Source of the DNA: Pseudomonadota bacterium
Lineage (GTDB): Bacteria; Desulfobacterota; Binatia; UBA9968
NCBI GenBank assembly: GCA_021324155.1
Contig: JAJPJQ010000038.1
Span: 83,904 to 147,903, forward strand
Length of the DNA: 64,000 nucleotides
Direction: 5' to 3'
Position numbers and translations under genes: made by a program. The notes beneath the pieces are model-generated. The model searched no databases. It saw nothing but the letters and a program-made list of their open reading frames with translations, and was not told the origin of the DNA. Below are positions 1 through 64,000 of the stretch, one piece after another. How positions within the stretch are numbered: position 1 is the first letter of the stretch; the number at the start of each line of letters is the position of its first letter.

Positions 1-60
1 TACGCGAGCGAAACAAACGGGTTAGATTTCCCAAGGCATAAAACTCACTTCCGGCGCCGC

Positions 61-99
61 TTGACACGGATTAATGTCCCTGATACTGGTCTGACCAGT
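61..99 (+). promoter_or_regulatory. Putative promoter (-35 TTGACA at 61-66) with a FadR/GntR-type operator palindrome ACTGGTCTGACCAGT at 85-99 overlapping the -10 region
   Basis: Perfect 7-1-7 inverted repeat CTGGTC-T-GACCAG resembling the E. coli FadR operator consensus. It lies 13 nt upstream of the GntR/FadR-family gene start (113), and TTGACA is 18 nt upstream of the palindrome. Confidence 0.45.
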
Positions 100-112
100 A
101 GACAGCTAGACC

Positions 113-850
113 ATGTTGCGGGCTATTCGGAAGACCCGGATTTACGAAGAGGTCGTGAGCCAGATCCGCGACCTCCTGCGCGAGGGCCGGTACAAGGCAG
201 GCGATCAGCTGCCGTCCGAGCGCGAGCTCGCCGAGACGTTCAAGGTCAGCCGCACGTCGGTGCGCGAGGCGCTCCGCGCCCTCGAAGCGCAGGGATTGAT
301 CGAGAGCCGCACCGGCGCCGGCAATTTCATCGCCGAGCTCCCGGTCGAATCGCTGGTCGCGCCGCTCGCGTCGCTGCTGCTGGAAGAGAAGGACGCGCTC
401 GCGGACATTTTCGAGATGAGGAAATTGATCGAGCCGCGCATCGCTTCACTCGCCGCCGAGCGCGCGACCAAAGACGATATCGAGCTGATGACGAAAATCC
501 TCGACAAGCAGCGTGACGCCGTGGCGCGCGGCGAGACCGGCGTGGAAGCCGACGCGGAGCTCCACTACGCGATCGCGCGCGCGACCCAGAACCACGCGCT
601 CGAGAAGCTCGTCACCGGCCTGATGGACGTGCTCAGCCACAGCCGCGAAGAATCGCTCCAGCCGCAGGACCGCCGCGAGGCGTCGATCGAATCGCATAGC
701 AAAATCGTCGCCGCCATCGCCGAGCACAACAAGGCGAAGGCGCGCGAAGCGATGCTCAAGCATATCGAGCGCGTCGAAGAGAACGTGCTCTCCGCAAAAA
801 AACCCCCGGCTTATACCGACGGTTCCATAGACGAGAGGAGGATTTCATGA
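113..850 (+). CDS. GntR-family transcriptional regulator, FadR subfamily (N-terminal wHTH plus C-terminal FCD domain)
   Basis: 245-aa ORF. The N-terminal sequence is of GntR HTH type and is followed by a helical FCD-like C-terminal half. The stop overlaps the next start (ATGA). Confidence 0.85.
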   Translation: MLRAIRKTRIYEEVVSQIRDLLREGRYKAGDQLPSERELAETFKVSRTSVREALRALEAQGLIESRTGAGNFIAELPVESLVAPLASLLLEEKDALADIFEMRKLIEPRIASLAAERATKDDIELMTKILDKQRDAVARGETGVEADAELHYAIARATQNHALEKLVTGLMDVLSHSREESLQPQDRREASIESHSKIVAAIAEHNKAKAREAMLKHIERVEENVLSAKKPPAYTDGSIDERRIS

Positions 851-2046
851 TCAAGAGAGTCGAAGTTCAGTACCGCGGGATATTTCAAAAGAATCTCGCG
901 AAAAAAATCGGCAGCGACATCGTCATGATCGCGAGCAGCATGGGCCAGCGGGCATTTTCCAACGGCCGCTACAGCGACGCGCCCGAGCGCAACGGCATCC
1001 CGTGCAAATACTTCGCGTTCGTCTCGCCCGATTTATCCGAGGAGGAACTGGAAGCGGAGTGCGGCGCCAAGCTCGAGATCGACGAGGCGAACGTCTCGGT
1101 CGTGCTCGACGACACGATGTGCAAAGGCGTCGAGCCCTGGGGCTGGCACGGCGTGCGCCCGATCAACGAGCGCGTCGTCAAAGACGGCTGCCTCGTCGTG
1201 ATCACCAAGCGCCCGCACGAGGAGCTGCTCCAGTTCATCGGCAAGAAACCTTACAATTACCGCCTGGCGACGCTCGACGGCGAGGCGAGCCTCGCGGGCC
1301 TGTGGGTCAACAAGGACGATCTCACGTACGAGCACGTGCTCGGAGCGATCGCGGCGGTCGAGCCCACGATCATCAGCATCGAAGCGGTCGAAGCCTATCT
1401 GATGAAGAAGACGAAGGATAAGAAACGCGCCGAGGCGGCGCGCGCCGCCTACAACTCGCTGCGCCAGGAGGCCAAGCCGCCGCGCGTGAAGACCGTCACG
1501 CCGAATGAAGGGATCGTATGGACGCACGAGATCCCGGTGCTGCCGAAATGGTTCGAGATGCAAGAGGGCGCCGTCGTCCCGGCCGTCCCGCGCGGCTTCC
1601 AGATGGGGCCGAAGGGCCAGTCGAGAAACACGGGCTTCAAGCGCGGCACGACCAAGACGCAGCGTCCTGCGGTGCGCTTCGACCTCTGCACCAAATGCAC
1701 GCTCTGCTGGGCGGAGTGCCCCGACGAATGCTTCGACCCGACCACCGACGGCTATTACGATATCGAATATCAGTACTGCGTCGGCTGCGGCAAATGCGCC
1801 GAGGTCTGCCCGGTCAAGGAATGCATCGTCATGGTCGACGAGCTCCAGTTCCACGACAACAACAGTCCGTGGGAAGATTGGAAGAAAGACCCCAAGACAT
1901 ACATCACTTCGCTTGAGGCCAAAAAAGGCACAGAGCGCGTCAACTATCCCGTGGTCACCGGCAAAGGCGTTATCGTGACTAAGGGGGAAGTGATGCCCGA
2001 AGGTAAGATCGTTCCGGTCCGCAAGACCGAGGAGGTGGAAGTATGA
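847..2046 (+). CDS. 2-oxoacid:ferredoxin oxidoreductase gamma subunit fused to delta (2x[4Fe-4S] ferredoxin) subunit
   Basis: 399 aa. N-terminal POR/KOR gamma-like domain. C-terminal CTKCTLCWAECP...CVGCGKCAEVCP double CxxCxxCxxxCP ferredoxin motifs. ATGA overlaps with flanking genes. Confidence 0.8.
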   Translation: MIKRVEVQYRGIFQKNLAKKIGSDIVMIASSMGQRAFSNGRYSDAPERNGIPCKYFAFVSPDLSEEELEAECGAKLEIDEANVSVVLDDTMCKGVEPWGWHGVRPINERVVKDGCLVVITKRPHEELLQFIGKKPYNYRLATLDGEASLAGLWVNKDDLTYEHVLGAIAAVEPTIISIEAVEAYLMKKTKDKKRAEAARAAYNSLRQEAKPPRVKTVTPNEGIVWTHEIPVLPKWFEMQEGAVVPAVPRGFQMGPKGQSRNTGFKRGTTKTQRPAVRFDLCTKCTLCWAECPDECFDPTTDGYYDIEYQYCVGCGKCAEVCPVKECIVMVDELQFHDNNSPWEDWKKDPKTYITSLEAKKGTERVNYPVVTGKGVIVTKGEVMPEGKIVPVRKTEEVEV

Positions 2047-3284
2047 CCGTCACAATGGAAAAACCTAAAAGCGGCATGAGCGACGGCGTCTACGAGCGCG
2101 AGGAGCTGCTCAATGGCTGTCAGGCGGTCGCGCAGGGCGTGTGCCTCGCCGACGTCGACGTGATCGCGGCCTACCCGATCCGGCCCTACACCGAGGTCAT
2201 GGACGCGCTCTCGAAGCTGATCGCCGACGGCGCGTTCGACGCCGAGTACATCATCGCCGACAGCGAGCACTCGCAGTTCGAGATTGTCAAGCATGCCTCC
2301 TCGGTCAACGCGCGCGCCTTCGGCGGCTCGAGCGGCACCGGCTGGATGTACGGCATGGAGGCGCTCACCGTTACGGCGACCGACCGCCTGCCGCCGATGT
2401 TCGTCGTCGGCAACCGCGCGCTCGACGATCCCGGCGCGTTCGGCGTCGAGCACAACGACGCGATGGCGGTGCGCGATCTCGGCTGGCTGCTCTGCTGGGT
2501 CACGACGCCGCAGGAAGCCCTCGAGCACGTGCTGATCGGCTACCGCGTCGCCGAGGACAAGAACGTGCGCATGCCGATGGCGCTCGCTATCGACGGCGCG
2601 TTCCTCACCCATTCGCAGCACATCGTGAAGATTCCCTCGGTCGCGGCGGCGAAGAAGTTCCTGCCGCAATACGACCTCGCCGAGCGCCGGCTCCATCCCG
2701 ACAACCCGATCTCGGTCGCCCCGCAGGCGAACGAGGATTGGGTCATGGAGATCCGCCGCCAGAACTGGGAGGCCGCCAAGCGCGCCCGCGGGGTCATCAA
2801 GGAAGCCTACAAGGAATTCAACGCGATCTTCGGCGAGCGCTACGCGCAGCCCTACTTCGACGAGTACATGACCGACGACGCCGAGACCGTGTTGATCGGC
2901 GTCGGCACCGTCGCGGCGCCGGGCCGCACCGCGGTCAAGCGGCTCCGCGAAAAGGGCCACAAGGTCGGCTACGTGAACCTCCGCTGGTTCCGCCCCTTCC
3001 CGACCGAAGAGCTGCGCGCGTGTCTCAGCCGCTTTAAATCGGTCGGCGTCGTCGACCGCGACTTCGCCCACGGCTCGCCCGACAACTGCGGCATCCTGAT
3101 GCACGAGATCCGCTCGTGTCTCTATCCCGCGAAGAACCGTCCCGCGATCGTGAACTTCATCGGCGGCCTCGGCGGGCGCGATCTTTCGATCGCCGACGCG
3201 CAGAAGATGTTCGACATCACGGCGCAGGCGGCGAAGAAAGACTCGATGGACGGGTATATTACCTGGATCGGCCTCAGAGAGTAG
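2043..3284 (+). CDS. 2-oxoacid:ferredoxin oxidoreductase alpha subunit
   Basis: 413 aa. The N-terminal region resembles POR/KOR/VOR alpha subunits. Operon context with gamma-delta and beta genes. Confidence 0.85.
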   Translation: MTVTMEKPKSGMSDGVYEREELLNGCQAVAQGVCLADVDVIAAYPIRPYTEVMDALSKLIADGAFDAEYIIADSEHSQFEIVKHASSVNARAFGGSSGTGWMYGMEALTVTATDRLPPMFVVGNRALDDPGAFGVEHNDAMAVRDLGWLLCWVTTPQEALEHVLIGYRVAEDKNVRMPMALAIDGAFLTHSQHIVKIPSVAAAKKFLPQYDLAERRLHPDNPISVAPQANEDWVMEIRRQNWEAAKRARGVIKEAYKEFNAIFGERYAQPYFDEYMTDDAETVLIGVGTVAAPGRTAVKRLREKGHKVGYVNLRWFRPFPTEELRACLSRFKSVGVVDRDFAHGSPDNCGILMHEIRSCLYPAKNRPAIVNFIGGLGGRDLSIADAQKMFDITAQAAKKDSMDGYITWIGLRE

Positions 3285-3298
3285 TGTAAGGAGGACTT

Positions 3299-4294
3299 AT
3301 GACAACCACTCCAAAAATCGATTACGAAAAGATCAAAGGCGTCCACAAGGTCCCGCTGGAAGAGCTCTACACCTCCGGCCACCGCACCTGCCAGGGCTGC
3401 GAGTCCGCGACGACCATGCGGGGCTTCATCAAGGCCTCGGGACCGCGCACGATCGTAACCGGCGCGACCGGCTGCATGTACGTCGCCAATACTTCGTACC
3501 TGACCACGCCGTGGATCGTGCCGTGGATGCACACCCAGCTCGGTGCGGGCGGGGCGTCCGCGGTCGGCATGGCGGCGGGCGTCCGCGCGCTCCAGCGCAA
3601 GGGCAAGATCAAGCAGGAGAAGATTAACATCATCAACTTCTCCGGCGATCTCGGCGCGGGCGACATGGGCATCGGCGGAATCTCGGGCGCGCTCCAGAGC
3701 GACTACGACCTGCTGATCATCATGTACGACAACGAGTCGGCGGCGAACACCGATATCCAGGCGACCGGACTCTCGATCTACGGCGCGCAGACGACGTTCA
3801 CGCCGCCCGGATCGAAGCACCGCATCATGCAGCGGCGCTGGAAGAAGAACGTCGCCGGCATGCTCGCGGTCGGCCACCCGACTTGCAAGTACGTCGCCAC
3901 CGCCTGCGCGACGTTTCCGCCGACCGACTATCTCAACAAGACGCGCAAGGCGCTCAGCATCGGCGGGCCGACGTTTATCCATACGTACGATCCATGCCCG
4001 AAGGGCTGGGACTATCACCCGCGCTATTCGAACGAGCTGGGCGAACTGGGCATCAAGTGCGGCATCTACCCGCTCTACGAGATCGTCGAAGGCAACGTCA
4101 TTTACACCTGGGACGCGCGGAAATCGGGCAAGGGCCGCATTCCGGTGAAGGAGTTCCTGCAGCGCCAGGGACGCTTCGAGCATCTGATCCAAGAGGACAT
4201 CGATTATATCCAGAAGGGCGTCGACGAGATGTGGGAAGAGTGGGAAATTCCCGGCGTCGCGCCGCTCAAGGGGATTTTGAAAGCCAGAATCTAG
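3299..4294 (+). CDS. 2-oxoacid:ferredoxin oxidoreductase beta subunit (TPP-binding)
   Basis: 331 aa. The motif GDLGAGDMGIGGIS is of the TPP/Mg-binding GDG type, and the N-terminal Cys cluster (CQGCESATT) is typical of OFOR beta. RBS TAAGGAGGA upstream. Confidence 0.85.
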   Translation: MTTTPKIDYEKIKGVHKVPLEELYTSGHRTCQGCESATTMRGFIKASGPRTIVTGATGCMYVANTSYLTTPWIVPWMHTQLGAGGASAVGMAAGVRALQRKGKIKQEKINIINFSGDLGAGDMGIGGISGALQSDYDLLIIMYDNESAANTDIQATGLSIYGAQTTFTPPGSKHRIMQRRWKKNVAGMLAVGHPTCKYVATACATFPPTDYLNKTRKALSIGGPTFIHTYDPCPKGWDYHPRYSNELGELGIKCGIYPLYEIVEGNVIYTWDARKSGKGRIPVKEFLQRQGRFEHLIQEDIDYIQKGVDEMWEEWEIPGVAPLKGILKARI

Positions 4295-4320
4295 CCCATT
4301 CCGTTCCGAATAGAGATACA

Positions 4321-4352
4321 AAAGAGGCCCTCACAAGAGGGCCTCTTTTTTT
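4321..4352 (+). terminator. Rho-independent terminator
   Basis: GAGGCCCT-cacaag-AGGGCCTC hairpin followed by a T7 run, immediately after the OFOR beta stop. Confidence 0.8.
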
Positions 4353-4547
4353 GCCTGCACCTTGGTCACAAGGCGTTAGGGCAAATGTGACCTATTGACT
4401 TACGATTAAGGTAAAGATTCCCGTCGAATCCGTGTAACACCCGATACTCGTTAAAACGCGCGCCACTGTATTATAGCCGCTATTCACCGGCCGGGTCTGC
4501 CCCCAGACGCTCCACCGGCCAACGACATCAACGGGGTAAGGAGCGCC

Positions 4548-6344
4548 ATGAACTACTTCCAACCCTATTCCCTTCCGGCCGATCAGGCGGTCCTCGCCGC
4601 GTGGGATTCGCAGCTCGCGGAGCTGGCGGAATGTCCGGCGCTCGTCACCGCGCTGGCGAAGCACCGCGAGATGCTCCCGCGCTTCGCGGAATCTTACATG
4701 AGACTCCGCGCGCTGCCGCGCGGCACGCGGCGGGCGCTGCAAAGAAAGCTCGCACGAGCGCGCGAGTTAATTTCAATTCAACCGGAGTGGCAGAGAAAGC
4801 TCGCCGGCTCACTCGCCGGCGCGGCGCTACTGCTCGCGCTCGCGCAGAGCGCGTCCGCGACGACGATGACCGTCACGACGAATGTGCCGGACATCAAAAG
4901 AGACAAGAAATGTTCACTGATCGAAGCGATTATCAATGCAAAGAAGCATAGGCGAGTTCACACCGACTGTCCCGCCGGGAGCGGAACAGACACGATTGTG
5001 CTTCCCGGCAATACGGTTTTCACATTCAACAAGATGGAACCCAGTTACATTCAAAGCTACAACGGTTTACCGACTGTCACCAGCATCATCACGATCGAAG
5101 GGAACGGCAGCACGCTCAGAAGAAATAGCAAATCGCAATTTGGCCTCGTCGATGTGAATAGCACTGGAAATTTAACGCTTAAGAATCTGACGATAAGTAA
5201 TTGGCAAGATCAGAATTTCAGCGCGATAACGAACCGCGGAAAACTGACAATCGTCAGTAGTACTATCTCCGGCAACATGGGATATGAAGGCGGCGCGATA
5301 TACAACTCATCCGGCGCCATTGCGGCGATCGAGAATAGCACAATTTCTGGCAACAGTGCCCGTCGTGGTGGAGGGATTCATAATTACCGCGGTACCATAA
5401 TCATAAACAACAGCTCAATTTCCCAAAACACAGCGGCATTTTCAGGCGGAGGCATAAGGAATGTCGGCGGTCACGCCGAAATCAATAACAGCATTATAAG
5501 CGAGAATCGCGCAATAGCACCGAAATATTACTCCGGCCATGGGGGTGGTATCGACAATATCGGTACCGCTGCGTATCTGCTTATCACATACAGTTCAATT
5601 GCTGAGAATCTCGCCAGTGGAGGCATCAGAAGTACGAATAAATATCGGCCGAGGCCAGCTGGTGAAGGCGGCGGAATATACAATGGCTTCCGATCGACCG
5701 TGACGATCAGCAATAGCTCAATCTTTAGCAATACCGCGGAGACCCCAGTCAACGGCTACATTGCGAGGGGCGGTGGGATACTTAGTAGTGCCGGTGGAGA
5801 TCTGCGCATTTCAAATTCTACGGTATCCGGAAACACTGCGATCAGCGGTGTCCCGGCAAAAGCTTACGGCGGCGGGATTTTCAGCTGCGTTTTTCAAATT
5901 ACGAGCAGCACAATTGCGGACAACAGAGCAAATGTTGGCGGCGGAATCTGGAGTTGTGAAAGTTCTTCACGCCTAGAGTTAGCCCGCAGTATTATTTCCG
6001 GAAATCAAGCTGACAAGGGAGCCGAGGTCCATAACGGCTTCTCTAGTTCGTCGAAACAACACCTTGCCGTAAACAATTTTAATCTGTTTGGAAACAATGG
6101 CGATCCCGGCGTTGTAGGTGTTACTCCAGGAGCATCCGACATCGTGCCCGGCTCCGGGATAATGCTCGATGACATCATTGCGCCGCTCGCAGACAACGGC
6201 GGCCCCACTCTAACGCATGCTCTTGCGGCCGGCAGCCTCGCCATCGATGCCGCGCCGGTCGACTCCGATTGTCCAGCTACCGATCAGCGCGCAACACCGC
6301 GACCGCAAGGCGGCGGCTGCGATATCGGTGCGTTTGAGAAGTAG
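4548..6344 (+). CDS. Surface/secreted right-handed parallel beta-helix repeat protein with CSLREA-type motif and C-terminal choice-of-anchor-Q-like domain. It carries an unusual ~85-aa N-terminal domain followed by a hydrophobic segment (paralog 1)
   Basis: 598 aa. RBS AAGGAG. Segments in order: N-domain (MNYFQPYSLPADQAVLAAWDSQLAEL...), hydrophobic LAGSLAGAALLLALAQSASA, CSLIEAI (CSLREA-like) motif, many NSTISGN/NSSISxN beta-helix repeats, and a C-terminal LADNGGPTLTHAL...CPATDQRATPRPQGGGCDIGAFE tail. Confidence 0.8.
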   Translation: MNYFQPYSLPADQAVLAAWDSQLAELAECPALVTALAKHREMLPRFAESYMRLRALPRGTRRALQRKLARARELISIQPEWQRKLAGSLAGAALLLALAQSASATTMTVTTNVPDIKRDKKCSLIEAIINAKKHRRVHTDCPAGSGTDTIVLPGNTVFTFNKMEPSYIQSYNGLPTVTSIITIEGNGSTLRRNSKSQFGLVDVNSTGNLTLKNLTISNWQDQNFSAITNRGKLTIVSSTISGNMGYEGGAIYNSSGAIAAIENSTISGNSARRGGGIHNYRGTIIINNSSISQNTAAFSGGGIRNVGGHAEINNSIISENRAIAPKYYSGHGGGIDNIGTAAYLLITYSSIAENLASGGIRSTNKYRPRPAGEGGGIYNGFRSTVTISNSSIFSNTAETPVNGYIARGGGILSSAGGDLRISNSTVSGNTAISGVPAKAYGGGIFSCVFQITSSTIADNRANVGGGIWSCESSSRLELARSIISGNQADKGAEVHNGFSSSSKQHLAVNNFNLFGNNGDPGVVGVTPGASDIVPGSGIMLDDIIAPLADNGGPTLTHALAAGSLAIDAAPVDSDCPATDQRATPRPQGGGCDIGAFEK

Positions 6345-6363
6345 CGTCCTGGGGGAGAGGGGT

Positions 6364-8457
6364 ATGTATTATCACAGTGCTTATCGACTGCCTGCCGGCG
6401 AGACAATTATTACAGCCTGGGAATCGGCACTAGCTGACCTGCGAAACAGCGCGCCGTCTTTAAATCTGCCGGCTGAAACACCTGATGTCTTTCCTCGGTT
6501 CGCTCAAACCTATGTAAAACTATGCAACTTACCTCGAAAAAAGCGAAGAGAGATCCAAAGGGATATTCTCCATACCGGACCGTTGGCAAAAATCCAACTC
6601 AAATCACAACGTCAACTTGCATCATCTTTGGCGGCAGTCGCTCTATTGCTTGCTTTAGCTCAACCCGCCCCCGCAGCAAACATTGCCGTCAATACGAACA
6701 CACCCGCAATTAATGATGGAGACGGTAAATGTTCGCTCATCGAGGCAATCATTAATGCCAACGACGATGCCTCGACTCATCCCGATTGCGCAAAGGGCGA
6801 AGGAGCGGATGTCATTGTATTGCCCGCTGCGAGTATACACGTCGTCGAAGCTGCTTACGGCAATTATCAGGGTGAAACCGCGCTGCCGGTGATAACGAGC
6901 GAGATTACTATCGAGGGGAATAACAGCACGGTGACCCGCCACGTGAGCGAGCCATTGTTTCGTATTTTAGCTGTGCGTAGTGTCGGAAGACTTACACTAC
7001 AAAATTTAACGGTAAGCGGCGGAGCTCAAAACCATGGCGGCGGGATATTCAACAGTGGCACGCTAGCGATTACTAACAGCATTATCACAGGGAACAAAGC
7101 ACAGTATTTTGGTGGAGGTATATTCAATTCCTCCGACGGAGAATTGACAATTGAGACTAGCAGCCTGTCCAAGAATATCGCCAACATGGATGGTGGCGGT
7201 CTATTGGACTGTTACGGTAGTTTCAAGATACAGAACAGTACTATCTCAGGTAACTTCAGTCAGCGTGGTGGCGGCATCCATAAGTTTGATAATCAAATAG
7301 AATACGTCACCCCCACATCTAACTTCCCAAAGTGCAGCGTAACCTCGCACACGGGACTGATTGTTAACAGCACAATTTACGGCAATACCTCATCCGTCGG
7401 CGGCGGCATAGCCAATGGTGGCAAAATAACCATCATCAACAGCACAATCAGCAATAATGTAGCGCTGGCGCAAGGCGGCGGAATCATAAATTATAAACCC
7501 TTCCAAGGTGCTCCCAGTTATCTTTTCGTAGAAAGCAGCACGATTTCTCAGAACATTGCCGGTGACGAGCATTTCGGCTGGGGTGGCGGCATTATGAATC
7601 AATACAATGGCTATCTTTATCTAAGCCGCAGCATCGTCTCAGGTAACAAGGCGCTCACAGGGCCAGAAATAAAAACGGCTAGTGTGAACGATGTTGTTTA
7701 TATCGATGATTTTAATCTTCTTGGAAATAACGGCGACAGCGGACTGTACAATGTATATGTCGGCTACACGGATATTGTCCCTAAACAAAGCCTCAACAAA
7801 ATTCTCGGCCCCCTCAAAAATAACGGCGGCCCTACACTGACTCATGCTTTAGTTCCTGGCAGCCCCGCGTTGGACGCTGCGCCGGTCGATGCGAACTGCC
7901 CGGCGACCGATGGCCGCGGTGTTGCCCGCCCGCAAGGGTCTGCATGCGATATGGGCGCCGTTGAGGGTACTAGTTTGGCACCGGCGCCCCACCCGACCGG
8001 GCACAACTTCGTCGTAAGCTCCGTCAAGGCGCCGAAAACCATCAAGAACGGCGGCGGCACTGCTCCCGTAGCGGTCACGATTCGGAACGCAGGCAATCAA
8101 AACGAGATACTGAGCGATGCGTCCGTGCTCGGCGACGGCGCGACCACGGGCCTCGTCCGCCTGGCGATCGACGTCACCGATACCGACGGCGAGCAATGCC
8201 AGCCTGCGACTGTCTCTTTAGACGGCTCCAAGAATGGGAAGCTCTTCAGCAAGGGAGTGAAGGTCTTGTCCGGCGGCGCATCGTTGACGGTGAATTTTCT
8301 CGTGACGTACCGTTGCGACGCGCCGATGAACAAGCGAAATCCGGAAGCGGGCGACTACCGTAACAGCGCCTCGATATTTCCCGACGAGCTCGACGGCATT
8401 TCCGATTCTAACGCGAGCAGCACAATGGTCGGCGCCGCGACCAAGGTGACGCCATGA
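6364..8457 (+). CDS. Beta-helix / CSLREA / choice-of-anchor-Q-like protein with an extra C-terminal CARDB-like Ig domain (paralog 2, diverged)
   Basis: 697 aa from an ATG with RBS GGGGAGAGGGG. It has the same architecture and a conserved N-domain (MYYHSAYRLPAGETIITAWESALADL...PRFAQTYVKL). An extra ~180-aa C-terminal tail (VSSVKAPKTIKNGGGTAPVAVTIRNAGN...) is CARDB-like. Confidence 0.75.
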   Translation: MYYHSAYRLPAGETIITAWESALADLRNSAPSLNLPAETPDVFPRFAQTYVKLCNLPRKKRREIQRDILHTGPLAKIQLKSQRQLASSLAAVALLLALAQPAPAANIAVNTNTPAINDGDGKCSLIEAIINANDDASTHPDCAKGEGADVIVLPAASIHVVEAAYGNYQGETALPVITSEITIEGNNSTVTRHVSEPLFRILAVRSVGRLTLQNLTVSGGAQNHGGGIFNSGTLAITNSIITGNKAQYFGGGIFNSSDGELTIETSSLSKNIANMDGGGLLDCYGSFKIQNSTISGNFSQRGGGIHKFDNQIEYVTPTSNFPKCSVTSHTGLIVNSTIYGNTSSVGGGIANGGKITIINSTISNNVALAQGGGIINYKPFQGAPSYLFVESSTISQNIAGDEHFGWGGGIMNQYNGYLYLSRSIVSGNKALTGPEIKTASVNDVVYIDDFNLLGNNGDSGLYNVYVGYTDIVPKQSLNKILGPLKNNGGPTLTHALVPGSPALDAAPVDANCPATDGRGVARPQGSACDMGAVEGTSLAPAPHPTGHNFVVSSVKAPKTIKNGGGTAPVAVTIRNAGNQNEILSDASVLGDGATTGLVRLAIDVTDTDGEQCQPATVSLDGSKNGKLFSKGVKVLSGGASLTVNFLVTYRCDAPMNKRNPEAGDYRNSASIFPDELDGISDSNASSTMVGAATKVTP

Positions 8458-10000
8458 ACTACTTCCAGCCCTACTCTCTTCCGGCCGATCAGGCGGTCCT
8501 CGCCGCGTGGGATTCGCAGCTCGCCGAGTTAGCGGACTGCCCTGCTTTCGTCAATGCCCTCGCGAAGCAGCGCGAGTTGTTCCCGCGCTTCGCGGCGCAC
8601 CACGCGCGCCTGCGGGTGCTGCAGCGCGGCACGCGCAGAGCGCTGCAAAGAAAGCTCGGCGAGCGCATGAGCTGATTTCAATTCAACCTGAATCGCAGAG
8701 AAAGCTCGCCGGCTCACTCGCCGGCGCGGCGCTGCTCCTCGCGCTCGCGCAAAGCGCGAGCGCGGCGACAATCAACGTAACGACAAACATCCCCGACATC
8801 AACGACGGCGACGGCAAGTGCTCGCTGATCGAGGCGATCGTTAATGCGAACGACGACGCAGCGACGCATCCCGACTGCGTCACGGGAGACGGGGCGGACA
8901 CGATCGTGCTGCCGAAGAAAGCTAAATTCAATTTTTTCGTAGCAACGATAAAGACACCGATTACAATTCAGGGCAACGACAGTACCTTCGTTCGAACAAC
9001 ATTGACGGTAAACGCTTCGGGAGATTTCAACGTAGATGGGATCAGCGTACTAGGTGGCAAGCGTTGCTTTATAAACGTTGGCGTCCTGACGATCGAGAAC
9101 AGCAAAATTTCAGGCTGTGCATTTGCCAGCGCAGGTGCAGTTTTCAACGGAGGGACTGCCACTATTTCCAACAGTGTTATTTCAGGAAACAAAGCGTATG
9201 GGAATGGCGAATATTCCTGGACAGGAACCGGCGGAGCAGCAATAAATAGCGGCACAATGACGATCCTGAACAGCGAGATATCCGACAACGCGGCGTACGG
9301 GAATGATTTTGGCAGCGCCATTGGCGGCGGCATCGATAATCAGGCTGGTACTCTTATCATTCAAAATAGCACCATAGCTAGGAATCTGGCTATTTCCCAT
9401 TCTCATGATGCTATTGGCGGTGGCATAAGCAATTCGGGCCGTTCATATTTGAGTGTTCGAAACAGCACAATTTCAGGCAACGAAGTGTCCAGAGGGAAGA
9501 GCCGCGGCGGAGGTGTTAACAATTGGGGATATCTTCACGTAGAAAATAGCACGATTACTGGGAATTCAGCCTCTACAGGAGGCGGCGTCGTCAGTTTCAG
9601 TTACGGCCGACCGAACCTCGTCTACCTACGCGAGAATGTTTTCGCTAACAACGAAGCTATCGTTGGTCGGGAAATTTCTACAGATGCCGTAATACAATAC
9701 GATGTTCTGAATTTATTGGGTATTAACGGTGATTCAGGTGTCTACGGCTTCACGCCTGGACCAACCGACATAGTGCCAAACGTTGCGGTTAAGAAAATCC
9801 TTGCTTCCCTAAAAAATAACGGCGGCTCTACCCTCACCCACGCTCTCGTCAAGGGCAGCCCCGCCATCGATGCCGCTCCCGTCGATGCGAATTGTCCGGC
9901 AACCGATCAGCGCGGCGTGGCGCGGCCGCAGGGAGGCGGCTGCGACATCGGCGCGGTGGAGTACACGGGCAAAACCTCGAAGAAGAACAAGAATAATTAG
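8454..10000 (+). pseudogene. Third beta-helix/CSLREA paralog, disrupted by a frameshift between the N-terminal domain and the hydrophobic segment
   Basis: The ATG at 8454 overlaps the paralog-2 stop (ATGA). A 73-codon ORF (8454-8675) encodes an N-domain near-identical to paralog 1. The rest of the protein (ELISIQPESQRKLAGSLAGA...CDIGAVEYTG) continues in another frame, ORF 8507-10000. The region is 1 nt shorter than the paralog-1 counterpart between AAAGAAAGCTCG and ATTTCAATTCAACC. Confidence 0.6.
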
Positions 10001-10049
10001 GCGTCTTGACTGGCTTGGTTTAGCTGCGGATTTCTCGTAAAATCGAGGC

Positions 10050-10703
10050 GTGAAGCTACCTCTCTCTCTTATCCTTGCGGCATCCATCCTCTCACTGTTT
10101 GCCGCACCGCATGTTTTCGCCGAGCCGCGCTACACGGAAAAGCAGATCGAGATGTTCTCGTCGTACGTCGGTAAGACGTATTGGGTGACGGACGAGAAGA
10201 GCCAGCAGCCGACGTTCTACTCGGCGCCCAAGACCAACGCGCCGACGTTTCAACCGGCGGCCAAAGAGGGCTTCGAGATCAAAGAAGTCGTCGAGAAGAC
10301 GAGCGACAATCCGTTTTACCGCGTCGCCTTCACGTCCGGCAAGGAAGGTTTCATCCCGGTCACCGCCTTCATGGAGCGGCTCAACGGCGCGTTTACCGCG
10401 CTCGATCCCGAGCGCGACGCCAAGGCGAAGAGCGCGAAAGTGACCGCCGACGAGCAGAAGCGGCGCGACTATATCCGCCAGCAGAAGTGGCCCCAGCACG
10501 TCAAGGAAGCCGCGCTCAGGAAAGAGCCCGTCATCGGCATGAGCAAACAGGAGGCGACCGCGGTGCTGGGCAAGCCCAAAAACATCGTGCGGCTCAAAAG
10601 CGGCAACGCCGGCAGCGAGCTGATGGGGCGGCAGGAACAGTGGCTCTACGACAACGGCCAGACACTCACGTTCAACAACGGGATACTCGTCAGGATCCAG
10701 TAA
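10050..10703 (+). CDS. Hypothetical secreted protein (signal peptide; C-terminal small beta-domain possibly BamE/SmpA-OmlA-like)
   Basis: 217 aa. GTG start 4 nt after GAGG. Signal peptide MKLPLSLILAASILSLFAAPHVFA-E. No confident family assignment. Confidence 0.55.
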   Translation: MKLPLSLILAASILSLFAAPHVFAEPRYTEKQIEMFSSYVGKTYWVTDEKSQQPTFYSAPKTNAPTFQPAAKEGFEIKEVVEKTSDNPFYRVAFTSGKEGFIPVTAFMERLNGAFTALDPERDAKAKSAKVTADEQKRRDYIRQQKWPQHVKEAALRKEPVIGMSKQEATAVLGKPKNIVRLKSGNAGSELMGRQEQWLYDNGQTLTFNNGILVRIQ

Positions 10704-10714
10704 AGTTTCGGTTT

Positions 10715-10854
10715 CGAGTTTCGGGTTTCTAGATAATTCGGAAAGATCCTTCACTTCGTTCAAGGATGACGCCGGCTTGCTGTCATTCCGAGCGCAGCGA
10801 AGAATCTCTCTGAGCCGGACGTCTCGGAGCTTTTAACTCAAAACCAGAAACTCG
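10715..10854. repeat. Small inverted-repeat (MITE/REP-like) intergenic element with 14-bp terminal inverted repeats
   Basis: CGAGTTTCGGGTTT (10715-10728) and its near-perfect reverse complement AAACCAGAAACTCG (10841-10854) flank ~110 bp containing an internal hairpin (ATCCTT...AAGGAT). A related GTTTCAGG...CCTGAAAC element occurs at 30187-30250. Confidence 0.35.
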
Positions 10855-10866
10855 TAACTATTTTAT

Positions 10867-12390
10867 TTATCCGTGCCCGATCGCGGGCTCGATGGTCGGC
10901 GGCTGACCGCGCAGGCGTCGCCACCACGGCGTGATGATCGGCATGACGAAGAAGAAGATCGCGGCGAAGGTGATCGCGGCGGAGATCGGGCGCGAGAAGA
11001 AAATCCCCAGAGACCCCTGCGACATGATGAGGCTCTGACGGAGCGCGTTCTCGGCCAGGTCGCCGAGCACGAGCGCGAGCACGAGCGGCGCGAGCGGGTA
11101 ATCGAGCTTCTTGAACACGTAGCCGATCACGCCGAAGATCAGCATGTACCAGATGTCGATCATGCTGTTGTGCACGGCGTAGCTGCCGATCGCGCAGACG
11201 ACGACGATGAGCGGCGTCAAGACCGCGAACGGGATGCGCAGGATCGCCGCGAAGAACGGCACGAACGCGAGCACCATCAGGACGCCGATGATGTTGCCGG
11301 TGTACATGCTCGCGATCAGCCCCCAGACGAAGTCCGGCTTTTCCTTGAACAGCAGCGGGCCGGGCTGAAGCCCCCAGATGATCAGGCCGCCAAGCATGAC
11401 CGCCGCGGTCGGCGAGCCGGGTATGCCGAGCGTGATCATCGGCAGCATCGCCGCGATACCGGCGGAGTGCGCCGCAGTCTCCGGCGCGACCACGCCCTCC
11501 AGCTCGCCCTTGCCGAACTTCTCCGCATTCTTCGAGAAACGCTTCGCGAAGGCGTAGCTCATGAACGAGGCGGGCGTCGCGCCGCCGGGCTTGAAACCCA
11601 TCCAGAAGCCGATGAAGGCGCTGCGTACGAACGTGCGCCAGTAGCGCGGTAGGAGCTTCCAGGTATCGAGGACGACTTTCGGATTGATCTTCGTCTTGAC
11701 GCCCTGGAAGCTGAGGCCCTCCTCGACGCTCAGGAGAATCTCGCCGATGCCGAAGAGCCCGATGACCGCGACGATGAAATCGAAGCCCTTCATCAGGTCC
11801 GTGAAGCCGAAGGTGAGGCGGAGCTGCCCGGTGACGATGTCGAGGCCGACCGCCGCCAGGATGAAGCCGAGGACGATCGAGACGAGCGACTTGAGCGGAT
11901 TGCCGCCGCCCAGGCCGACGAAGCTCGAGAACGTGAGCAATTGGATCGCGAAGAACTCCGGCGGGCCGAAGCGCAGCGCGATCTCGGCCAGCAGCGGAGC
12001 GAACAGCGTAATGAGCACGATCGCGAAGAAGGCGCCGATGAAGGACGAAGTGAACGCGCCCGTGAGCGCCGGCCCGCCCTGCCCTTGCCGCGCCATCGGG
12101 TAGCCGTCAAACGTGGTCGCGACCGACCACGGCTCGCCGGGGATATTGAACAGGATCGAGGTGATCGCGCCCCCGAAGAGCGCGCCCCAATAAATCGAGG
12201 TCAACAGAATGATCGCCGACGTCGGCGGCATGGTAAACGTGACGGGCAGGAGGATCGCCACGCCGTTAGCGCCGCCGAGGCCGGGCAGCACGCCGATGAT
12301 GGTGCCGAGCGTGATGCCGACGACCGCGACGAACAGATTGAACGGCGTGATCGCGATGTGAAAACCCATCCAGAGGTTTTCAATGCCCAT
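10867..12390 (-). CDS. tctA: Tripartite tricarboxylate transporter large permease TctA
   Basis: 507 aa, polytopic, TctA family. Operon with tctB/tctC. Confidence 0.9.
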   Translation of the reverse strand: MGIENLWMGFHIAITPFNLFVAVVGITLGTIIGVLPGLGGANGVAILLPVTFTMPPTSAIILLTSIYWGALFGGAITSILFNIPGEPWSVATTFDGYPMARQGQGGPALTGAFTSSFIGAFFAIVLITLFAPLLAEIALRFGPPEFFAIQLLTFSSFVGLGGGNPLKSLVSIVLGFILAAVGLDIVTGQLRLTFGFTDLMKGFDFIVAVIGLFGIGEILLSVEEGLSFQGVKTKINPKVVLDTWKLLPRYWRTFVRSAFIGFWMGFKPGGATPASFMSYAFAKRFSKNAEKFGKGELEGVVAPETAAHSAGIAAMLPMITLGIPGSPTAAVMLGGLIIWGLQPGPLLFKEKPDFVWGLIASMYTGNIIGVLMVLAFVPFFAAILRIPFAVLTPLIVVVCAIGSYAVHNSMIDIWYMLIFGVIGYVFKKLDYPLAPLVLALVLGDLAENALRQSLIMSQGSLGIFFSRPISAAITFAAIFFFVMPIITPWWRRLRGQPPTIEPAIGHG

Positions 12391-12393
12391 GGT

Positions 12394-12855
12394 TCAATAC
12401 CCCAGCCATGCTTCGAGCGGTCCCTTGGGCATCGGCACGAGGAACCAGAGCTCGAAGACGAAAAATGCGCCCAGCGGAATGGCTAGCGAGATGAGAAGCA
12501 CCGTGAGCCAGGAGTGGCGGCCGACCCAGCGCATGTAGAATGCCAAGTAGATCGCCGAGGCGACGTAGAGGCCGATGAAGTGCATGAGCGCGACGGCGAC
12601 CGCCGCGGGCCAGAGGACTTTGAGGACGGGGCCGAGCCGCTCGCGGGTGACGAACGGCGTGGTATCGGCCTTGCGCACGGCCTGGATCATGATGACGGCG
12701 CAGCTGCCGATCATGATGATCGCGAGCCAGGCGGGGAAAAAACCGCTCTGGGGCCCGTCAGCGCCCCAGCCGAAGCCGAGCCGGACTGCGTCGTAGAAGA
12801 CAAGGCAGCCCAGCGACATGAGGACCGAAGCAGTAACGATATCGGCGGTGCGCAT
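12394..12855 (-). CDS. tctB: Tripartite tricarboxylate transporter small membrane subunit TctB
   Basis: 153 aa with 4 TM segments, located between tctC and tctA. Confidence 0.8.
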   Translation of the reverse strand: MRTADIVTASVLMSLGCLVFYDAVRLGFGWGADGPQSGFFPAWLAIIMIGSCAVIMIQAVRKADTTPFVTRERLGPVLKVLWPAAVAVALMHFIGLYVASAIYLAFYMRWVGRHSWLTVLLISLAIPLGAFFVFELWFLVPMPKGPLEAWLGY

Positions 12856-12859
12856 CCAG

Positions 12860-13843
12860 CTATTTCTTGATGAGCCCGCCTTTGGTCATCAGGTCCTTAT
12901 GGAGCTGCTCGTTGTCAGTCACCCATTTCACGTATTCCTGCCCCGAGGCAAACGCAGGCTTGAGCGCATTGTCCGTGAGGTACTTCTGGAAGTCCTGCGT
13001 GTCGTATAACTTCTTAAAGAAGCCGACATACCATTCGACCGCGTCCTTCGGCATATCGGGAGCGCCGAAGATGCCGCGCAGCATCAGGTAGTGGATGTCC
13101 GAACCCAGCGCTTCTTTGATCGTCGGAATCGTCTTCCATTCGGCAAGCGGGATGCGCTCGGTGTCGAAGACGCCGAGCGGCCGCACCTTGCCGGCTTTCC
13201 AGTGGCTGACGCACTCCGAGGGATTGTTCACCGTCGAATCGATGTGGGCGCCGACGAGATTGACGCAGACCTCGCCGCCGCCCTTGAACGGCACGTAGGT
13301 GAATTTGCCGCCGGTCGCCTGCTCGATCTGCACGGTGATGATCTGGTCCTCCTGCGCCGAGCCGGTGCCGCCCATCTTCATCCGGTTCGCGCCGCCGGAG
13401 CGCTCTTTGACCGCCGCGATGTATTCCTTGGCGGTCTTATACGGCGTATCGGCGTTGACCCAGAGGATGAACTGATCGAGCGCGAGACGCGAGAGCGGCG
13501 TGAAATCTTTCCAATTGAATGGCACGCCGGTGGCGAGCGGCGTCGTGAAAAGGTTCGAGAGCGTTATGATGATGGTGTGCGCGTCGCCCTTCTTCCCCTT
13601 CACCTCGAGGAAGCCTTCGGCGCCGGCGCCGCCGGATTTGTTGACGGGGATCAGAGGCCGCGGCGAGAGCTTGTGCTTTTCAGAAATCCCCTGGATGACG
13701 CGCGCCATCTGGTCGGCGCCGCCGCCGGTACCGGCGGGGATTACGAACTCGATCGGCTTTGTCGGCTCCCAGGCATGGGCCGGATGCCAGAATCCAGAGG
13801 CAGCCAGTAGAACGCCCACGACTAGGGGGGTCGTCTTACGCAT
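12860..13843 (-). CDS. tctC: Tripartite tricarboxylate transporter periplasmic substrate-binding protein TctC (Bug family)
   Basis: Start chosen at the internal ATG (MRKTTPLVVGVLLAASG... signal peptide) preceded by RBS GGAGGGA. Bug/TctC family. Confidence 0.85.
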   Translation of the reverse strand: MRKTTPLVVGVLLAASGFWHPAHAWEPTKPIEFVIPAGTGGGADQMARVIQGISEKHKLSPRPLIPVNKSGGAGAEGFLEVKGKKGDAHTIIITLSNLFTTPLATGVPFNWKDFTPLSRLALDQFILWVNADTPYKTAKEYIAAVKERSGGANRMKMGGTGSAQEDQIITVQIEQATGGKFTYVPFKGGGEVCVNLVGAHIDSTVNNPSECVSHWKAGKVRPLGVFDTERIPLAEWKTIPTIKEALGSDIHYLMLRGIFGAPDMPKDAVEWYVGFFKKLYDTQDFQKYLTDNALKPAFASGQEYVKWVTDNEQLHKDLMTKGGLIKK

Positions 13844-13989
13844 AGGGCTTCCCTCCTTCTCTCTGGCCCCGCTTCTAGTCCTCCCGCGGGGTAATGTCAA
13901 TCGCGGTCGAATAGCCCTTCACGGGCGCGCAAAATGAAATCGCCGCCGGCAGCTGGCGAAGCATCTCGAAGGGTTTTGCGCTTAAAGCG

Positions 13990-14613
13990 CTAGCCGACGG
14001 GCTTCATGTCGACGACGCGCCAGAGATACCAGCACGCGAGCGTTCGATACGGATGCCAAAGCTTCGCCATGCGGACGATCGTGCGCGGCCGCGGCAGCGT
14101 CTTCATTCCGTATGCGATCGCGAATCCCTTGCGCACGCCGTAGTCGCCGAGCGGCAGCACGTTCAATCTGCCGAGATCGAAGATGAGGAACATCTCGGCG
14201 CTCCACCTGCCGATGCCTTTCACCGCGGTGAGCGTCGCGATGATTTCCTCGTCCGGCATTTGCTGCATGACCGCCTTGGGCGGAATCGCGCCGCTCGCGA
14301 CCGCGCGCGCGACCTCCCGGATGTAGCTCGCTTTCGCGAGAGAAAATCCGGCGCGGCGCAGAACATCGATATCCGCCTGCAAGACCGCCTCGGGAGCGAG
14401 AGCGCCCGATGCGCCGAGAGTCTCGTCGAGTCGCCGGAGAATCGTGTTGGCGGCCTTGCCGGTCAACTGCTGATGCGCGATCGCGCGCACGAGGGATTCG
14501 AAAACGGTCCCCGTGCGCAGCGCGAGTCTGCATGGGCCGATCCGCGCGATCACATCCGCGAGCGTGCGGTCGGATTTGACGATATGCGCGATGCCTTCCC
14601 GGTAGTCGCTCAT
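13990..14613 (-). CDS. HhH-GPD family DNA glycosylase (DNA-3-methyladenine glycosylase II, AlkA-like)
   Basis: Contains the LTAVKGIGRWSAEMFLIF HhH-GPD motif. Start taken at the internal ATG MSDYREG; the ORF extends to 14667. Confidence 0.75.
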   Translation of the reverse strand: MSDYREGIAHIVKSDRTLADVIARIGPCRLALRTGTVFESLVRAIAHQQLTGKAANTILRRLDETLGASGALAPEAVLQADIDVLRRAGFSLAKASYIREVARAVASGAIPPKAVMQQMPDEEIIATLTAVKGIGRWSAEMFLIFDLGRLNVLPLGDYGVRKGFAIAYGMKTLPRPRTIVRMAKLWHPYRTLACWYLWRVVDMKPVG

Positions 14614-14711
14614 CGGCTGCACATAAATCGCAAAAAATGCGTATAGCGGACGGCTTTGAAAAGTCAACGTGCCGTGATAACCAATCGGCCAAAGCTATTG
14701 GAGGTGGTGTC

Positions 14712-15389
14712 ATGCCGGCCGGACGGTCTGTGCGTCTGAGGTCTTGGTCTTTTCTGTGCCTAGTCATTGTGTGCGCGCTCGGCTGCGGCCCCGAAGCCGT
14801 GGCCCCGCCGGCGGTGCCGAAGCCGCCCGAGAAGCCGACCGCGGAAAAGCCGCTAACGAGAGCCGAACGCCCCCAGTGGAGAGTCGGCTACCAGTGGCAA
14901 TATGCCTGGACCGATCCCTCGGGCAAAGGAACGGTGGTGAAGGAAATCGTGCGCGAGGAGTCTTTCGACGGTATTCCCGGCTACGTCGTGAGGCGTGGCG
15001 CGAGCGAAGACTTTTACACGAAAGATACCCTCGGGCTGCTCGCGACGATGTCCGGCGCGCGCATCACCGTCAGGCGCAGCGCGCCGTTCCAGGCGCTGTC
15101 GTGGCCGATGGAAGTCGGAAAAGAATGGACGAATTCCTACGTCGTGCAGCGGGAGGGCGAAAAAGCCTCGGAGACGCAGGTGAGCCGCGTCGTCGTGAGC
15201 AAAATCGAGCGCGTCAGCGTTCCGGCCGGCAGCTTCGACGCGTTCAAGACCCAGATCTATAACACCCGCACCGCGATGCTGTTGAACGAATACTGGTACG
15301 CGCCGGCGGTCAAATGGTTCGTCAAGTCCCGCGTTTACAATCCGGAAGGCGTGCGCGAGGAGGAGCTGTCGAGCTTCAAGCTCGACTAG
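14712..15389 (+). CDS. Lipoprotein with uncharacterised ~170-aa domain (WxVGYQW...WYAPAVKWFVKS...FKLD), paralogous to the C-terminus of the 20176-21558 product
   Basis: RBS GGAGGTGG. Lipobox VIVCALGCG. Domain shared with the gene at 20176. Confidence 0.6.
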   Translation: MPAGRSVRLRSWSFLCLVIVCALGCGPEAVAPPAVPKPPEKPTAEKPLTRAERPQWRVGYQWQYAWTDPSGKGTVVKEIVREESFDGIPGYVVRRGASEDFYTKDTLGLLATMSGARITVRRSAPFQALSWPMEVGKEWTNSYVVQREGEKASETQVSRVVVSKIERVSVPAGSFDAFKTQIYNTRTAMLLNEYWYAPAVKWFVKSRVYNPEGVREEELSSFKLD

Positions 15390-15397
15390 AGGCCGGC

Positions 15398-15892
15398 ATG
15401 AGCGTCTTGCGAAGAAGATCGGATCTCGAGGACCTGTTAACGCCCCGGCGCAGTCACCGCGGCGTGAAAATCGCCGCCGTGTGCCTGGGGCTTTTGATCG
15501 CGCTGATGTGGTACTTTCATTCGCCGCGCGCGCCCGAGGCGCCGAGCCCGGCGCCGGTCGCTGAGCCCTCGGCAGCGCCGCCGAAGCCGGCGCCGCCGCC
15601 GCCAACCGCGCCGCCGGCTTCGACGCCAGAACCGGTTCGAGAACCCGCTCCCGAGCCGCCGCCGGCGCCGGCCGCGAAAATCATACCCGAGGCGGTCAAA
15701 CCGCCGCCGGCGAAGACGGCTTCGGAACCGCTGCAAAAAAAATCGCCGCCGGCGTCAACCGAGACGCGCCAGAAAGCGCCGCCGCCGAAGTCCGTGCCCA
15801 AGCCTGCGCCGGCAAAAACACCCGCGGCGCCGGCGGCGGAATCCCCGCCGCCGGTGCGCGAATCGGACCGACCCGACAGCGATGCGGGTTGA
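15398..15892 (+). CDS. Membrane-anchored proline/alanine-rich low-complexity protein
   Basis: Internal ATG MSVLRRRSD. One TM (IAAVCLGLLIALMWYF) then ~130 aa of PAPxPP-type low complexity. No C-terminal globular domain. Confidence 0.45.
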   Translation: MSVLRRRSDLEDLLTPRRSHRGVKIAAVCLGLLIALMWYFHSPRAPEAPSPAPVAEPSAAPPKPAPPPPTAPPASTPEPVREPAPEPPPAPAAKIIPEAVKPPPAKTASEPLQKKSPPASTETRQKAPPPKSVPKPAPAKTPAAPAAESPPPVRESDRPDSDAG

Positions 15893-15898
15893 CGCTGG

Positions 15899-16435
15899 TT
15901 ACGGATGGACGATGAGATCCGGACCGGCGAGAAAAGCGAAAATGGAAAAAATTGCGATTCTAACCAACCAGCCGATGAGGCAGACGCCGACGGCCCGCCC
16001 GGTGCTCGTGTAGTCGAGCGCCTGGCGCACGGCGACGACCATCGCGACGAGCATCCAGATCGACGCGACGGTAAAGACAACCACCATCAGTCCGGGAATG
16101 ATGCCCAGAAGGAGCAGCACGCCCGGCGAGCTGGAGAAGCCCGTCGTGCGCAGCAGCTCGCCGACGTTGGCGCGCGTCTGCGGCTCGGGCAGAAGCTTCG
16201 TGCCGATGAAGTACGTGAGATAGGCCCAGATATACCAGGCGATCAGCGCACCGACCGCCCCGAGCACCAGCCCGAGAATACCGCCCTCGCCTGCGCTGCC
16301 GATGCCGGCGCAGACGCTGGAGACGACGACCACGGCCATCGCCTGGCCGAGCGCGGCCTCGTCGGCCTCGACCTCCTCGTAAAGCGTCGCATCCAGCTTG
16401 GCCGCGCGCACCGCGCGATCGACAAGTCCGTCCAT
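15899..16435 (-). CDS. Yip1-domain family integral membrane protein
   Basis: 178 aa. N-terminal acidic region then 5 TM segments, Yip1/DUF1282-like topology. Confidence 0.65.
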   Translation of the reverse strand: MDGLVDRAVRAAKLDATLYEEVEADEAALGQAMAVVVVSSVCAGIGSAGEGGILGLVLGAVGALIAWYIWAYLTYFIGTKLLPEPQTRANVGELLRTTGFSSSPGVLLLLGIIPGLMVVVFTVASIWMLVAMVVAVRQALDYTSTGRAVGVCLIGWLVRIAIFSIFAFLAGPDLIVHP

Positions 16436-16509
16436 GCCGCGGTCTATATTGCGCTACGGCGCGCGATGTCAAGCGCGTGACGACGCGCGCAACCGCCAGC
16501 TCTGAACGA

Positions 16510-17794
16510 TTATTTCTCGAATGCGCCGATGTCGCAGCCGCCGCCCTGAGGGCGCGTCGTGCCGCGCTGATCGGTCGCGGGACAGTCCGCGTCGGCCGGC
16601 GCTGCGTCGATCGCCGGGCTGCCCGGATTGAGCGCATGGGTGAGCGTCGCCCCGCCGTTGTCGGCGAGAGGAGCGAGGATGCTACCGATCATCACCCCTG
16701 TTGTGGGAACGATGTCGGAAACGTCAGGAGTAAATCCGACCACGCCCGGATCATTGTTGACGCCGAAGACATTTAACTGGTCATCCGTAATCATTATATA
16801 ATTGTGGAGAGGTACGTCGGAATATATCTCGGCACCCGAAAAACGCTTGATTCCCGGAGACGATGCTGCGGGTGATAGCGAGTTGGGTGAACGCGTGTGA
16901 GCCTCCGACTCCTCCGGTTTTATCGTTTCAAATCCCGCCCCCCTCGGTCGCGCTATTGCCGGTGATGGTGCTGTTCTCGATCGTGAGATAGTGTTGATTG
17001 GTTACGCCGCCGCCATACCCATAGCCGCCTTTTCCCGGTATTGATTGGTTGCCGGAGATCGTACTGTTCAAAATTTTTGTAAAACCGCCGTTAAAGAAAC
17101 CACCGCCATGGCCGTTTTTGTTCGATCCTCCGATTGCCGAATTGCCGGAAATGGTGCTGTTCTCGACTAGGAGGCTCGTGCCGAAAGTGTCAATTGCACC
17201 GCCGAAGCCGCTAGCACCGGTTCCACTCGTAGCTTTGTTAGCTGAAATCGTACTGTTCCGAATGATGGCATCCCCGCCGTTCAGCGCGATGGCTCCTCCG
17301 ACGCCAGTTCCGCCCTTAAAACCGGTAGCGCTATTTACGGAAACGATACTATCGACAATGCCAATGTAGCCACCCCGGCCGTAAATTGCGCCGCCGGCGG
17401 CTGAGATGTTAGACATTCCGCCTCTGACTTTATTACCGGAGAGGGTGCTGTTTTTGATTGTAACAGTGCCGTCGAAATTACTAATTGACCCGCCATAAAT
17501 CGCCAGATTGCCGGAGATCGTGCTGTTATTAATACTGATCGTTCCAGTATTTAATATTGCTCCGCCATCGAGAGCCGTGTTGCCGAAAATACTGCTATGA
17601 TCAATAATGAAGAAGCCAGTAGACGCGTTGTAGATCGCCCGACCATCGACCGTGTCGGAATTGCCCGATACCATAGTATTAAAAAGTGTAGTGTTACCGC
17701 CGATATCATCCCATGTAAAACATTGCCGGTTTACCGCAATAACGTTTCCGCTAATCAACAAGACCTTATATTGATGGAGAATGATGCCGGTCAC
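16510..17794 (-). pseudogene. Degenerate fourth copy of the beta-helix/choice-of-anchor-Q family: N-terminally truncated, internal TGA stop and frameshift
   Basis: ORFs 16928-17794 (beta-helix repeats NSTISGN...) and 16510-16794 (LADNGGATLTHAL...CPATDQRGTTRPQGGGCDIGAFEK) are separated by an in-frame TGA at 16928-16930 and a 1-nt frame change near 16795-16800. There is no N-domain, hydrophobic segment or CSLREA motif. Confidence 0.65.
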
Positions 17795-18020
17795 AAACGT
17801 TCCCGTCTTTGTGCCTCATTTGCTTATACTTATGCGAAGGTGATTTCCGGTTTGCGGCAGGTTAATGCATTTGGCGGTCGGAAGTTGGTTAGTTGACAGC
17901 GCCGTCCATCACACGACCGCCTGCCGGCATGCATGCCTGCTCGCCGCGCGGATCGTGCGATTTAAAGAAAAGATGTCAGGGCGGATATGGCTAGGACCGG
18001 GCGCTCGCGCCGCCGGCCGC

Positions 18021-18722
18021 TCAAAGCCCGCGGCGGGCCGGGAGCTCCTTCATGCGCTCGAGCACCTCGTCGAGGTGCATGACGTCGGCGTATTTGTGAT
18101 GGAGATCGAAAAGCGACACTTTGTGCGAGAGAGGGCTCCGGTCGAACACGCACTCCTCTACCACTGTGGTATGGAAGCCGTTGGAGTAGGCGTCGACCAC
18201 GCTCGCGCGCACGCAGCCGCTCGTCGACTCGCCGCAGACAATCAAGCTGTTGACGCCCAGCATCGTTAGATTCGCCGCCAGCGGCGTGCCGTAAAAGCCG
18301 CTCGCGCGCTGCTTGTGGATCACGAGATCGCCCGGCTCGGGGCGAAACGCTTCATAGATTTCCATCCCGTCCGGGGCTTTCTTTTTCTCCTGCCGGTTGG
18401 TCGCGCGCACGCGCCCGGGCCGCGCGTCGGGGCGCGTCTCGCCGCGCGTGTAGATCACCGGCAGCCCGAGCGCCCGCGCGGCGGCGAAGAGCCGCTTGGT
18501 CGGCTCGATCGCGTTCCACGCGTATTCGCCGCAGGCGCTCGGGAATTGTTTCACGACTTCGCGCACCGGCAGCGCGCCGCCTTCGTAAACGAGATTGTAA
18601 AGATCGATCGCGAGCAGCGCCGGCCGGTCGCCGATGTAGGTATCTCTTTTATAGTGGCGGTAAATCTCGAGCAGCTCTTCGTCGACGATGTCTTTCCAGC
18701 AGTGGTCTTCGAATCGATCCAT
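18021..18722 (-). CDS. Isochorismatase-family cysteine hydrolase
   Basis: Start at internal ATG MDRFEDH with RBS GGAGGA. Conserved LIVCGESTSGCVRASVVDA motif of the isochorismatase family. Confidence 0.75.
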   Translation of the reverse strand: MDRFEDHCWKDIVDEELLEIYRHYKRDTYIGDRPALLAIDLYNLVYEGGALPVREVVKQFPSACGEYAWNAIEPTKRLFAAARALGLPVIYTRGETRPDARPGRVRATNRQEKKKAPDGMEIYEAFRPEPGDLVIHKQRASGFYGTPLAANLTMLGVNSLIVCGESTSGCVRASVVDAYSNGFHTTVVEECVFDRSPLSHKVSLFDLHHKYADVMHLDEVLERMKELPARRGL

Positions 18723-18838
18723 GTTTCCTCCGCGAAACCGTTCCGGTGTATATCTATGCGCGGGCCGCGACTCTGTCAACCTTCGTTTGACTCCATCGCG
18801 GGTGAAACGTATGTTTGCCCGAGAGAGGAATAATCGAC

Positions 18839-20131
18839 ATGGCCCTCAACAAGGAACTGGCGCAAAAAGTGCTCGCCGAGATCGACCGCGACGAATTGGC
18901 GCGGCTCGGCTGCGATCTCGTCAATCTCCCGAGCCCGACCGGGCAGGAAAAAGCGGTCGCGGAATTCATTCTCGACTGGTTCAAAGCGAACGGTCTCAAG
19001 CCGGTCCGGCAGGACGTCGAAGTCGACCGGCCCAACGCCGTCGGCGTGCTCAAGGGCGACGGCACCGGGGTGAGCCTCGGCTTCAACGGCCACATGGATA
19101 CGAGCTTCACCGGCACGGCGGAGGATCTCCGCATGGTCGCCGACATCGAGCCCGACGAAATGCTCAAGGGCTCGATCGCCGGCGACAAAGTGCGCGGCCT
19201 CGGCATCTCGAACATGAAAGGCGGCGTCGCCGCTTTCATGATCGCGGCCAAGGCGCTCAAGAAGAGCGGTGTCAAGCTCAAGGGCGACGCCGTCTTCGCG
19301 GCGGTCGTCGGCGAGATTTCGCGCACGCCGATCGGCCCCTGGCAGACGAAAGAATATCGCGGCGAAGGCGCCGGCACGCGGCATTTGCTCACGCACGGCA
19401 TGCACACCGACTATGCCGTCGTCGCCGACGGCTCGGACATGAACATCGTCTGGACGCAGACCGGAGTCGTGCAGCTCAAGATCACGACGTTCGGCAAGGC
19501 GGAAGCGGCCTGGGGCAGCAAGCGCGCGACGCATCCGATGGAGAAGCTCAACGCGATCGTCAAGATGACGAAGATCATCGCCGGCATCGAGAAATGGGCC
19601 GAGTGCTTCGAGGAGCGCTACATCTACAACTCCCCCACCGGCCCGCTGTTTCCGAAGGTCAACATCGGCGCGATCGAAGGCGGCGCGCCGTACCGGCCGA
19701 ACTATTTTCCCGGGGTCTGCAGCATCTACGTCGACATCCGTATGCCGCCGCAGGTGCGGCCGGTCACGATCCAGCACGAGGTGGAAAAAACGCTCGCGGC
19801 GCTGGGAGTGGAATACGACCTCGACATCTACAAATCGCTGCTGGGACACGAGGGCAAGGGCGTCGAACCGCTCGTCGAATCGCTCGAGCAAATCCATCAG
19901 CATCTATTCGGATCGAAGCTCCGCTTCGAGGCGCCCGACCGCGCGAGCATCTGGACCGACACCAACGTGTACAACGAGCTCGGCATCCCGGCCGTCAAGG
20001 TCGGTCCGCGCGGCCGGCGCATCGGCCCGCGCGCCGAAGAGATCGACGTCGCCGAGATGGTGAAAGCGGCGCAGATCTACGCGCTCGTCGCGCTGGACAT
20101 CTGCAGCCGCGAGCGGCCGCGCTCGGCCTGA
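18839..20131 (+). CDS. M20-family metallopeptidase / deacylase (ArgE/DapE-like)
   Basis: Start MALNKELAQ with RBS GAGAGGAA. GFNGHMDT and GxSNMKGG M20 motifs. Confidence 0.8.
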   Translation: MALNKELAQKVLAEIDRDELARLGCDLVNLPSPTGQEKAVAEFILDWFKANGLKPVRQDVEVDRPNAVGVLKGDGTGVSLGFNGHMDTSFTGTAEDLRMVADIEPDEMLKGSIAGDKVRGLGISNMKGGVAAFMIAAKALKKSGVKLKGDAVFAAVVGEISRTPIGPWQTKEYRGEGAGTRHLLTHGMHTDYAVVADGSDMNIVWTQTGVVQLKITTFGKAEAAWGSKRATHPMEKLNAIVKMTKIIAGIEKWAECFEERYIYNSPTGPLFPKVNIGAIEGGAPYRPNYFPGVCSIYVDIRMPPQVRPVTIQHEVEKTLAALGVEYDLDIYKSLLGHEGKGVEPLVESLEQIHQHLFGSKLRFEAPDRASIWTDTNVYNELGIPAVKVGPRGRRIGPRAEEIDVAEMVKAAQIYALVALDICSRERPRSA

Positions 20132-20175
20132 AATCCGTGAAGCACCGCGCCGCGCGCGCTTTAAGAATCCCGAGC

Positions 20176-21558
20176 ATGACCACGTTGTCGTCGAGGCGCT
20201 TTGGCTGGCTCGCGTTGTGTCTCGCGCTCGCGGCCCCAGGCTGCTCCGCGCAACCGCCGCGCATCGTTTCGATTTCGAATCCATCCCCGTTCCGTCCGCG
20301 TAGTCCGCTGCAGGTAAAAACGCTGGAAGAAGCGCTGGCCGCGATCGTCACCGTGTGCACGACCGACCTCGAACTTCCGCCCGTGCAGCCATTACACGTG
20401 GAGCTTTATAGCGACCCGGAGAGCTTCGCCGAGGCCACGGAGCACCTCACCGCCGGGCGGTCGGACGCACCGGAGCACAAGGGCACGTTCTCTGTGGCTC
20501 TGCCGTACGAAAATCGTCTGCATGTCAACATGGCCAGCATACGCGGGCAGCCGCGCGGCCCGCTGCTGCGCCTTTTGGCGCATGAATACGGCCACAATAT
20601 CGAATACGTCGTGGCTGGGTCGCGAACCGCTCCGCGATGGGTGAGCGAAGGCTTCGCCGAGTGGGTCGCGGCCAAGGTCGTGGACGCGCTCGGATGGGAG
20701 AGCTATGCCTCATCGCTCGGCCGCGCGGAGCGCGAGCTCATGCGCTACGACTTCGAGCCGCCGACGCTGCCGCAACTCGAGACCGCCGCCGGCTGGACCC
20801 GGAGCTCCCAGATGCCGAAAGGCCGGGTCGCCACTTACGACCTTGCATTTTTCGCCGTCGACAAGCTGATCGAGAAAAAAGGCTCCGCCGCGATGATGGA
20901 TTTTTTTGCCGACAAGGACTTCCAGACGGCGTTCGGCGTCTCGCCGGGCGATTTCCAGCGCGCCGTCGCGGCCGACCTGGAGACGGCGTACAATGCCACC
21001 GCCATCCTCGGCAAAAGATTCTCGGCGGAGAAACCGGAATGGAAGGTCGGTTATCAGTGGCGCTATGCGCTTCAGGCGCCCGGTCTGAAAGGCGCCGCGC
21101 TCGTGTCGAACGAAGTCGTGCGCGAGGAAGTCTTCGAAGGCGTTCCCGCCTACGTTCTATCGGCCGGGAACAAGGAATATCCGCATGAAAAAGCGACGCT
21201 CGCCGTCCTCGCTACGGTCTCCAACGGCAAAGTCGTCATCAAAAACTCGCCGCCCTCGCTGACGCTCGCTTGGCCGCTCGAGGTCGGCAAACGCTGGCAA
21301 AACCAGTACACGATCCAGGATGTCGAGGACAAGCAAAGCGCGAAAATCAATACCGAAGTTATCGTCGGCGACTTCGAAATCGTCCGCGTGCCGGCCGGAT
21401 CGTTTCCGGCCTTCCGCATCGAAACCTACACATCGCCGGGCGGCGAGCTCATCTCCGATCAATGGTACGCGCCCGCCGTCAAGTGGTTCGTCAAGTCGAA
21501 ATTTTACCGTGAGGACGGCGTCGTCGAGCAGGGCCTCGCCGCATTCAAGCTCGATTGA
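20176..21558 (+). CDS. Lipoprotein with Peptidase_MA-like HExxH domain (LLAHEYGHN...WVSEGFAEW) fused to the uncharacterised domain shared with 14712-15389
   Basis: Signal/lipobox MTTLSSRRFGWLALCLALAAPGCS. HEYGH plus a downstream Glu (gluzincin-like). C-terminal 170 aa paralogous to the 14712 lipoprotein. The long upstream ORF extension (18688-) is a high-GC frame artefact. Confidence 0.65.
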   Translation: MTTLSSRRFGWLALCLALAAPGCSAQPPRIVSISNPSPFRPRSPLQVKTLEEALAAIVTVCTTDLELPPVQPLHVELYSDPESFAEATEHLTAGRSDAPEHKGTFSVALPYENRLHVNMASIRGQPRGPLLRLLAHEYGHNIEYVVAGSRTAPRWVSEGFAEWVAAKVVDALGWESYASSLGRAERELMRYDFEPPTLPQLETAAGWTRSSQMPKGRVATYDLAFFAVDKLIEKKGSAAMMDFFADKDFQTAFGVSPGDFQRAVAADLETAYNATAILGKRFSAEKPEWKVGYQWRYALQAPGLKGAALVSNEVVREEVFEGVPAYVLSAGNKEYPHEKATLAVLATVSNGKVVIKNSPPSLTLAWPLEVGKRWQNQYTIQDVEDKQSAKINTEVIVGDFEIVRVPAGSFPAFRIETYTSPGGELISDQWYAPAVKWFVKSKFYREDGVVEQGLAAFKLD

Positions 21559-21564
21559 TACGAC

Positions 21565-21606
21565 CAAAAAAAGGGCCGGTCCCGCGGTGGCGGGCCGGCC
21601 CTTTTC
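21565..21606. terminator. Bidirectional Rho-independent terminator between convergent genes
   Basis: A8 run - GGGCCGGTCCCGC ggtg GCGGGCCGGCCC - TTTT. Confidence 0.75.
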
Positions 21607-21625
21607 GCATCGCCTCGACGATGTC

Positions 21626-22333
21626 TTAAGGGATATCCGCTTGCGCGGCGGCGCTCATGATCTCGCCTTTCTGCTGGCCTGTGATCACCTTCGCCTTCTT
21701 CAGCACGTTGGTCGCGTGCGCGACGCAGCTTACGAACTGACCGTGATTTTTCGGCGTGCCGGTATTGCCAGGACCGCCGGGACCCGGTTTGCCTGGCTTG
21801 CCGTTAGGGCCGCCCTTGGGCTTTTTCAACGCTGCCTGCGTGCCTGGCGTGACGCCGGCGCAAGCCTGAATCGTCGTCGCAAGCGACTCGGCGAGGCTGC
21901 AGCCGGTGGGAAGAATCGTATCGCCGAAACCCGATAGCGTGATATCGCCGATCACAAGATCGCCGCCCTCGATCGTCGCAGGGCACTGGTCGACGCCGTT
22001 GGCGACCCCATCGCCGTCGCAGTCGGCCGCAGCATCGAGGTTATTACAGGTGTCGCTCCCATTGGGGATGCCGTCGTTATCGCAGTCGGCCAGCGGGTCC
22101 AGGTTATTGCAGGTATCGTTGCCGTTAGGAACGCCGTCGCTGTCGCAGTCGGCCGCCGGGTCGAGGTTGTTACAGGTGTCGGTGCCGTTCGGTATACCGT
22201 CGTTGTCGCAGTCGGCCGCCGGGTCTAGTGGGTCGCACGTGGTGACCTGAGCCCGGACCGGCATCGGCCGATAGCCGACAAATAGCGCCAGCAGTAGCGC
22301 GCTTAAAACCCTGATTACTTTCTTGCTCGCCAT
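21626..22333 (-). CDS. Secreted calcium-binding protein with four thrombospondin type-3-like repeats
   Basis: Start MASKKVIRVLSALLLALFVG (RBS GGGAGGTG). 4x 21-aa repeats DP(A/L)ADCDNDG(I/V)PNGxDTCNNL. The C-terminal Gly/Pro-rich region contains the only GPxGKPGKPGPxG collagen-like tripeptide run in the window. Confidence 0.7.
   Translation of the reverse strand: MASKKVIRVLSALLLALFVGYRPMPVRAQVTTCDPLDPAADCDNDGIPNGTDTCNNLDPAADCDSDGVPNGNDTCNNLDPLADCDNDGIPNGSDTCNNLDAAADCDGDGVANGVDQCPATIEGGDLVIGDITLSGFGDTILPTGCSLAESLATTIQACAGVTPGTQAALKKPKGGPNGKPGKPGPGGPGNTGTPKNHGQFVSCVAHATNVLKKAKVITGQQKGEIMSAAAQADIP
21976..22234 (-). repeat. Tandem 63-bp coding repeats (x4) encoding TSP3-like repeats
   Basis: Near-identical nucleotide repeats GTCGC(T/A)GTCGCAGTCGGCCGC...GGTGTC visible on the plus strand. 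Confidence 0.6.
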
Positions 22334-22545
22334 AATCCGCACCTCCCGAAAGTGGTATTGCTGCGAGGGAAGTGAAAGCACGATTTATGCCGGGACATCG
22401 GGTGTTGAAAGTCGGCCGTAAAGCGCGCTATTACACCATATTTTTCGCGCAAAATTTTGAGATCGAGGCGCAAAAAGGCGTCAAGGCGGGCATACAGTGT
22501 AGGGTTCGATTCTCCAATGAATGGGAAACCCTACAGATGACGCAT

Positions 22546-24162
22546 TTAGGGATCAACGGGATCAGGCCGAGAACGCACAAAATGAAGCGGCAGGATTTTT
22601 CCCCTCGGGCTCGCGTATGGCGCCTCGCGGCTGATTCTGAAAGTACCCGCTTCGGCCCAAATTTTCGTTTGGAATGCATTGCCTCGCTGCCCGCGCCCGA
22701 GTTCTTCCCGCAATCGTGTCAAAAGCCGCCGCTCGTCGATCCCCGACACGACGGGATGGACGCGCAGCGTTAGGCGCGTCTGTCCGCCCGCGTCTTCTTC
22801 CTCGACGAGCTGATAATCGCCGGGCGCGCCGCCGAATTCGCGGGGCAGCTCGCTTTCGAAGAAATCGTGCAGGTCGCCGTAAAAGTAATTCATGCCTTCG
22901 CTGGTGAATTTCTCGTAGCTGCGAATGTGGTGCAGGTGTAATTTCAGGCCCACCCGCTCGAATGCGCAGCCGCAGTTTCTAGTTTCGAACGTCGCATAGT
23001 CGCCGTTGGCGACGTTCAGGAGCAACTTGGCGTATCCGTCGTGAAGCGTCGTGCAAAGAAGCCGCGGCATGCGCGATGCGCCCCCTTCGATCGAAACAGG
23101 AAACGCAATGACCGCCAGCCGATGTTGCTGCACATGCATGTCATCTACATGACCCGGGTTCGCGCATGCCATCGCTACCGAGCCGCCGCCTTCGAAGGCA
23201 TAATCCGTCACGGCAGCGGCGCCGACGCTCGCGATGGCGGCGCGCTTCGCTTCGGTAAAAGGCTCGCCGCCAAGATGAAATTTCGTGCCCTCGATAGCGA
23301 TGCCCTTTTGTCCCGCCGCTTTCGCGATTCTCGTCGCGTTGCTGGCGCTGGTCTTGATGCAGCAGTTTCTTCCATTCCGTTTCACTTCGTTGATCCAGGC
23401 GACGATGCGGTCGACCTCCTCCAATGAGGTAAACTCCGGCCTTGCGGCGCCGGGACCATAGATATTGGCCATCGCGATAAAGAGATGCGTCATGCAAGTA
23501 TTGTAAAGCCGCGAGGCGCTGTTGCTCGTCGGCATACGACGCGCAAACCAGCGCTCTGTCGGGATACCGAGACGCGCGTGCTGCACGATCGCGCGTATCC
23601 CTCCGCCCGAGGGTAGAATCGCCTCGAAGATACCGTGAGCGCGGGAGAAAAGATCGTGCGCGGAATAAAATAAACAATGCGAAGACGTCCGTTCGCCCCA
23701 GCGCTCGAGCGAGCCGACCGACGCGATCGGCGCATTGTTGGTCCCGCTGCTGCGCGTGGTCACGCCCACGGACGGCGCGGGCGGCGCGAAATCGCTCGGA
23801 GAGACCCGAAACGACAGGCTTCCTCGGACAACATCGGTTTTTCCCTTGAACTCATCCGCCATGAAGTACACGCCTTCTTTCGCGAGCTTCTCCAGACTCT
23901 CTTCCACGCCGTCGCGCATGACCGCGTCTCTCAGATCGCCGAGTCCACAGCCCGCCATCTTGAATAGCTTGAGGTATGGGCTTCTCGGCCAATCGAAAAT
24001 GTGTCGCTGCGCCAGGTCGAGAAATCTCTCTGCGCGCGATGCGAGCGCGAGGCGGACCGCGGCCTCCGCTTGTTCGATGGTCACGCGTTGACGGAAAAAA
24101 GCGGGTAGCGCCCGGAGCAGGCGGTAATTCTGTTGGATGCGACTTTGCAGATCGTTAGTCAA
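22546..24162 (-). CDS. Putative adenylate-forming enzyme, PaaK/CapK/F390-synthetase-like (family assignment tentative)
   Basis: 538 aa. TTG start preceded by AGGTGG. SSGT-containing segment and overall size fit PaaK-like ligases. No firm motif match is possible by eye. Confidence 0.45.
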   Translation of the reverse strand: MTNDLQSRIQQNYRLLRALPAFFRQRVTIEQAEAAVRLALASRAERFLDLAQRHIFDWPRSPYLKLFKMAGCGLGDLRDAVMRDGVEESLEKLAKEGVYFMADEFKGKTDVVRGSLSFRVSPSDFAPPAPSVGVTTRSSGTNNAPIASVGSLERWGERTSSHCLFYSAHDLFSRAHGIFEAILPSGGGIRAIVQHARLGIPTERWFARRMPTSNSASRLYNTCMTHLFIAMANIYGPGAARPEFTSLEEVDRIVAWINEVKRNGRNCCIKTSASNATRIAKAAGQKGIAIEGTKFHLGGEPFTEAKRAAIASVGAAAVTDYAFEGGGSVAMACANPGHVDDMHVQQHRLAVIAFPVSIEGGASRMPRLLCTTLHDGYAKLLLNVANGDYATFETRNCGCAFERVGLKLHLHHIRSYEKFTSEGMNYFYGDLHDFFESELPREFGGAPGDYQLVEEEDAGGQTRLTLRVHPVVSGIDERRLLTRLREELGRGQRGNAFQTKIWAEAGTFRISREAPYASPRGKILPLHFVRSRPDPVDP

Positions 24163-24183
24163 AAAACGCCACCTGGCCGCCGG

Positions 24184-24438
24184 CTAGTAGTGGATGCCCG
24201 TTCGTTCGCAACGATCAGCACCGCTTGCGCCAGGGGAAGAAATCCTCCTGCTCGAGGTCGGGAGATCGAGGAATCTTTTTTCGCGATCATCCAGCAGGCG
24301 GCGAATGCGCTCCTCGGCTTTATCGGAAGCGATACGCTCGCGCAAAAATTCGGGCATAGCTTTCGCCAGCCGGTAATTTTGCCGCGCCCGTTGTCTCAAC
24401 TCAGAGGCGAACTCGCGGTAGGATCGTTGAAACGGCAT
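24184..24438 (-). pseudogene. 84-codon ORF that duplicates the N-terminal ~50 aa of the downstream 538-aa gene (partial tandem duplication / gene remnant)
   Basis: ASELRQRARQNYRLAKAMPEFLRERIASDKAEERIRRLLDDREKRFLDL aligns with TNDLQSRIQQNYRLLRALPAFFRQRVTIEQAEAAVRLALASRAERFLDL. It is in the same frame as the downstream gene, separated by a TAG and 8 codons. Confidence 0.4.
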
Positions 24439-24446
24439 CGGCGAGG

Positions 24447-25607
24447 TCAGGGCTTGACGATCAGCGACGGCTCTTCTTTCGCCTTCTGCTTCGCCTGGGC
24501 GAGATAGTACGCGATGCTTTTTTGCACGAGGCCGGTAAGAAATGCGATATCGAGCATTCCGATGCCGCCTTCGGCGAGCTGAAGCGCGACCGCGAGCGCG
24601 AGCAGCGCCGGCTCGCGCCGCCCCCCTTCCGCCAGGCACCACGACGCGTCTTCCAACCGGCGGCGGAAAATCGCGCCGCTCTCGCCGGCAAATATTTCCC
24701 GCGCCGCGTCGCGGACGATCGCCGCGAGCCGCTCTTCTTTCTGCGCGTCGTTCAGCACGAGCCGGCTTTCCTGCGCCTGCTCGATGCGGTCGATGTAAGG
24801 CTTCATCCAGTCTTCGTCGACGAGCCAAAAGCGAAACGCCGGATCTTCGAGCAGCCGGCGCGAGCGGCCGCGCCAATCCTCGCTCTGCGCCGAGTCTTTC
24901 GCCAACCGGCTGTATATCGGATGCTCGACTTCGCGCGCCTTCGCCGCGTTGAACGCCGCGCGCATCGAGGCGAACTGTCCGGTTTTCTGGCCCGCAGCCT
25001 TCGCCTTCTCGTAGGCGTTATAAAGGATTCCGTCCGCATAGTCCCACGGCGCCGGCGCCATCGGGAGATTGGCGTTCTTTTGAATTTCCTCGGCCTGCGC
25101 GCGCAGATCTTTTCGTTTGACGACCCCGCCGTCGGCCTGGAGCAGGCCGGTGCGGTCGCTCACTACGCCCTGGAGCAGCTGGAGACCGCCGCCGGCGTGC
25201 GGCCTGACGAGCCAGACGAGGCGGTCGCCGGCGCCGTCGATGATCGTGAGATAGCCTTCGATGTCCGACATCGGCGCGACCGCGGATCGTTTGCCGCCTG
25301 ACGCGTCTTCCGCGCGCGTGACCGTCAAACCGCGCTGCTCCAGCTTGAACAGCGACCGGCGCGCCTCGCGCTTGAGATCTTTTGCCGTCGCGGCCGTCTC
25401 GATTTTGATCAGCGCCTCGACGGCGGCGGGATCGGCTATGCGGCCGAGGAGAAACGCGACGGCGAGATCGACGGCGGGGCTTTCTCCCAGCCGCCGCGTG
25501 AGCGGCCCGATCGACGCCGCCGCGAGCGCCGCCTGGTCGAATCCGGTTTGCTGAAGCTCTTCCAGCCCGCGCTTCAGCGCGGCTTCGCGCGCGTCTTTCT
25601 TCGCCAT
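24447..25607 (-). CDS. Hypothetical protein (386 aa, mostly helical, no recognisable domain)
   Basis: Clean ATG start MAKKDAREAAL. Codirectional with and immediately upstream of the duplicated fragment and ligase-like gene. Confidence 0.55.
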   Translation of the reverse strand: MAKKDAREAALKRGLEELQQTGFDQAALAAASIGPLTRRLGESPAVDLAVAFLLGRIADPAAVEALIKIETAATAKDLKREARRSLFKLEQRGLTVTRAEDASGGKRSAVAPMSDIEGYLTIIDGAGDRLVWLVRPHAGGGLQLLQGVVSDRTGLLQADGGVVKRKDLRAQAEEIQKNANLPMAPAPWDYADGILYNAYEKAKAAGQKTGQFASMRAAFNAAKAREVEHPIYSRLAKDSAQSEDWRGRSRRLLEDPAFRFWLVDEDWMKPYIDRIEQAQESRLVLNDAQKEERLAAIVRDAAREIFAGESGAIFRRRLEDASWCLAEGGRREPALLALAVALQLAEGGIGMLDIAFLTGLVQKSIAYYLAQAKQKAKEEPSLIVKP

Positions 25608-25725
25608 CTTCCTATTATGTTAGCAAAAACGAGATCAATCGGGAGGACTTGCGGAAGGCGCAGAATTGAAACCGGCCCTTACATCGCGCAATTGCAACGA
25701 CGCACGCGAGTCCTTTATCGGCGAA

Positions 25726-26664
25726 TCAGCCCATTTTCAGCAGGTCCGCCTTCTTGCCGGGACGTCCGGCGATCGTGAAGTTCGGCCACTCCTCGACGTT
25801 CGCGCCGCGATAATTCTCGCGCACCCATTTGACGATGTCGCCGGCGCGCGCGAACCAGACTTTCGAGTGGCCCTTTGCGTAGCGGATGAACTCGCGCAGG
25901 AGGATCGCCCGGAACGGCCGGCCGCCGACGAAAGGATGATTGCCCCAGATCATGAATTTGGGATCGCTCTCCCCTTCTTCGTACAGGCAGTCGAACGTGT
26001 CCTTCCACATTTGCAGCAGATCGCGCGGCGTGCGCCCGGCGCGCTGGTAGCTCGAGTAGTCGTTCAGATCCTGAAAATACGACAGCACCGTCAGTTCCTT
26101 GTTTTTCACCTTCAAAGTGTAAGGCGTCTCGTTGTGCTGCGGGTCCATCCAATAGGTGTAACCGAGATCGGCGATGATCTCGACGGTGTCGGCGCTCGGC
26201 GCGACGCCGGTCGAGAGATAGCCGAGCGGCGGCTTGCCGACGACTTTCTTGACGACTTCGACCGTGCGCTGGAGGTCCTTTTTTTCCTGCGCCGGTTTTT
26301 TCATGTAGCTGTAGTCGTGGATCCACGTTTCCGTGCCGATCTCGTGGCCGTCGGCAACGGCTTCTTTGATGACGTCGGGATAATTCTCGATCGTGATGCC
26401 GGTCGGGAACCAGCTCGTCTGAATGTTTTCCTTGCGAAAGACTTCCAGAAACCGGAAGACGCCGACGCGCTCGCCGAACTCGCGGTCGGTAATCGTCGCG
26501 AGGCTTTTTTTCGTCACCGCGTCCTTGGGGTAGCCGCGGCGATTTTCCTGCTGCTTCGAACCTGCGCTCCCGAGATCCTCGGGCCAGGTCTCGAACGCGA
26601 CGCATGGCGTGATCGCGATGCGCGCTCCGTCGGGCCATTTGATCGGCGTTCTTTTTTGCTTCAT
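25726..26664 (-). CDS. Polysaccharide deacetylase family protein (NodB homology)
   Basis: Start MKQKRTPIKWP with RBS GGGAGGGA. NodB-type motifs (TFDDG-like region, HDYSYM). Confidence 0.7.
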   Translation of the reverse strand: MKQKRTPIKWPDGARIAITPCVAFETWPEDLGSAGSKQQENRRGYPKDAVTKKSLATITDREFGERVGVFRFLEVFRKENIQTSWFPTGITIENYPDVIKEAVADGHEIGTETWIHDYSYMKKPAQEKKDLQRTVEVVKKVVGKPPLGYLSTGVAPSADTVEIIADLGYTYWMDPQHNETPYTLKVKNKELTVLSYFQDLNDYSSYQRAGRTPRDLLQMWKDTFDCLYEEGESDPKFMIWGNHPFVGGRPFRAILLREFIRYAKGHSKVWFARAGDIVKWVRENYRGANVEEWPNFTIAGRPGKKADLLKMG

Positions 26665-26784
26665 CTCATCCCTCCCGTTGTCGCTTCGCCGGCTACTGGA
26701 ACTTGTGCCACACTTGCGCCGCGTTGCCAAGCGCGGCTGGACATTGCGCGTGGCGTGCGATAGTGCAGATTTCAGGAGGCGGCC

Positions 26785-27225
26785 ATGGGAATGTTAAAAA
26801 TTGACGGCGTGACGCACTGGTCGATTCCCGTCAACGATCTCGACGAGGCGGAGCGGTTCTACGGCGAAGTCCTCGGGCTTGAGCACAAGGGAAGGCTCGG
26901 CAGCTCGAAGATGTCCTGCTTCGCCGCGGGCAGTCACTCGATTCTCCTCTGCCAGCGCAAGGAAGCGCTCGAGCGCACGCCGGAGCAGGACAATCGCCTG
27001 CACCACGCGTTCGATGTCAGTCCGGAGATGTTCGAGCAGGCATGCAAAGTCTTCGAGCGCATCGGCGTCAAGATCGCCGAGCCGATCGTCTACCGCGCGA
27101 AAGGCCACTTCACCGGCCGGGAGCTTTATTTTCTCGACCCGAGCGGCAACATGCTGGAACTCCGCGACGCGAGCTGGAAAACCGGCATGCCGACGCCGAC
27201 GTTCGAGGATATCGTCAGCAATTAG
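26785..27225 (+). CDS. VOC-family (glyoxalase/bleomycin-resistance/extradiol dioxygenase fold) protein
   Basis: 146 aa. RBS AGGAGG. The sequence and size fit VOC-family proteins. Confidence 0.7.
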   Translation: MGMLKIDGVTHWSIPVNDLDEAERFYGEVLGLEHKGRLGSSKMSCFAAGSHSILLCQRKEALERTPEQDNRLHHAFDVSPEMFEQACKVFERIGVKIAEPIVYRAKGHFTGRELYFLDPSGNMLELRDASWKTGMPTPTFEDIVSN

Positions 27226-27256
27226 ATTCCGACGTGTGACTTCAATCTGCCGTTGA

Positions 27257-28357
27257 TTACGGCCGGCTTGAAAAGTACTTGTCGTAAATACGTTGGTAGC
27301 CGCCGTTCTCTTTGAGCGTCAACAAGGCATTGTTGACGTGCAATCGATACGGACTGTTCTGCGGAAAAACGATCCCGTAGCTTTCCTTCCGGAAAATCGG
27401 GCCGACGAGGGCGACTTTTCCTTTTCCCTGGTGCGCCGCATAATACAGCAGGACCGGCGAGTCGAAAACGACGGCGTCGGCCTGCCCCTTCAGCAGCGCC
27501 TCGTACGCCTGCTCGATTCTGGGAAATTCCGTCACCGAAATATCTCGCTGGCGTAAATAGAGCGCCGAGGTGCTGCCCGTCGTCGTCGCGACCTGCTTCC
27601 CGGGAAGATCCTCCGGCCCCTTGATGTCGCCTTGCAGCTGCTGGACCGTCAGCGAGCTGGTGACGCTCGCGGTGAAATACGCGACGAAAAGAACGCTCGT
27701 AAACATCCACAGCACGGCGATCGCGCGCCCGAATGCGCTGCGCGGCATCTGGTCCGCCTGCGTCGCGAGCGTCGACGCCGCCCACCAGCACGCCTCGAAG
27801 ATACCCGGAAAATACGTGTGGTGCTCGATCATGCCGTGCGGGTGCCGGCACTCCGACCACCAGATAAAATGCGCCGGCACGAGAATAAACAGCAGCGTCA
27901 ATCCCACGAACGGCAGGACCGCGGAAGACCACATGAGCCTGAGCGTCTCGCCGACGGAGCCGCCGCCCGGCTCGTCGCGGACCATGATCTGCAGCCCCGC
28001 GTCGAACATCGGCTGGGAAAAGTCGAAGTCGTTGCTGCGCTCGGCCGTTACGGAGATCGCCGCGATGCCGAGATCGGCTTTTCCCGTTTTGACGGAGTCG
28101 AGCAGCTCCGGCACCGTCGCATGCTCCGCGTAGGTGCTAGAGAGCCGCAGCTCCTGCGCAATCGCGTCCCAGAGATCGACGCTGAAGCCGGTGAGCCGGT
28201 TGTTTTCTTTAAAGACGAAGGGCGGGATTTCGCGCGTGGCGACGCGCAGCTGCTTCGCGGGCGCCGCGGCGTCGACCGCGGCCGGCAACAATCCACCGAA
28301 GAGAGCGAAAAGCGCGATCGCGAAGATCGCTATGCGAACGCGATCAATACTCCCCAT
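27257..28357 (-). CDS. Ionotropic glutamate receptor-like ligand-gated channel. A periplasmic SBP_bac_3-type ligand-binding domain is interrupted by an M1-pore loop-M2 channel module (GluR0-like architecture)
   Basis: Start MGSIDRV (ORF extends to 28501 via an R/K-rich artefact). The pore region GIFEACWWAASTLATQADQMPRSAFGRAIAVLWMFTSVLFVAYFTASVTSSLTV parallels the eukaryotic iGluR consensus FGIFNSLWFSLGAFMQQG...[34 protein letters not shown]. No M4 helix, no TxVGYG filter. Confidence 0.75.
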   Translation of the reverse strand: MGSIDRVRIAIFAIALFALFGGLLPAAVDAAAPAKQLRVATREIPPFVFKENNRLTGFSVDLWDAIAQELRLSSTYAEHATVPELLDSVKTGKADLGIAAISVTAERSNDFDFSQPMFDAGLQIMVRDEPGGGSVGETLRLMWSSAVLPFVGLTLLFILVPAHFIWWSECRHPHGMIEHHTYFPGIFEACWWAASTLATQADQMPRSAFGRAIAVLWMFTSVLFVAYFTASVTSSLTVQQLQGDIKGPEDLPGKQVATTTGSTSALYLRQRDISVTEFPRIEQAYEALLKGQADAVVFDSPVLLYYAAHQGKGKVALVGPIFRKESYGIVFPQNSPYRLHVNNALLTLKENGGYQRIYDKYFSSRP

Positions 28358-29237
28358 CGTGCCCGCGCGCCGCATCCGCCGCCTTATGCTCCGCCTTCGC
28401 GTGTTCGGTTGTGCTTTGTTCGCCTTTCGCCTGCTCGGTACTCTGTTCGGCTTTCGCCTTTTCTTCGCTCTTGAGATTCTCGGCCTTCGGGCCGAAAGCA
28501 ATCAGCGGATCGTCCCCCGCTTTGAGCGTCGAAGCAATCTTATCCAGAGCCCAAAATCTTTCCGGCGCGGTAGGATGGGTCGAAAGAAATCCGCGCTCGG
28601 TGCTGCCGGGCATCTCGATCGCGATCCGCTTGAAGACCTCTTTTCCCTCGCCGACGTTGTAGCCGGCGCGGTGCGCCCACAACAGACCGTACAGGTCCGC
28701 CTCGCGCTCGCGGTCGCGGTCGAACTTGGCGGTCGCGAGCTGCACCATGCGCGCGGCGACCTGCTGTCCGATGTTGCCGCCGAAAACTCCCGCGGGGATC
28801 GATAACGCGGTTCCGAAAACGTCTTGCACCACGCCCTGGCGGACATGGCCGCGGAGCGCGTGTCCGATCTCGTGGCCGAGCACGGCGGCCAGCTCGTCGT
28901 CGTTCTTGAGGAAGCGCAGCATACCGCGCGTAATCCACACGGTCTTGCCGTCGGTCCACGCATTGACGGCGTCGAGATTGATTTGCGACGCCTTCACTTG
29001 ATCGGTGCGCGCGGCGAAGACGAAATGGATCACCGACTGCGTTCCGGTCGCCTCAATGAGCCGGCCGGCGACTTCCTCGACGCGCGCCTGCTGCTTCTGC
29101 TGCCATTCTTTGGATTGGGCCTCGAGCTGCTCTTTGATTTTCTTTTCCTCTTCGGAGGTGATGCGCGGGACGTTGTTGACGCACGCCGGCAGCGCGCAAA
29201 CGAACAACAAAAGCACGAGTTTGACACTTCGTCTCAT
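28344..29237 (-). CDS. M48-family zinc metallopeptidase lipoprotein (HExxH)
   Basis: Start MRRSVKLVLLLFVCALPAC (lipobox). HEIGHAL motif. The 3' end overlaps the iGluR-like gene start by 14 nt. Confidence 0.75.
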   Translation of the reverse strand: MRRSVKLVLLLFVCALPACVNNVPRITSEEEKKIKEQLEAQSKEWQQKQQARVEEVAGRLIEATGTQSVIHFVFAARTDQVKASQINLDAVNAWTDGKTVWITRGMLRFLKNDDELAAVLGHEIGHALRGHVRQGVVQDVFGTALSIPAGVFGGNIGQQVAARMVQLATAKFDRDREREADLYGLLWAHRAGYNVGEGKEVFKRIAIEMPGSTERGFLSTHPTAPERFWALDKIASTLKAGDDPLIAFGPKAENLKSEEKAKAEQSTEQAKGEQSTTEHAKAEHKAADAARGHDGEY

Positions 29238-29389
29238 GGCTCGACGGCCCCATACTATCACAGCCGGTGCGGTAATAAAGCGGTAATAAATCGGCGAAAT
29301 TTCGCCTGCTTACGGATGCGCGGCCTTGACTTACCGGAAGTTGACGGATACAGAGTTTATTTGAAACTTACCAGCGGAGGTCGGGCCAA

Positions 29390-30181
29390 ATGGCGAACGA
29401 AAAGGCGGTGGAGTATCGCGTGGAGAACGGCGTTGCGCTCGTCGAGCTCAACCGGCCGCCGGTCAACAGCTACACGCACGAGCTCTTGCGCGAGCTCGAC
29501 GACGCGATCCTCCAGGCGCGCTTCGACGACAACGTTCATGTGCTGGTGCTGACCGGAAAAGTCGAAAAGTTTTTTTCCGCCGGCGCCGACATCAACATGC
29601 TCGCGAACAAGCCGCTTTCGTTTAAGAATAATTTCGCGCTCCACGGGCACGAAGTGCTCATGCGGCTCGAAAACACGCCCAAGCTCGCCATCGCGGCGAT
29701 CAACGGCCACGCCGTCGGCGGCGGCCTCGAGATCGCGATGGCGTGCGACATCCGCATCGCGCGCAAGGAAGGCGGCCGGATGGGGCTGGCCGAGATCAAT
29801 TTGGGCGTCATGCCGGGCATGGGCGGGACGCAGCGGCTGCCGCGGCTCGTCGGCAAAGGGCGCGCGCTCGAGCTCTGCGCGACCGGCCGCACGATCGCGT
29901 TCGAAGAGGCGCTCGAGATCGGGCTCATTCATTACATCTACGAGCGCGAGAACTTCCTCGGCCAGGTGATGGACTATGCGCGCCAGTTCGTTACGCCCAA
30001 CAAGGCGAGCCTCGCCGTCGGCAAGGTCAAGCGCGCGGTGCAGACCGGCTGGGAGCTCTCGCTCCCCGACGGCCTCGCGTTCGAGCGCGAAGTGCTGGCG
30101 CAGACCTTCGGCAGCGAAGACGGCAACGAAGGCGTCAAAGCGTACATCGAAAAAAGAACCGCGCAGTTCAAGGGCAGATAA
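29390..30181 (+). CDS. Enoyl-CoA hydratase/isomerase (crotonase) family protein
   Basis: 263 aa. RBS GCGGAGG. VLTGKVEKFFSAGADI and GHAVGGGLEIAMACD crotonase motifs. Confidence 0.85.
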   Translation: MANEKAVEYRVENGVALVELNRPPVNSYTHELLRELDDAILQARFDDNVHVLVLTGKVEKFFSAGADINMLANKPLSFKNNFALHGHEVLMRLENTPKLAIAAINGHAVGGGLEIAMACDIRIARKEGGRMGLAEINLGVMPGMGGTQRLPRLVGKGRALELCATGRTIAFEEALEIGLIHYIYERENFLGQVMDYARQFVTPNKASLAVGKVKRAVQTGWELSLPDGLAFEREVLAQTFGSEDGNEGVKAYIEKRTAQFKGR

Positions 30182-30294
30182 AAAATCGTTTCAGGTTTCT
30201 GGTTCCAAGTTTCAAGTCGGGTTCAAGTCCTCGGACGTGAAGCCTGAAACTTGAAGCTCGAACTTTCATTCATTCTTACTTCGGAGGATTTGTA

Positions 30295-31758
30295 ATGGCG
30301 AAGATGTTGATCGGCGGCGAATCGGTCGATTCCGTGAGCGGCCAGACATATGAAGTCCGCAACCCCGCGACCGGCGAGGTCGTCGACAAAGTTCCCAAAG
30401 GCAATGAGAAGGACGTCGAACAGGCGATCGGCGCCGCGGAGACCGCCTTCAAGGAATGGTCCGACGTCACCGCCGAAGACCGCGGCAAGATGCTCGAGAA
30501 CGCCTGCGAGCTGATCAAGCAAAAGCAGGGCGACATCGCGCAGGCGCTGACGAAGGAGCAAGGAAAAACGCTCTTCGAAGCCGGCCTGGAGATTCATCAC
30601 CTGCTGCACGGCCTCGAATTTTACGCCGGGCTCGCGTCGAAAGTCCGCGGCGCGCACGTCCCGCTGCCGCAGAAAAACGCCTACGGCATGGTCGTGCGCC
30701 AGCCGATCGGCGTTTGCGCCGGCATCGTTCCGTGGAATTTTCCGCTCACGCTGATGGGGACGAAATTGGGTCCGGCGCTCGCGGCGGGCAACACGATCAT
30801 CGTCAAGCCTGCGAGCACGACGCCGCTCGCGACGCTGCTCGCGATCGAGCAAATCCAGAAAGCGACCTACGGCGAGGGTAAGGCGCAAAAGACGCTGCCC
30901 AAAGGCGCCGTCAACGTCGTGACCGGCCCGGGCGGCACCGTCGGCGAAGAGATTCTAAAGAACCCGCGCATCCGCCGCATCGCCTTCACCGGCTCGACGC
31001 CGGTCGGCAGACATGTCATGGAAGTCGCGGGCCGAGAGATCAAGCGCGTCACGCTTGAGCTCGGCGGCAGCGACCCGATGATCGTCATGGACGACGCCAA
31101 TCTCGACCTCGCGATCAAAATGGCCGACATCGGCCGATTCTTCAACTGCGGCCAGATGTGCCTCGGCGTCAAGCGCCTGTTCCTGCAGGAATCGATCGCG
31201 GAATCGTTCGTCGGCAAGCTGACCGAGATTCTGAAGACCAAGACAGTCGGCAACGGCGCCAGCAAAGAGACGCGCATGGGGCCGATCCACATCGAATCGC
31301 AGCGCAAAGAGATCGAGGAGCAGGTCGAGGACGCGAAGTCGCGCGGCGCGAAAGTCGTCTTCGGCGGCGAGCGGCCCAAAGGCGGCGATTTCGACAAGGG
31401 CTATTTCTATCTGCCGACGCTGCTCACGAACGTGCCGGAGGATTCCAAAGTCAGCACCGAGGAGACTTTCGGGCCGGTGCTGCCGGTGTTCACGTTCAAG
31501 ACGCTCGACGAGGCGATCGAGAAAGCGAACCGCTCGATCTTCGGCCTCGGCTCTTCGATCTGGACCAGGAGCCTCGCCAGCGCCAACAGGGCGATCGACA
31601 GGCTCCAGGCCGGCAACGTCTGGGTCAACTCGCTTCACTACGGCTACGACGAGCTGCCGTTCGGCGGCGTGAAGCAGAGCGGGATCGGACGCGAGCACGG
31701 CCCCGAGGCGCTCGATTACTATCTCGAGCCCAAAGGCGTGGTGATCGTAAACGTATAA
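30295..31758 (+). CDS. NAD(P)-dependent aldehyde dehydrogenase
   Basis: 487 aa. RBS GGAGGA. ALDH motifs (VPWNFPL, ELGGSDP, catalytic C in FFNCGQMC). Confidence 0.85.
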   Translation: MAKMLIGGESVDSVSGQTYEVRNPATGEVVDKVPKGNEKDVEQAIGAAETAFKEWSDVTAEDRGKMLENACELIKQKQGDIAQALTKEQGKTLFEAGLEIHHLLHGLEFYAGLASKVRGAHVPLPQKNAYGMVVRQPIGVCAGIVPWNFPLTLMGTKLGPALAAGNTIIVKPASTTPLATLLAIEQIQKATYGEGKAQKTLPKGAVNVVTGPGGTVGEEILKNPRIRRIAFTGSTPVGRHVMEVAGREIKRVTLELGGSDPMIVMDDANLDLAIKMADIGRFFNCGQMCLGVKRLFLQESIAESFVGKLTEILKTKTVGNGASKETRMGPIHIESQRKEIEEQVEDAKSRGAKVVFGGERPKGGDFDKGYFYLPTLLTNVPEDSKVSTEETFGPVLPVFTFKTLDEAIEKANRSIFGLGSSIWTRSLASANRAIDRLQAGNVWVNSLHYGYDELPFGGVKQSGIGREHGPEALDYYLEPKGVVIVNV

Positions 31759-31779
31759 TTGGCAGAGTCGTTCGAGTGA

Positions 31780-31815
31780 AAAGCCCGACCGGCTCACGCC
31801 GGCCGGGCTTTTTTA
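31780..31815 (+). terminator. Rho-independent terminator
   Basis: AGCCCGACCGGC-tcac-GCCGGCCGGGCT hairpin followed by TTTTTT after the ALDH stop. Confidence 0.7.
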
Positions 31816-31839
31816 ATGCCGCGGCGCGGCGATCTGAAG

Positions 31840-31845
31840 TATAAT
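31840..31845 (+). promoter_or_regulatory. Candidate -10 hexamer TATAAT upstream of argJ
   Basis: Consensus TATAAT 23 nt upstream of the argJ ATG, followed by RBS AGGAGGAGGA. The -35 is weak. Confidence 0.25.
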
Positions 31846-31868
31846 CGAAATGTATTAGGAGGAGGACG

Positions 31869-33044
31869 ATGTCACAGCCGGAGCAGAAAGAATTCATTCA
31901 TCCCAAAGGTTACCTATCGGTTGCGAAGAACGTCGGCATCAAAGACGAGACGCTGGATTTGACGGTGATCTACTCTGAGAAACGAGCGAATGCCGCGGCG
32001 ATGTTCACGCGCAGCCGCTTTCCGGGCGCGCCGGTGATCGTCGGGCGCGAGCACGTCGCCGACGGCTTCGCGCAGGCCGTGGTCGTCAACAGCAAGAACG
32101 CCAACGTCGCGATGGGCCGGCCGGGAATCGACGATGCGCGCGAGATGTGCCGCCTCGTCGCCGGCGAGCTCGGAATCGCGGAGCGCGACGTGCTCCCCTT
32201 CTCGACCGGCGTTATCGGCCGGCCGCTGCCGATGGAAAAGATCCGCGCGGGATTGAAAGGCATTCGCGGCGAGCTCGAGCCGAACGGCCTCGAGCTCGCG
32301 GCGCGCGCGATCATGACGACCGACCGCTGGCCGAAATTTATCTCGCGGCGCGTCGGCAACGCCGTCATCGCCGGCATCGCCAAGGGCGTCGGCATGATCG
32401 AGCCGAATATGGCGACGATGCTGGTGTATCTAATGACGGACGCGGAGCTGCCGGCGAATTCTCTGAAGCCGATGCTCAAGCGCGTCGTCGACCGGACATT
32501 CAATTCGATGAGCATCGACACGGACACGAGCACGAGCGACACCGTCGTGCTGATGGCGAACAGCCTCGCCGGAGCGGTCGACGCGGCGGAATTCGAGCGC
32601 GCGCTGCTGGATGTGAGCGAACATCTCGCGCGCGAGATCGCACGCAACGGCGAGGGCGCGACCAAGCTGATCACGGTCGAGGTCTCCGGCGCGAAAGACG
32701 ACGCGCAGGCGAAGCGCGTCGCCAAAGCCGTGGTCAATTCGCCGCTGGTAAAAACCGCCGTCTACGGCTGCGACCCGAACTGGGGGCGCGTGATCGCGGC
32801 GATCGGCAAATGCTTCGACGATACCGACATCGAGCCGGCCAAGACGACGATCCGCTTCGGCGACGCCGAAGTCTTCGAGCACGGCGCGCCCGTCGATTGC
32901 GACCTCGAAGCGCTGCGCGCCTATCTCGGCAAGGACGAGGTCACCATCGGCGTCGATCTCGGCATCGCCAACGGCGCCGCGCGCGTCTGGGGCTGCGATT
33001 TGACCGAGGAATATATTAAAGAGAACGCGTATTATACGACGTGA
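31869..33044 (+). CDS. argJ: Bifunctional glutamate N-acetyltransferase / amino-acid N-acetyltransferase ArgJ
   Basis: 391 aa. ArgJ autoprocessing site region (ATMLVY) and overall ornithine acetyltransferase family features. Confidence 0.85.
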   Translation: MSQPEQKEFIHPKGYLSVAKNVGIKDETLDLTVIYSEKRANAAAMFTRSRFPGAPVIVGREHVADGFAQAVVVNSKNANVAMGRPGIDDAREMCRLVAGELGIAERDVLPFSTGVIGRPLPMEKIRAGLKGIRGELEPNGLELAARAIMTTDRWPKFISRRVGNAVIAGIAKGVGMIEPNMATMLVYLMTDAELPANSLKPMLKRVVDRTFNSMSIDTDTSTSDTVVLMANSLAGAVDAAEFERALLDVSEHLAREIARNGEGATKLITVEVSGAKDDAQAKRVAKAVVNSPLVKTAVYGCDPNWGRVIAAIGKCFDDTDIEPAKTTIRFGDAEVFEHGAPVDCDLEALRAYLGKDEVTIGVDLGIANGAARVWGCDLTEEYIKENAYYTT

Positions 33045-33066
33045 CCGGCAAGCGCGGGCGATCAGT

Positions 33067-34098
33067 ATGGATTTAAGAGCTCTGCCGAAAACGGAATTGC
33101 ACCTTCACCTTGAAGGGGCGGTGCCGGACGCGGCGCTGCTGGAGCTTATCCGCAAATACGGCGATGGGAAAATGTTTCCGGACACCGAGGCGGTTCGCGC
33201 GAAGCTGCAGCACGGCGACTTCAGCCAATTCGTCGAAGCCTGGCTGTGGAAAAATAAGTACCTCCGGGAGTATGACGATTTTCGCCTAATCGCCGCGGGC
33301 CTGGCGCGGAATCTCGCCGGCAACGGCGTGTGGTACGCCGAAGTGTCGTTCAGCCCCGGCGATTTTCAAAAGCACGGTCTCCGGCTCCAGCCGCTGGCGC
33401 AGGCGATCCGACGCGGCATCGACGAATCGGGCACGACCTTTAACGGATCCGAATCGATTCGCATCAACCTGATCGTCGATCTGGTGCGTGATTTCGGACC
33501 CGAAAGGGGTCTGCGTTGGCTGGAAGAAACGCGCGAGATAGCGGCAGAGAGCGGCATTGTCGCGATCGGGATCGGCGGCCAGGAGCTTGAGTTCCCGCCG
33601 GAGCCATATGCGCGCATCTTCCGCCGCGCGGAAGCGTTCGGGCTCCACCGCGTGGCACATGCCGGCGAGTGCGCTGGCGCGGCCAGCGTTTGGGCTGCGT
33701 TGAACGAGCTCGGCGTCGAACGCATCGGCCACGGCACGCGAAGCTTCGAAGACGCCGCTCTAGTCGCGCATTTGCGGCGCGAGCGGATTCCGCTGGAGGT
33801 TTGCCTTACGAGCAACGTGTGCACGGGTGTTGTGCCGGCGATTCGTCAACACCCTTTCCCGGATTATTTTCGGTCCGGCCTACGCATCGCGCTGTCGAGC
33901 GACGACCCGGCGATGTTCGATACCGACATTGTCGCGGAGTACGCCAAGGCGAAAGCCGAATTCGAACTGAGCGATCGCGAGCTGCTTCGCATCGCTCGCA
34001 CCGGGTTCGAAGCAGCCTTTCTACCGGAGCCGGATCGAGCGGCGCTGCTAGCGAGATTTGACGCAGTGACTAAACTGTGGCCGCAGGACGTTCAATAA
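33067..34098 (+). CDS. Adenosine/adenine deaminase family protein
   Basis: HLHLEG N-terminal metal-binding motif, HAGE and SSDDPAMF motifs of the Add family. Confidence 0.8.
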   Translation: MDLRALPKTELHLHLEGAVPDAALLELIRKYGDGKMFPDTEAVRAKLQHGDFSQFVEAWLWKNKYLREYDDFRLIAAGLARNLAGNGVWYAEVSFSPGDFQKHGLRLQPLAQAIRRGIDESGTTFNGSESIRINLIVDLVRDFGPERGLRWLEETREIAAESGIVAIGIGGQELEFPPEPYARIFRRAEAFGLHRVAHAGECAGAASVWAALNELGVERIGHGTRSFEDAALVAHLRRERIPLEVCLTSNVCTGVVPAIRQHPFPDYFRSGLRIALSSDDPAMFDTDIVAEYAKAKAEFELSDRELLRIARTGFEAAFLPEPDRAALLARFDAVTKLWPQDVQ

Positions 34099-35168
34099 TG
34101 TCGCGAAGCAAACCCATCTATGTCGACATGGACGACGTGCTCTGCGAGACGGCGCGAGCGCTGCTCGCGATCGCGGCGCGCGAGTTCGGGAAGACCATTC
34201 CATTCGATCAGCTGAATACCTTCGAGGTCGGCGAGGCGTGCGGCCTCGAGGCGCGGGAAATCGCGGCGCTGTTCCGTCTAGCGCACCACGACGAAGAGCT
34301 GCTCGCGATGGCGCCGATCGGAGACGCCGTCGAGATTCTACGGCAATGGGAGAAGGACGGCAGCGAGATCGCGATCGTTACCGGCCGGCCGCCGTCGACC
34401 TACGACGTCTCGCGCGAATGGCTCGCGCGCCACGGCGTGCCGCACCACGATTTCGTCATGGTCGACAAATACGGACGGTTCTCCACCGAGAATACGATCG
34501 CGATCACCTTGCCGGAGCTCGCCGCGCGGCGCTTTTCCTTCGCCGTCGAAGACTCGCCTTCGATGGCGAAGTTTTTGGCGAATGAAATGAAAGTTCCGGT
34601 CGCGCTCCTCGACCGGCCCTGGAATCAGATGGAGCAGCATCCGCTGATCACGAGGCTTGGCGGCTGGCGCGAGATCGCGGAAATCTTTGCGGCAGAAAAC
34701 TCCCGCATTACCGAAGCTGAGAGCCCAGCCGATATCGACGCGGCCAGAAGACTTTTCGAGGATTACGCGCGGTCGCTCGACTTCGACCTCGATTTCCAGG
34801 ATTTCGCCGCGGAGTTGAAGAGCCTGCCCGGCGGTTACGCGCCGCCGGACGGCTGCATTCTGCTGGCGCGCGGAGGTTCGCGCGCCGTCGGCTGTGTCGC
34901 GCTGCGAAAACTCGACGCGGAGACGTGCGAGATGAAGCGGCTTTACGTCCGTCCCGAGGCGCGCGGCCGCGGCATCGGCCGGAACCTCGCCGAGACAGTT
35001 ATCGTGCGTGGCAAACGAATCGGCTACCGGCGCATGCGCTTAGACACCGTCGCCTCGATGAAAGCGGCGAATGGCCTGTACGCGTCGCTCGGATTTCGAC
35101 CGATCGCGCCGTATCGCTATAATCCGCTCGCCGGCGCGCAATATTACGAGCGGGAGTTGTCGCGATGA
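34098..35168 (+). CDS. Fusion protein: HAD-superfamily 5'(3')-deoxyribonucleotidase-like N-terminal domain plus C-terminal GNAT acetyltransferase domain
   Basis: Start MSRSKPIYVDMDDVL (HAD motif I DxDx[V/T]); TAATG overlap with the deaminase gene. The C-terminal half has GNAT motif A (RGRGIGRNL). Confidence 0.55.
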   Translation: MSRSKPIYVDMDDVLCETARALLAIAAREFGKTIPFDQLNTFEVGEACGLEAREIAALFRLAHHDEELLAMAPIGDAVEILRQWEKDGSEIAIVTGRPPSTYDVSREWLARHGVPHHDFVMVDKYGRFSTENTIAITLPELAARRFSFAVEDSPSMAKFLANEMKVPVALLDRPWNQMEQHPLITRLGGWREIAEIFAAENSRITEAESPADIDAARRLFEDYARSLDFDLDFQDFAAELKSLPGGYAPPDGCILLARGGSRAVGCVALRKLDAETCEMKRLYVRPEARGRGIGRNLAETVIVRGKRIGYRRMRLDTVASMKAANGLYASLGFRPIAPYRYNPLAGAQYYERELSR

Positions 35169-35665
35169 GCACGAGCGAGTTTCGCATCGAAGCCGCGACC
35201 GAGCGGGACGTTCCAATCATCCTAAAATTGATCAAGGGACTCGCCGAATACGAGAAGCTCGCGCACGAAGTCGTCGCGACCGAAGCAGGGCTGCGCGAGT
35301 CGCTCTTCGGCTCGCGGCGCGTGGCTGAAGTTCTCATCGGCTACGCCGGCGCGGAGGCGGCCGGCTTCGCCGTATTCTTTCACAACTATTCCACGTTCCT
35401 CGGCCGGCCGGGAATTTATCTCGAAGACCTGTTCGTCCTTCCCGAGTGGCGGCGGCGCGGCCTCGGCAGTCAGCTGCTCCGGCGCATCGCCCAGACAGCC
35501 GTCGAGCGCGGCTGCGGGCGCCTGGAATGGTCGGTCCTCGACTGGAACGAGCCGGCGATCGCGTTTTACAAAAAGCTCGGCGCTCGCGCGATGGACGAAT
35601 GGACGGTCTATCGCGTGACCGGCGAGGCATTAAAAGCGCTCGCCAAGAAAAGCGATCAATCGTAG
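35165..35665 (+). CDS. GNAT-family N-acetyltransferase (diamine/spermidine acetyltransferase-like)
   Basis: 166 aa. ATGA overlap with the preceding gene. RRRGLGSQLL GNAT motif. Confidence 0.8.
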   Translation: MSTSEFRIEAATERDVPIILKLIKGLAEYEKLAHEVVATEAGLRESLFGSRRVAEVLIGYAGAEAAGFAVFFHNYSTFLGRPGIYLEDLFVLPEWRRRGLGSQLLRRIAQTAVERGCGRLEWSVLDWNEPAIAFYKKLGARAMDEWTVYRVTGEALKALAKKSDQS

Positions 35666-37080
35666 ATCGGTTGAATCTTTTTTCGCTTCGCCCCTCGCGT
35701 CATTGACGTAAGAATCCCGACAATACTTACCGCCAACCCCGCGAGCAGCGTCGCGTTGATCGCGGCGGCGAATGCCGCCGGGTTCGCCGCCGTCGGCGCG
35801 GCGCCGGCTATGCCGGTGTAGCGGGAGAAGGCGATGCTCATGGTCACGCCGGCCAGGCCGATGCCGAGCACGTTGCCCAGTCCGAACGCCACATAGTTGA
35901 CGCTCGACGCGAAGCCGCGGTGCTCCTTGGGCAGCGCGCCTATCATGTCGGCGGAGTTCGCCGGATTGAAAATGCCGTTGGTGACGCCGTGGCAGGCGAT
36001 CAGCAGCGTCGGCAAAAACCAATGCGAGTCGGGCCGGAGAAACGCGCCGATCAGGCACCCGGCGGCGAGAAAGCCGATTCCGATCGTCGTCGGGAAGCGC
36101 GGCCCGAAGCGGTCGGCGAGCCAGCCGGAGAGCGGCGCGAGCACGACCGTGAGCGCCGCCGGCACGATGAACAGAACGCCGATCATCGACGGCGCAAGAC
36201 CGAGGATGTCCTGCAGGTAAAACGGCATGACGAAGCTCGTGAGGACGTAACAGGTCGCGACGATGAGCAAGCTCACGGCCGCGGTGCTGAACCTCCGCCG
36301 CCGAAAGAGCGCCAGATCGATGAACGGATGCGGCGTGCGGCGCTCGTGCGCGATCAGGCCCGCGAGCGCCGCCGCGAATCCGCCGCCGAGGAGGATTTTC
36401 GTCCCGGCGCCGAAGAGCGCGAGTGTGCGCCGGTCGAGCGCGAGCAGCAGCGTCGCCATGACGACGAAGACGAGCAGCGCCCCCACATAGTCGACGGCGA
36501 GCCGCGGCCCCGCCGGGCGCTGCCGCTTTTTAAGGCTCGGCAGCGTCAGAGCCGCGCCGGCAAGGCTCAGCGGCACGAGCGAGAAGAACGCCCAGCGCCA
36601 GCTCAAGAAATCGATCATAAAGCCGCCGAACACGGGGCCGAGGAGAAAGCCGGTATGGTGCGCGGTGGTCATGAAGCCCTGCGCCCTGCCCGCCATCGCC
36701 TCGGGCACCGCTTCGGCCGCGAGCGCTCGGCCCGAGGACTGGATCATCGCCGCGCCGACGCCTTCGAGGAGACGGAACGCGACGAGCTGATGGAGGTCGT
36801 GCGCCAGGCCGCAAAGCAGCGAGGTCACTGAGAACACCGCGAAGCCGAGGGCGAAGATCTTCTCACGCCCCCAGAAATCGCCGACGCGGCCGAAGATAAT
36901 CGAAAGCCCGACGCTGCTGAGCTGGAACGCGAGCAGCGCCCACGAGATGCCGAGCAGGTCGGTGTCGAGGTCGCGCGCGACCGTCGGCATCGAGATGTTG
37001 AAGATTCTCCCGGCGGTGCCGACGAAGAAGGTCCCGATGAGAGCGGTCGCGAGGAGGAGGCGGTTGATCTGCGGCTTCAT
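35656..37080 (-). CDS. MFS transporter (DHA2-like, 14 TM)
   Basis: MFS signature GRVGDFWGREK. Start placed at ATG MKPQINRLL (ORF extends to a TTG at 37101). Convergent 10-nt overlap with the GNAT gene. Confidence 0.75.
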   Translation of the reverse strand: MKPQINRLLLATALIGTFFVGTAGRIFNISMPTVARDLDTDLLGISWALLAFQLSSVGLSIIFGRVGDFWGREKIFALGFAVFSVTSLLCGLAHDLHQLVAFRLLEGVGAAMIQSSGRALAAEAVPEAMAGRAQGFMTTAHHTGFLLGPVFGGFMIDFLSWRWAFFSLVPLSLAGAALTLPSLKKRQRPAGPRLAVDYVGALLVFVVMATLLLALDRRTLALFGAGTKILLGGGFAAALAGLIAHERRTPHPFIDLALFRRRRFSTAAVSLLIVATCYVLTSFVMPFYLQDILGLAPSMIGVLFIVPAALTVVLAPLSGWLADRFGPRFPTTIGIGFLAAGCLIGAFLRPDSHWFLPTLLIACHGVTNGIFNPANSADMIGALPKEHRGFASSVNYVAFGLGNVLGIGLAGVTMSIAFSRYTGIAGAAPTAANPAAFAAAINATLLAGLAVSIVGILTSMTRGAKRKKIQPIYD

Positions 37081-37129
37081 CCCTTCTTGTTGTCGGCTCA
37101 ATGTTGCAATGAAATGAACACGGCTCCGG

Positions 37130-38872
37130 CTACTGCGTAGCCGTCGGAGTTTTTCGTCCGAGCCACCAGAACGCCGCGATGAGCGGCGCGAGCAGCACGG
37201 TCATCAGCAGCGTCACGGCCGAGGCCTTGTTCATGCCGCCGGCGTACCAGTAACTCCAGATCACCGCGGGAAAAGTGATGTTATCATGCACGCCGAGAAA
37301 AACCGCAACCGTGAGCTCGCGGTAAACCAGCAAAGCGGTCCAGATCCAGACCGACAGCAGCGTCGGCCGCAGCAGCGGCAGCAGCACGCGCCGCGCCGTG
37401 CGCAGCGTCGACAGCCCCGAGACGAAAGCCGCTTCTTCCATCTCGCGATGGATTTGCAGCAGCGAGCCGTTCAGCGCGCGCGTGGCGAAGGCGATGCGCG
37501 CGGCGACGTAGACGATCGCGATCAGCCAGACCGAGCCGTAGAGCGGCACGGTCTCGCCGAGGACGAAAAGCGCCAGCAGCAGCGCGCCGATCGCGAGGAT
37601 CACTTCCGGCAGCGCCTGCGGCAGGAATGCGGCGAACTCGATGGCGTAGCGCGCGCGATTGCGCGAGCGCACGACGAGCCACGAGATCGCGAACGCGAAC
37701 AGCAGCACGAGCAGCGGCACCACCGCGACGAGCAGCGCCGTGTTGCGCGCGCCGCGCAGCACGAGGCCCCATTCCATATTGGTGAAATGCACCAGCGAAA
37801 GATGCCGCATCATTTCTATCGACGGCGGCGCGAAGTACGGCGTGAGCGCCGCGTAGACGATCAGCAGGAGCGGCAGCACTTTAGAAACAAAGGCGTAGAG
37901 CCCGATAAAACACCAGCCCGCCGCCGCCCAGCCGCCGAGCTCGATCAGCGCGGGACGATAGCCTTTGCCGGTGACGACTTCGAAGCGGTGGCCGCTCCGC
38001 AGCACCTGCCCGTAGAGCAGCGTCAGCAGCGCGGCGACGACGATCATGCACGCGCCGACCGCGCCGGTGATGCCGTACTCCGGCAGCCCGCTGCCCTGCG
38101 GGTGGACTTTGAGATAGATGTACGTGCTCAGCATGTAGACGCGGTTGCCGAGGCCGACGATCGCGGGAATGTCGAAGGTCGCGATGCCGATCGTCACGAC
38201 ATAGATCACGGCGGCGAGAATTCCCGGCAGCGCTAGCGGCAGCGTGACGCGGTGGATCGTCCTCAAGAAGCTCAGCCCGTGGACTTTCGCCGCCTCTTCG
38301 AGCGAGGGATTCATCGCGCGGAACATCTGCGCCGTCAGAATGAATACAACGGCCGCGAGGCTGAGGCCCTGGACGAAGCCCATGCCGACGGGGGTCGCGA
38401 TGTTGAGCGGCGCATCCTGCAACCCGAAAAGGTCCATGAGCCAGCGGTTGAGAAAACCGATGCGCGGATGGGCGATGAACGTCCAGCCCATCGCGGTGTA
38501 GATGCCGGGAATCAGAAGTCCCAGCGTCATGATGGCGTAGATCGCCGTCTTGCCGGGAATCGACGTGCGCTCGGCGAGCCACGCGATCGGCAGTCCGATC
38601 GCGAGCGCGACCACCGTCGTCGTCGCCGTAAAGACCGCCGTGTTCCACAGGACGCGATAGAGAAACGGGTCGCCGAAAAGCGCGAGATAATTCTCCAGCG
38701 TGTAGACCGCGCCGGAGGTGCCGAGCATGCCGCGCTGAAAGCTCACCCAGATCATCACCGCGACGAACACGGCGATCACCGCGATCGGCAGCGACGCCAA
38801 GAAGAGAAGGCCGGGCGAAGTCGTGGAGCGCCGGACGAAAAAGAGCGGCGATTCGATCGATCGCGCTTTCAT
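37130..38872 (-). CDS. ABC transporter permease, fused double-domain (FbpB/ThiP-type)
   Basis: 580 aa with ~12 TM and two permease repeats, in an operon with SBP and ATPase. Confidence 0.75.
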   Translation of the reverse strand: MKARSIESPLFFVRRSTTSPGLLFLASLPIAVIAVFVAVMIWVSFQRGMLGTSGAVYTLENYLALFGDPFLYRVLWNTAVFTATTTVVALAIGLPIAWLAERTSIPGKTAIYAIMTLGLLIPGIYTAMGWTFIAHPRIGFLNRWLMDLFGLQDAPLNIATPVGMGFVQGLSLAAVVFILTAQMFRAMNPSLEEAAKVHGLSFLRTIHRVTLPLALPGILAAVIYVVTIGIATFDIPAIVGLGNRVYMLSTYIYLKVHPQGSGLPEYGITGAVGACMIVVAALLTLLYGQVLRSGHRFEVVTGKGYRPALIELGGWAAAGWCFIGLYAFVSKVLPLLLIVYAALTPYFAPPSIEMMRHLSLVHFTNMEWGLVLRGARNTALLVAVVPLLVLLFAFAISWLVVRSRNRARYAIEFAAFLPQALPEVILAIGALLLALFVLGETVPLYGSVWLIAIVYVAARIAFATRALNGSLLQIHREMEEAAFVSGLSTLRTARRVLLPLLRPTLLSVWIWTALLVYRELTVAVFLGVHDNITFPAVIWSYWYAGGMNKASAVTLLMTVLLAPLIAAFWWLGRKTPTATQ

Positions 38873-38888
38873 CGAGAGACCGGCCGGG

Positions 38889-39989
38889 CTATTTGCCGCC
38901 CTCGCGCAAAATCTTCTCCAGCTCCTTCTGCGTCTCGGCGTAGCCTTTCAGCGAAGCGAGCCACTCCGGCGTGTTGATGACGATCTTGCCGCCCGCCGCG
39001 CGCACCTGATCGACGTCCTTCTTCATGCGCGATTCGGGAAAAAGATGCAGATCGAGGCCGTCGTGCTTCCAGAGCAGCGCCTGCGCTTCCGGCGTGAGCC
39101 AGTAAGCGGCCATCAGCGCGGCGGCGTTCGGCGCGCGCGAATTCTTGGGGATCGCCGCGTAGCGCATGTGCAGCACCGTCCCCTCCTGCACGATCGCCTG
39201 CGCCAGCGGCGCGCCGCTGCGCTGGAGCACGGTCGCGTCGTTGCCGCCGCAGGTGAGCACGAGCATCGCGAACTCGCCGCTCGTAAGCCGCTCGGCTTCG
39301 CCGCAGCGGATGAGGCCGGCGATCTGCCCGGATAACTTCTTGGTGAAGTCGACGACGTACTCGCGTCCGAGAAACCCCGGCATCGCGAGCTCGCGTAGAC
39401 CCGCGGCGTACGGAGTCGAGGCGATCTTCCCCTTCCATTTCGGATTGAGGACGTCGGTCAGGCGCTTCGGAATGTCCGCGCCCTTGACGAGATTGGTGTT
39501 GTATTCGATGCCGACGACCGCCGTCGCGATCGCCATGTGCGTCCCGTCGGCGGCGATCGCGTCGAAGTTGCCGTCCTTCGGCGGGCGGCGGTCGACGATC
39601 GCGCCCCATTCGACGGACTTCAGCGCCTGCTGCTTGAGCCCGTCGAACAGCGCCTGCGCGTTGCCCATGTATAAGTCCGTGCTCGCGGGCTGCCCGGCCG
39701 CGTTCTCCTGCGCGATGCGCACCATCAAAGCCTGCATGTCGGGGCCGGGCGTGAACTGGCCCTTCACGCTCAGGCCGTACTTTTTGTTCATGCCGGCGAG
39801 AAAATCGTTGAAGCCCTCGCCGCCGCCGAAGGTGTTCTGCGACCATTGCGCGCGCAGGATGCCTTCCTTTTTCGCGCCCTCGATCATCTGCGCGAGCGTC
39901 GCGCTCGCGCCGAATGCGGCGCTCGACGAGCAGCCGAGCAGGAAGATGCCGAACGATAACAATCGTGCATGCTTCAGCCGTGCGGACAT
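38889..39989 (-). CDS. ABC transporter periplasmic substrate-binding protein (family 1, iron(III)/thiamine-type)
   Basis: 366 aa. Strong RBS AAGGAGG. Signal/lipobox LLSFGIFLLGCSS. Confidence 0.75.
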   Translation of the reverse strand: MSARLKHARLLSFGIFLLGCSSSAAFGASATLAQMIEGAKKEGILRAQWSQNTFGGGEGFNDFLAGMNKKYGLSVKGQFTPGPDMQALMVRIAQENAAGQPASTDLYMGNAQALFDGLKQQALKSVEWGAIVDRRPPKDGNFDAIAADGTHMAIATAVVGIEYNTNLVKGADIPKRLTDVLNPKWKGKIASTPYAAGLRELAMPGFLGREYVVDFTKKLSGQIAGLIRCGEAERLTSGEFAMLVLTCGGNDATVLQRSGAPLAQAIVQEGTVLHMRYAAIPKNSRAPNAAALMAAYWLTPEAQALLWKHDGLDLHLFPESRMKKDVDQVRAAGGKIVINTPEWLASLKGYAETQKELEKILREGGK

Positions 39990-40059
39990 ATACGCCTCCT
40001 TTCGATGCCGGGGTGCGGATGGAATTTATGCGATGGCGCCGGCGATTGCAAAAGCGACT

Positions 40060-41184
40060 CTATACGGCCGCGCGCGCGCCGAAAAGACTGTCTGCGGCGC
40101 CGCCGGCGAGCCGTCTTTCCGCGGAAAAAACCATGACGTCGGCGGGATCGATCCATACGCGGAGCGGTCCGCCGTCGACGTCGGCGCCGCGGCACTTCGC
40201 CGAGATGACGCGATCGGCCAGCGCGAGCGTCAGCAGCGACTGGTCGCCCAAGAAGACGCTCGCCTTGAGAGCCGCGGAAAAGACGTTCGGCTTTTCCGGC
40301 GCGGCCGCGGCCAGCAGCGCGACGCATTCCGGCCGAAAGCCGATCAGAACCTCCGTGCCGATGCCCGCCTCGGCCTCGAATCGCACCGGCCCGATCGCCG
40401 TCTCGGCGACGCCGGGCGCCGTAACCGTTCCCTCGAGCCAATTCATGGTTCCGAAAAATTCCGCGACGCCGGTTGTCGCCGGACGATGATATAGCTCGGC
40501 GGGCGTCCCGACCTGGAGCAGCTCGCCCGCCTGCATCAGCGCGATGCGGTCGGCCATCGCCATCGCCTCGACCTGATCGTGGGTCACATACAAAACCGTC
40601 GAGCCCAGCTGTTTCGCCAGCTCGCGAATTTTCCCGCGCACCTCTTCGCGCAGCCGCGCGTCGAGATTCGACAGCGGCTCGTCCATCAGAAGAATGCCCG
40701 GATTGACGGCGATCGCGCGCGCCAGGGCGACGCGCTGCTGCTGCCCGCCGGAGAGGAGCGTCGCCGAGCGCTCGGCGACCTGGTCGAGCTGCACGAGCCG
40801 CAGCGCCTCGCGCACGCGCTTTTCCACCTCGCCGCGGCGCACGCGGTGCGTCCCGTCGGTGAGCGGCAGCGCGACGTTTTGGTAGACGGTGAGATGCGGC
40901 CAGACGGCATACGACTGAAAAACCATGCCGAGCTTGCGCTGCTGCGAGGGAATCCAGGCGGGCGGAGCATCCGACGAAACGACGCGCCCGCCGATGCTGA
41001 TCGTCCCGCGGTCGGGGACTTCGAGGCCGGCGACTGCGCGCAGCAGCGTCGTCTTGCCGGAGCCGCTGGCGCCGACGATGACGAAAAACTCGCCTTCGGC
41101 GACTTCGAGATTTAGATTTTTGATCGCGGCGACGCGCCCGCCGCCGGCGGGGAACTCTTTGGCGAGTCCGCGGACGGAGATCAT
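40060..41184 (-). CDS. ABC transporter ATP-binding protein (FbpC/PotA-like with C-terminal TOBE-like domain)
   Basis: Walker A GASGSGKTT, signature LSGGQQQRVALARA, Walker B LLMDEP. Confidence 0.85.
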   Translation of the reverse strand: MISVRGLAKEFPAGGGRVAAIKNLNLEVAEGEFFVIVGASGSGKTTLLRAVAGLEVPDRGTISIGGRVVSSDAPPAWIPSQQRKLGMVFQSYAVWPHLTVYQNVALPLTDGTHRVRRGEVEKRVREALRLVQLDQVAERSATLLSGGQQQRVALARAIAVNPGILLMDEPLSNLDARLREEVRGKIRELAKQLGSTVLYVTHDQVEAMAMADRIALMQAGELLQVGTPAELYHRPATTGVAEFFGTMNWLEGTVTAPGVAETAIGPVRFEAEAGIGTEVLIGFRPECVALLAAAAPEKPNVFSAALKASVFLGDQSLLTLALADRVISAKCRGADVDGGPLRVWIDPADVMVFSAERRLAGGAADSLFGARAAV

Positions 41185-41217
41185 CGGCTCAAGCGCCTTC
41201 GCCGCCGCTTGAAAGGT

Positions 41218-41763
41218 TTAGTAGTATTCGGCACCGGGCAACGGGTTGGCGACGGCCTCTTCGAGCGTCGTCGCCCGCTTCCATTCGTTTCCGGGCCGGC
41301 TTCTGCCGTCGCTCCCTACCTGATCCATCGAGGCGTAGACTTCGATTTGATAGCCGTCGGGGTCGTAGAACTCGACGCCCGGATTGCCGCCGGGGCCGCG
41401 GCGGCCTTCGTAAAAAATCTCGACGCCCTTCGAGCGGAGAAAATCGCGGATCTTGAACAGCTCGGAGACGCTGCCGACCTCGAAAGCGACGTGGTCGAAG
41501 CCGACTTCGCCGCGCTTGGGCAGCTCGTTTTTATCGTTGGCTTGCAGCAGCGCGATCGTGTGATGGTCGGTGCCGGAGCGAAAAAAGCGCATGCCGCGCT
41601 CGTTTTTATCCGAGAATTTAAAGCCCATGATCTCCGTCCAGAACTTGCTCGTGCGCTCGATATCGCTCACGCTGAAGACCACGTGTCCGATTTTCTTGAC
41701 ATGAATCGGCGACGATTCCTGCTTCCCTTCCTCGGGCCGCCAGCCGCTTTTCATCTCCGGCAT
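41218..41763 (-). CDS. VOC-family protein (glyoxalase/extradiol dioxygenase fold)
   Basis: 181 aa. RBS GAAGGAGG. The central region is a typical VOC module. Confidence 0.7.
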   Translation of the reverse strand: MPEMKSGWRPEEGKQESSPIHVKKIGHVVFSVSDIERTSKFWTEIMGFKFSDKNERGMRFFRSGTDHHTIALLQANDKNELPKRGEVGFDHVAFEVGSVSELFKIRDFLRSKGVEIFYEGRRGPGGNPGVEFYDPDGYQIEVYASMDQVGSDGRSRPGNEWKRATTLEEAVANPLPGAEYY

Positions 41764-41873
41764 AAAGCCTCCTTCGGATCGTTTCTCACGAGATTTTGTA
41801 GCATGGGAGCGGAGTTGTCAAGTTTGACTTCGCGGCAAAGAAGCGGCGCCGTCGCCGCACCATCCAACGTTAC

Positions 41874-42959
41874 ATGAGTAAAGCTTATGCCCGTCTTGAG
41901 CATCTTCGCCGCCGCGTCCAAAATTCATGCATGGCTAATACCAAATTCGGCTGGAAAGCCGGCACGGAGCAATACGCGCCGCAGGAGCTGTTGGAATACG
42001 CCGTCGGCGCGGAGCAGGCGGGATTCGATTGCGTCGAGGCGAGCGACCATTTTCATCCGTGGGCCGAAAAAGGCCAGGCGTGCTTCGTCTGGACCTGGCT
42101 CGGCGCGGTGGCCGCGCGCACGCAGCGCGTCCAGTTGGGCACGGGCATCACCTGCCCGATCTTGAGATATCATCCGGCCATCGTCGCGCAGGCGGCGGCG
42201 ACGCTCGATTGCCTCGCGCCGGGCCGCACCTTTCTCGGCGTCGGCACGGGCGAAGCGCTGAACGAGTATCCCGTCACCGCAGAATGGCCCGGGTATAAGA
42301 TCCGCCGTGAGCGCCTGGCCGAAGCAATCGAGGTGATGCGGAAACTATGGACCGGCGAGAAGGTCACGCACCGCGGTAATTATTATCAAACGCGGCAGGC
42401 GAAGCTATATACGCCGCCGACGGAGTCGATCCCGATTTACATCTCCGCCTTAGTCCCGAACAGCGCGCGCTTCGCCGGAAAGCACGGCGACGCGCTGATC
42501 ACGGTCGGCGGCGAAGAGCCGGAGACTTACCGGCAGATATTCGAGAGTTTCGCCTACGGCGCAGCCGAGGCGGCGAAGGACGCGCCGCAGATGCCGCGCA
42601 TGGTCGAGCTCGCGGTCGCGTTCACCGATGATGCCGAGAGCGCGGTCCGCGCGCGCAAAGAGTATTGGGCCGGGACGTTCGTCCCGGCACTGTTTACCGA
42701 GCGCATTTACACGCCCAAGATGTCCGAACAGAACGGCAGCGTCGTCGGCAGCGACACGGTTCGCAAGGCGGTCTGCATTTCCGCGGATCCGGAGAAGCAC
42801 GTGCAATTCGCGCAGCACTACATTGACATGGGCTTCGACCAGCTCATCTTTCATTCCGCCGGCCCCGATCAGCGCGCGTTCCTCGAAGGCTACGGTAAGG
42901 AAGTCCTGCCGCGGCTGCGCCGCGACCAGCCTTCGACCGAGCGTTCTTCCGCCGCCTGA
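41874..42959 (+). CDS. LLM-class flavin-dependent oxidoreductase, F420-dependent glucose-6-phosphate dehydrogenase (Fgd)-like. The true start is possibly the internal ATG at 41931 (MANTKFGW)
   Basis: From MANTKFGWKAGTEQ the N-terminus resembles Fgd N-terminal sequences. Luciferase-like TIM barrel family. Confidence 0.7.
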   Translation: MSKAYARLEHLRRRVQNSCMANTKFGWKAGTEQYAPQELLEYAVGAEQAGFDCVEASDHFHPWAEKGQACFVWTWLGAVAARTQRVQLGTGITCPILRYHPAIVAQAAATLDCLAPGRTFLGVGTGEALNEYPVTAEWPGYKIRRERLAEAIEVMRKLWTGEKVTHRGNYYQTRQAKLYTPPTESIPIYISALVPNSARFAGKHGDALITVGGEEPETYRQIFESFAYGAAEAAKDAPQMPRMVELAVAFTDDAESAVRARKEYWAGTFVPALFTERIYTPKMSEQNGSVVGSDTVRKAVCISADPEKHVQFAQHYIDMGFDQLIFHSAGPDQRAFLEGYGKEVLPRLRRDQPSTERSSAA

Positions 42960-42985
42960 GATTCAGCCGCGGATCGCAAACGGAT

Positions 42986-43300
42986 TTATGGCGTGAGCTG
43001 CAGCTCGCCCGGCAGCTGATTCCGCGTAATCGCATCGTCCAGCGTCCCGCCCAGCAAAAGCAGCAGCCAAAAAATTCCCGCCGCGGCGATCACCCACGTG
43101 AAGCGGTCGCTGGTGCGGGCATGCATAAAGTAGAGGACGACGAGCAGCGCTTTGACGGTCGCGATCGTGAGCGCAGCGAAATTGTTGAGCCCGCCGCCGA
43201 GGTCGATGAAGGCGACGCCCGTCGTGAGCGCGGTGAGGCCGAGAAGAATCACAAAGACGGTCAGATAAGTTTTGACGGTTATGTGCGCGCCGTTGCTCAT
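42986..43300 (-). CDS. Cytochrome c oxidase subunit IV (bacterial aa3-type small subunit)
   Basis: Start at [16 protein letters not shown]-overlapping the coxC stop (the ORF extends to a TTG at 43366). Three TM helices. Confidence 0.65.
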
Positions 43301-43965
43301 AGGTGCCTTCCCACGAGATAGAGCAGCGGAAAAAGAAAGATCCAGATGAGATCGACGAAATGCCAATACAGGCCCGTGAGTTCGATCGGCGTGTAGTAAA
43401 TCGGCGAGAAACGCTTCCGCCGCGCCTTCAGCGCCATCCAGGTCAACAGCCCGATGCCGATGATCATGTGCAGCGCGTGCAGGCCCGTCATCGCGAAATA
43501 AAGCGAGAAGAAGATTTCCGCGGGGTGCGCGTGCGGCCCCTCGAAGCGGAACGCCGGGCCCGGAACGAGGTGCTCGACGAATTTTTCATGATATTCGTAA
43601 AATTTGACGCCGAGAAACACCGCGCCGAGCAGCATCGTCAGCAGCAGATATCGGATCGCCGCCTTGTTCCTCCCCGTTTCCCCGCCGTGGACCGCCAGCG
43701 CCATCGTGAAGCTGCTCGAGATCAGCACCGCCGTGTTGATCGCGCCGAGCGTGACGTCGAGACGATTGCTGGCCGCGGCGAACGCATTCGGAAAGCCGAC
43801 GCGGTAAAACGCGTAGGCCGCGAACATACCGCCGAAGAACATCACCTCGGTCGCGAGGAACACCCACATGCCGAGCCAGGATGCATGGTGCTGCTGCTCG
43901 ACGTCTTCGAACTGATGCGCGCGCACCTCGAATGCGTCAGGCGCGGCTGGGACTGCCGAATTCAT
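43297..43965 (-). CDS. coxC: Cytochrome c oxidase subunit III
   Basis: 222 aa. RBS GAGGAG. Classic subunit III sequence. Confidence 0.85.
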
Positions 43966-45568
43966 AAGTCTCCTCGGGTTCTTTGTCGTAGGCGTAGGCT
44001 TCGGCGACGACGCGCGGCGTGACGTCGAAGTTGTGCGTCGGCGGCGGCGACGGCGTCTGCCACTCCAGCCCCCTCGCCCCCCATGGATTGCGGCCCGCGA
44101 CCCGGCCGTAGCGCAGCGACCAAATGAGATAAATCAGCGGCAGCACGTAACCCACGGCGAGAATCGACGCGCCGGCGGACGACATCACGTTCAATGCCTG
44201 GAATTCGGGCGGATAGGCGTGATAGCGCCGCGGCATGCCGAGATAGCCGAGCACGAACTGCGGGAAGAAGGTGAGATTGAAGCCCAGAAACACAATCAGC
44301 GCGGCGACCCGCGCGACCGGCTCGGGATACGTTCGGCCGGTCATCTTAGGCCACCAGAAATGAATCCCCCCGAGATAGGCCATGACCGAGCCGCCGACCA
44401 TGATGTAGTGAAAATGGGCGATAACGAAGTAGGTGTCGTGGACGTGGACGTCGACGCCGATCGACGCGAGGAACAGGCCGGTCAGGCCGCCGATCGTGAA
44501 CAGGCCGATAAACCCGAGCGCGTAGAGCATCGGCGCGTCGTAGGAGATCGAGCCGCGGTGCAGCGTCGCGGTCCAGTTGAAAACCTTGATCGCCGAGGGG
44601 ATCGCCACGAGAAAGCTGAGCAGCGAGAAGATGAGTCCGGCGTGCACCGACTGGCCCGCGACGAACATGTGATGGCCCCAGACGAGAAAGCCGATCACCG
44701 CGATGGCGAGGCTCGAGAACGCAACGAACGAATAGCCGAAGACGCGCCTGCGCGCGAAGGCCGTGACCAGCTCGCTCTCCACGCCCATCGCCGGCAGCAC
44801 CATGATGTAGACCGCCGGGTGCGAGTAAAACCAAAAGAGATGCTGGAAGAGCACGGGATCCCCGCCGCGAGCGGGATCGAAGAAGCCGAGATTGAAGACG
44901 CGCTCGAGGCCGACGAGCAGCAGCGTGATCGCGATCACCGGCGTGCCGAGGATGAAGATGATGCTGGTCGCATAAATCGCCCAGATGAACAGCGGCAGGC
45001 GAAACCAGGTGAGGCCGGGCGCGCGCATCTTGTGAATGGTCACGACGAAATTGAGCCCCGTCAGAATCGACGAGAAGCCCGTGACGAAAACACCGACGAC
45101 CGTCAGCGCGACGTGCGAGTTCGAGTAAATGCTGCTGTACGGCGTATAGAACGTCCAGCCCGTGTCGACGCCGCCGGCCGCGGCGGAGGCGAGTGTAAAC
45201 AAGCCGCCGAGGATGAAGATGTACCAGCTCGCCAGGTTCAGCCGCGGGAACGCGAGATCGCGCGCGCCGACCATCATCGGCACGAGGAAATTTCCCAGCA
45301 CGGCCGGGATCGACGGAATCAGGAAAAAGAAAACCATCGTCACGCCGTGCATGGTGAAAAACTTGTTGTACGTCTCGGCCTGCACGAGATCGCCTTGCGG
45401 CGTCATCAGCTCCAGACGGATGAGCGTGGCAAAAAAACCGCCGAAGAAGAAAAACAGCGTCACCGACAGGAGATATAGCCACGCGATGCGCTTGTGATCG
45501 GTCGTAAAAAGCCACGACCGGATGCCGTAGTCGACGTTCAGATAATGTACCTGGGGCGCGCCGTTCAT
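43937..45568 (-). CDS. coxA: Cytochrome c oxidase subunit I (heme-copper oxidase catalytic subunit)
   Basis: 543 aa. Classic subunit I sequence. ATGA overlap with coxB. Confidence 0.95.
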
Positions 45569-46515
45569 TTCGCCGCCGTCCTTTCTTGCTGGCTGAGCGA
45601 TTTGATGTAGGCAATCAGCTGCAGAATGCCCTCCTCGCTCACGAGACCTTTAAACGTCGGCATCACCGGCTGGAACCCCGCGACGATCTTCGCCTGCGGG
45701 TCGAGGATCGACTCGCGGATGTAGCCCTCGTCCGCCACCGCGCTTTTGCCGTCTTGCAGCTTCACGGTCTTGCCGAACAGGCCCGCAAGCGACGGGCCCT
45801 GGCTGCCGCCCTCTGATTTGTGGCACGTGGCGCAGCCCAGACGCTGAAAGAGATTCTGTCCGGCTTGCGCCGCCGAGACGCCGGTAGCACCGCCGCCGAG
45901 CCATTGCTGATAATCGGCCGGGGTCATCGCGATGACGCGCCCGAGCATGCCGGAGTGCTGCGCGCCGCAGTATTGTGAGCAGCGAATAGGGTACTCTCCT
46001 TCTTTGGTAGCCTCGAACCATGCGGTCGTATACCGGCCGGGGACGACGTCCATCTTCATCCTGAACTCGGGAACGAAAAAACTGTGGATCACGTCCTCGG
46101 ACGTCATCGTGAGCTTCACCGGGCGCCCGACGGGCACGTGGAGCTCGTCGATCTCGCGCTGTCCCTCGGGATGCTGGAGCTTCCACATCCACTGGCGGCC
46201 GACCACGGCGATGTCGATCGCGCCTACCGGCGGCTGGGTCTGATCGAGAAAGATCGACGCGCCCCAGAAAAATAAAACCATCGTGATACCGAAGGGCACC
46301 GCGGTCCAGAAGATTTCGAGCGCGATACTCGCGTCGATCGACACGCCGCGCTCGTATCCGGGCCGCCGCCGGTACTTGACCGCGAAATAGACGATGAGAA
46401 ACGCGATCAGGAGGCCGAAGAAAAGCGAGAGCGCGATGAGGAAAAAGAACAGCGCGTCGACGCGCGGCGCCATCGTCGAGGCCTGCTGCGGAAACAGCGG
46501 TAGGTTCTGCCACAT
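45565..46515 (-). CDS. coxB: Cytochrome c oxidase subunit II with fused C-terminal cytochrome c domain (caa3-type)
   Basis: CuA site [12 protein letters not shown] and a heme c site CATCH in the C-terminal extension. Confidence 0.9.
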
Positions 46516-46527
46516 CGTCGATCTGTT

Positions 46528-47364
46528 CTATCCGGGGCGCCGCGAAATTTCGGCGCGCAGCGACAGCGCGATGAACGCGCCGAGAGCGAGCACGGTCGCG
46601 ATCGTCGCGCCGCGCAGTACGTTCGTGACCATAAGAGTGTATTTTCCGGTCGCCGGGTCGTAGTGGTAGCAAAACAGCAACAGCTGATCGATCGCCTTGC
46701 CGATTTTTCCGTCCGAAGCTTCCAGCAAGCCCAGGCGCAGATCGCGCGGCGAAAATTCGATACCGTAAAAATAGCGGGCGAAGCGGCCTTGCGGCGTCAG
46801 CAGCATGATTCCCGTCGCGTGCGCGAAGCGATCGTTGTCGCTTTCGTAGTTGTAGCGAAAGCCCGCCGCCGCGGTGATGCGGTTTATCGAGGCTTCGCCG
46901 CCGGTTAAAAAATGCCAGCCGCTCCCGGCGCCGGGGCGGCCGTAGCGCTGGACGAGGTCGTCTTTTTTCGCGGCGGCGAGCGCCGGCGTATCCTGCGGAT
47001 CGAAGCTCACGTTGACAATCTCGAAATCTTTTCCGGCGGTAAACGACATCGCGCGCAGCGTCCGCAGCACGCCGTCGAGGAGCAAGGGACAAAGGTCCTG
47101 GCAGCGGTAATACGCGAAGGTCAAGATGACCGGGCGCGCGCCGAAGTAGTCGCCGAGCCTCACGCTTTTGCCGGTCTCGTCGCGAAACTCGGCATCGAGC
47201 GGCGCCTGTTCGCCGAGCTTCTGGTCGAGCGCCACGGCTTTGAGCGCCAGCGGCCGCCCATCGTCGTGCGCGTGCGCGGGGACGATGAAAAGCAAAGTGA
47301 GTAGTGAACAATGCGCCGTGAGCAGCAAAATCTTTCGTATTCGCATCTTCATGGCCGATTTCAT
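46528..47364 (-). CDS. SCO1/SenC copper chaperone for cytochrome oxidase assembly
   Basis: Thioredoxin-fold CQDLCP motif, N-terminal TM anchor. Confidence 0.8.
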   Translation of the reverse strand: MKSAMKMRIRKILLLTAHCSLLTLLFIVPAHAHDDGRPLALKAVALDQKLGEQAPLDAEFRDETGKSVRLGDYFGARPVILTFAYYRCQDLCPLLLDGVLRTLRAMSFTAGKDFEIVNVSFDPQDTPALAAAKKDDLVQRYGRPGAGSGWHFLTGGEASINRITAAAGFRYNYESDNDRFAHATGIMLLTPQGRFARYFYGIEFSPRDLRLGLLEASDGKIGKAIDQLLLFCYHYDPATGKYTLMVTNVLRGATIATVLALGAFIALSLRAEISRRPG

Positions 47365-47385
47365 TCTTTTCGCATCTTTCGCCTT

Positions 47386-47796
47386 TTACTTTTGACTTTT
47401 GCCTTTGGCTTCGTTTCGCGCCGGCAGCCCCTTTTGCGCCAGAATCTCCATCGCGCGCTCGACCGGAATCCGCACCGTTTCCGTCTGCGGATCGACCCAG
47501 CCGTAGCTGTTGAGCGTCCGCTCCTCCGCCTCGCGCATGGTCCGGAGCTCATTCGGCGCGTTGACTTGCAGCTGCGGCGCGGTCGCTTCGCGCGTCACGG
47601 CGAGCGGCGGCCGCGGCGCCTGCCGCCGGGTGTAACGACTTGCCCCGTAAATCTGGAAAAGCGTGACGACGCCCGCCGACAACACGATGACAATCGCCAG
47701 CACCACGCCGAACAGCGCGATAGCGCGGGGGCTCAGGTCTTTGCGCTCGTATCCCGCGCTCCCCTCCTGCAAGCTTCTGTTTTCCGCTTCCGCCAT
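47386..47796 (-). CDS. Small single-TM membrane protein downstream of actF (possible ActG-like ACIII accessory subunit)
   Basis: 136 aa. ATG immediately after the actF stop. One TM (AIALFGVVLAIVIVLSAGVV). Confidence 0.5.
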   Translation of the reverse strand: MAEAENRSLQEGSAGYERKDLSPRAIALFGVVLAIVIVLSAGVVTLFQIYGASRYTRRQAPRPPLAVTREATAPQLQVNAPNELRTMREAEERTLNSYGWVDPQTETVRIPVERAMEILAQKGLPARNEAKGKSQK

Positions 47797-48957
47797 CTAA
47801 GTCGCTTCGGCCTCCCGCAGCGCCTCGACGAAGCGCGGGTCGTTCGGCAATAGCGCGGTGGCGCCGAGATAATGCGCGAACGCGCCGATCCACAGCCCTC
47901 CCACGGCGATAAGCGCCGCGAGATCGAGCCAATGGAGATAAAAGCTGCTCGGATGAAACGCGGGCGCAGTGAGCCACAGCAAATCGACCCAGTGCATGAT
48001 GAGTACGACAAGCGCGATCCACGCGAGAGAGCGCGCGCGGCGCTTGGCCATGCGCGAGAGCAACAGCAGGAACGGCAGAGCGAATTGAAAAATAATCAGC
48101 AGCAGCGCGACATAGCGCCAGCCGCCCGTCGCCCGCCGCACGTACCACGGAATCTCCTCGCTGAGATTTTCCGCCCAGATGATGAGGAACTGCGAAAACG
48201 AGAGATAGGCCCAGAACATCACGAGCGCGAGCAGCAGGTTGCCCAAATCTTGGAACTGATCGGGCGCGGCGGCGCCGGCGAGCGGCGGATCATCGGCGAG
48301 AAGCCGCGCGGCGATGATGGCGAACGCGAGCGCAGCCATGCCGTGGCTCACCATGAAAATCATTCCATAAATCGTCGAGTACCACTCCGGCTCGAGCGAC
48401 ATGATCCAGTCGATCGCCGAAAATGTGGACGTTAAGCCGTACAGCGCCAGTCCGGGACCGCTGAGGTTCTGCAAGCGGCCGATGAAAGAGACCTCGCTGC
48501 GGTCCTGCTCGCGCGACCACTTCGTCAGCGCATAACTGCACGCGATCCAGACCGCGAAATAGAAGACCGCCCGGGCGGTGAAAAATGCCGGACTCAGGTA
48601 AACGGCTTTGCCGCCGGTTACGACGTGCTCCGCTCCCCCGGCATGCGCCGCCGCCCAGGGGTAAAGCCGGCGTATGCCGATAATAAAAGGCAGAAAAAGC
48701 AGCGCCATCGCCGGAAAAGTCTTCACCGCCGCTTCCAGCAAGCGCTGAATGATGAAGCCCCAGCGCCCGCCGACCAGATGATGCAGCATGAGAATCGCGA
48801 GCGAGCCGAGCGGCAAGCCGAGCCAGAAAACGTACGCGACGAGATACGAGCGGAGAAATTGTCGCGCGTCGAGGAACGCGCCGATAATACACAGCACGGT
48901 CGCGACGACGCCGACGATCAACGCGCGATTGCGGATCGCGTCCAGGCGCTCTCTCAT
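47797..48957 (-). CDS. actF: Alternative Complex III subunit ActF (NrfD-like membrane subunit)
   Basis: Start at internal ATG MRERLDAIRN, overlapping the actE stop by 4 nt (ORF extends artefactually to 49476). Polytopic, NrfD/PsrC-like. Confidence 0.75.
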   Translation of the reverse strand: MRERLDAIRNRALIVGVVATVLCIIGAFLDARQFLRSYLVAYVFWLGLPLGSLAILMLHHLVGGRWGFIIQRLLEAAVKTFPAMALLFLPFIIGIRRLYPWAAAHAGGAEHVVTGGKAVYLSPAFFTARAVFYFAVWIACSYALTKWSREQDRSEVSFIGRLQNLSGPGLALYGLTSTFSAIDWIMSLEPEWYSTIYGMIFMVSHGMAALAFAIIAARLLADDPPLAGAAAPDQFQDLGNLLLALVMFWAYLSFSQFLIIWAENLSEEIPWYVRRATGGWRYVALLLIIFQFALPFLLLLSRMAKRRARSLAWIALVVLIMHWVDLLWLTAPAFHPSSFYLHWLDLAALIAVGGLWIGAFAHYLGATALLPNDPRFVEALREAEAT

Positions 48958-49538
48958 CGCTTCGTCTCCGCGAGCCGGCGCCGCTCGTTTTCGGGAACGT
49001 CCGAGAGCCGCGCCTGCTGGCTGAATTGCAGCGCGCGAATGTACGCGGCGATCGCCCAGCGGTCTTCGGGCGGCACCTGCTCGGCATAATCGGGCATCGC
49101 GCCGACACCGTGTGTCATAACTTCGAAGAAGTGGCCGGCGGGGGCCTGGCGCAGGCGATCGATGTGAAGCGACGGCGGCGGCCGATAGCCGCGCCGCACG
49201 ACCAAGCCTTCGCCGCGTCCGGTACGGTCGTGACACGGGGAACAGTAGATATTGAAGCGCTCCTGACCGCGGCGGAACATCGTCTCGGTGACGGGATAGG
49301 GAAAAGTATCCGCCTCCTTGCCGCCGATTTTGCCGGTGTAAAAAAGCTCGTCGTTTTGCAGCGCGCCGCGCGCGACGGCGCCCTCGACGGCTGGGCGCGC
49401 CGAGCGGTTGTCGCCGAAGAACTCGCTTTTCTGAAGCGGCTCGTAGCGCGGCTGATCGGCCATGCGCTGCTGGCAAGCAGCGAGCAGCACGGCTGCGAGG
49501 AATACAATTACACGCTTATATCTCGCGCCTTCCGTCAC
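48954..49538 (-). CDS. actE: Alternative Complex III subunit ActE (monoheme cytochrome c lipoprotein)
   Basis: GTG start right after the actD stop. Lipobox LLAACQQ. Single CSPCH heme motif. Confidence 0.75.
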   Translation of the reverse strand: MTEGARYKRVIVFLAAVLLAACQQRMADQPRYEPLQKSEFFGDNRSARPAVEGAVARGALQNDELFYTGKIGGKEADTFPYPVTETMFRRGQERFNIYCSPCHDRTGRGEGLVVRRGYRPPPSLHIDRLRQAPAGHFFEVMTHGVGAMPDYAEQVPPEDRWAIAAYIRALQFSQQARLSDVPENERRRLAETKR

Positions 49539-50084
49539 TCAGTTCTCCACTTCGTAAATGCCGTAGGGATGTAGGCTTTCGATGAACCGCCGCGTCCCGT
49601 CGACATCGAATTTCACGTCGCGCGCTTCGATGCAGAGAAAAAAGCGATTGCGGGTCGCGAGCTCGAAGCGCTCGACATTGAAAACGGGATGATAAGGCAT
49701 CGGCAGCCCGTTCAGCACGAGCAGTCCGAAGAAGGCCGCCAGCGCCGCGATGAGAATCGTGAGCTCGAAAGTAATGGGGATAAACATCGGCCAGCTGTTG
49801 AGCGGGCGTCCGCCGATATTGATCGGATAATATAAAACATGGACCCAATACTGCAGAAAAAATCCGCCGAGACAGCCGACGATGCCGCCGATGAGAACGA
49901 TGAACGGCAAACGATTCTTGCGGAAGCCGATCGCTTCGGCCAGGCCTTCTATGGGAAATGGGCTGTAGGCGTCGATGCGCCGGTAACCCTCGGCGCGCGC
50001 GCGCTCGGCCGCGGCGAGGAGCGCCTCGGGCGTCGCGAATTCCGCCATCAGGCCGTAAAGCAGGATTCTAGTCGGCGTCGCCAT
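49539..50084 (-). CDS. actD: Alternative Complex III subunit ActD (DUF3341)
   Basis: 181 aa. MATPTRILLYGLMAEFATPEALLAAAERARAEGY plus two TM segments, typical of ActD. Confidence 0.8.
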   Translation of the reverse strand: MATPTRILLYGLMAEFATPEALLAAAERARAEGYRRIDAYSPFPIEGLAEAIGFRKNRLPFIVLIGGIVGCLGGFFLQYWVHVLYYPINIGGRPLNSWPMFIPITFELTILIAALAAFFGLLVLNGLPMPYHPVFNVERFELATRNRFFLCIEARDVKFDVDGTRRFIESLHPYGIYEVEN

Positions 50085-50091
50085 GATTCGC

Positions 50092-51465
50092 CTATTTTTC
50101 CGATTCCTCGTGCAGCAGGCCGCGCATCTCGAAAATAGAGATCATGGGCAGAAGCCGCACGAAAACGAACATGAGCGCGAGAAACAAACCGATCGTTCCC
50201 GCAAACACCGCGTAATCCCAGATCGTGCCGGAATACATGCCCCACGCCGACGGCATGAAATCGCGCGAGAGGCTTACCACGACGATCACGTAGCGCTCGA
50301 GCCACATGCCGACATTGACGCAAATCGCGATGATAAACAGCGCGAGCGGACTGGTACGCACGCGCAGGATCCAGAGTGCTTGCGGAATCACGATGTTAAA
50401 CAGGAGCAGCGCCCAAAACATGTAACGGTAAGCGCCGTGCATGCGGTAAAACATGAGATAGCGCTCGAACGGGCTGCCGCTGTACCACGAGACGAATCCT
50501 TCCATCATGTAGCCGTACGCCACGATCAGCCCCGTGGCGAGCATAACCTCGCCCATGTTCTTCAAATGGCGCAGCGTGATGAAGTCTTCGAGCCCGTACA
50601 TCTTGCGCAGCGGAATCGCGAGCGTGAGCACCATGGCAAAACCCGAGTAGATCGCGCCGGCGACGAAGTACGGCGGGAAAATAGTCGAGTGCCATCCGGG
50701 CACGAGACCGATGGTGAAGTCGAAGCTCACGACCGTATGCACGGAGACCACTAGCGGCGTCGCGAGTCCCGCGAGCAGCAGGGACGCGGTCTCGTAGCGG
50801 TGCCAATGGACCGCCGAGCCGCGCCAGCCCATCGCCAGCATGCCGTAGGCGAAGCGCGGAAAGCGCTTGCGCGCGCGGTCGCGCAGCGTGGCGAGGTCGG
50901 GAATGAGGCCCACGTACCAGAACAGCAGGGAGACCGTGAAATACGTGGAAACCGCGAAGACGTCCCACACCAGCGGACTCCTGAACTGCGGCTGGATATC
51001 CATCGTACTCGGATATGGGAAAAGCCAGTAGAAATACCACGGGCGCCCGAGATGCAGCAGCGGGAAGAGTCCAGCGCACATGACGGCGAAAATCGTCATC
51101 GCCTCGGCGAAGCGGTTGATGGAATTGCGCCATTTCTGCCGGAGCAACAGCAGGATCGCCGAGATCAGCGTGCCGGCATGTCCGATTCCGATCCACCAGA
51201 CGAAATTGACAATCGCGAAGCCCCACGCGACCGGAATATTGATGCCCCAAATGCCGACACCCTTAGTTAACAGATAGCTGACGGCGAAAAGAAGAATCAG
51301 CACGAACACAAACGAGATCCCGAAGCCCACGTACCAGAGCATAGGCGTGGGCCGGGTGAGCACGATGGCGCTGATCTTATCGGTGATCGAAGCGTAGGTA
51401 TGGCCCGGCTCGATGACGGGAGCGATCTCTTCCGATGCCAGTATTTTATCGACTTCGTCAGCCAT
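50092..51465 (-). CDS. actC: Alternative Complex III subunit ActC (NrfD/PsrC-like quinol-interacting membrane subunit)
   Basis: Start at internal ATG MADEVDKIL, sharing 1 nt with the actB stop (TAATG). Confidence 0.8.
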   Translation of the reverse strand: MADEVDKILASEEIAPVIEPGHTYASITDKISAIVLTRPTPMLWYVGFGISFVFVLILLFAVSYLLTKGVGIWGINIPVAWGFAIVNFVWWIGIGHAGTLISAILLLLRQKWRNSINRFAEAMTIFAVMCAGLFPLLHLGRPWYFYWLFPYPSTMDIQPQFRSPLVWDVFAVSTYFTVSLLFWYVGLIPDLATLRDRARKRFPRFAYGMLAMGWRGSAVHWHRYETASLLLAGLATPLVVSVHTVVSFDFTIGLVPGWHSTIFPPYFVAGAIYSGFAMVLTLAIPLRKMYGLEDFITLRHLKNMGEVMLATGLIVAYGYMMEGFVSWYSGSPFERYLMFYRMHGAYRYMFWALLLFNIVIPQALWILRVRTSPLALFIIAICVNVGMWLERYVIVVVSLSRDFMPSAWGMYSGTIWDYAVFAGTIGLFLALMFVFVRLLPMISIFEMRGLLHEESEK

Positions 51466-54400
51466 TATGTTTTCTTCAGCTCCGGATTGGGATTCCTGAC
51501 GGCGGCCAGATACGTCGTCCGCGGCCGCGTGTTGAGATCGGTCAAGAGACCATAGTTGAGCGGATCGGCCTTGAGCTTTGCGACCGCGCTCTCGCGGTCG
51601 TTGATGTCGCCGAAAACGATCGCCTCCGTCGGGCACGCGGCCTGGCAGGCGGTCTTCACCTCGCCGTCGCGCACCCGGCGCTCATCTTTTTCCGCATCGA
51701 TGCGCGCGGCGTTGATGCGCTGGACGCAATAGGTGCATTTTTCCATCACGCCGCGGCTCCGCACGGTTACGTTCGGATTGTTGCGCAGCCGGAGACTCGG
51801 AGTCTCGAAATCGGAGTATTGCAGAAAGTTGAAGCGCCGCACTTTGTAAGGGCAGTTGTTCGAGCAGTAGCGCGTGCCGACGCAGCGGTTATAGGTCATC
51901 TCGTTCAGCCCTTCCTGGCTGTGCGTCGTCGCTCCCACGGGACAGACGATCTCGCACGGCGCGTTCTCGCAATGCATGCACGGCACCGGCTGATGAAAGG
52001 TCTCCGGCTCGTCGAGAGTGCCTTTGTAATACCGGTCGATGCGCAGCCAGTGCATCTCGCGCCCGCGCGTGACCTCGGTCTTGCCGACGACCGGGATGTT
52101 GTTTTCCGACTGGCATGCGACGACGCACGCGTTGCATCCGATGCAGGCGCTCGTATCGATCGCCATGCCCCAGGCGTAAGCTTCATATTTAAAGCCCGGA
52201 TAGAGCGTTTCGTTGGACTCTTTGTCGCGCGCGAAGTCCGGGCGCTTGCGGAATTCGTCGAGCGTCGCCGAGCGCACAAGATCGCGCCCCTCCATATTAT
52301 GGTGATACTGCACGCCGGCGAGCGTGTATTTCCTGCCGCTTTTGCGCATCGTCAGTCCTGTGCCCTGCCAGGGCGCGCCGGAGGTGCGCATCGGGTAGAC
52401 GTTGAAGCCGGTCTCGTTGCCGACGCGGCCGGCGCGCGTACGGCCGTAGCCGAACAAGACGGTCGCCGCGCCGTCGGCGTGGCCCGGCGCGATCCAAACC
52501 GGCGCGCGGATCTGCACGCCGGCATAGGTCAATTCCGCGATATCGACGATTACGCGGCCGCGCTCGCCGCCGGTCGCGCCGATGTCCGGCGCGAAGCCCA
52601 GGCGCTCGGCCGTTTTTGGGCTGACAAGTACGGCGTTATCCCACGTGAGCTTCGTCAGCGGTTTCGGCAGTTCTTGCAGCCAGCCGTTGTTAGCGAAACG
52701 GCCGTCGAAAACCGTCGGATCGGGACGGAAAATAACTTCCAGGACGTCTTTGTTTTTCGGCTCGGGATTTTTCGCTGCGCTGCCGGGCAGTTGTGATTCG
52801 AAGCTCGCGGCTGACTTGACATTTACCGTCTTCGCCGGGAACGCCGTCCCTTCGATGACACCGTCGTGGAGCGATTTCCGCCAAAACGTCTCGAAGTCGC
52901 CGCGGCTTTGCCGCCGCCAGTAATCGCGTACGATTTCGTAGGCGGAGCGGCCGCTCTGCCCGAGCAGCGCCGCAACAATTTCATGGGCCGTTTTTCCGCC
53001 GTAGAGCGGCGTGATGAGCGGCTGAACGATCGTCGCCGTTCCGTCAGAGGCGCGGGTATCGCTCCACGATTCCAGATAGTGCGCTTGCGGCAAATGCCAG
53101 CGGCAGCGCGCGGAAGTCTCGTCCTCGTAGAGACTCAGATGCGCGGTAAACGCCACGCGCGGCAAAGAGCGCTCGAACGGAATATCCGCGGGCGCATCGA
53201 AGACGGGGTTGCCGCCGAGAATGATGAGCGCCGCGACCTGCCCTGCGTCGATGTCTTTGACAAGCTCGCGCAGCGATGCGATGCGGTCGACGGGCTCGGC
53301 CGTGACTGTTTGGGTGTATGAAACGGTCTTGCCGGCGTTGCCGAGCGCTTGATTCATAGCATGCGCAAGCGCGTGGACGAGCACCGGCGTGTAATCGCCC
53401 GGAATCACGAGACTTCGGCCGCGGTGGCTTTCGAGATCGCGCGCGACCGCCTCCAACCACTGCCCCGACGCAGGCGAAAGCGCCTTCGCGTCGCCGCCGG
53501 AGCCGGCGCCGAGGCGCGCGGCGAGCGCGCGCGCAAACGCGACGATCTCGCTCGGGGGCAGCGCGAGCCGATGGTCCGAGACCGAACCGGTGGTCGTCGG
53601 CGTGGCCTCGACCGTATAGAGCCGGCTCATGTCGCCCTTGCCGCCGCGCACGCGCCGGCGCGCGGCGAAGTCGCGGGCCCAGCGCAGCCGGCCGCCGCCG
53701 CAGGAAAGGAAATCCGCATCGAGAGCAAGGACAACATCGGCGTCGGCGAAACGATACTGCGCATCGGCATATTCGCCGAACGCGAGTCGCGCGCCGGCAA
53801 GCGCGTTGCCGCGCGCGACGGGCTCGTACTGGTGCCACTTCGCGCGCGGAAAGCGAGCGAGCACGGCACGGAGCTGATCGGCGAGCGTCGGCGAGATCAC
53901 GTCCTCGGTCAGAATCCGCAGACCGCCGCCGCCGTTCAGGCGCTGGCCTTCCATCTCTCCTTCGAGCGCGATCATAAAAGCGTTCCACGTGGTGATCGCG
54001 CCGCCGCTGGTGACGACCTGCGACCGATCGGGATCGTAGAGCGTCAGAATCGATGCCTGCGCGAACGCATCTGTCGCGCCGAGGCTGTCCGGATGCGCCG
54101 GATTGCCTTCGATCTTGACCGGGCGGCCTTCATGGCTCCGCACCAAGAGGCCCATCGCGGCGCCGTCGTGCGTGAAAGCGGTCGCGTAGAATTGCGGCTT
54201 GGCGGGCACCCACCCTTCCGGCTGCGTCACGTAAGGAACGATCTTTTCATCCGCCGGCGCGGCGCGGCCGCAGCCGCTCAGGCCCGCAAGCGCGAGCGAC
54301 GCGCCGATAAATTTTATGAAATCGCGCCGTCCGATGTCGGTGTAAGCGCCGATGCCCTGCGGGAACTCCTCGCGCAGCAACTGATCGAAGACATCGCTTT

Positions 54401-54509
54401 CGGCCAGCTCTTCGAGGCCGCGCCAGTAACGCTCGCCGGAGAGGCCGTCGAGCTTGTGGCGGACCGCGTCGAGCGACGGAGCGTTGCGATGAGATTTGTC
54501 GTCAGCCAT
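51465..54509 (-). CDS. actB: Alternative Complex III subunit ActB (fused molybdopterin-oxidoreductase-like and 4Fe-4S domains, Tat signal)
   Basis: 1014 aa. Tat motif RRDFIKFIGASLALAG. C-terminal multiple Cys clusters (CIGCNACVVAC, CMHCENAPCEIVCP, CxxCxxxCP). Confidence 0.9.
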   Translation of the reverse strand: MADDKSHRNAPSLDAVRHKLDGLSGERYWRGLEELAESDVFDQLLREEFPQGIGAYTDIGRRDFIKFIGASLALAGLSGCGRAAPADEKIVPYVTQPEGWVPAKPQFYATAFTHDGAAMGLLVRSHEGRPVKIEGNPAHPDSLGATDAFAQASILTLYDPDRSQVVTSGGAITTWNAFMIALEGEMEGQRLNGGGGLRILTEDVISPTLADQLRAVLARFPRAKWHQYEPVARGNALAGARLAFGEYADAQYRFADADVVLALDADFLSCGGGRLRWARDFAARRRVRGGKGDMSRLYTVEATPTTTGSVSDHRLALPPSEIVAFARALAARLGAGSGGDAKALSPASGQWLEAVARDLESHRGRSLVIPGDYTPVLVHALAHAMNQALGNAGKTVSYTQTVTAEPVDRIASLRELVKDIDAGQVAALIILGGNPVFDAPADIPFERSLPRVAFTAHLSLYEDETSARCRWHLPQAHYLESWSDTRASDGTATIVQPLITPLYGGKTAHEIVAALLGQSGRSAYEIVRDYWRRQSRGDFETFWRKSLHDGVIEGTAFPAKTVNVKSAASFESQLPGSAAKNPEPKNKDVLEVIFRPDPTVFDGRFANNGWLQELPKPLTKLTWDNAVLVSPKTAERLGFAPDIGATGGERGRVIVDIAELTYAGVQIRAPVWIAPGHADGAATVLFGYGRTRAGRVGNETGFNVYPMRTSGAPWQGTGLTMRKSGRKYTLAGVQYHHNMEGRDLVRSATLDEFRKRPDFARDKESNETLYPGFKYEAYAWGMAIDTSACIGCNACVVACQSENNIPVVGKTEVTRGREMHWLRIDRYYKGTLDEPETFHQPVPCMHCENAPCEIVCPVGATTHSQEGLNEMTYNRCVGTRYCSNNCPYKVRRFNFLQYSDFETPSLRLRNNPNVTVRSRGVMEKCTYCVQRINAARIDAEKDERRVRDGEVKTACQAACPTEAIVFGDINDRESAVAKLKADPLNYGLLTDLNTRPRTTYLAAVRNPNPELKKT

Positions 54510-54524
54510 TGTGAGCGCGCCTTT

Positions 54525-55175
54525 TCAGTGGTGACAGATCGAACAGCTCGTCAATTTTTGAATCTTGTACTCGCGCACGAGTTTTTGCCCGAGCGCGAGC
54601 TGGTTTTCAGGCGGCTGCCATTCCATGTTGAAGACCTGTTCGCGCGGCCGAACGAAGCGCTCGGGCGCGCGGTGGCACTCAAGACACCATTCCATGTAAA
54701 GCGTGTTCTCGCGCCACATGAGCGGCATTTGATCGACCCGGCCGTGGCAGGTCGAGCAGCCGACGCCTTTGTTCACGTGAATGCTGTGATCGAAGTAGAC
54801 GAACCCCGGAAGATTATGCACCCGCGTCCATTCGAGCGATCTCCCTGTGCGAAAGCTCGCGCGCACCGGCTCCAGGATCGGGCTGTCGGCCCAGATCTGC
54901 GTATGGCAATTCATGCAGATCTTTGTGGAGGGGATGCCGGCGAACGAGGACTTCTCGACCGACGTGTGACAGTAGCGGCAGTCGAGGCCGTCGTCGCTCA
55001 CGTGATGTTTGTGACTGAACTGGACCGGCTGCGCGCGTGCAACCCTCACTTCAGTCAGGTAGGAGGCGTTATTAATGGCGGCGACGGCGGCAAACAACGT
55101 CAGCAAAACGGCGACACCGCCGAAAATGCTGACTCTGGAAATGGTGTTGGTGCTCCGATGGAATATCTGAGCCAT
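54525..55175 (-). CDS. actA: Alternative Complex III subunit ActA (pentaheme cytochrome c)
   Basis: Five CxxCH motifs (CRYCH, CMNCH, CSTCH, CLECH, CSICH) and an N-terminal TM anchor. Confidence 0.9.
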   Translation of the reverse strand: MAQIFHRSTNTISRVSIFGGVAVLLTLFAAVAAINNASYLTEVRVARAQPVQFSHKHHVSDDGLDCRYCHTSVEKSSFAGIPSTKICMNCHTQIWADSPILEPVRASFRTGRSLEWTRVHNLPGFVYFDHSIHVNKGVGCSTCHGRVDQMPLMWRENTLYMEWCLECHRAPERFVRPREQVFNMEWQPPENQLALGQKLVREYKIQKLTSCSICHH

Positions 55176-55391
55176 CGCCGCCGGTATTCGATTTCAGCTG
55201 AATTTGAAGCGTGAACTAAAATATTCCTTTGAACGGCCGGGCTGGATGCAGCAAGCCACGTACACCGCCACCTCTAAAAGAATCGCATTTTCGGACAGGC
55301 TGGAAGTAGGAGGTATGAGGTAATGACCTGAAAAGGCGCGAGGGAAGTACCCGAGTCGGCAGAGAAAAACGGCGGCGGCGGCGGTGAAATG

Positions 55392-56294
55392 TTACTTCTC
55401 GGCGGGAATATTAATTTTCCGCGACCATTCGAGCCATTCTTTTTTCGCTTCGCTGTAAAGTGGGAACGCCATGCCATTGCGCGCCGGCTTCGATTCGGGA
55501 TCCTCGGGCGTCGCGAACTCGACGCCGCCGGCGACAACCGAGCGGAGCGATTCGATTTTCAGCTCGATGCCGCGGAAAAGCCCGGCGTTGAAGTCGACGC
55601 CGCTCACGTTCCAAAACTTGGAGCCCGTGCGCACCAAGCCGGCATAGCGCTGGCGAATGAAGACGTTAACGTTCACGACTTTCGCGTCGTTGCTAAGCTG
55701 CGTATCCTGTATGACGCCCACGTCGACGCCGCGATAGTATACCGGCGAGTTGGGGCGCAGCGAGCCGGCGCGGGTGGTCACGAGAACCACCTTGAGACCG
55801 CGCCGCTCGAGGATGACCGGCGAGGTCTCCAGACCGACGAATTCTTTTTTCTCCGCGCCGGTTCCCGGCAGAACCTCGATGTGCGGGCCGGAGATGACGG
55901 TTCCTAGCCCGCTGATGTTGCCGAACCCTAGCTCCGGGCGAACGATCCAGAAGACCGACCCCTCGCGGGCGACGGAAACCCGCGCGCGCGTCAGACGCGC
56001 CGTGACGACCGCGTGATCGAGGTCGTCGGCCAGCGCAACCGTCGTCACCTGGCCGATCGGCACGCCCAGATGCTGGATCCATGTCTCGCCGGCCCTGATG
56101 CCGTCGGCGTCCTTGAAGACGATCGTGATCGTGGGACCGTACGCGCGCGAGCGCTCAAAAACCAGATAGCCGGCGACGATTGCGGCGACCAGCGGGACGA
56201 CCCAGATGATGGGGAAGCTCCACCGCCGTTTGCGCACCGCAGCCCGGGGCAAATCGTCCGCGGTTGTCTCGGGGTACTGTTCGGGATCGCTCAT
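55392..56294 (-). CDS. MCE/MlaD-family protein (PqiB-like, single MCE domain, N-terminal TM)
   Basis: Start at internal ATG MSDPEQY (ORF artefactually extended to 56939). TM then MCE domain. 4-nt overlap with the pqiA-like gene. Confidence 0.7.
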   Translation of the reverse strand: MSDPEQYPETTADDLPRAAVRKRRWSFPIIWVVPLVAAIVAGYLVFERSRAYGPTITIVFKDADGIRAGETWIQHLGVPIGQVTTVALADDLDHAVVTARLTRARVSVAREGSVFWIVRPELGFGNISGLGTVISGPHIEVLPGTGAEKKEFVGLETSPVILERRGLKVVLVTTRAGSLRPNSPVYYRGVDVGVIQDTQLSNDAKVVNVNVFIRQRYAGLVRTGSKFWNVSGVDFNAGLFRGIELKIESLRSVVAGGVEFATPEDPESKPARNGMAFPLYSEAKKEWLEWSRKINIPAEK

Positions 56295-56893
56295 TTGTTT
56301 TCCGGCTCCCAGATCAACTTGGGATCGAAGCTTGCCGTGGCGAGAATCGTGAGCACGACGACGCAGGCGAACGGCAGCAGGCCCGGACCCGGGTACACGC
56401 TGGCCAGCTGCTGCAATCTGACGAGGGCGACGAGAATCGCGAGGAGAAAAACGTCGAGCATCGCCCACGGGCCGATCGTGTCGATGAACTTGAAGATCCA
56501 CGTCCGTTGTCGGCGGCGCGCTGCGGAGCCGAGCTTTGCCGTGATCGTCAGGTAGAAAAGTCCCACCAGCTTGAAAAACGGGATGACAATGCTCGCGAGA
56601 AAAACAATCACCGCGACCAGATATTGGTCGTCCTGAAACAGTCTGATGCAGCCGTCCCAGATCGTGTTCTCGGTATAGGCCCCGTAATAATACATGCGCA
56701 GAATCGGGTAAATATTTGCCGGCACATAAAGGATGAGCGCGGCGAGCGACAGAGCCGCCGTGCGAGCGAGGCTGTCGTGGCCGCGTCGCGCGAGAACGGC
56801 GCCGCAGCGGCTGCATTCCGCCACCATTCCCGGCGCGATTTCTGCCACTAGCTGCCGTTGGTTGCATGTCGGACAGAAGACGATGGTTTCCAT
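56291..56893 (-). CDS. pqiA: Paraquat-inducible protein A (PqiA)-family membrane protein, single module with N-terminal zinc ribbon
   Basis: Start METIVFCPTCNQ...CSRCGAV (CxxC...CxxC) then 4 TM segments. 200 aa. Confidence 0.7.
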   Translation of the reverse strand: METIVFCPTCNQRQLVAEIAPGMVAECSRCGAVLARRGHDSLARTAALSLAALILYVPANIYPILRMYYYGAYTENTIWDGCIRLFQDDQYLVAVIVFLASIVIPFFKLVGLFYLTITAKLGSAARRRQRTWIFKFIDTIGPWAMLDVFLLAILVALVRLQQLASVYPGPGLLPFACVVVLTILATASFDPKLIWEPENK

Positions 56894-56950
56894 AGGCAAA
56901 AGTGCTAAACAGTATAATAGGGAACCGCGTACGCGGCAACGGGGACTTCT

Positions 56951-58741
56951 ATGTCTGCGCGCATCGAAGATTACGCACTCATCGGCGACTGTGAGACCGG
57001 CGCCCTGGTAGGCCGCGACGGGTCGATCGACTGGCTTTGTTTCCCCCGCTTCGACTCGCCCGCTTGTTTCGCCGCGCTGCTCGGCACGCCGGACCACGGC
57101 CGCTGGCTGATCGCGCCCGCGGGCGAGGTTCGTGCCGTCCGCAGGCGCTACCGCGCGGGCACTCTCGTTCTCGAAACCGAATTCGAGACCGCCGAGGGCG
57201 TCGCGACGGTGATCGACTGCATGCCGCCGCGCACGAAAAATCCCGATATCGTCCGCATGGTGGTGGGAAAGCGCGGCAAAGTTCGCATGTGCGTCGAGCT
57301 GATCATTCGGATGGATTACGGATCGCTCGTACCGTGGGTCAGACGCACCAAGCGCGGGCTCTACGCGGTCGGCGGCCCGGACGCGCTGCTGCTCACCACG
57401 CCGGTCGAACTCACGGGCGAGAATTTTCGCCATGTCGGGGAGTTCACGGTCTCCGAGGGACAGCGCGTGCCGTTCATCCTCACGTGGGGACCGTCGCATT
57501 TGCCGGCTCCGCCCCAGGAGGATGTCGAGAAAGAGATCGACGCGACGGAGAAATGCTGGCGCGAGTGGTCGCAGCGCTGCACCTATGAAGGCGAATGGCA
57601 TGACCCGGTCGTCCGCTCGCTCATCACGCTGAAAGCGCTCACGTACGCACCGACGGGCGGTCTCGTCGCCTCGGTCACGACTTCGCTACCCGAATGCATC
57701 GGCGGCGTGCGCAATTGGGATTATCGCTATTGCTGGCTGCGCGATTCGACGTTCGCGCTCTACGCGCTCATGATGGGCGGGTATGCCGAGGAGGCCAAGG
57801 CATGGCGTCAGTGGCTGCTCCGCGCCGTCGCCGGCAAGCCGTCGCAGGCGAGCATCATGTACGGCGTAATGGGCGAGCGCCGGCTGCCCGAGCTGACGCT
57901 CGATTGGCTTCCGGGCTACGAAGGCTCCGCACCGGTGCGTATCGGCAACGCCGCATCGCAGCAATTTCAGCTCGACGTTTACGGCGAAGTGATGGACTCG
58001 CTTCACTTCGCGCGAAAAGTCGGATTAGAGCCCGACGAGAATACCTGGAATGTGCAATGCGCGCTGGCGAAGTTCGTCGAATCCGCGTGGTGCGAGCCCG
58101 ACGAGGGAATCTGGGAGGTGCGCGGACCGCGGCGCCACTTTACCCATTCGAAGGTGATGGCCTGGGTCGCCCTCGATCGGGCCGTTAAAGCCGTCGATCG
58201 CTGCGGCCTCGAGGGACCGGCGGGGCGATGGGGTGAGGTGCGAGATAAAATCCATGCGGAGGTTTGCGCGCGCGGCTTCGATCCGCAGCTCGGGTCGTTC
58301 GTGCAATACTACGGCGGTAAAGAGCTCGACGCGAGTCTGCTGATGATTCCGTTGGTGGGTTTTTTACCGGCGACGGACCCGCGCATGGTGAACACCGTCA
58401 AGAAAATCGAGCAGGAGCTTGTCTACGACGGTTTCGTCAACCGCTATACCGAAGCGCCGCAGGTCGACGGGCTCCCGCCCGGCGAAGGCGCGTTCATCGC
58501 CTGCACTTTCTGGCTCGCCGATAATCTCGCGCTCCAGGGACGCCGTGCGGAAGCGCGCGATATTTTCGAGCGCATGCTCGCGATTCGCAACGAAGTGGGT
58601 CTGCTATCGGAAGAGTACGACCGCAGGCGGCGGCGTCTCGTGGGGAATTTTCCCCAGGCTTTCTCTCACGTCGGATTGATCAACACCGCGTGCAACCTGA
58701 GCCGCGGCGGCGGCCCCGCGCACGATAGAAAAGAGAGTTAA
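56951..58741 (+). CDS. Glycoside hydrolase family 15 protein (glucoamylase/trehalase-like)
   Basis: 596 aa. GH15 (alpha/alpha)6 catalytic-domain motifs (WLRDS, general acid region). Confidence 0.8.
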   Translation: MSARIEDYALIGDCETGALVGRDGSIDWLCFPRFDSPACFAALLGTPDHGRWLIAPAGEVRAVRRRYRAGTLVLETEFETAEGVATVIDCMPPRTKNPDIVRMVVGKRGKVRMCVELIIRMDYGSLVPWVRRTKRGLYAVGGPDALLLTTPVELTGENFRHVGEFTVSEGQRVPFILTWGPSHLPAPPQEDVEKEIDATEKCWREWSQRCTYEGEWHDPVVRSLITLKALTYAPTGGLVASVTTSLPECIGGVRNWDYRYCWLRDSTFALYALMMGGYAEEAKAWRQWLLRAVAGKPSQASIMYGVMGERRLPELTLDWLPGYEGSAPVRIGNAASQQFQLDVYGEVMDSLHFARKVGLEPDENTWNVQCALAKFVESAWCEPDEGIWEVRGPRRHFTHSKVMAWVALDRAVKAVDRCGLEGPAGRWGEVRDKIHAEVCARGFDPQLGSFVQYYGGKELDASLLMIPLVGFLPATDPRMVNTVKKIEQELVYDGFVNRYTEAPQVDGLPPGEGAFIACTFWLADNLALQGRRAEARDIFERMLAIRNEVGLLSEEYDRRRRRLVGNFPQAFSHVGLINTACNLSRGGGPAHDRKES

Positions 58742-58747
58742 GACCTC

Positions 58748-61555
58748 TCATTTCCCCGCCAGCAGCGCCACTGGGAACGAGCGAAAAACATCGGCCAATC
58801 GCAGCCGCTTCTCGCCGCCGGCGCCGGCATCGATCTCTTCGCCGGTGAAAACATTGATCCAGCGCTTCGCGCTGCCCGCCGGCAGCGTCAGGGTGCTGTC
58901 CCGCCAGACATCGTTTCCCAGCGGCAGAGCGCCGGCCGGCGCCAGACGCGTGGTAAAGCGCGGAGCCGCGACCAGCGCGGCGCGTTCGCCGCTCCGGCGC
59001 AAAGACGCGCAGACGCTTTCTTTCATCTCGCCGCCGGCGTAGAGCGGCACATAGTCGCCGCTGCGAAACAATTCGTTCTCCTCGCGACGGAGATTCAGTC
59101 CCTTGTAGATTGTGTAAAGCTTGACGCGGCCGTCTCTCCAGCGCTCCAGCAATTCGCGGATGAGCCCGGCTCGGTCTTCTTTCTCCCTCCGCTTGATATC
59201 CGTCAAAATCCGCGCGCGCAGCTCGAAATCCACCGGTCTCCGGTTGTCGGGATCGACGAAGTGGAGATCCCACAGCTCGGTGCCTTGATAAAAATCCGGA
59301 ATGCCGGGCGCGGCGACTTTGAGCACTGCCTGCGAGAGCGAATTCAGCATGCCGTGAAACGCGATCTTCTGCGCGAAAGGCAGAAAGTCGTTCAAAAAGG
59401 CTGTCGGGGGCTCGGTTTTGAGAAACTCTTCGGCAAAGCCGACGAACGCCTCTTCGTAGGCGATATCGGGCTTCAGCCACTCGGTGTGCACCTTCGCTTC
59501 GCGCACTGCTTTGATCATGTACGCTTTCAAGCGCTCGCGGTATTCGCCCGCGTCGCCGTCGAGCGGAAAGCTGCCGGCCAGCGTCTGGTATAGGAAGTAT
59601 TCGTCGTTCGAGTCGGGAACGTCTCTTCCCTTCGCGCCGCTGCGTTTCGGATTGAGCCGCCGCCAGCCCGAAATTGCCTGATCCCACTCCGCCGGAAGCT
59701 CGGAGAGAACATTGATGCGCGCGCGCATATCCTCGCCGCGCTTGGTGTCGTGCGTCGCCGTGGCGCTGAGCGCGTGCAGCCAGCGCTTGACGCGCGATGC
59801 ATTATACTGATGAAAGGTTTCGAGACCGACGCCGAAGCGACTGGGATCGCTGCCGACCTCGTTGAGCGAGACGAGGCGGTTGTAGATGTACAGCGCCGTG
59901 TCCTCGAAGCCCTTGGCCATCAGCGGACCGGTGAGCTGCTGAAAACGCATCACGAAGTGAATCCACTGGTCGCGCTCTTCGGGCGGCAGCGGCCGCGCGG
60001 GATCGAGAAACAGGAATCGCTCGATGAAGCTGAGCTCCAGCTGAAGACCCGGGTTCGACTCCTTCGCGCGGCTCACCGCCTCTTTCAGACGGAAGCGGTC
60101 CTCGTCGCTATAGTCCTCGCGGTTGACGTATGTGCGATAGATCGGGAAAAAGGCCAGCACCTCGACGAGGCCGCGCTTCAATCCGTAAAGCGTGATATCG
60201 CCCGCGTAGCGGTCGCGGCTCGATATCGCTTTCATCAGCCGCGCGAGCGAGTCGACGTCGCCAGCCATGTGCTTGCCGATGATCAGCCGCTTCTTCTCGC
60301 TGACGAGATCGAGATAAGGCGTGTGAAACTCGGCGAAGCGCCGGTAGATATCCGAAAACGCCGGCTCGTTTTGTTTATCGCAGAAGAGCCCATTCAGATA
60401 ATTCAAAAACTGATAGCCGGTCGTGCCCTGAATCGGCCAGCTTTCCGGCAGCGGCTCGTCGAGCACGAGAATTTTTTCGACAGTCAAATAGGCGTCGCCG
60501 GCATATTGGCGCAGCCGACGGAGATAATTCGCCGGATCGTACAGACCGTCGATGTGGTCGACTCTCAAGCCGGTGAATTTTCCCTCGCGCACGAGCTGCA
60601 AAATCAGCGCGTGCGTGGCGCGGAAAACCTTTTCGTCCTCGACGCGGACGGAGATCAGCTCGTTGATGTTGAAGAACCTTCGATAGTTGATCTCTTCGGT
60701 CGCGACCTTCCAGAACGAGAGGCGAAAAAGCTGCTCGGTGAGAAGCTGATCGAGGGCGTTGAAGCTCTCCGGTTTGCCCGGCTCGCCGTTGAGCCGCGCG
60801 ACGTTGCCCTCGATAAAAGTTTTAATCTCGCCGTTGCTGGTATAGAGCTCCCACAGCATGCGCTTGACGAAGCTGATTTGCGCCGCGCGGTCGGCCTCTT
60901 CCTCGTTCGCAGGCAGATTCTTCAGCACGTAAAGAACACCGAGCAGCTTGATGAAATCGGCATGGTCGCCGCCGAGCTTTCGCCGCAGGCCGCTGATGCC
61001 TTGGTTGAACACCATCCAGTACGAGTCGATGTAAACCGGCAGGCTTAGATTGTAATAGCGGACCTTGAGTCCATTCTCCCCGTATTCGAGCTTGATCTCA
61101 CCCTTTTCCAGGGCCTCGCCGTAAAAGCTGCCCAAAAACGGCGCCAGAACTTTCCCCTTGATGCTTTCGTAAGGATACGTCCAGTCGATGTCGAAAAAAT
61201 CGGCATAGGGAGAGGCCTGCCCGTTCTCCAGGATATCCATCAGCATGCGATTCTCGCCGTCGAACGCCATGTGGTTGGGCACGATGTCCTGAAGCCAACC
61301 CATGCCGCGCTCGCGAACATCGGCGATGAGCGCGTCGAACTCCTCCGGCGCGCCCAGTTCCGGGTTCAGACGATTGGGATCGACGACGTCGTAGCCGTGC
61401 GTGCTCCCGCCGCGCGCATGAAAAATCGGCGACGCGTAAACATCGGATATGCCCAAATCGTCCAGATAGGCGAGGATCGCCTTTGCCCGCGCAAACGGGA
61501 AGTCTTTGTGGAACTGCAGACGATACGTGGCGGTGGGAATTCGCGGGTCAGGCAT
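58748..61555 (-). CDS. treY: Malto-oligosyltrehalose synthase TreY
   Basis: Start MPDPRIPTATYRLQFH (classic TreY N-terminus). GH13 subfamily. 8-nt overlap with glgX. Confidence 0.85.
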   Translation of the reverse strand: MPDPRIPTATYRLQFHKDFPFARAKAILAYLDDLGISDVYASPIFHARGGSTHGYDVVDPNRLNPELGAPEEFDALIADVRERGMGWLQDIVPNHMAFDGENRMLMDILENGQASPYADFFDIDWTYPYESIKGKVLAPFLGSFYGEALEKGEIKLEYGENGLKVRYYNLSLPVYIDSYWMVFNQGISGLRRKLGGDHADFIKLLGVLYVLKNLPANEEEADRAAQISFVKRMLWELYTSNGEIKTFIEGNVARLNGEPGKPESFNALDQLLTEQLFRLSFWKVATEEINYRRFFNINELISVRVEDEKVFRATHALILQLVREGKFTGLRVDHIDGLYDPANYLRRLRQYAGDAYLTVEKILVLDEPLPESWPIQGTTGYQFLNYLNGLFCDKQNEPAFSDIYRRFAEFHTPYLDLVSEKKRLIIGKHMAGDVDSLARLMKAISSRDRYAGDITLYGLKRGLVEVLAFFPIYRTYVNREDYSDEDRFRLKEAVSRAKESNPGLQLELSFIERFLFLDPARPLPPEERDQWIHFVMRFQQLTGPLMAKGFEDTALYIYNRLVSLNEVGSDPSRFGVGLETFHQYNASRVKRWLHALSATATHDTKRGEDMRARINVLSELPAEWDQAISGWRRLNPKRSGAKGRDVPDSNDEYFLYQTLAGSFPLDGDAGEYRERLKAYMIKAVREAKVHTEWLKPDIAYEEAFVGFAEEFLKTEPPTAFLNDFLPFAQKIAFHGMLNSLSQAVLKVAAPGIPDFYQGTELWDLHFVDPDNRRPVDFELRARILTDIKRREKEDRAGLIRELLERWRDGRVKLYTIYKGLNLRREENELFRSGDYVPLYAGGEMKESVCASLRRSGERAALVAAPRFTTRLAPAGALPLGNDVWRDSTLTLPAGSAKRWINVFTGEEIDAGAGGEKRLRLADVFRSFPVALLAGK

Positions 61556-63755
61556 GGCGCTCGCTCTGCGATGATTTGCGGCGCGCCCTAGGACGCGCCG
61601 ACGGCTGCTCGCCGTTTGTCGGCTCGCCGTGCAGACGGAAAAGCGCAAACGATCGGCCCTCGAGATCGAAGACTTCGCCGGCGCGCCTCACCTGCTCGCC
61701 GTCTCGTCCGACCGGATGCCGGGTATCGAGCAAAAGCTCCCATCGAAGCCGCGGTTTGTGCGCCGGCAGCACGAACGGCAGCGGCTCATAATGCGCGTTG
61801 AGAAGAATCAAAAGCGAATCGCCGACGACGCGGTTGCCGCGCTCGTCGAGCTCTTCGATCGCATCGCCCGCCAGCCGCAGGCCGAAGCAGCGCGTCTCGG
61901 AATTGTTCCAATCGTCCTCGGTCATCTCTTTGCCGTCGAGGCGAAACCAGGTGAGGTCCTTGACCTCCGAGCCGCGGATCTTCCGGCCTTGAAAAAAATG
62001 GCGGCGCCGCAGCACCGGCTGCTCCTGAAAAATTTTGATCACATAGCGCGTGAATTCGAGCATCTCCTGGCGCGGGCGGTCGAGATCCCAGTCGATCCAG
62101 GAAATCTCGTTATCCTGGCAATAGGCGTTGTTGTTGCCGTTTTGCGTGCGGCCGATCTCGTCCCCCGCGAGCAGCATCGGCACGCCCTGCGACAGGATCA
62201 ACGTCGAAAGAAAATTGCGGATCTGCCGCAGGCGCAGGGTGTTGATCGCCGGATCGTCGGTCGGACCCTCGGCGCCGCAGTTCCAGCTGAGGTTGTCGTT
62301 GTTGCCGTCCTGGTTGTTCTCGCCGTTCGCCTCGTTGTGTTTCTCGTTGTAGCTCACGAGGTCGTTCAGCGTGAAACCGTCGTGCGCCGTGACGAAGTTG
62401 ATGCTGGCGTAAGGCTGCCGGCCGTTGCGGCCGTATAAGTCCGACGAGGCCGTGAGGCGGTACGCCAAGCTGCCTACCTGGCCGCCGTCGCCCTTCCAGT
62501 ACCGGCGCACGGTATCGCGGTAAAGCCCATTCCACTCCGCCCACAAGACCGGAAAATTTCCGACCTGGTATCCGCCCTCGCCGAGATCCCACGGCTCGGC
62601 GATGAGCTTCACCTGCGAAAGGACCGGGTCCTGATGCATGATGTCGAAGAAGGCGCCGAGACGGTCGACCGCGTGCAGCTCGCGCGCGAGCGCGGCGGCG
62701 AGATCGAAACGGAAACCGTCGACGTGCATCTCGAGCACCCAGTATCGAAGGCTGTCCATAATGAGCCTGAGGACCTGCGGATGCGTCATGTCCAGCGTAT
62801 TGCCGCAGCCGGTGTAATCCATGTAATAGCGCCGGCTGTCGGGAACGAGCCGGTAATACGACGCATTGTCGACGCCGCGAAAGCTGATCGTCGGGCCGAG
62901 ATGGTTCCCCTCGCCCGTATGGTTATAGACCACGTCGAGAATTACCTCGATGCCTTCGCGGTGCAGCGCCTTCACGAGCGTCTTGAATTCGTTCACCTGC
63001 TGGCCCAAAACCCCGCTGTGCGAATAGCGCGCCTCGGGCGCGAAGAAGCCGATGGAATTGTAGCCCCAATAGTTCGTCAGCCCCTTGTCGATGAGATGCT
63101 TGTCGGTGACGAACTGATGCGCCGGCATCAGCTCCACGGCCGTGATGCCCAACTCGGAGAGGTAATCGATCACCGCCGGGCACGCGAGGCCGGCGTACGT
63201 GCCGCGCAGCTCGCGCGGCACCTTCGGATGGCGCGCGGTGAATCCTTTGACATGCGCCTCGTAAATCAGCGTGCGGTGCCAAGGAATTCGCGGCGGCGCA
63301 TCGTCACCCCAGGTAAACGCAGGGTCGATCACCATGCACTTCGGCAAACCCGCCGCGCTGTCGAGCCGGTCGATGGAGAGGTCCGCCTGCGGGTGGCCGA
63401 ATTTGTATGCGAAGAGCGAGTCGTTGACATCGATGTTGCCGGCGATCGCTTTTGCGTACGGATCGATGAGAAGCTTGGCCGGATTGAACCGGTGACCGTC
63501 GTTCGGCGCGTAGGGGCCGTGAACGCGATAGCCGTAAAGCTGCCCGGGCCGCGCCTCCGGCAGGTAGACGTGCCAGATGTGCGCGTTACGGTCGACCATG
63601 GGAATGCGAGCGGATTCACGGCTCGCGTCGGGGGTATCGAAGAGGCACAGCTCCACTTTGGTCGCGTTCTCGGAAAAAATCGAAAAATTGACTCCGGAGC
63701 CGTCCCACGTCGCGCCTTGGGGAAACGGGCTTCCGGTCCAGACGATCCAGCTCAT
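61548..63755 (-). CDS. glgX: Glycogen debranching enzyme GlgX/TreX (GH13)
   Basis: 735 aa. Typical GlgX N-terminus (MSWIVWTGSPFPQGATWDGSGVNFSIFS) and GH13 catalytic motifs. Confidence 0.9.
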   Translation of the reverse strand: MSWIVWTGSPFPQGATWDGSGVNFSIFSENATKVELCLFDTPDASRESARIPMVDRNAHIWHVYLPEARPGQLYGYRVHGPYAPNDGHRFNPAKLLIDPYAKAIAGNIDVNDSLFAYKFGHPQADLSIDRLDSAAGLPKCMVIDPAFTWGDDAPPRIPWHRTLIYEAHVKGFTARHPKVPRELRGTYAGLACPAVIDYLSELGITAVELMPAHQFVTDKHLIDKGLTNYWGYNSIGFFAPEARYSHSGVLGQQVNEFKTLVKALHREGIEVILDVVYNHTGEGNHLGPTISFRGVDNASYYRLVPDSRRYYMDYTGCGNTLDMTHPQVLRLIMDSLRYWVLEMHVDGFRFDLAAALARELHAVDRLGAFFDIMHQDPVLSQVKLIAEPWDLGEGGYQVGNFPVLWAEWNGLYRDTVRRYWKGDGGQVGSLAYRLTASSDLYGRNGRQPYASINFVTAHDGFTLNDLVSYNEKHNEANGENNQDGNNDNLSWNCGAEGPTDDPAINTLRLRQIRNFLSTLILSQGVPMLLAGDEIGRTQNGNNNAYCQDNEISWIDWDLDRPRQEMLEFTRYVIKIFQEQPVLRRRHFFQGRKIRGSEVKDLTWFRLDGKEMTEDDWNNSETRCFGLRLAGDAIEELDERGNRVVGDSLLILLNAHYEPLPFVLPAHKPRLRWELLLDTRHPVGRDGEQVRRAGEVFDLEGRSFALFRLHGEPTNGEQPSARPRARRKSSQSERHA

Positions 63756-64000
63756 CGCTCGCTCCTTCCGCTCACCGCCTCACGGCTGAACAATGCGAAT
63801 GCGCGGCCGGCGATCTCGAACGTCGCCGGGCGTTCCGCGTCGATCCGGCGCTCGAGTGCGCTTCCCTTCCCTTGCCATTTCGCCTCCGCCGAATCGATCA
63901 CTTTGCTCCAGCTTCCGGAAACGAATGAACTATCGAACTTATGCGGTGCCGCATCGAAGTTGTAGACGATCAAGCTCTCGTCGGCCGCACTCCAGCGCCG
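63752..64000 (-). CDS. Partial CDS (C-terminal ~80 aa only; the gene continues beyond the window). Possibly another alpha-glucan-active enzyme such as TreZ
   Basis: Open frame to the window edge. The stop overlaps the glgX start (ATGA). Function not assignable from this fragment. Confidence 0.35.
   Translation of the reverse strand, partial: RRWSAADESLIVYNFDAAPHKFDSSFVSGSWSKVIDSAEAKWQGKGSALERRIDAERPATFEIAGRAFALFSREAVSGRSER

Follow-up and report, generated by a model that had tools for sequence, protein, structure and literature searches.

A short open reading frame upstream of a PaaK-like gene as the probable scar of a 2.5 kb deletion in a Binatia operon

In the window, the whole stretch of 64,000 nucleotides of contig JAJPJQ010000038.1 that was analysed, the gene of a 538-residue PaaK-like protein is preceded by an open reading frame (ORF) of 84 codons. 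The small ORF is very probably (probability about 0.93) the scar of a deletion of ~2.5 kb that removed a paralogue of the downstream gene together with the gene of a binding protein. We use the label A-type for the group to which we take the lost paralogue to belong, and the label B-type for the intact 538-aa gene.

The small ORF and the large gene are both present on the minus strand, with the coordinates given in the original prediction (Table 1). The two ORFs share a reading frame (tblastn frame -2 for both), and the TAG stop of the small ORF precedes, in frame, the TTG start of the large gene. The gap between them contains seven sense codons (PAARWRF), and not the eight that had been counted previously. 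The Shine-Dalgarno sequence AGGTGG occupies positions 24174–24169, 6 nt ahead of the TTG at 24162, where it had been predicted. On its other side, the ATG of the small ORF is located 8 nt from the stop codon of a gene with a 386-aa product, for which no Pfam or NCBIfam match above threshold was found. A BLASTP alignment connects residues 12–59 of the small-ORF product to residues 3–50 of the 538-aa protein, with 22 of the 48 residues identical (46%, E = 5e-13), and the DNA aligns across the same stretch as the proteins. The similarity is far above chance, and the homology of the small ORF to the N-terminus of the large protein is thereby confirmed.

Table 1. Coordinates of the features of the locus, with the deletion junction
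Feature	Position	Strand	Basis or remark
386-aa gene (p386), ends ...EEPSLIVKP*	24447..25607	minus	Conserved upstream partner, synteny anchor
84-codon chimeric ORF, ATG at 24438, TAG at 24186-24184	24184..24438	minus	Reads through the deletion junction
Remnant of codons 1-59 of lost A-type PaaK-like paralogue	24262..24438	minus	N-terminal and nucleotide matches
Deletion junction	24258..24261	.	CCGA at both L007 breakpoints; resolution about 24262-24252
Last ~15 codons and TGA (24217-24215) of NMT1-like binding-protein gene	24215..24261	minus	Match to 3' ends in L005 and L007
Original spacer between binding-protein gene and 538-aa gene	24163..24214	minus	Kept in L007 and L005
Intact 538-aa B-type gene, TTG start	22546..24162	minus	Pfam-less homologue of PaaK-like adenylate-forming enzymes

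The 84-aa product was compared with the 120 best homologues of the 538-aa protein. Residues 1–59, counted from Met1, are 88% identical to P0064 (543 aa), 76% to P0114, and 73% to P0097, whereas the adjacent 538-aa gene, with an identity of 46%, ranks about 39th among the 118 family matches of the small ORF. P0064, P0114, and P0097 are each about 51% identical to the 538-aa protein. Because the identity to the A-type proteins is 73–88%, versus 46% to the neighbour, the small ORF is the N-terminus of an A-type paralogue. Its likeness to the N-terminus of the B-type protein is ordinary paralogy, and not the trace of a recent self-duplication. At the DNA level, the remnant, with the stop codon and spacer that precede it, is ~80% identical to the 5' ends of the A-type genes in L003 and L001, and the nucleotide homology to these genes stops at ...TTCCTCGATCTC / ...CTCGATCTC. 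In the structure model described below, the remnant spans the first three helices of the N-terminal helical domain of the family.

The contig of P0097 (L003) contains, in order, a glyoxalase gene in minus orientation, a polysaccharide deacetylase gene, the 386-aa gene, a 541-aa A-type gene, and an NMT1-like binding-protein gene. The window keeps this gene order from position 27225 down to 24447, after which there is the small ORF alone. The block is present wholly or partly in L003, L007, L010, L021, L032, L036, and L060, and in seven out of seven of these loci the 386-aa gene is followed by a full-length A-type gene (541–543 aa) and then by the binding-protein gene. Candidatus Binatia genomes are the source of six of the seven loci in which an A-type gene directly follows the 386-aa gene. 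Since full genes are present in all seven loci, the A-type and binding-protein genes are ancestral, and the window carries a deletion. A check of orthologous loci for one longer gene, as had been proposed, revealed three separate genes instead.

The closest relative of the window is L007, from the Candidatus Binatia MAG SMAG_U3751. The two sequences are collinear left and right of the small ORF, with about 90% nucleotide identity. According to blastn, positions 31704–24252 of the window correspond to positions 1–7406 of L007 (90% identity), 24261–22059 to 9898–12101 (83% identity), and 22162–18008 to 11935–16089 (91% identity). Missing from the window are 2.49 kb that correspond to L007 7407–9897. 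In L007, this segment contains codons 60–543 of the 543-aa A-type gene (L007 7218–8849, MPFQRSYREFATEL...), a spacer, and the NMT1-like gene (L007 8880–9941) except for its final ~15 codons; the counterpart of the remnant is L007 7218–7394. The NMT1-like gene, located in the middle, matches Pfam NMT1 with an E-value of 7e-24, and its product begins with MRLTVILARCALLLAVAGSC..., which was judged by eye to resemble a signal peptide. In these two properties it is similar to the NMT1/THI5-like periplasmic binding proteins (PF09084, PF13379); only its last ~15 codons survive in the window. In L007 and the six other loci, a full-length A-type gene is found where the window has the remnant, most of the coding sequence is missing from the window, and the reading frame is broken at the junction. 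The tetranucleotide CCGA occurs at both breakpoints of L007 (…GATCTTGCCCGAACG… and …GGTCGCCGAGCTGG…), and the window reads …GATCTCCCGACCTCGAG…. The exact breakpoint and the microhomology are read off L007, which is 10–17% diverged from the window, and their placement is therefore probable rather than definite.

The 47 nt that follow the A-type remnant have their match at the 3' terminus of the binding-protein gene in both L007 and L005, the latter being the contig of P0003, an 85% orthologue of the B-type gene. The gene upstream of the B-type gene ends with ...VVAELEEEGFFQWRKR in L005 and with ...AELEEEGFFRSRKR in L007. In the window, the tail of the binding protein reads PDLEQEDFFPWRKRC (also …DLEQEDFFPWRKRC) after ...RFLDL, in a frame other than that of the small ORF, and the DNA alignment with L005 continues from this tail across the spacer and into the B-type gene. 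Because of the match to the end of the upstream gene in L005 and of this alignment, we identify the 47 nt as the terminal part of the binding-protein gene, which the small ORF reads in another frame. The residues DLEQEDFFPW after ...RFLDL had been considered as frameshifted family homology, since they can be compared with DLAQRHIFDW of the large gene; this was rejected because they belong to the binding-protein 3' end found in L005 and L007. The spacer from the stop codon of the binding-protein gene to the TTG has a length of 52 nt in the window, 59 nt in L007, and 51 nt in L005, and contains AGGTG followed at equal spacing by TTG in all three (CCAGGTGGCGTTTTTTGACT in the window, TCAGGTGATTGTTTGACC in L007, and CGAGGTGGATGTTTTGTCT in L005). 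The B-type orthologues of L007 and L005 are still located behind an intact binding-protein gene or gene end. Since the TTG and the AGGTG are conserved in L007 and L005, the start and the Shine-Dalgarno sequence of the B-type gene are ancestral, with no recruitment after the truncation.

The ancestral operon would have consisted, on the minus strand, of the 386-aa gene, the A-type gene (543 aa), the NMT1-like gene (~340 aa), and the B-type gene (538 aa). A single deletion of ~2.49 kb would have fused codon 59 of the A-type gene out of frame, at or near the short CCGA microhomology, with what is left of the binding-protein gene, its last ~15 codons, probably by microhomology-mediated illegitimate recombination. 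The product would be a chimera of 59 native codons and 25 junk codons that extend to a chance TAG, and the spacer, Shine-Dalgarno sequence, and TTG of the B-type gene would have been left untouched downstream. The remnant would presumably have no function of its own. Truncated pseudogenes produced by short-homology deletions in bacterial operons have a full gene in relatives and consist of the terminal fragments of two genes. The scar resembles them in its out-of-frame join at a few shared bases and in its intact neighbours, and differs from ordinary remnants in having a surviving paralogue directly downstream, in frame; otherwise there is no essential difference. The joint loss of one A-type gene and its binding protein is consistent with gene turnover in a paralogue family that expands and contracts, and it shows that the copy number is in flux.

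The original prediction had explained the small ORF by a partial tandem duplication of the 5' end of the 538-aa gene, in which the older copy was truncated by a nonsense mutation and the TTG was newly recruited as an internal start. Homologous N-terminal segments that adjoin each other in one reading frame are what such a duplication would produce, and the remnant looked like a self-duplication because a surviving in-frame paralogue is located immediately downstream. Nevertheless, we regard this origin as refuted. The small ORF is 88% identical to another paralogue, P0064, versus 46% to its neighbour, which is only about 39th of 118 matches. Its 3' part is the tail of the binding protein and contains no family sequence, so that the end of the small ORF results from the deletion junction and not from a nonsense mutation. 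Three full genes occupy this place in L007, and the TTG is conserved, with its Shine-Dalgarno sequence, in orthologues that have no upstream fragment, which argues against a new internal start. An error of assembly or sequencing, such as a chimeric join or a collapsed path, has to be weighed because the sequences come from metagenome assemblies and the many paralogues per genome can confuse assemblers. The join, however, connects codon 59 of a family member to an unrelated binding-protein gene, with ~4 nt shared, and thus lies outside paralogous sequence. Furthermore, the 284 nt from the stop codon of the 386-aa gene to the TTG were found identical in four more contigs from different assemblies or sources (JGI 3300039526, GCA_037025705.1 with a 115-kb contig, GCA_037025685.1, and Logan SRR5581483). 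Along its entire length, each of the four contigs is 100% identical to the window, and some may come from related samples. An artefact is therefore very improbable.

Finally, the scar could have been exapted: the 84-aa product would be translated by ancestral coupling to the 386-aa gene, and retained. As a small helical protein, a free module of three helices from the lost paralogue, it could bind the surviving PaaK-like enzyme or its partner, or serve as a decoy for, or regulator of, that enzyme or p386; alternatively, its translation could merely deliver ribosomes to the TTG 21 nt downstream and thus set how strongly the B-type gene is expressed. Intact features of the small ORF are the ATG, located 8 nt from the upstream stop codon, and the 59 native codons; the family-invariant residues (A, R, F, L) are preserved, and the ORF ends 21 nt ahead of the TTG. 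In addition, the dN/dS of the 59 codons relative to the intact L007 copy is 0.08; it is 0.19 for the 386-aa gene and 0.19 for the B-type gene. The dS of the remnant, 1.23 on 42 synonymous sites, is unexpectedly high next to 0.33 and 0.49 in the flanking genes. Because the dN/dS of the remnant is so low, most of its divergence would be older than the deletion, and the event would thus be recent. A recent deletion accounts for the low value as well as retained function would. However, the small ORF is called as a gene in this lineage only (P0270), and a database search with its product retrieved only P0270 itself and P0271, and no small-gene family. P0271, with 111 aa, combines a piece of the N-terminus of a full-length A-type paralogue with a tail of unrelated sequence, and apparently represents the chimeric end of a contig. 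The last 25 codons of the small ORF are out-of-frame junk, the B-type gene has its own Shine-Dalgarno sequence and does not need a new coupling, and all copies of the scar are identical and provide no signal of selection. The separate regulatory or decoy peptide that had been suggested as an alternative thus found no support, and exaptation in either form seems very unlikely. Pfam and NCBIfam scans of the 84-aa product gave nothing significant. An Rfam scan of 24050–24550 gave no family above threshold and one sub-threshold chance match, and no sigma-70-like promoter was found in a scan of 22300–25800.

As a deletion scar, the feature itself is an ordinary trace of gene loss. Public records list the 84-aa product as a "hypothetical protein"; its annotation should be changed to that of a pseudogene fragment. 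More generally, where a genome contains many paralogues, a short ORF similar to the beginning of the following gene is more likely to be the remnant of a lost neighbour than the result of a self-duplication. The enzyme family is the more useful by-product of the analysis.

The 538-aa protein has no match in Pfam or NCBIfam, including the AMP-binding (PF00501), PaaK, GH3, and LuxE profiles, of which AMP-binding and PaaK are absent even at E ≤ 1; the profile search proposed for its identification thus returned nothing significant. A search of the PDB with the single sequence gave no match. By sequence criteria, the protein would be placed outside the curated families. With a profile of 60 family sequences, weak matches to phenylacetate-CoA ligases appear in the PDB (9s3l with an E-value of 0.0012 and 4r1l with 0.028). 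The profile alignments place the SSGT of the family, residues 138–141 of the 538-aa protein, on the SSGTTG P-loop of PaaK, and the GD...CGC of the family on RD...CxC of PaaK. The P-loop reads SSGTNNAP (SSGTxNxP in the family), and compared with the pattern [ST][ST]G[ST][ST]G.PK it lacks the second glycine and the lysine.

The structure of the 538-aa protein, predicted by AlphaFold2 from the 60-sequence alignment, is a confident model with a pLDDT of 85.3 and a pTM of 0.86, except for low confidence at residues 519–538. The model has an ANL fold with a large N-terminal and a small C-terminal domain, and is closest to PaaK structures. The best matches identified by Foldseek in the PDB are all members of the PaaK family (first 4r1m and 2y27, with E-values of about 1e-14, and then 2y4o, NatL2 6six, and 2-hydroxyisobutyryl-CoA ligase 6he0). 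The structure-match figures of the model are 23.8 for 4r1l_A (380 residues aligned), 20.2 for ClxA (9s3l), 19.3 for 6siw, 18.8 for 6hdw, 16.6 for EhpF, and about 12–14 for other ANL enzymes. The PaaK family of the ANL superfamily includes the phenylacetate-CoA ligases PaaK1/PaaK2 (2y27, 2y4n, 2y4o), BT_0428 (4r1l, 4r1m), ClxA (9s3l), NatL2 (6siw, 6six), and 2-hydroxyisobutyryl-CoA ligase (6he0, 6hdw). The tentative PaaK-like assignment made previously is thus supported at the level of the fold.

The residues invariant in the family include S138/S139/G140 (invariant or nearly so), N383/G387/D388, C397-G398-C399, R414/S415/K418, and G521/K522. G521 and K522 are invariant in the 60 sequences and may constitute the C-terminal catalytic-lysine motif; when the C-terminal domain was searched by itself as a profile, no PaaK chain was among the matches. 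The hinge motif of PaaK is GRxDD-like, and that of the 538-aa protein is IRSYEKFTSEGMNY. The SSGT and GD...CGC segments of the 538-aa protein align with PaaK, and an invariant GK is located near its C-terminus. In contrast, the sequence identity is only 13–17%, the protein is ~100 residues longer than PaaK, and its first ~95 residues form an extra helical domain in the model. Judged from the predicted structure, it most likely functions as a PaaK-type adenylate-forming ligase on some carboxylate, which by analogy it would adenylate as PaaK-family enzymes do.

Homologues of the 538-aa protein number in the hundreds and have lengths of about 540 aa, and none of them has a Pfam domain on record. 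Nearly all homologues with a named organism come from metagenome bins of Candidatus Binatia or "Deltaproteobacteria". When sequences are clustered at 50% identity, an exhaustive search with the family profile retrieves at least 2,571 clusters with E ≤ 1e-3, and 976 with E ≤ 1e-30. There are many copies per Binatia genome, up to seven of them in tandem, and L018 contains seven within 19 kb. In the window, a weak tblastn match of the large protein at 29693–29977 is located inside an enoyl-CoA hydratase gene and was dismissed as chance. A literature search found no reports on this PaaK-like family. This Pfam-less clade, whose genes form tandem arrays in Binatia and repeatedly occur next to, or fused with, those of NMT1-like binding proteins, may carry out a chemistry that is not yet described, and it represents a set of uncharacterised, likely adenylate-forming enzymes from an uncultured lineage of soil and sediment.

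A survey of the neighbours of 96 family copies gave no clue to the substrate, and there are no adjacent ABC permease or ATPase genes in the syntenic loci. The sole recurrent partner on the same strand is the NMT1-like binding protein, which accounts for 10 of the 121 neighbours of the 96 copies. One representative, P0205 (857 aa), fuses PaaK-like and NMT1-like domains. The recurrent adjacency and this fusion suggest that the PaaK-like family is linked with NMT1-like binding proteins.

The 386-aa protein is encoded directly upstream of the A-type gene in every case, with orthologues in the contigs L003, L007, L010, L021, L036, L049 and L060. The protein is well conserved among these orthologues, with identities of 58-87% and numerous invariant residues. 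No Pfam or NCBIfam family could be assigned to it, and the hints of HEAT repeats were all below threshold.

The synonymous divergence (dS) of the 59 remnant codons of the A-type gene from the A-type gene of L007, the closest relative, is 1.23, a value based on only 42 synonymous sites. The dS values of the flanking genes are 0.33 for the 386-aa gene and 0.49 for the 538-aa gene. The high divergence of the remnant may reflect allele exchange among paralogues, or it may be noise.

At a cutoff of E ≤ 1e-3 the PaaK-like family comprises 2,571 clusters, formed at 50% identity, and its members are most commonly accompanied on the same strand by NMT1-like genes. The two are joined in the 857-aa protein P0205, found in the representative search, which is a fusion of a PaaK-like domain and an NMT1/NMT1_2 binding-protein domain. 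In L018, a contig of a Candidatus Binatia MAG (JBGPGE010000075.1), a 19-kb stretch holds seven Pfam-less PaaK-like paralogues and, interspersed with these, a single NMT1-like gene. Several further Binatia bins contain numerous PaaK-like copies spread over separate contigs. The 111-aa database protein P0271 has an A-type N-terminus, identical to that of the A-type protein P0064 up to about residue 94, joined to a tail with RSEERRVGKEGRSRWSP. It is probably not a genuine protein but the product of a chimeric end of a contig.

Coordinates of the features described (window positions unless stated otherwise)
Feature	Position	Strand	Details
Asp-rich protein gene	21626-22381	-	thrombospondin type 3 repeats
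Tandem repeat	22016-22225		63 nt, 3.3 copies, 80% matches; inside gene 21626-22381
A-type remnant	24262-24438	-	compared with L007:7218-7394
386-aa gene	24447-25607	-	
414-aa ORF	27257-28501	-	SBP_bac_3 + Lig_chan-Glu_bd combined with Lig_chan/Ion_trans_2 pore
P0205, PaaK-like domain	residues 4-520		
P0205, NMT1/NMT1_2 domain	residues 551-772		
PaaK-like paralogues	L018:4711-18201		

The blastn matches of the tandem repeat to L007 are staggered, and therefore the repeat number may vary between relatives. As judged from its domain composition, the 414-aa ORF is predicted to encode a prokaryotic glutamate-receptor-like ligand-gated channel.

Follow-up and report, generated by a model that had tools for sequence, protein, structure and literature searches.

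A predicted NpGluR0-type glutamate receptor homologue without a potassium filter, encoded directly behind the gene of an M48 protease and predicted lipoprotein in one Binatia lineage

The window (the whole 64,000-nucleotide stretch of DNA that was analysed) comes from a soil-dwelling member of the Binatia, and the 366-residue product encoded on its minus strand is a true bacterial relative of the glutamate-receptor channels of the brain, of an already described subtype without a potassium filter. It belongs to the NpGluR0 subfamily, corresponds to the 'Group 2' of Ger et al., and is not new in kind. The gene of an M48 protease, a predicted lipoprotein, overlapped its start, and this overlap was confined to one lineage, with no conserved partnership of the two proteins. 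The coordinates of both genes and of their features are given in Table 1.

Table 1. Features of the receptor gene and the M48 protease gene, with positions in the window.
Feature	Positions	Strand	Basis
GluR0-family (NpGluR0-type) iGluR homologue	27257..28357	-	Pfam, 2pyy match, AF2 model, Foldseek
Predicted N-terminal signal peptide, ~residues 1–31 (hydrophobic helix 4–21, then AVDAAA)	28265..28357	-	AF2 helix 4–21 and low-confidence linker
S1 half of ligand-binding domain, residues 36–128, including T104 and R107	27974..28252	-	Aligns with 2pyy 4–100
M1 helix, residues 148–169; pre-M1 helix 135–143	27851..27916	-	AF2 secondary structure; phmmer to GluA2 M1
Re-entrant pore helix 182–197 and filter loop 198–207, FPGIFEACWWAASTLATQADQMPRSAF	27737..27814	-	AF2 model, conservation
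M3-equivalent inner helix, residues 208–241, with AYFTASVTSSLTV	27635..27736	-	AF2 helix; phmmer to GluA2 M3
S2 half of ligand-binding domain, residues 242–366 (protein end)	27260..27634	-	Aligns with 2pyy 101–223
Overlap of M48 stop and receptor start, 14 nt, ATGGGGAGTATTGA	28344..28357	-	32 nt with receptor start 28375
M48 zinc metalloprotease, predicted periplasmic lipoprotein, 297 aa	28344..29237	-	Peptidase_M48 (PF01435) 86.3 bits, cut-off 20.3
HEIGH zinc-binding motif, residues 122–126	28860..28874	-	HExxH invariant in homologue alignment
Lipobox LPAC, residues 16–19, end of M48 signal peptide	29181..29192	-	Cys conserved in 12/12 aligned homologues

The receptor ORF extended from an ATG at 28357 to a stop codon at 27259–27257, and the peptides PGIFEACWWAASTLATQA and PRSAFGRAIAVLWMFTSVLFVAYFTASVTSSLTV, quoted in an earlier note on this DNA, were found in its translation; both ORFs lay where that note had placed them, on the minus strand, and the 14-nt overlap given there was confirmed. 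An in-frame ATG at 28375, preceded by AAGGCGG, offered an alternative start for a product of 372 residues, which was the length of two database homologues, and locus L001 (92% identical) carried AAGGAGG at the corresponding site. By these signals, the start at 28375 seemed at least as plausible as that at 28357.

The domain order of the receptor was signal peptide, S1, M1, pore loop, M3-like helix, and S2. The Pfam families SBP_bac_3 (95.4 bits, spanning residues 37–363 as a single interrupted domain) and Lig_chan (57.0 bits, cut-off 30.8, residues 154–256) both matched above their cut-offs, as did Lig_chan-Glu_bd (40.0 bits, cut-off 30, residues 36–128), whereas Ion_trans_2, with 22.4 bits, was marginally under its cut-off of 22.5. 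These domain features lie far beyond chance level. The signal peptide, which is expected to be cleaved, directly preceded S1, and the receptor thus contained no amino-terminal domain. It also contained no M4 because the protein ended with S2 at residue 366; the ORF stopped 4 residues past the last S2 helix of the AF2 model.

The AF2 monomer model of the receptor had a mean pLDDT of 81.5, with values of ~77–84 across the channel module, which lay between the two halves of the ligand-binding domain (LBD) and was composed of three helices (residues 148–169, 182–197, and 208–241) and a loop (residues 198–207). The ligand-binding core of PDB entry 2pyy matched the receptor sequence in two aligned blocks, residues 36–132 and 242–364, with an E-value of 1.1e-77, and the model was superposed on 2pyy by Foldseek with a target-normalised TM-score of 0.97 and an r.m.s.d. 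of 1.4 Å. The model also matched the LBD-TMD chains of AMPA receptors over ~370 columns (E ~1e-23). When the 116-residue channel insert alone was compared with the PDB, AMPA-receptor chains were matched over M1-P-M3 with E-values from 4e-7 to 8e-6, and the best 60 matches listed were all iGluRs. Pfam, AF2, Foldseek, and phmmer thus bore out the proposal that the protein is an iGluR-type subunit of prokaryotes, in which an M1/pore/M3-like module divides the LBD and both M4 and TxVGYG are missing.

Residues T104 and R107 of S1 and residues T263 and D299 of S2 were invariant in 31 homologues, and S262 was conserved in at least 90% of them. Residues R107 and D299 were identical in the alignment with 2pyy. 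In the agonist contacts of this family, the S1 arginine binds the α-carboxylate and the S2 Asp/Glu binds the α-amino group (Ger et al. 2010, PMC2950845); the ligand-contact positions of that study were present in the receptor, with R107 as the S1 arginine and D299 as the S2 aspartate. From the ~65% identity of the LBD to the glutamate-bound structure, L-glutamate or a close amino acid is predicted as the ligand. Tetramer formation, gating, ion selectivity, and a periplasmic location are likewise presumed for the receptor.

The highest conservation in the receptor was found in the pore helix (0.92) and the filter loop (0.90), followed by the M3-like helix (0.82) and the LBD (0.72–0.79), and the lowest in the signal peptide (0.33). 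A functional pore is therefore favoured. The pore motif WWAxxTLATQA[DE]xMP[RK] was recovered by motif search in all but two of the 120 top homologues (118) and persisted across homologues that were 55–92% identical. TxVGYG was absent from the filter, and TLATQADQ was found there instead. In the phmmer alignment to GluA2, residue T199 of the filter was positioned opposite the Q/R site of GluA2 (Q586 in GluA2 numbering), Q200 opposite Q587, and D202 opposite the +4 site (D590).

M1, the pore helix, and M3 of the receptor were aligned with those of GluA2 by phmmer, with E-values of ~1e-6 for the insert alone and ~1e-20 for the LBD plus the TMD. The elements GIF, W, Q, D (+4 site), PRS..GR, and TA....LTV were common to both proteins; in the receptor, the last lay in a gate-region motif, YFTA....LTV, and AYFTASVTSSLTV in the M3-like helix was the counterpart of the eukaryotic iGluR gate motif. 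Unlike GluA2, the receptor had no amino-terminal domain, M4, or C-terminal tail, its filter was one residue shorter, a threonine occupied the Q/R position, and the overall identity was ~20%. The homology of the strings that the earlier note had set against GluA2 was real, but 'strikingly close' overstated identities of 5/18 and 12/34.

The K+-type relatives of the receptor shared the pore-helix WWA..T and the P...GR, which were aligned column for column, whereas the filter of the receptor was two residues shorter. As a control, Lig_chan was scored in the GluR0-family relatives bearing TVGYG, which gave 52–59 bits against 57 for the receptor; only Ion_trans_2 separated the two, with 55–60 bits in those relatives and 22.4 in the receptor. 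On this ground, the idea that the Lig_chan score marks the receptor as especially near to the pores of eukaryotes was rejected, and it is the lost K+ signature, not an extra closeness to eukaryotes, that sets the receptor apart. The description 'iGluR-like rather than K-channel-like' accordingly holds for the missing K+ filter, but the contrast it draws is too strong.

Among the closest known systems, NpGluR0 was of the same subfamily as the receptor; its LBD core was solved as 2pyy ('GluR0 ligand-binding core from Nostoc punctiforme in complex with (L)-glutamate', released 2008). Full-length Nostoc proteins with LBDs 96–100% identical to 2pyy matched the receptor in length, in the order S1-M1-P-M3-S2, and in the WWAxxTLATQA[DE]xMP pore; one of them, at locus L076, had the pore CWWAAATLATQADEMPKG, of the same type as the receptor. 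The overall identity between the receptor and the Nostoc proteins was ~58–63%, and the proteins differed in the filter (ADQMPR in the receptor and ADEMPK in Nostoc), in the host, which was of the Binatia lineage and not a cyanobacterium, and in the gene context, with the M48 lipoprotein gene upstream of the receptor and MazG/DUF2227, ALDH, or TPR-M48 genes in Nostoc. Relatives of the receptor occurred in 349 species genomes spanning Binatia, Nostocales, Gloeobacterales, Armatimonadota, and Chloroflexota, and the wider superfamily comprised 1090 clusters at 50% identity (E ≤ 1e-30). The database label of the family was 'transporter substrate-binding domain-containing protein'.

Group 2 was defined by S1 and S2 around two TM helices and a P loop without a recognisable K+ filter, and the set contained 10 such sequences, among them NP_486951.1, ABA20613.1 ('Ionotropic glutamate receptor precursor'), and ZP_00108493.1, with Binatia not represented (Ger et al. 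2010, PMC2950845). The receptor agreed exactly with this definition, including the conserved S1 arginine and S2 aspartate. The three entries named are taken here to be Nostoc/Anabaena proteins. The K+-selective GluR0 type ('Group 1') did not fit the receptor, with TxVGYG missing and Ion_trans_2 below its cut-off. The Synechocystis member of that type, GluR0 (slr1257), is a conductor of K+ that influences the volume of cells stressed with KCl, the first physiological role of this protein, reported in 2026 (PMC13099474). The receptor shared its architecture, with no ATD, no M4, and an LBD that is presumably outside, and was 35–46% identical along the whole length to GluR0 members of the K+-filter type; the difference lay in the filter, TxVGYG in Synechocystis GluR0 and the shorter TLATQADQ in the receptor. 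To our knowledge, Synechocystis GluR0, which is K+-selective, is the only prokaryotic iGluR that has been functionally characterised.

Prokaryotic iGluR homologues are the reference for the origin of glutamate receptors by fusion of a binding protein with the pore of a K+ channel. The TLATQAD branch was widespread, with a pore loop better conserved than its LBD, and its selectivity bears on whether bacteria had already given up K+ selectivity, which was a key step on the way to the eukaryotic receptors. The receptor gene is one more member of this branch, and its M48 neighbour alone opens no new question.

With moderate confidence, the receptor is best explained as one subunit of a cation channel of the NpGluR0-type branch that would be tetrameric, gated by amino acids, and located in the inner membrane, and to which the M48 protease would be neither a required nor a general partner. 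The signal peptide would export the N-terminus, so that the S1/S2 clamshell would be located in the periplasm. Binding of L-glutamate, or of a close amino acid, would close the clamshell and pull the M3-like helix, and this movement would open a pore whose lining is formed by TLATQADQMP, the re-entrant loop. As the K+ signature was lost and an invariant acidic residue was kept, the channel would most likely be cation-selective without strict K+ selectivity. The M48 lipoprotein would be a periplasmic protease of the envelope that was resident at the locus beforehand, and the receptor gene lies directly behind it in one Binatia lineage.

A literature search found no published measurement of conductance or selectivity for a TLATQAD-type pore, and selectivity, and even conductance, are therefore predictions here. 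This gap, the absent K+ signature with Ion_trans_2 at 22.4 bits against its cut-off of 22.5, and the annotation of the family as a substrate-binding protein would be consistent with a degenerate, non-conducting pore, in which the receptor would sense or bind amino acids while anchored in the membrane, and the insert would serve only for anchoring or oligomerisation. However, the pore helix and filter were the most conserved segments and were constant from Binatia to Nostocales, which is unexpected for an anchor, the YFTA....LTV and PRS..GR motifs were kept, and the model retained the full M1-P-M3 geometry, so a non-conducting receptor is considered improbable. We regard as similarly improbable that the receptor is still a K+ channel serving K+ and cell-volume homeostasis. 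The whole-length identity to the TVGYG relatives, with WWA..T and P...GR in common, and the K+ conduction and cell-volume effect of Synechocystis GluR0 (PMC13099474) would speak for such a channel, whereas the filter of the receptor was two residues shorter and without GYG, and Ion_trans_2 scored 55–60 bits in the K-type relatives against 22.4 in the receptor. The backbone-carbonyl motif GYG is required for K+ selectivity.

The M48 ORF extended from an ATG at 29237, or a GTG at 29261, to a stop codon at 28346–28344. Its HEIGH motif and the Peptidase_M48 match supported the earlier assignment of an upstream M48 protease with HExxH, and a conserved DREREAD segment followed downstream of HExxH in the homologue alignment. 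In the lipobox, the proline at −2 was atypical with respect to the consensus L-[ASTVI]-[GAS]-C, whereas the homologues had LSAC, LSSC, LAGC, LTAC, or LASC (L-[SAT]-[AGS]-C), with the cysteine invariant. Among solved structures, 3c37 ('Peptidase, M48 family') was the best relative, with an E-value of 1.3e-15, and the protease domain of BepA came next (E ~6e-4). The protein was far below the cut-offs of the LoiP and BepA equivalogs (NCBIfam NF052399 and NF052400), with 48.6 against 365 bits and 39.1 against 570 bits, respectively. Unlike BepA, it contained no TPR domain by Pfam, and it had a Lys/Glu-rich C-terminal tail, unlike the small periplasmic M48 proteases compared (3c37, BepA, and LoiP). 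The M48 enzymes HtpX, BepA, LoiP, and Ste24 act as endopeptidases in the quality control of proteins and do not release free amino acids.

Co-transcription of the M48 and receptor genes is probable because they overlapped on the same strand and were flanked on both sides by genes of the opposite strand; the co-expression suggested before is therefore plausible, and translational coupling is possible from the same arrangement. A promoter and terminator scan gave nothing above shuffle expectation, and no terminator was evident between the two genes. The overlap was 14–17 nt in the window and in loci L001–L004 and L006, a gap of ~25 nt was found in L005 and L007–L009, and a gap of at least 75 nt in L010. 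The pair was present in 10 of 80 genome loci, all of the Binatia lineage and fully syntenic, in the gene order ArgJ, ALDH, ECH, M48, receptor, VOC in some, deacetylase, and two unknown genes. No relative of this M48 was found within 6 kb of the receptor in the 70 other loci of the receptor subfamily, so conservation of the pair held within the Binatia lineage and failed beyond it; other receptor lineages had unrelated neighbour genes. Locus L086 had the same synteny and kept the M48 gene, its product sharing 87% identity with the L010 M48, whereas the receptor gene was absent. Adjacency of the two genes in lineages without shared synteny was thus not observed among the 80 loci and the syntenic L086. 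Since the unrelated flanking genes were equally conserved in the paired loci, conservation of the pair carries no independent weight, and adjacency in ten loci was rejected as evidence of coupling because all ten shared the whole gene order.

It was also considered whether the protease and the receptor form a two-gene module, as the earlier note had proposed, in which the protease makes or destroys a peptide or amino-acid agonist, or acts on the channel itself in its maturation or turnover, and the channel reports periplasmic proteolysis. The overlap or the ~25-nt gap was kept in 9 of the 10 paired loci despite divergence of the M48 down to ~61–67% identity, which is compatible with selection for co-expression, and both proteins were predicted to face the periplasm. 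Peptidase genes also adjoined receptor genes in several unrelated lineages. A trypsin-family gene ended 10 nt upstream of the receptor at L090, a trypsin-like gene and PmbA/TldD were found in Alkalinema, FtsH in Gloeobacterales, and a subtilase at L066, and peptidases made up 6 of the 47 dereplicated families of immediate neighbours, with a nominal p of 0.003–0.03 in a post hoc test whose background of 3–5% was assumed from general knowledge and not measured. However, four lineages that were sampled later, once this idea had arisen, showed no peptidase neighbour, the peptidases elsewhere belonged to unrelated families, and several were cytoplasmic or housekeeping enzymes (FtsH, TldD) or lay divergent or convergent to the receptor; the enrichment is kept as a hint only. 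With the pair restricted to one syntenic lineage, 70 of the 80 loci without a relative of this M48, an M48 retained without a receptor at L086, and M48 enzymes being quality-control endopeptidases, a module is unlikely, and the functional part of the earlier proposal was not supported. Apart from the weak, post hoc hint of recurring peptidase neighbours, functional coupling found no support. It is highly improbable that in Binatia and, independently, in some cyanobacteria with M48 or trypsin-family genes just upstream, a TLATQAD channel is wired to periplasmic proteolysis by a co-expressed protease that liberates the agonist from peptides or processes the receptor. With such a channel, the breakdown of protein outside the cell would give rise to an ionic or electrical signal, carried by a pore that is non-selective and possibly permeable to Ca2+; among prokaryotes, this pore would come nearest in function to the pores of eukaryotic iGluRs.

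In 4 Nostocales loci, the receptor gene was preceded on its own strand by a TPR-M48 gene at a distance of 457–811 nt, and in 8 more a TPR-M48 gene lay further off, so that only these 12 of the Nostocales loci had it. The HMM of the Binatia M48 matched these proteins weakly (12–14 bits), and Pfam confirmed a true M48 (103 bits). An ancestral M48-receptor cassette shared with Nostocales was rejected because the Nostocales gene encodes a 665-residue multi-TM TPR protein of a different subfamily and lies at least 457 nt away. M48 homologues of ~50% identity adjoined MacAB/OEP genes (MacAB-TolC-type) or DegP-like envelope genes. Two such homologues, P0187 and P0184, were suspected to lie near receptor homologues, and this was rejected as their neighbours were DegP-like, with no receptor. 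The coinciding longest-contig figures behind that suspicion, 8175 and 2605, were a matter of chance.

Positions 27257–29237 of the window were occupied by two minus-strand ORFs, a predicted lipoprotein protease of the M48 family (hereafter M48) and, directly downstream, a receptor of the GluR0 family. The coordinates, lengths, and peptides quoted for them in an earlier note were correct, and the 14-nt overlap that it claimed was found with the receptor start at ATG 28357. An alternative in-frame ATG at 28375 would give a receptor of 372 aa and an overlap of 32 nt; it had the better Shine–Dalgarno-like sequence, and in L001 (92% identical) this sequence reads AAGGAGG, a perfect match. The two genes overlap whichever receptor start applies. 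The upstream frame of the receptor ORF continued over the M48 tail as an Arg-rich extension back to TTG 28501, whose translation is unlikely. Two conserved window proteins of 538 and 386 aa (22546–24162 and 24447–25607, both minus strand) kept their synteny with the receptor locus across most of the related genomes and had no Pfam match at E ≤ 0.001. The 538-aa protein had a tandem paralogue (~51% identical) in L001, L003, L004, and L005.

Genes, loci, and modelled receptor segments (window positions unless a locus or residues are named)
Feature	Location	Strand	Remarks
Glyoxalase/VOC gene	26785–27225	+	Convergent flank of the two-ORF block
Receptor ORF (downstream)	Start ATG 28357	-	366 aa; 14-nt overlap with M48 stop
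M48 ORF (upstream)	ATG 29237 or GTG 29261 to stop 28346–28344	-	297 aa; Peptidase_M48 86.3 bits (Pfam)
Enoyl-CoA hydratase (ECH) gene	29390–30181	+	Divergent flank of the two-ORF block
Signal helix	Receptor residues 4–21		AlphaFold2 model
S1	Receptor residues 37–127		AlphaFold2 model
Pre-M1 helix	Receptor residues 135–143		AlphaFold2 model
M1	Receptor residues 148–169		AlphaFold2 model
Short helix (pore helix)	Receptor residues 182–197		AlphaFold2 model
Loop	Receptor residues 198–207		AlphaFold2 model
Long helix	Receptor residues 208–241		AlphaFold2 model
S2	Receptor residues 256–362		AlphaFold2 model
Nostocales TPR-M48	L020:3196–5193	+	Equivalents in L032, L035, L039, L048, L049, L051, L052, L056, L073, L075, L078
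Trypsin-family serine protease gene	L090:1–570	+	PF00089 46.5 bits; GDSGG motif; ENA metagenome contig
Second-clade receptor loci	L011, L012, L016, L023, L044, L050, L054, L058, L061, L062, L068 (e.g. L011:4565–8981; L016:1067–1735)		Same-strand cluster

In Pfam, the receptor scored above the curated cut-offs for both families named in the earlier note, SBP_bac_3 (95.4 bits) and Lig_chan (57.0 bits against 30.8), and for Lig_chan-Glu_bd (40.0 bits against 30); Ion_trans_2 fell narrowly under its cut-off (22.4 against 22.5 bits). The best solved relative was the ligand-binding core of Nostoc punctiforme GluR0 (NpGluR0) with L-glutamate (PDB code 2pyy; E = 1.1e-77), whose two aligned blocks flanked a 110-residue insert. 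The AlphaFold2 model, built from 31 homologues, had a mean pLDDT of 81.5. No segment followed the second half of the ligand-binding domain (LBD), S2, in this model, and M4 was therefore absent. The top Foldseek match of the model was 2pyy, with a TM-score (normalised to the target) of 0.97 and an r.m.s.d. of 1.4 Å, followed by AMPA-receptor LBD-TMD chains with ~370 aligned columns and E ~1e-23. Searched on its own, the 116-residue insert matched AMPA receptors (E = 4e-7 to 8e-6), and iGluRs made up all of its top 60 PDB matches. In the alignment to GluA2, PRS..GR corresponded to the M2–M3 loop and YFTA....LTV to the gate. In GluA2 numbering, T199 was paired with the Q/R site (Q586), Q200 with Q587, and D202 with the acidic +4 site (D590). 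The model, the Foldseek search, and the insert search therefore argue against a generic transmembrane hairpin without a pore loop. The two-TM architecture read earlier, without M4 or a K+ filter, was borne out by the model and the TLATQAD-type loop.

A motif search detected WWAxxTLATQA[DE]xMP[RK] in 118 of the top 120 homologues (55–92% identity), cyanobacterial proteins included. A protein of Nostoc sp. UCD121 (L076), with an LBD 96–100% identical to the NpGluR0 crystal core, contained CWWAAATLATQADEMPKG...FVAYFTASATTSLTVQQLQ within its insert. Because this protein shares the pore motif of the window receptor and has an LBD near-identical to the NpGluR0 core, the window receptor is, as judged from sequence, an orthologue-level relative of NpGluR0, and its pore type is not peculiar to it. 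Prokaryotic S1-M1-P-M2-S2 proteins were already sorted into two groups by Ger et al. 2010 (PMC2950845): Group 1 has the K+ filter, and for Group 2, in which no such filter is recognisable, the name 'putative glutamate-sensitive ion channel' was proposed. The receptor belongs to this already described NpGluR0 or Group 2 kind.

The pore had been called iGluR-like rather than K-channel-like, a wording that a control corrects. Three GluR0-family relatives with TVGYG scored level with the query on Lig_chan (52–59 bits) and reached 55–60 bits on Ion_trans_2. Since the Lig_chan scores were equal, likeness to the eukaryotic channel profile is a trait of the whole family, and the query differs only by the lost K+ signature. 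The pore helix and P...GR of the query aligned column for column with the K-type relatives, which carry the TVGYG filter; its filter was two residues shorter than theirs and one residue shorter than that of eukaryotic GluA2. Among the 150 best cluster representatives of the wider superfamily at 50% identity, 61 filters were K-like, 15 were of the TLATQA type, and 75 were of other types. The pore loops of four proteins (P0247, P0257, P0278, and P0390), such as LGAAAGQQGDAPRS or GAAGGQQPYAP, resembled the AMPA-receptor 'LGAFMQQGCDISPRS' ('MQQG') more than the window protein does.

We lean towards the receptor being a cation channel that would face the periplasm, assemble as a tetramer, and be gated by amino acids; by analogy with 2pyy, L-glutamate is the probable ligand. 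A shorter loop has taken the place of the K+ filter and carries an invariant Asp at the +4 position of iGluRs, so that the channel is probably not strictly K+-selective. With the filter replaced in this way, a channel that is still K+-selective is improbable. A sensor that does not conduct is also quite unlikely, as the pore helix and the filter were the most conserved segments of the subfamily (majority-residue fractions of 0.92 and 0.90, against 0.72 in S1 and 0.79 in S2), which argues for a working pore and not a relic. What passes through the TLATQAD pore, highly conserved as it is, is a matter for the whole subfamily and not for the window locus in particular.

The coupling to M48 proposed in the earlier note fared less well. 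Among the receptor loci of the 80 best genomes, a relative of the window M48 lay directly upstream of the receptor in L001–L010 only, where the receptor was at least 71% identical; in the other 70 loci, tblastn and a family-built HMM detected no relative of the window M48 within 6 kb. The ten loci shared the gene order ArgJ, ALDH, ECH, M48, receptor, VOC (some loci), polysaccharide deacetylase, and two conserved proteins of unknown function. Since this neighbourhood was wholly common to them, the pair was conserved no better than obviously unrelated flanking genes, and the ten loci count as one evolutionary observation. The junction was close in the whole lineage: the two genes overlapped by 14–17 nt in the window, L001–L004, and L006, and were separated by ~25 nt in L005 and L007–L009 and by at least 75 nt in L010. 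Co-transcription is likely, and in the window lineage the receptor would share a transcript with an envelope M48 protease that is resident there and on which it would not depend. In L086, the most informative locus (JGI 3300048080, contig Ga0494003_0001077; 4001–5431), the synteny of the window was kept with the receptor gene absent, and tblastn for the receptor in this locus was negative. The order was ALDH and ECH (opposite strand), M48, VOC (opposite strand), deacetylase, and unknown gene, with 160 nt between M48 and VOC. As the L086 M48 was 87% identical to that of the receptor-bearing L010, a loss or gain of the receptor gene has occurred between close relatives, with M48 remaining in place. 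A true protease–receptor module is thus unlikely, and the overlap is an arrangement particular to one lineage, for which functional coupling is unsupported.

The HEIGH motif of M48 occupied residues 122–126 and the signal sequence ended in LPAC, with the Cys and the L-[SAT]-[AGS]-C box kept in every aligned homologue. Of the solved structures, the uncharacterised M48 peptidase 3c37 was the closest, and the protease domain of BepA matched weakly. Homologues of ~50% identity lay upstream of MacA/MacB/OEP efflux genes or adjoined DegP-like Trypsin-PDZ proteases. Given what is established for BepA, LoiP, and HtpX, M48 fits an envelope quality-control endopeptidase and not a releaser of free amino acids. 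The M48 tail (28347–28500, minus strand) was a Lys/Glu/Ala-rich, low-complexity stretch of ~50 residues ending in Tyr; a terminal ...[DG][EG]Y was present in L001–L004, L010, and L086 and absent in L005–L009.

In favour of a module, several other peptidase genes were located near receptor genes. In twelve Nostocales loci, another M48 (662–665 aa; TPR and Peptidase_M48, 103 bits; several predicted TM segments) preceded the receptor in the same orientation, at 457–811 nt in four loci and 2–5.5 kb in the others. It belonged to a different subfamily from the predicted Binatia lipoprotein, with 12–14 bits on the Binatia-M48 HMM. The trypsin-family gene of L090 ended 10 nt before a TLATQAEEMP-type receptor that shared 50% identity with the query (L090:580–1686). 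Near the receptor, Alkalinema had a trypsin-like gene in divergent orientation as well as PmbA/TldD, Gloeobacterales had a convergent FtsH gene, and one Nostoc locus had a divergent subtilase gene. When the immediate neighbours (140 aa or longer) were dereplicated by family, peptidases accounted for 6 of 47 families, or 7 of 54 with extra loci, giving a nominal binomial p of ~0.003–0.03 against a 3–5% background assumed from general knowledge. This enrichment is not established, because the test was designed once the data were known, the peptidases were of unrelated families and compartments, only three were co-oriented and secreted, and a peptidase neighbour was absent from all four lineages that were added once the idea had been formed.

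Receptor relatives were encoded in 349 genomes (pattern scan, one genome per species). The best 80 of these included Binatia, Nostocales, Gloeobacterales, Alkalinema, Armatimonadota/Abditibacteriaceae, Chloroflexota, and Acidobacteriota, together with MAGs labelled Deltaproteobacteria or Thermodesulfobacteriota. The window itself belongs to the Binatia lineage; with a 'Candidatus Binatia bacterium' MAG, its receptor shared 92% identity and the adjacent ALDH 99%. The loci L004 (labelled Verrucomicrobiia), L007, and L008 (both labelled Syntrophobacteraceae) had the whole Binatia-type synteny, with ALDH 92–94% identical to that of the window, and these labels probably reflect errors of binning or classification, not horizontal transfer.

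Other neighbourhoods were distinct by clade. In one, listed in the table as the second clade, the receptor lay within a conserved cluster of same-strand genes for an NMT1-type binding protein, Amidohydro_2 (often as two paralogues), and an Amdase-family enzyme resembling arylmalonate decarboxylase/racemase; in six loci, a small secretin-domain protein (~200–220 aa) was encoded directly upstream of the receptor. Many Nostocales had MazG and DUF2227 as conserved neighbours. The Gloeobacterales-type neighbourhood (L013, L043, and L055) had an aminotransferase gene directly upstream of the receptor, besides the convergent FtsH. In two of these three loci, a homologue of the TMEM175-family K+ channel (111.6 bits) followed the receptor on the same strand (L043:7080–7655 and L055:7144–7719, plus strand); L043 was labelled only 'uncultured cyanobacterium'. 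In an Abditibacteriaceae MAG, two large paralogues with DUF6785 and DUF6784 flanked the receptor, one on each side and both on its strand (L017:3435–5753 and 7221–9338, plus strand).
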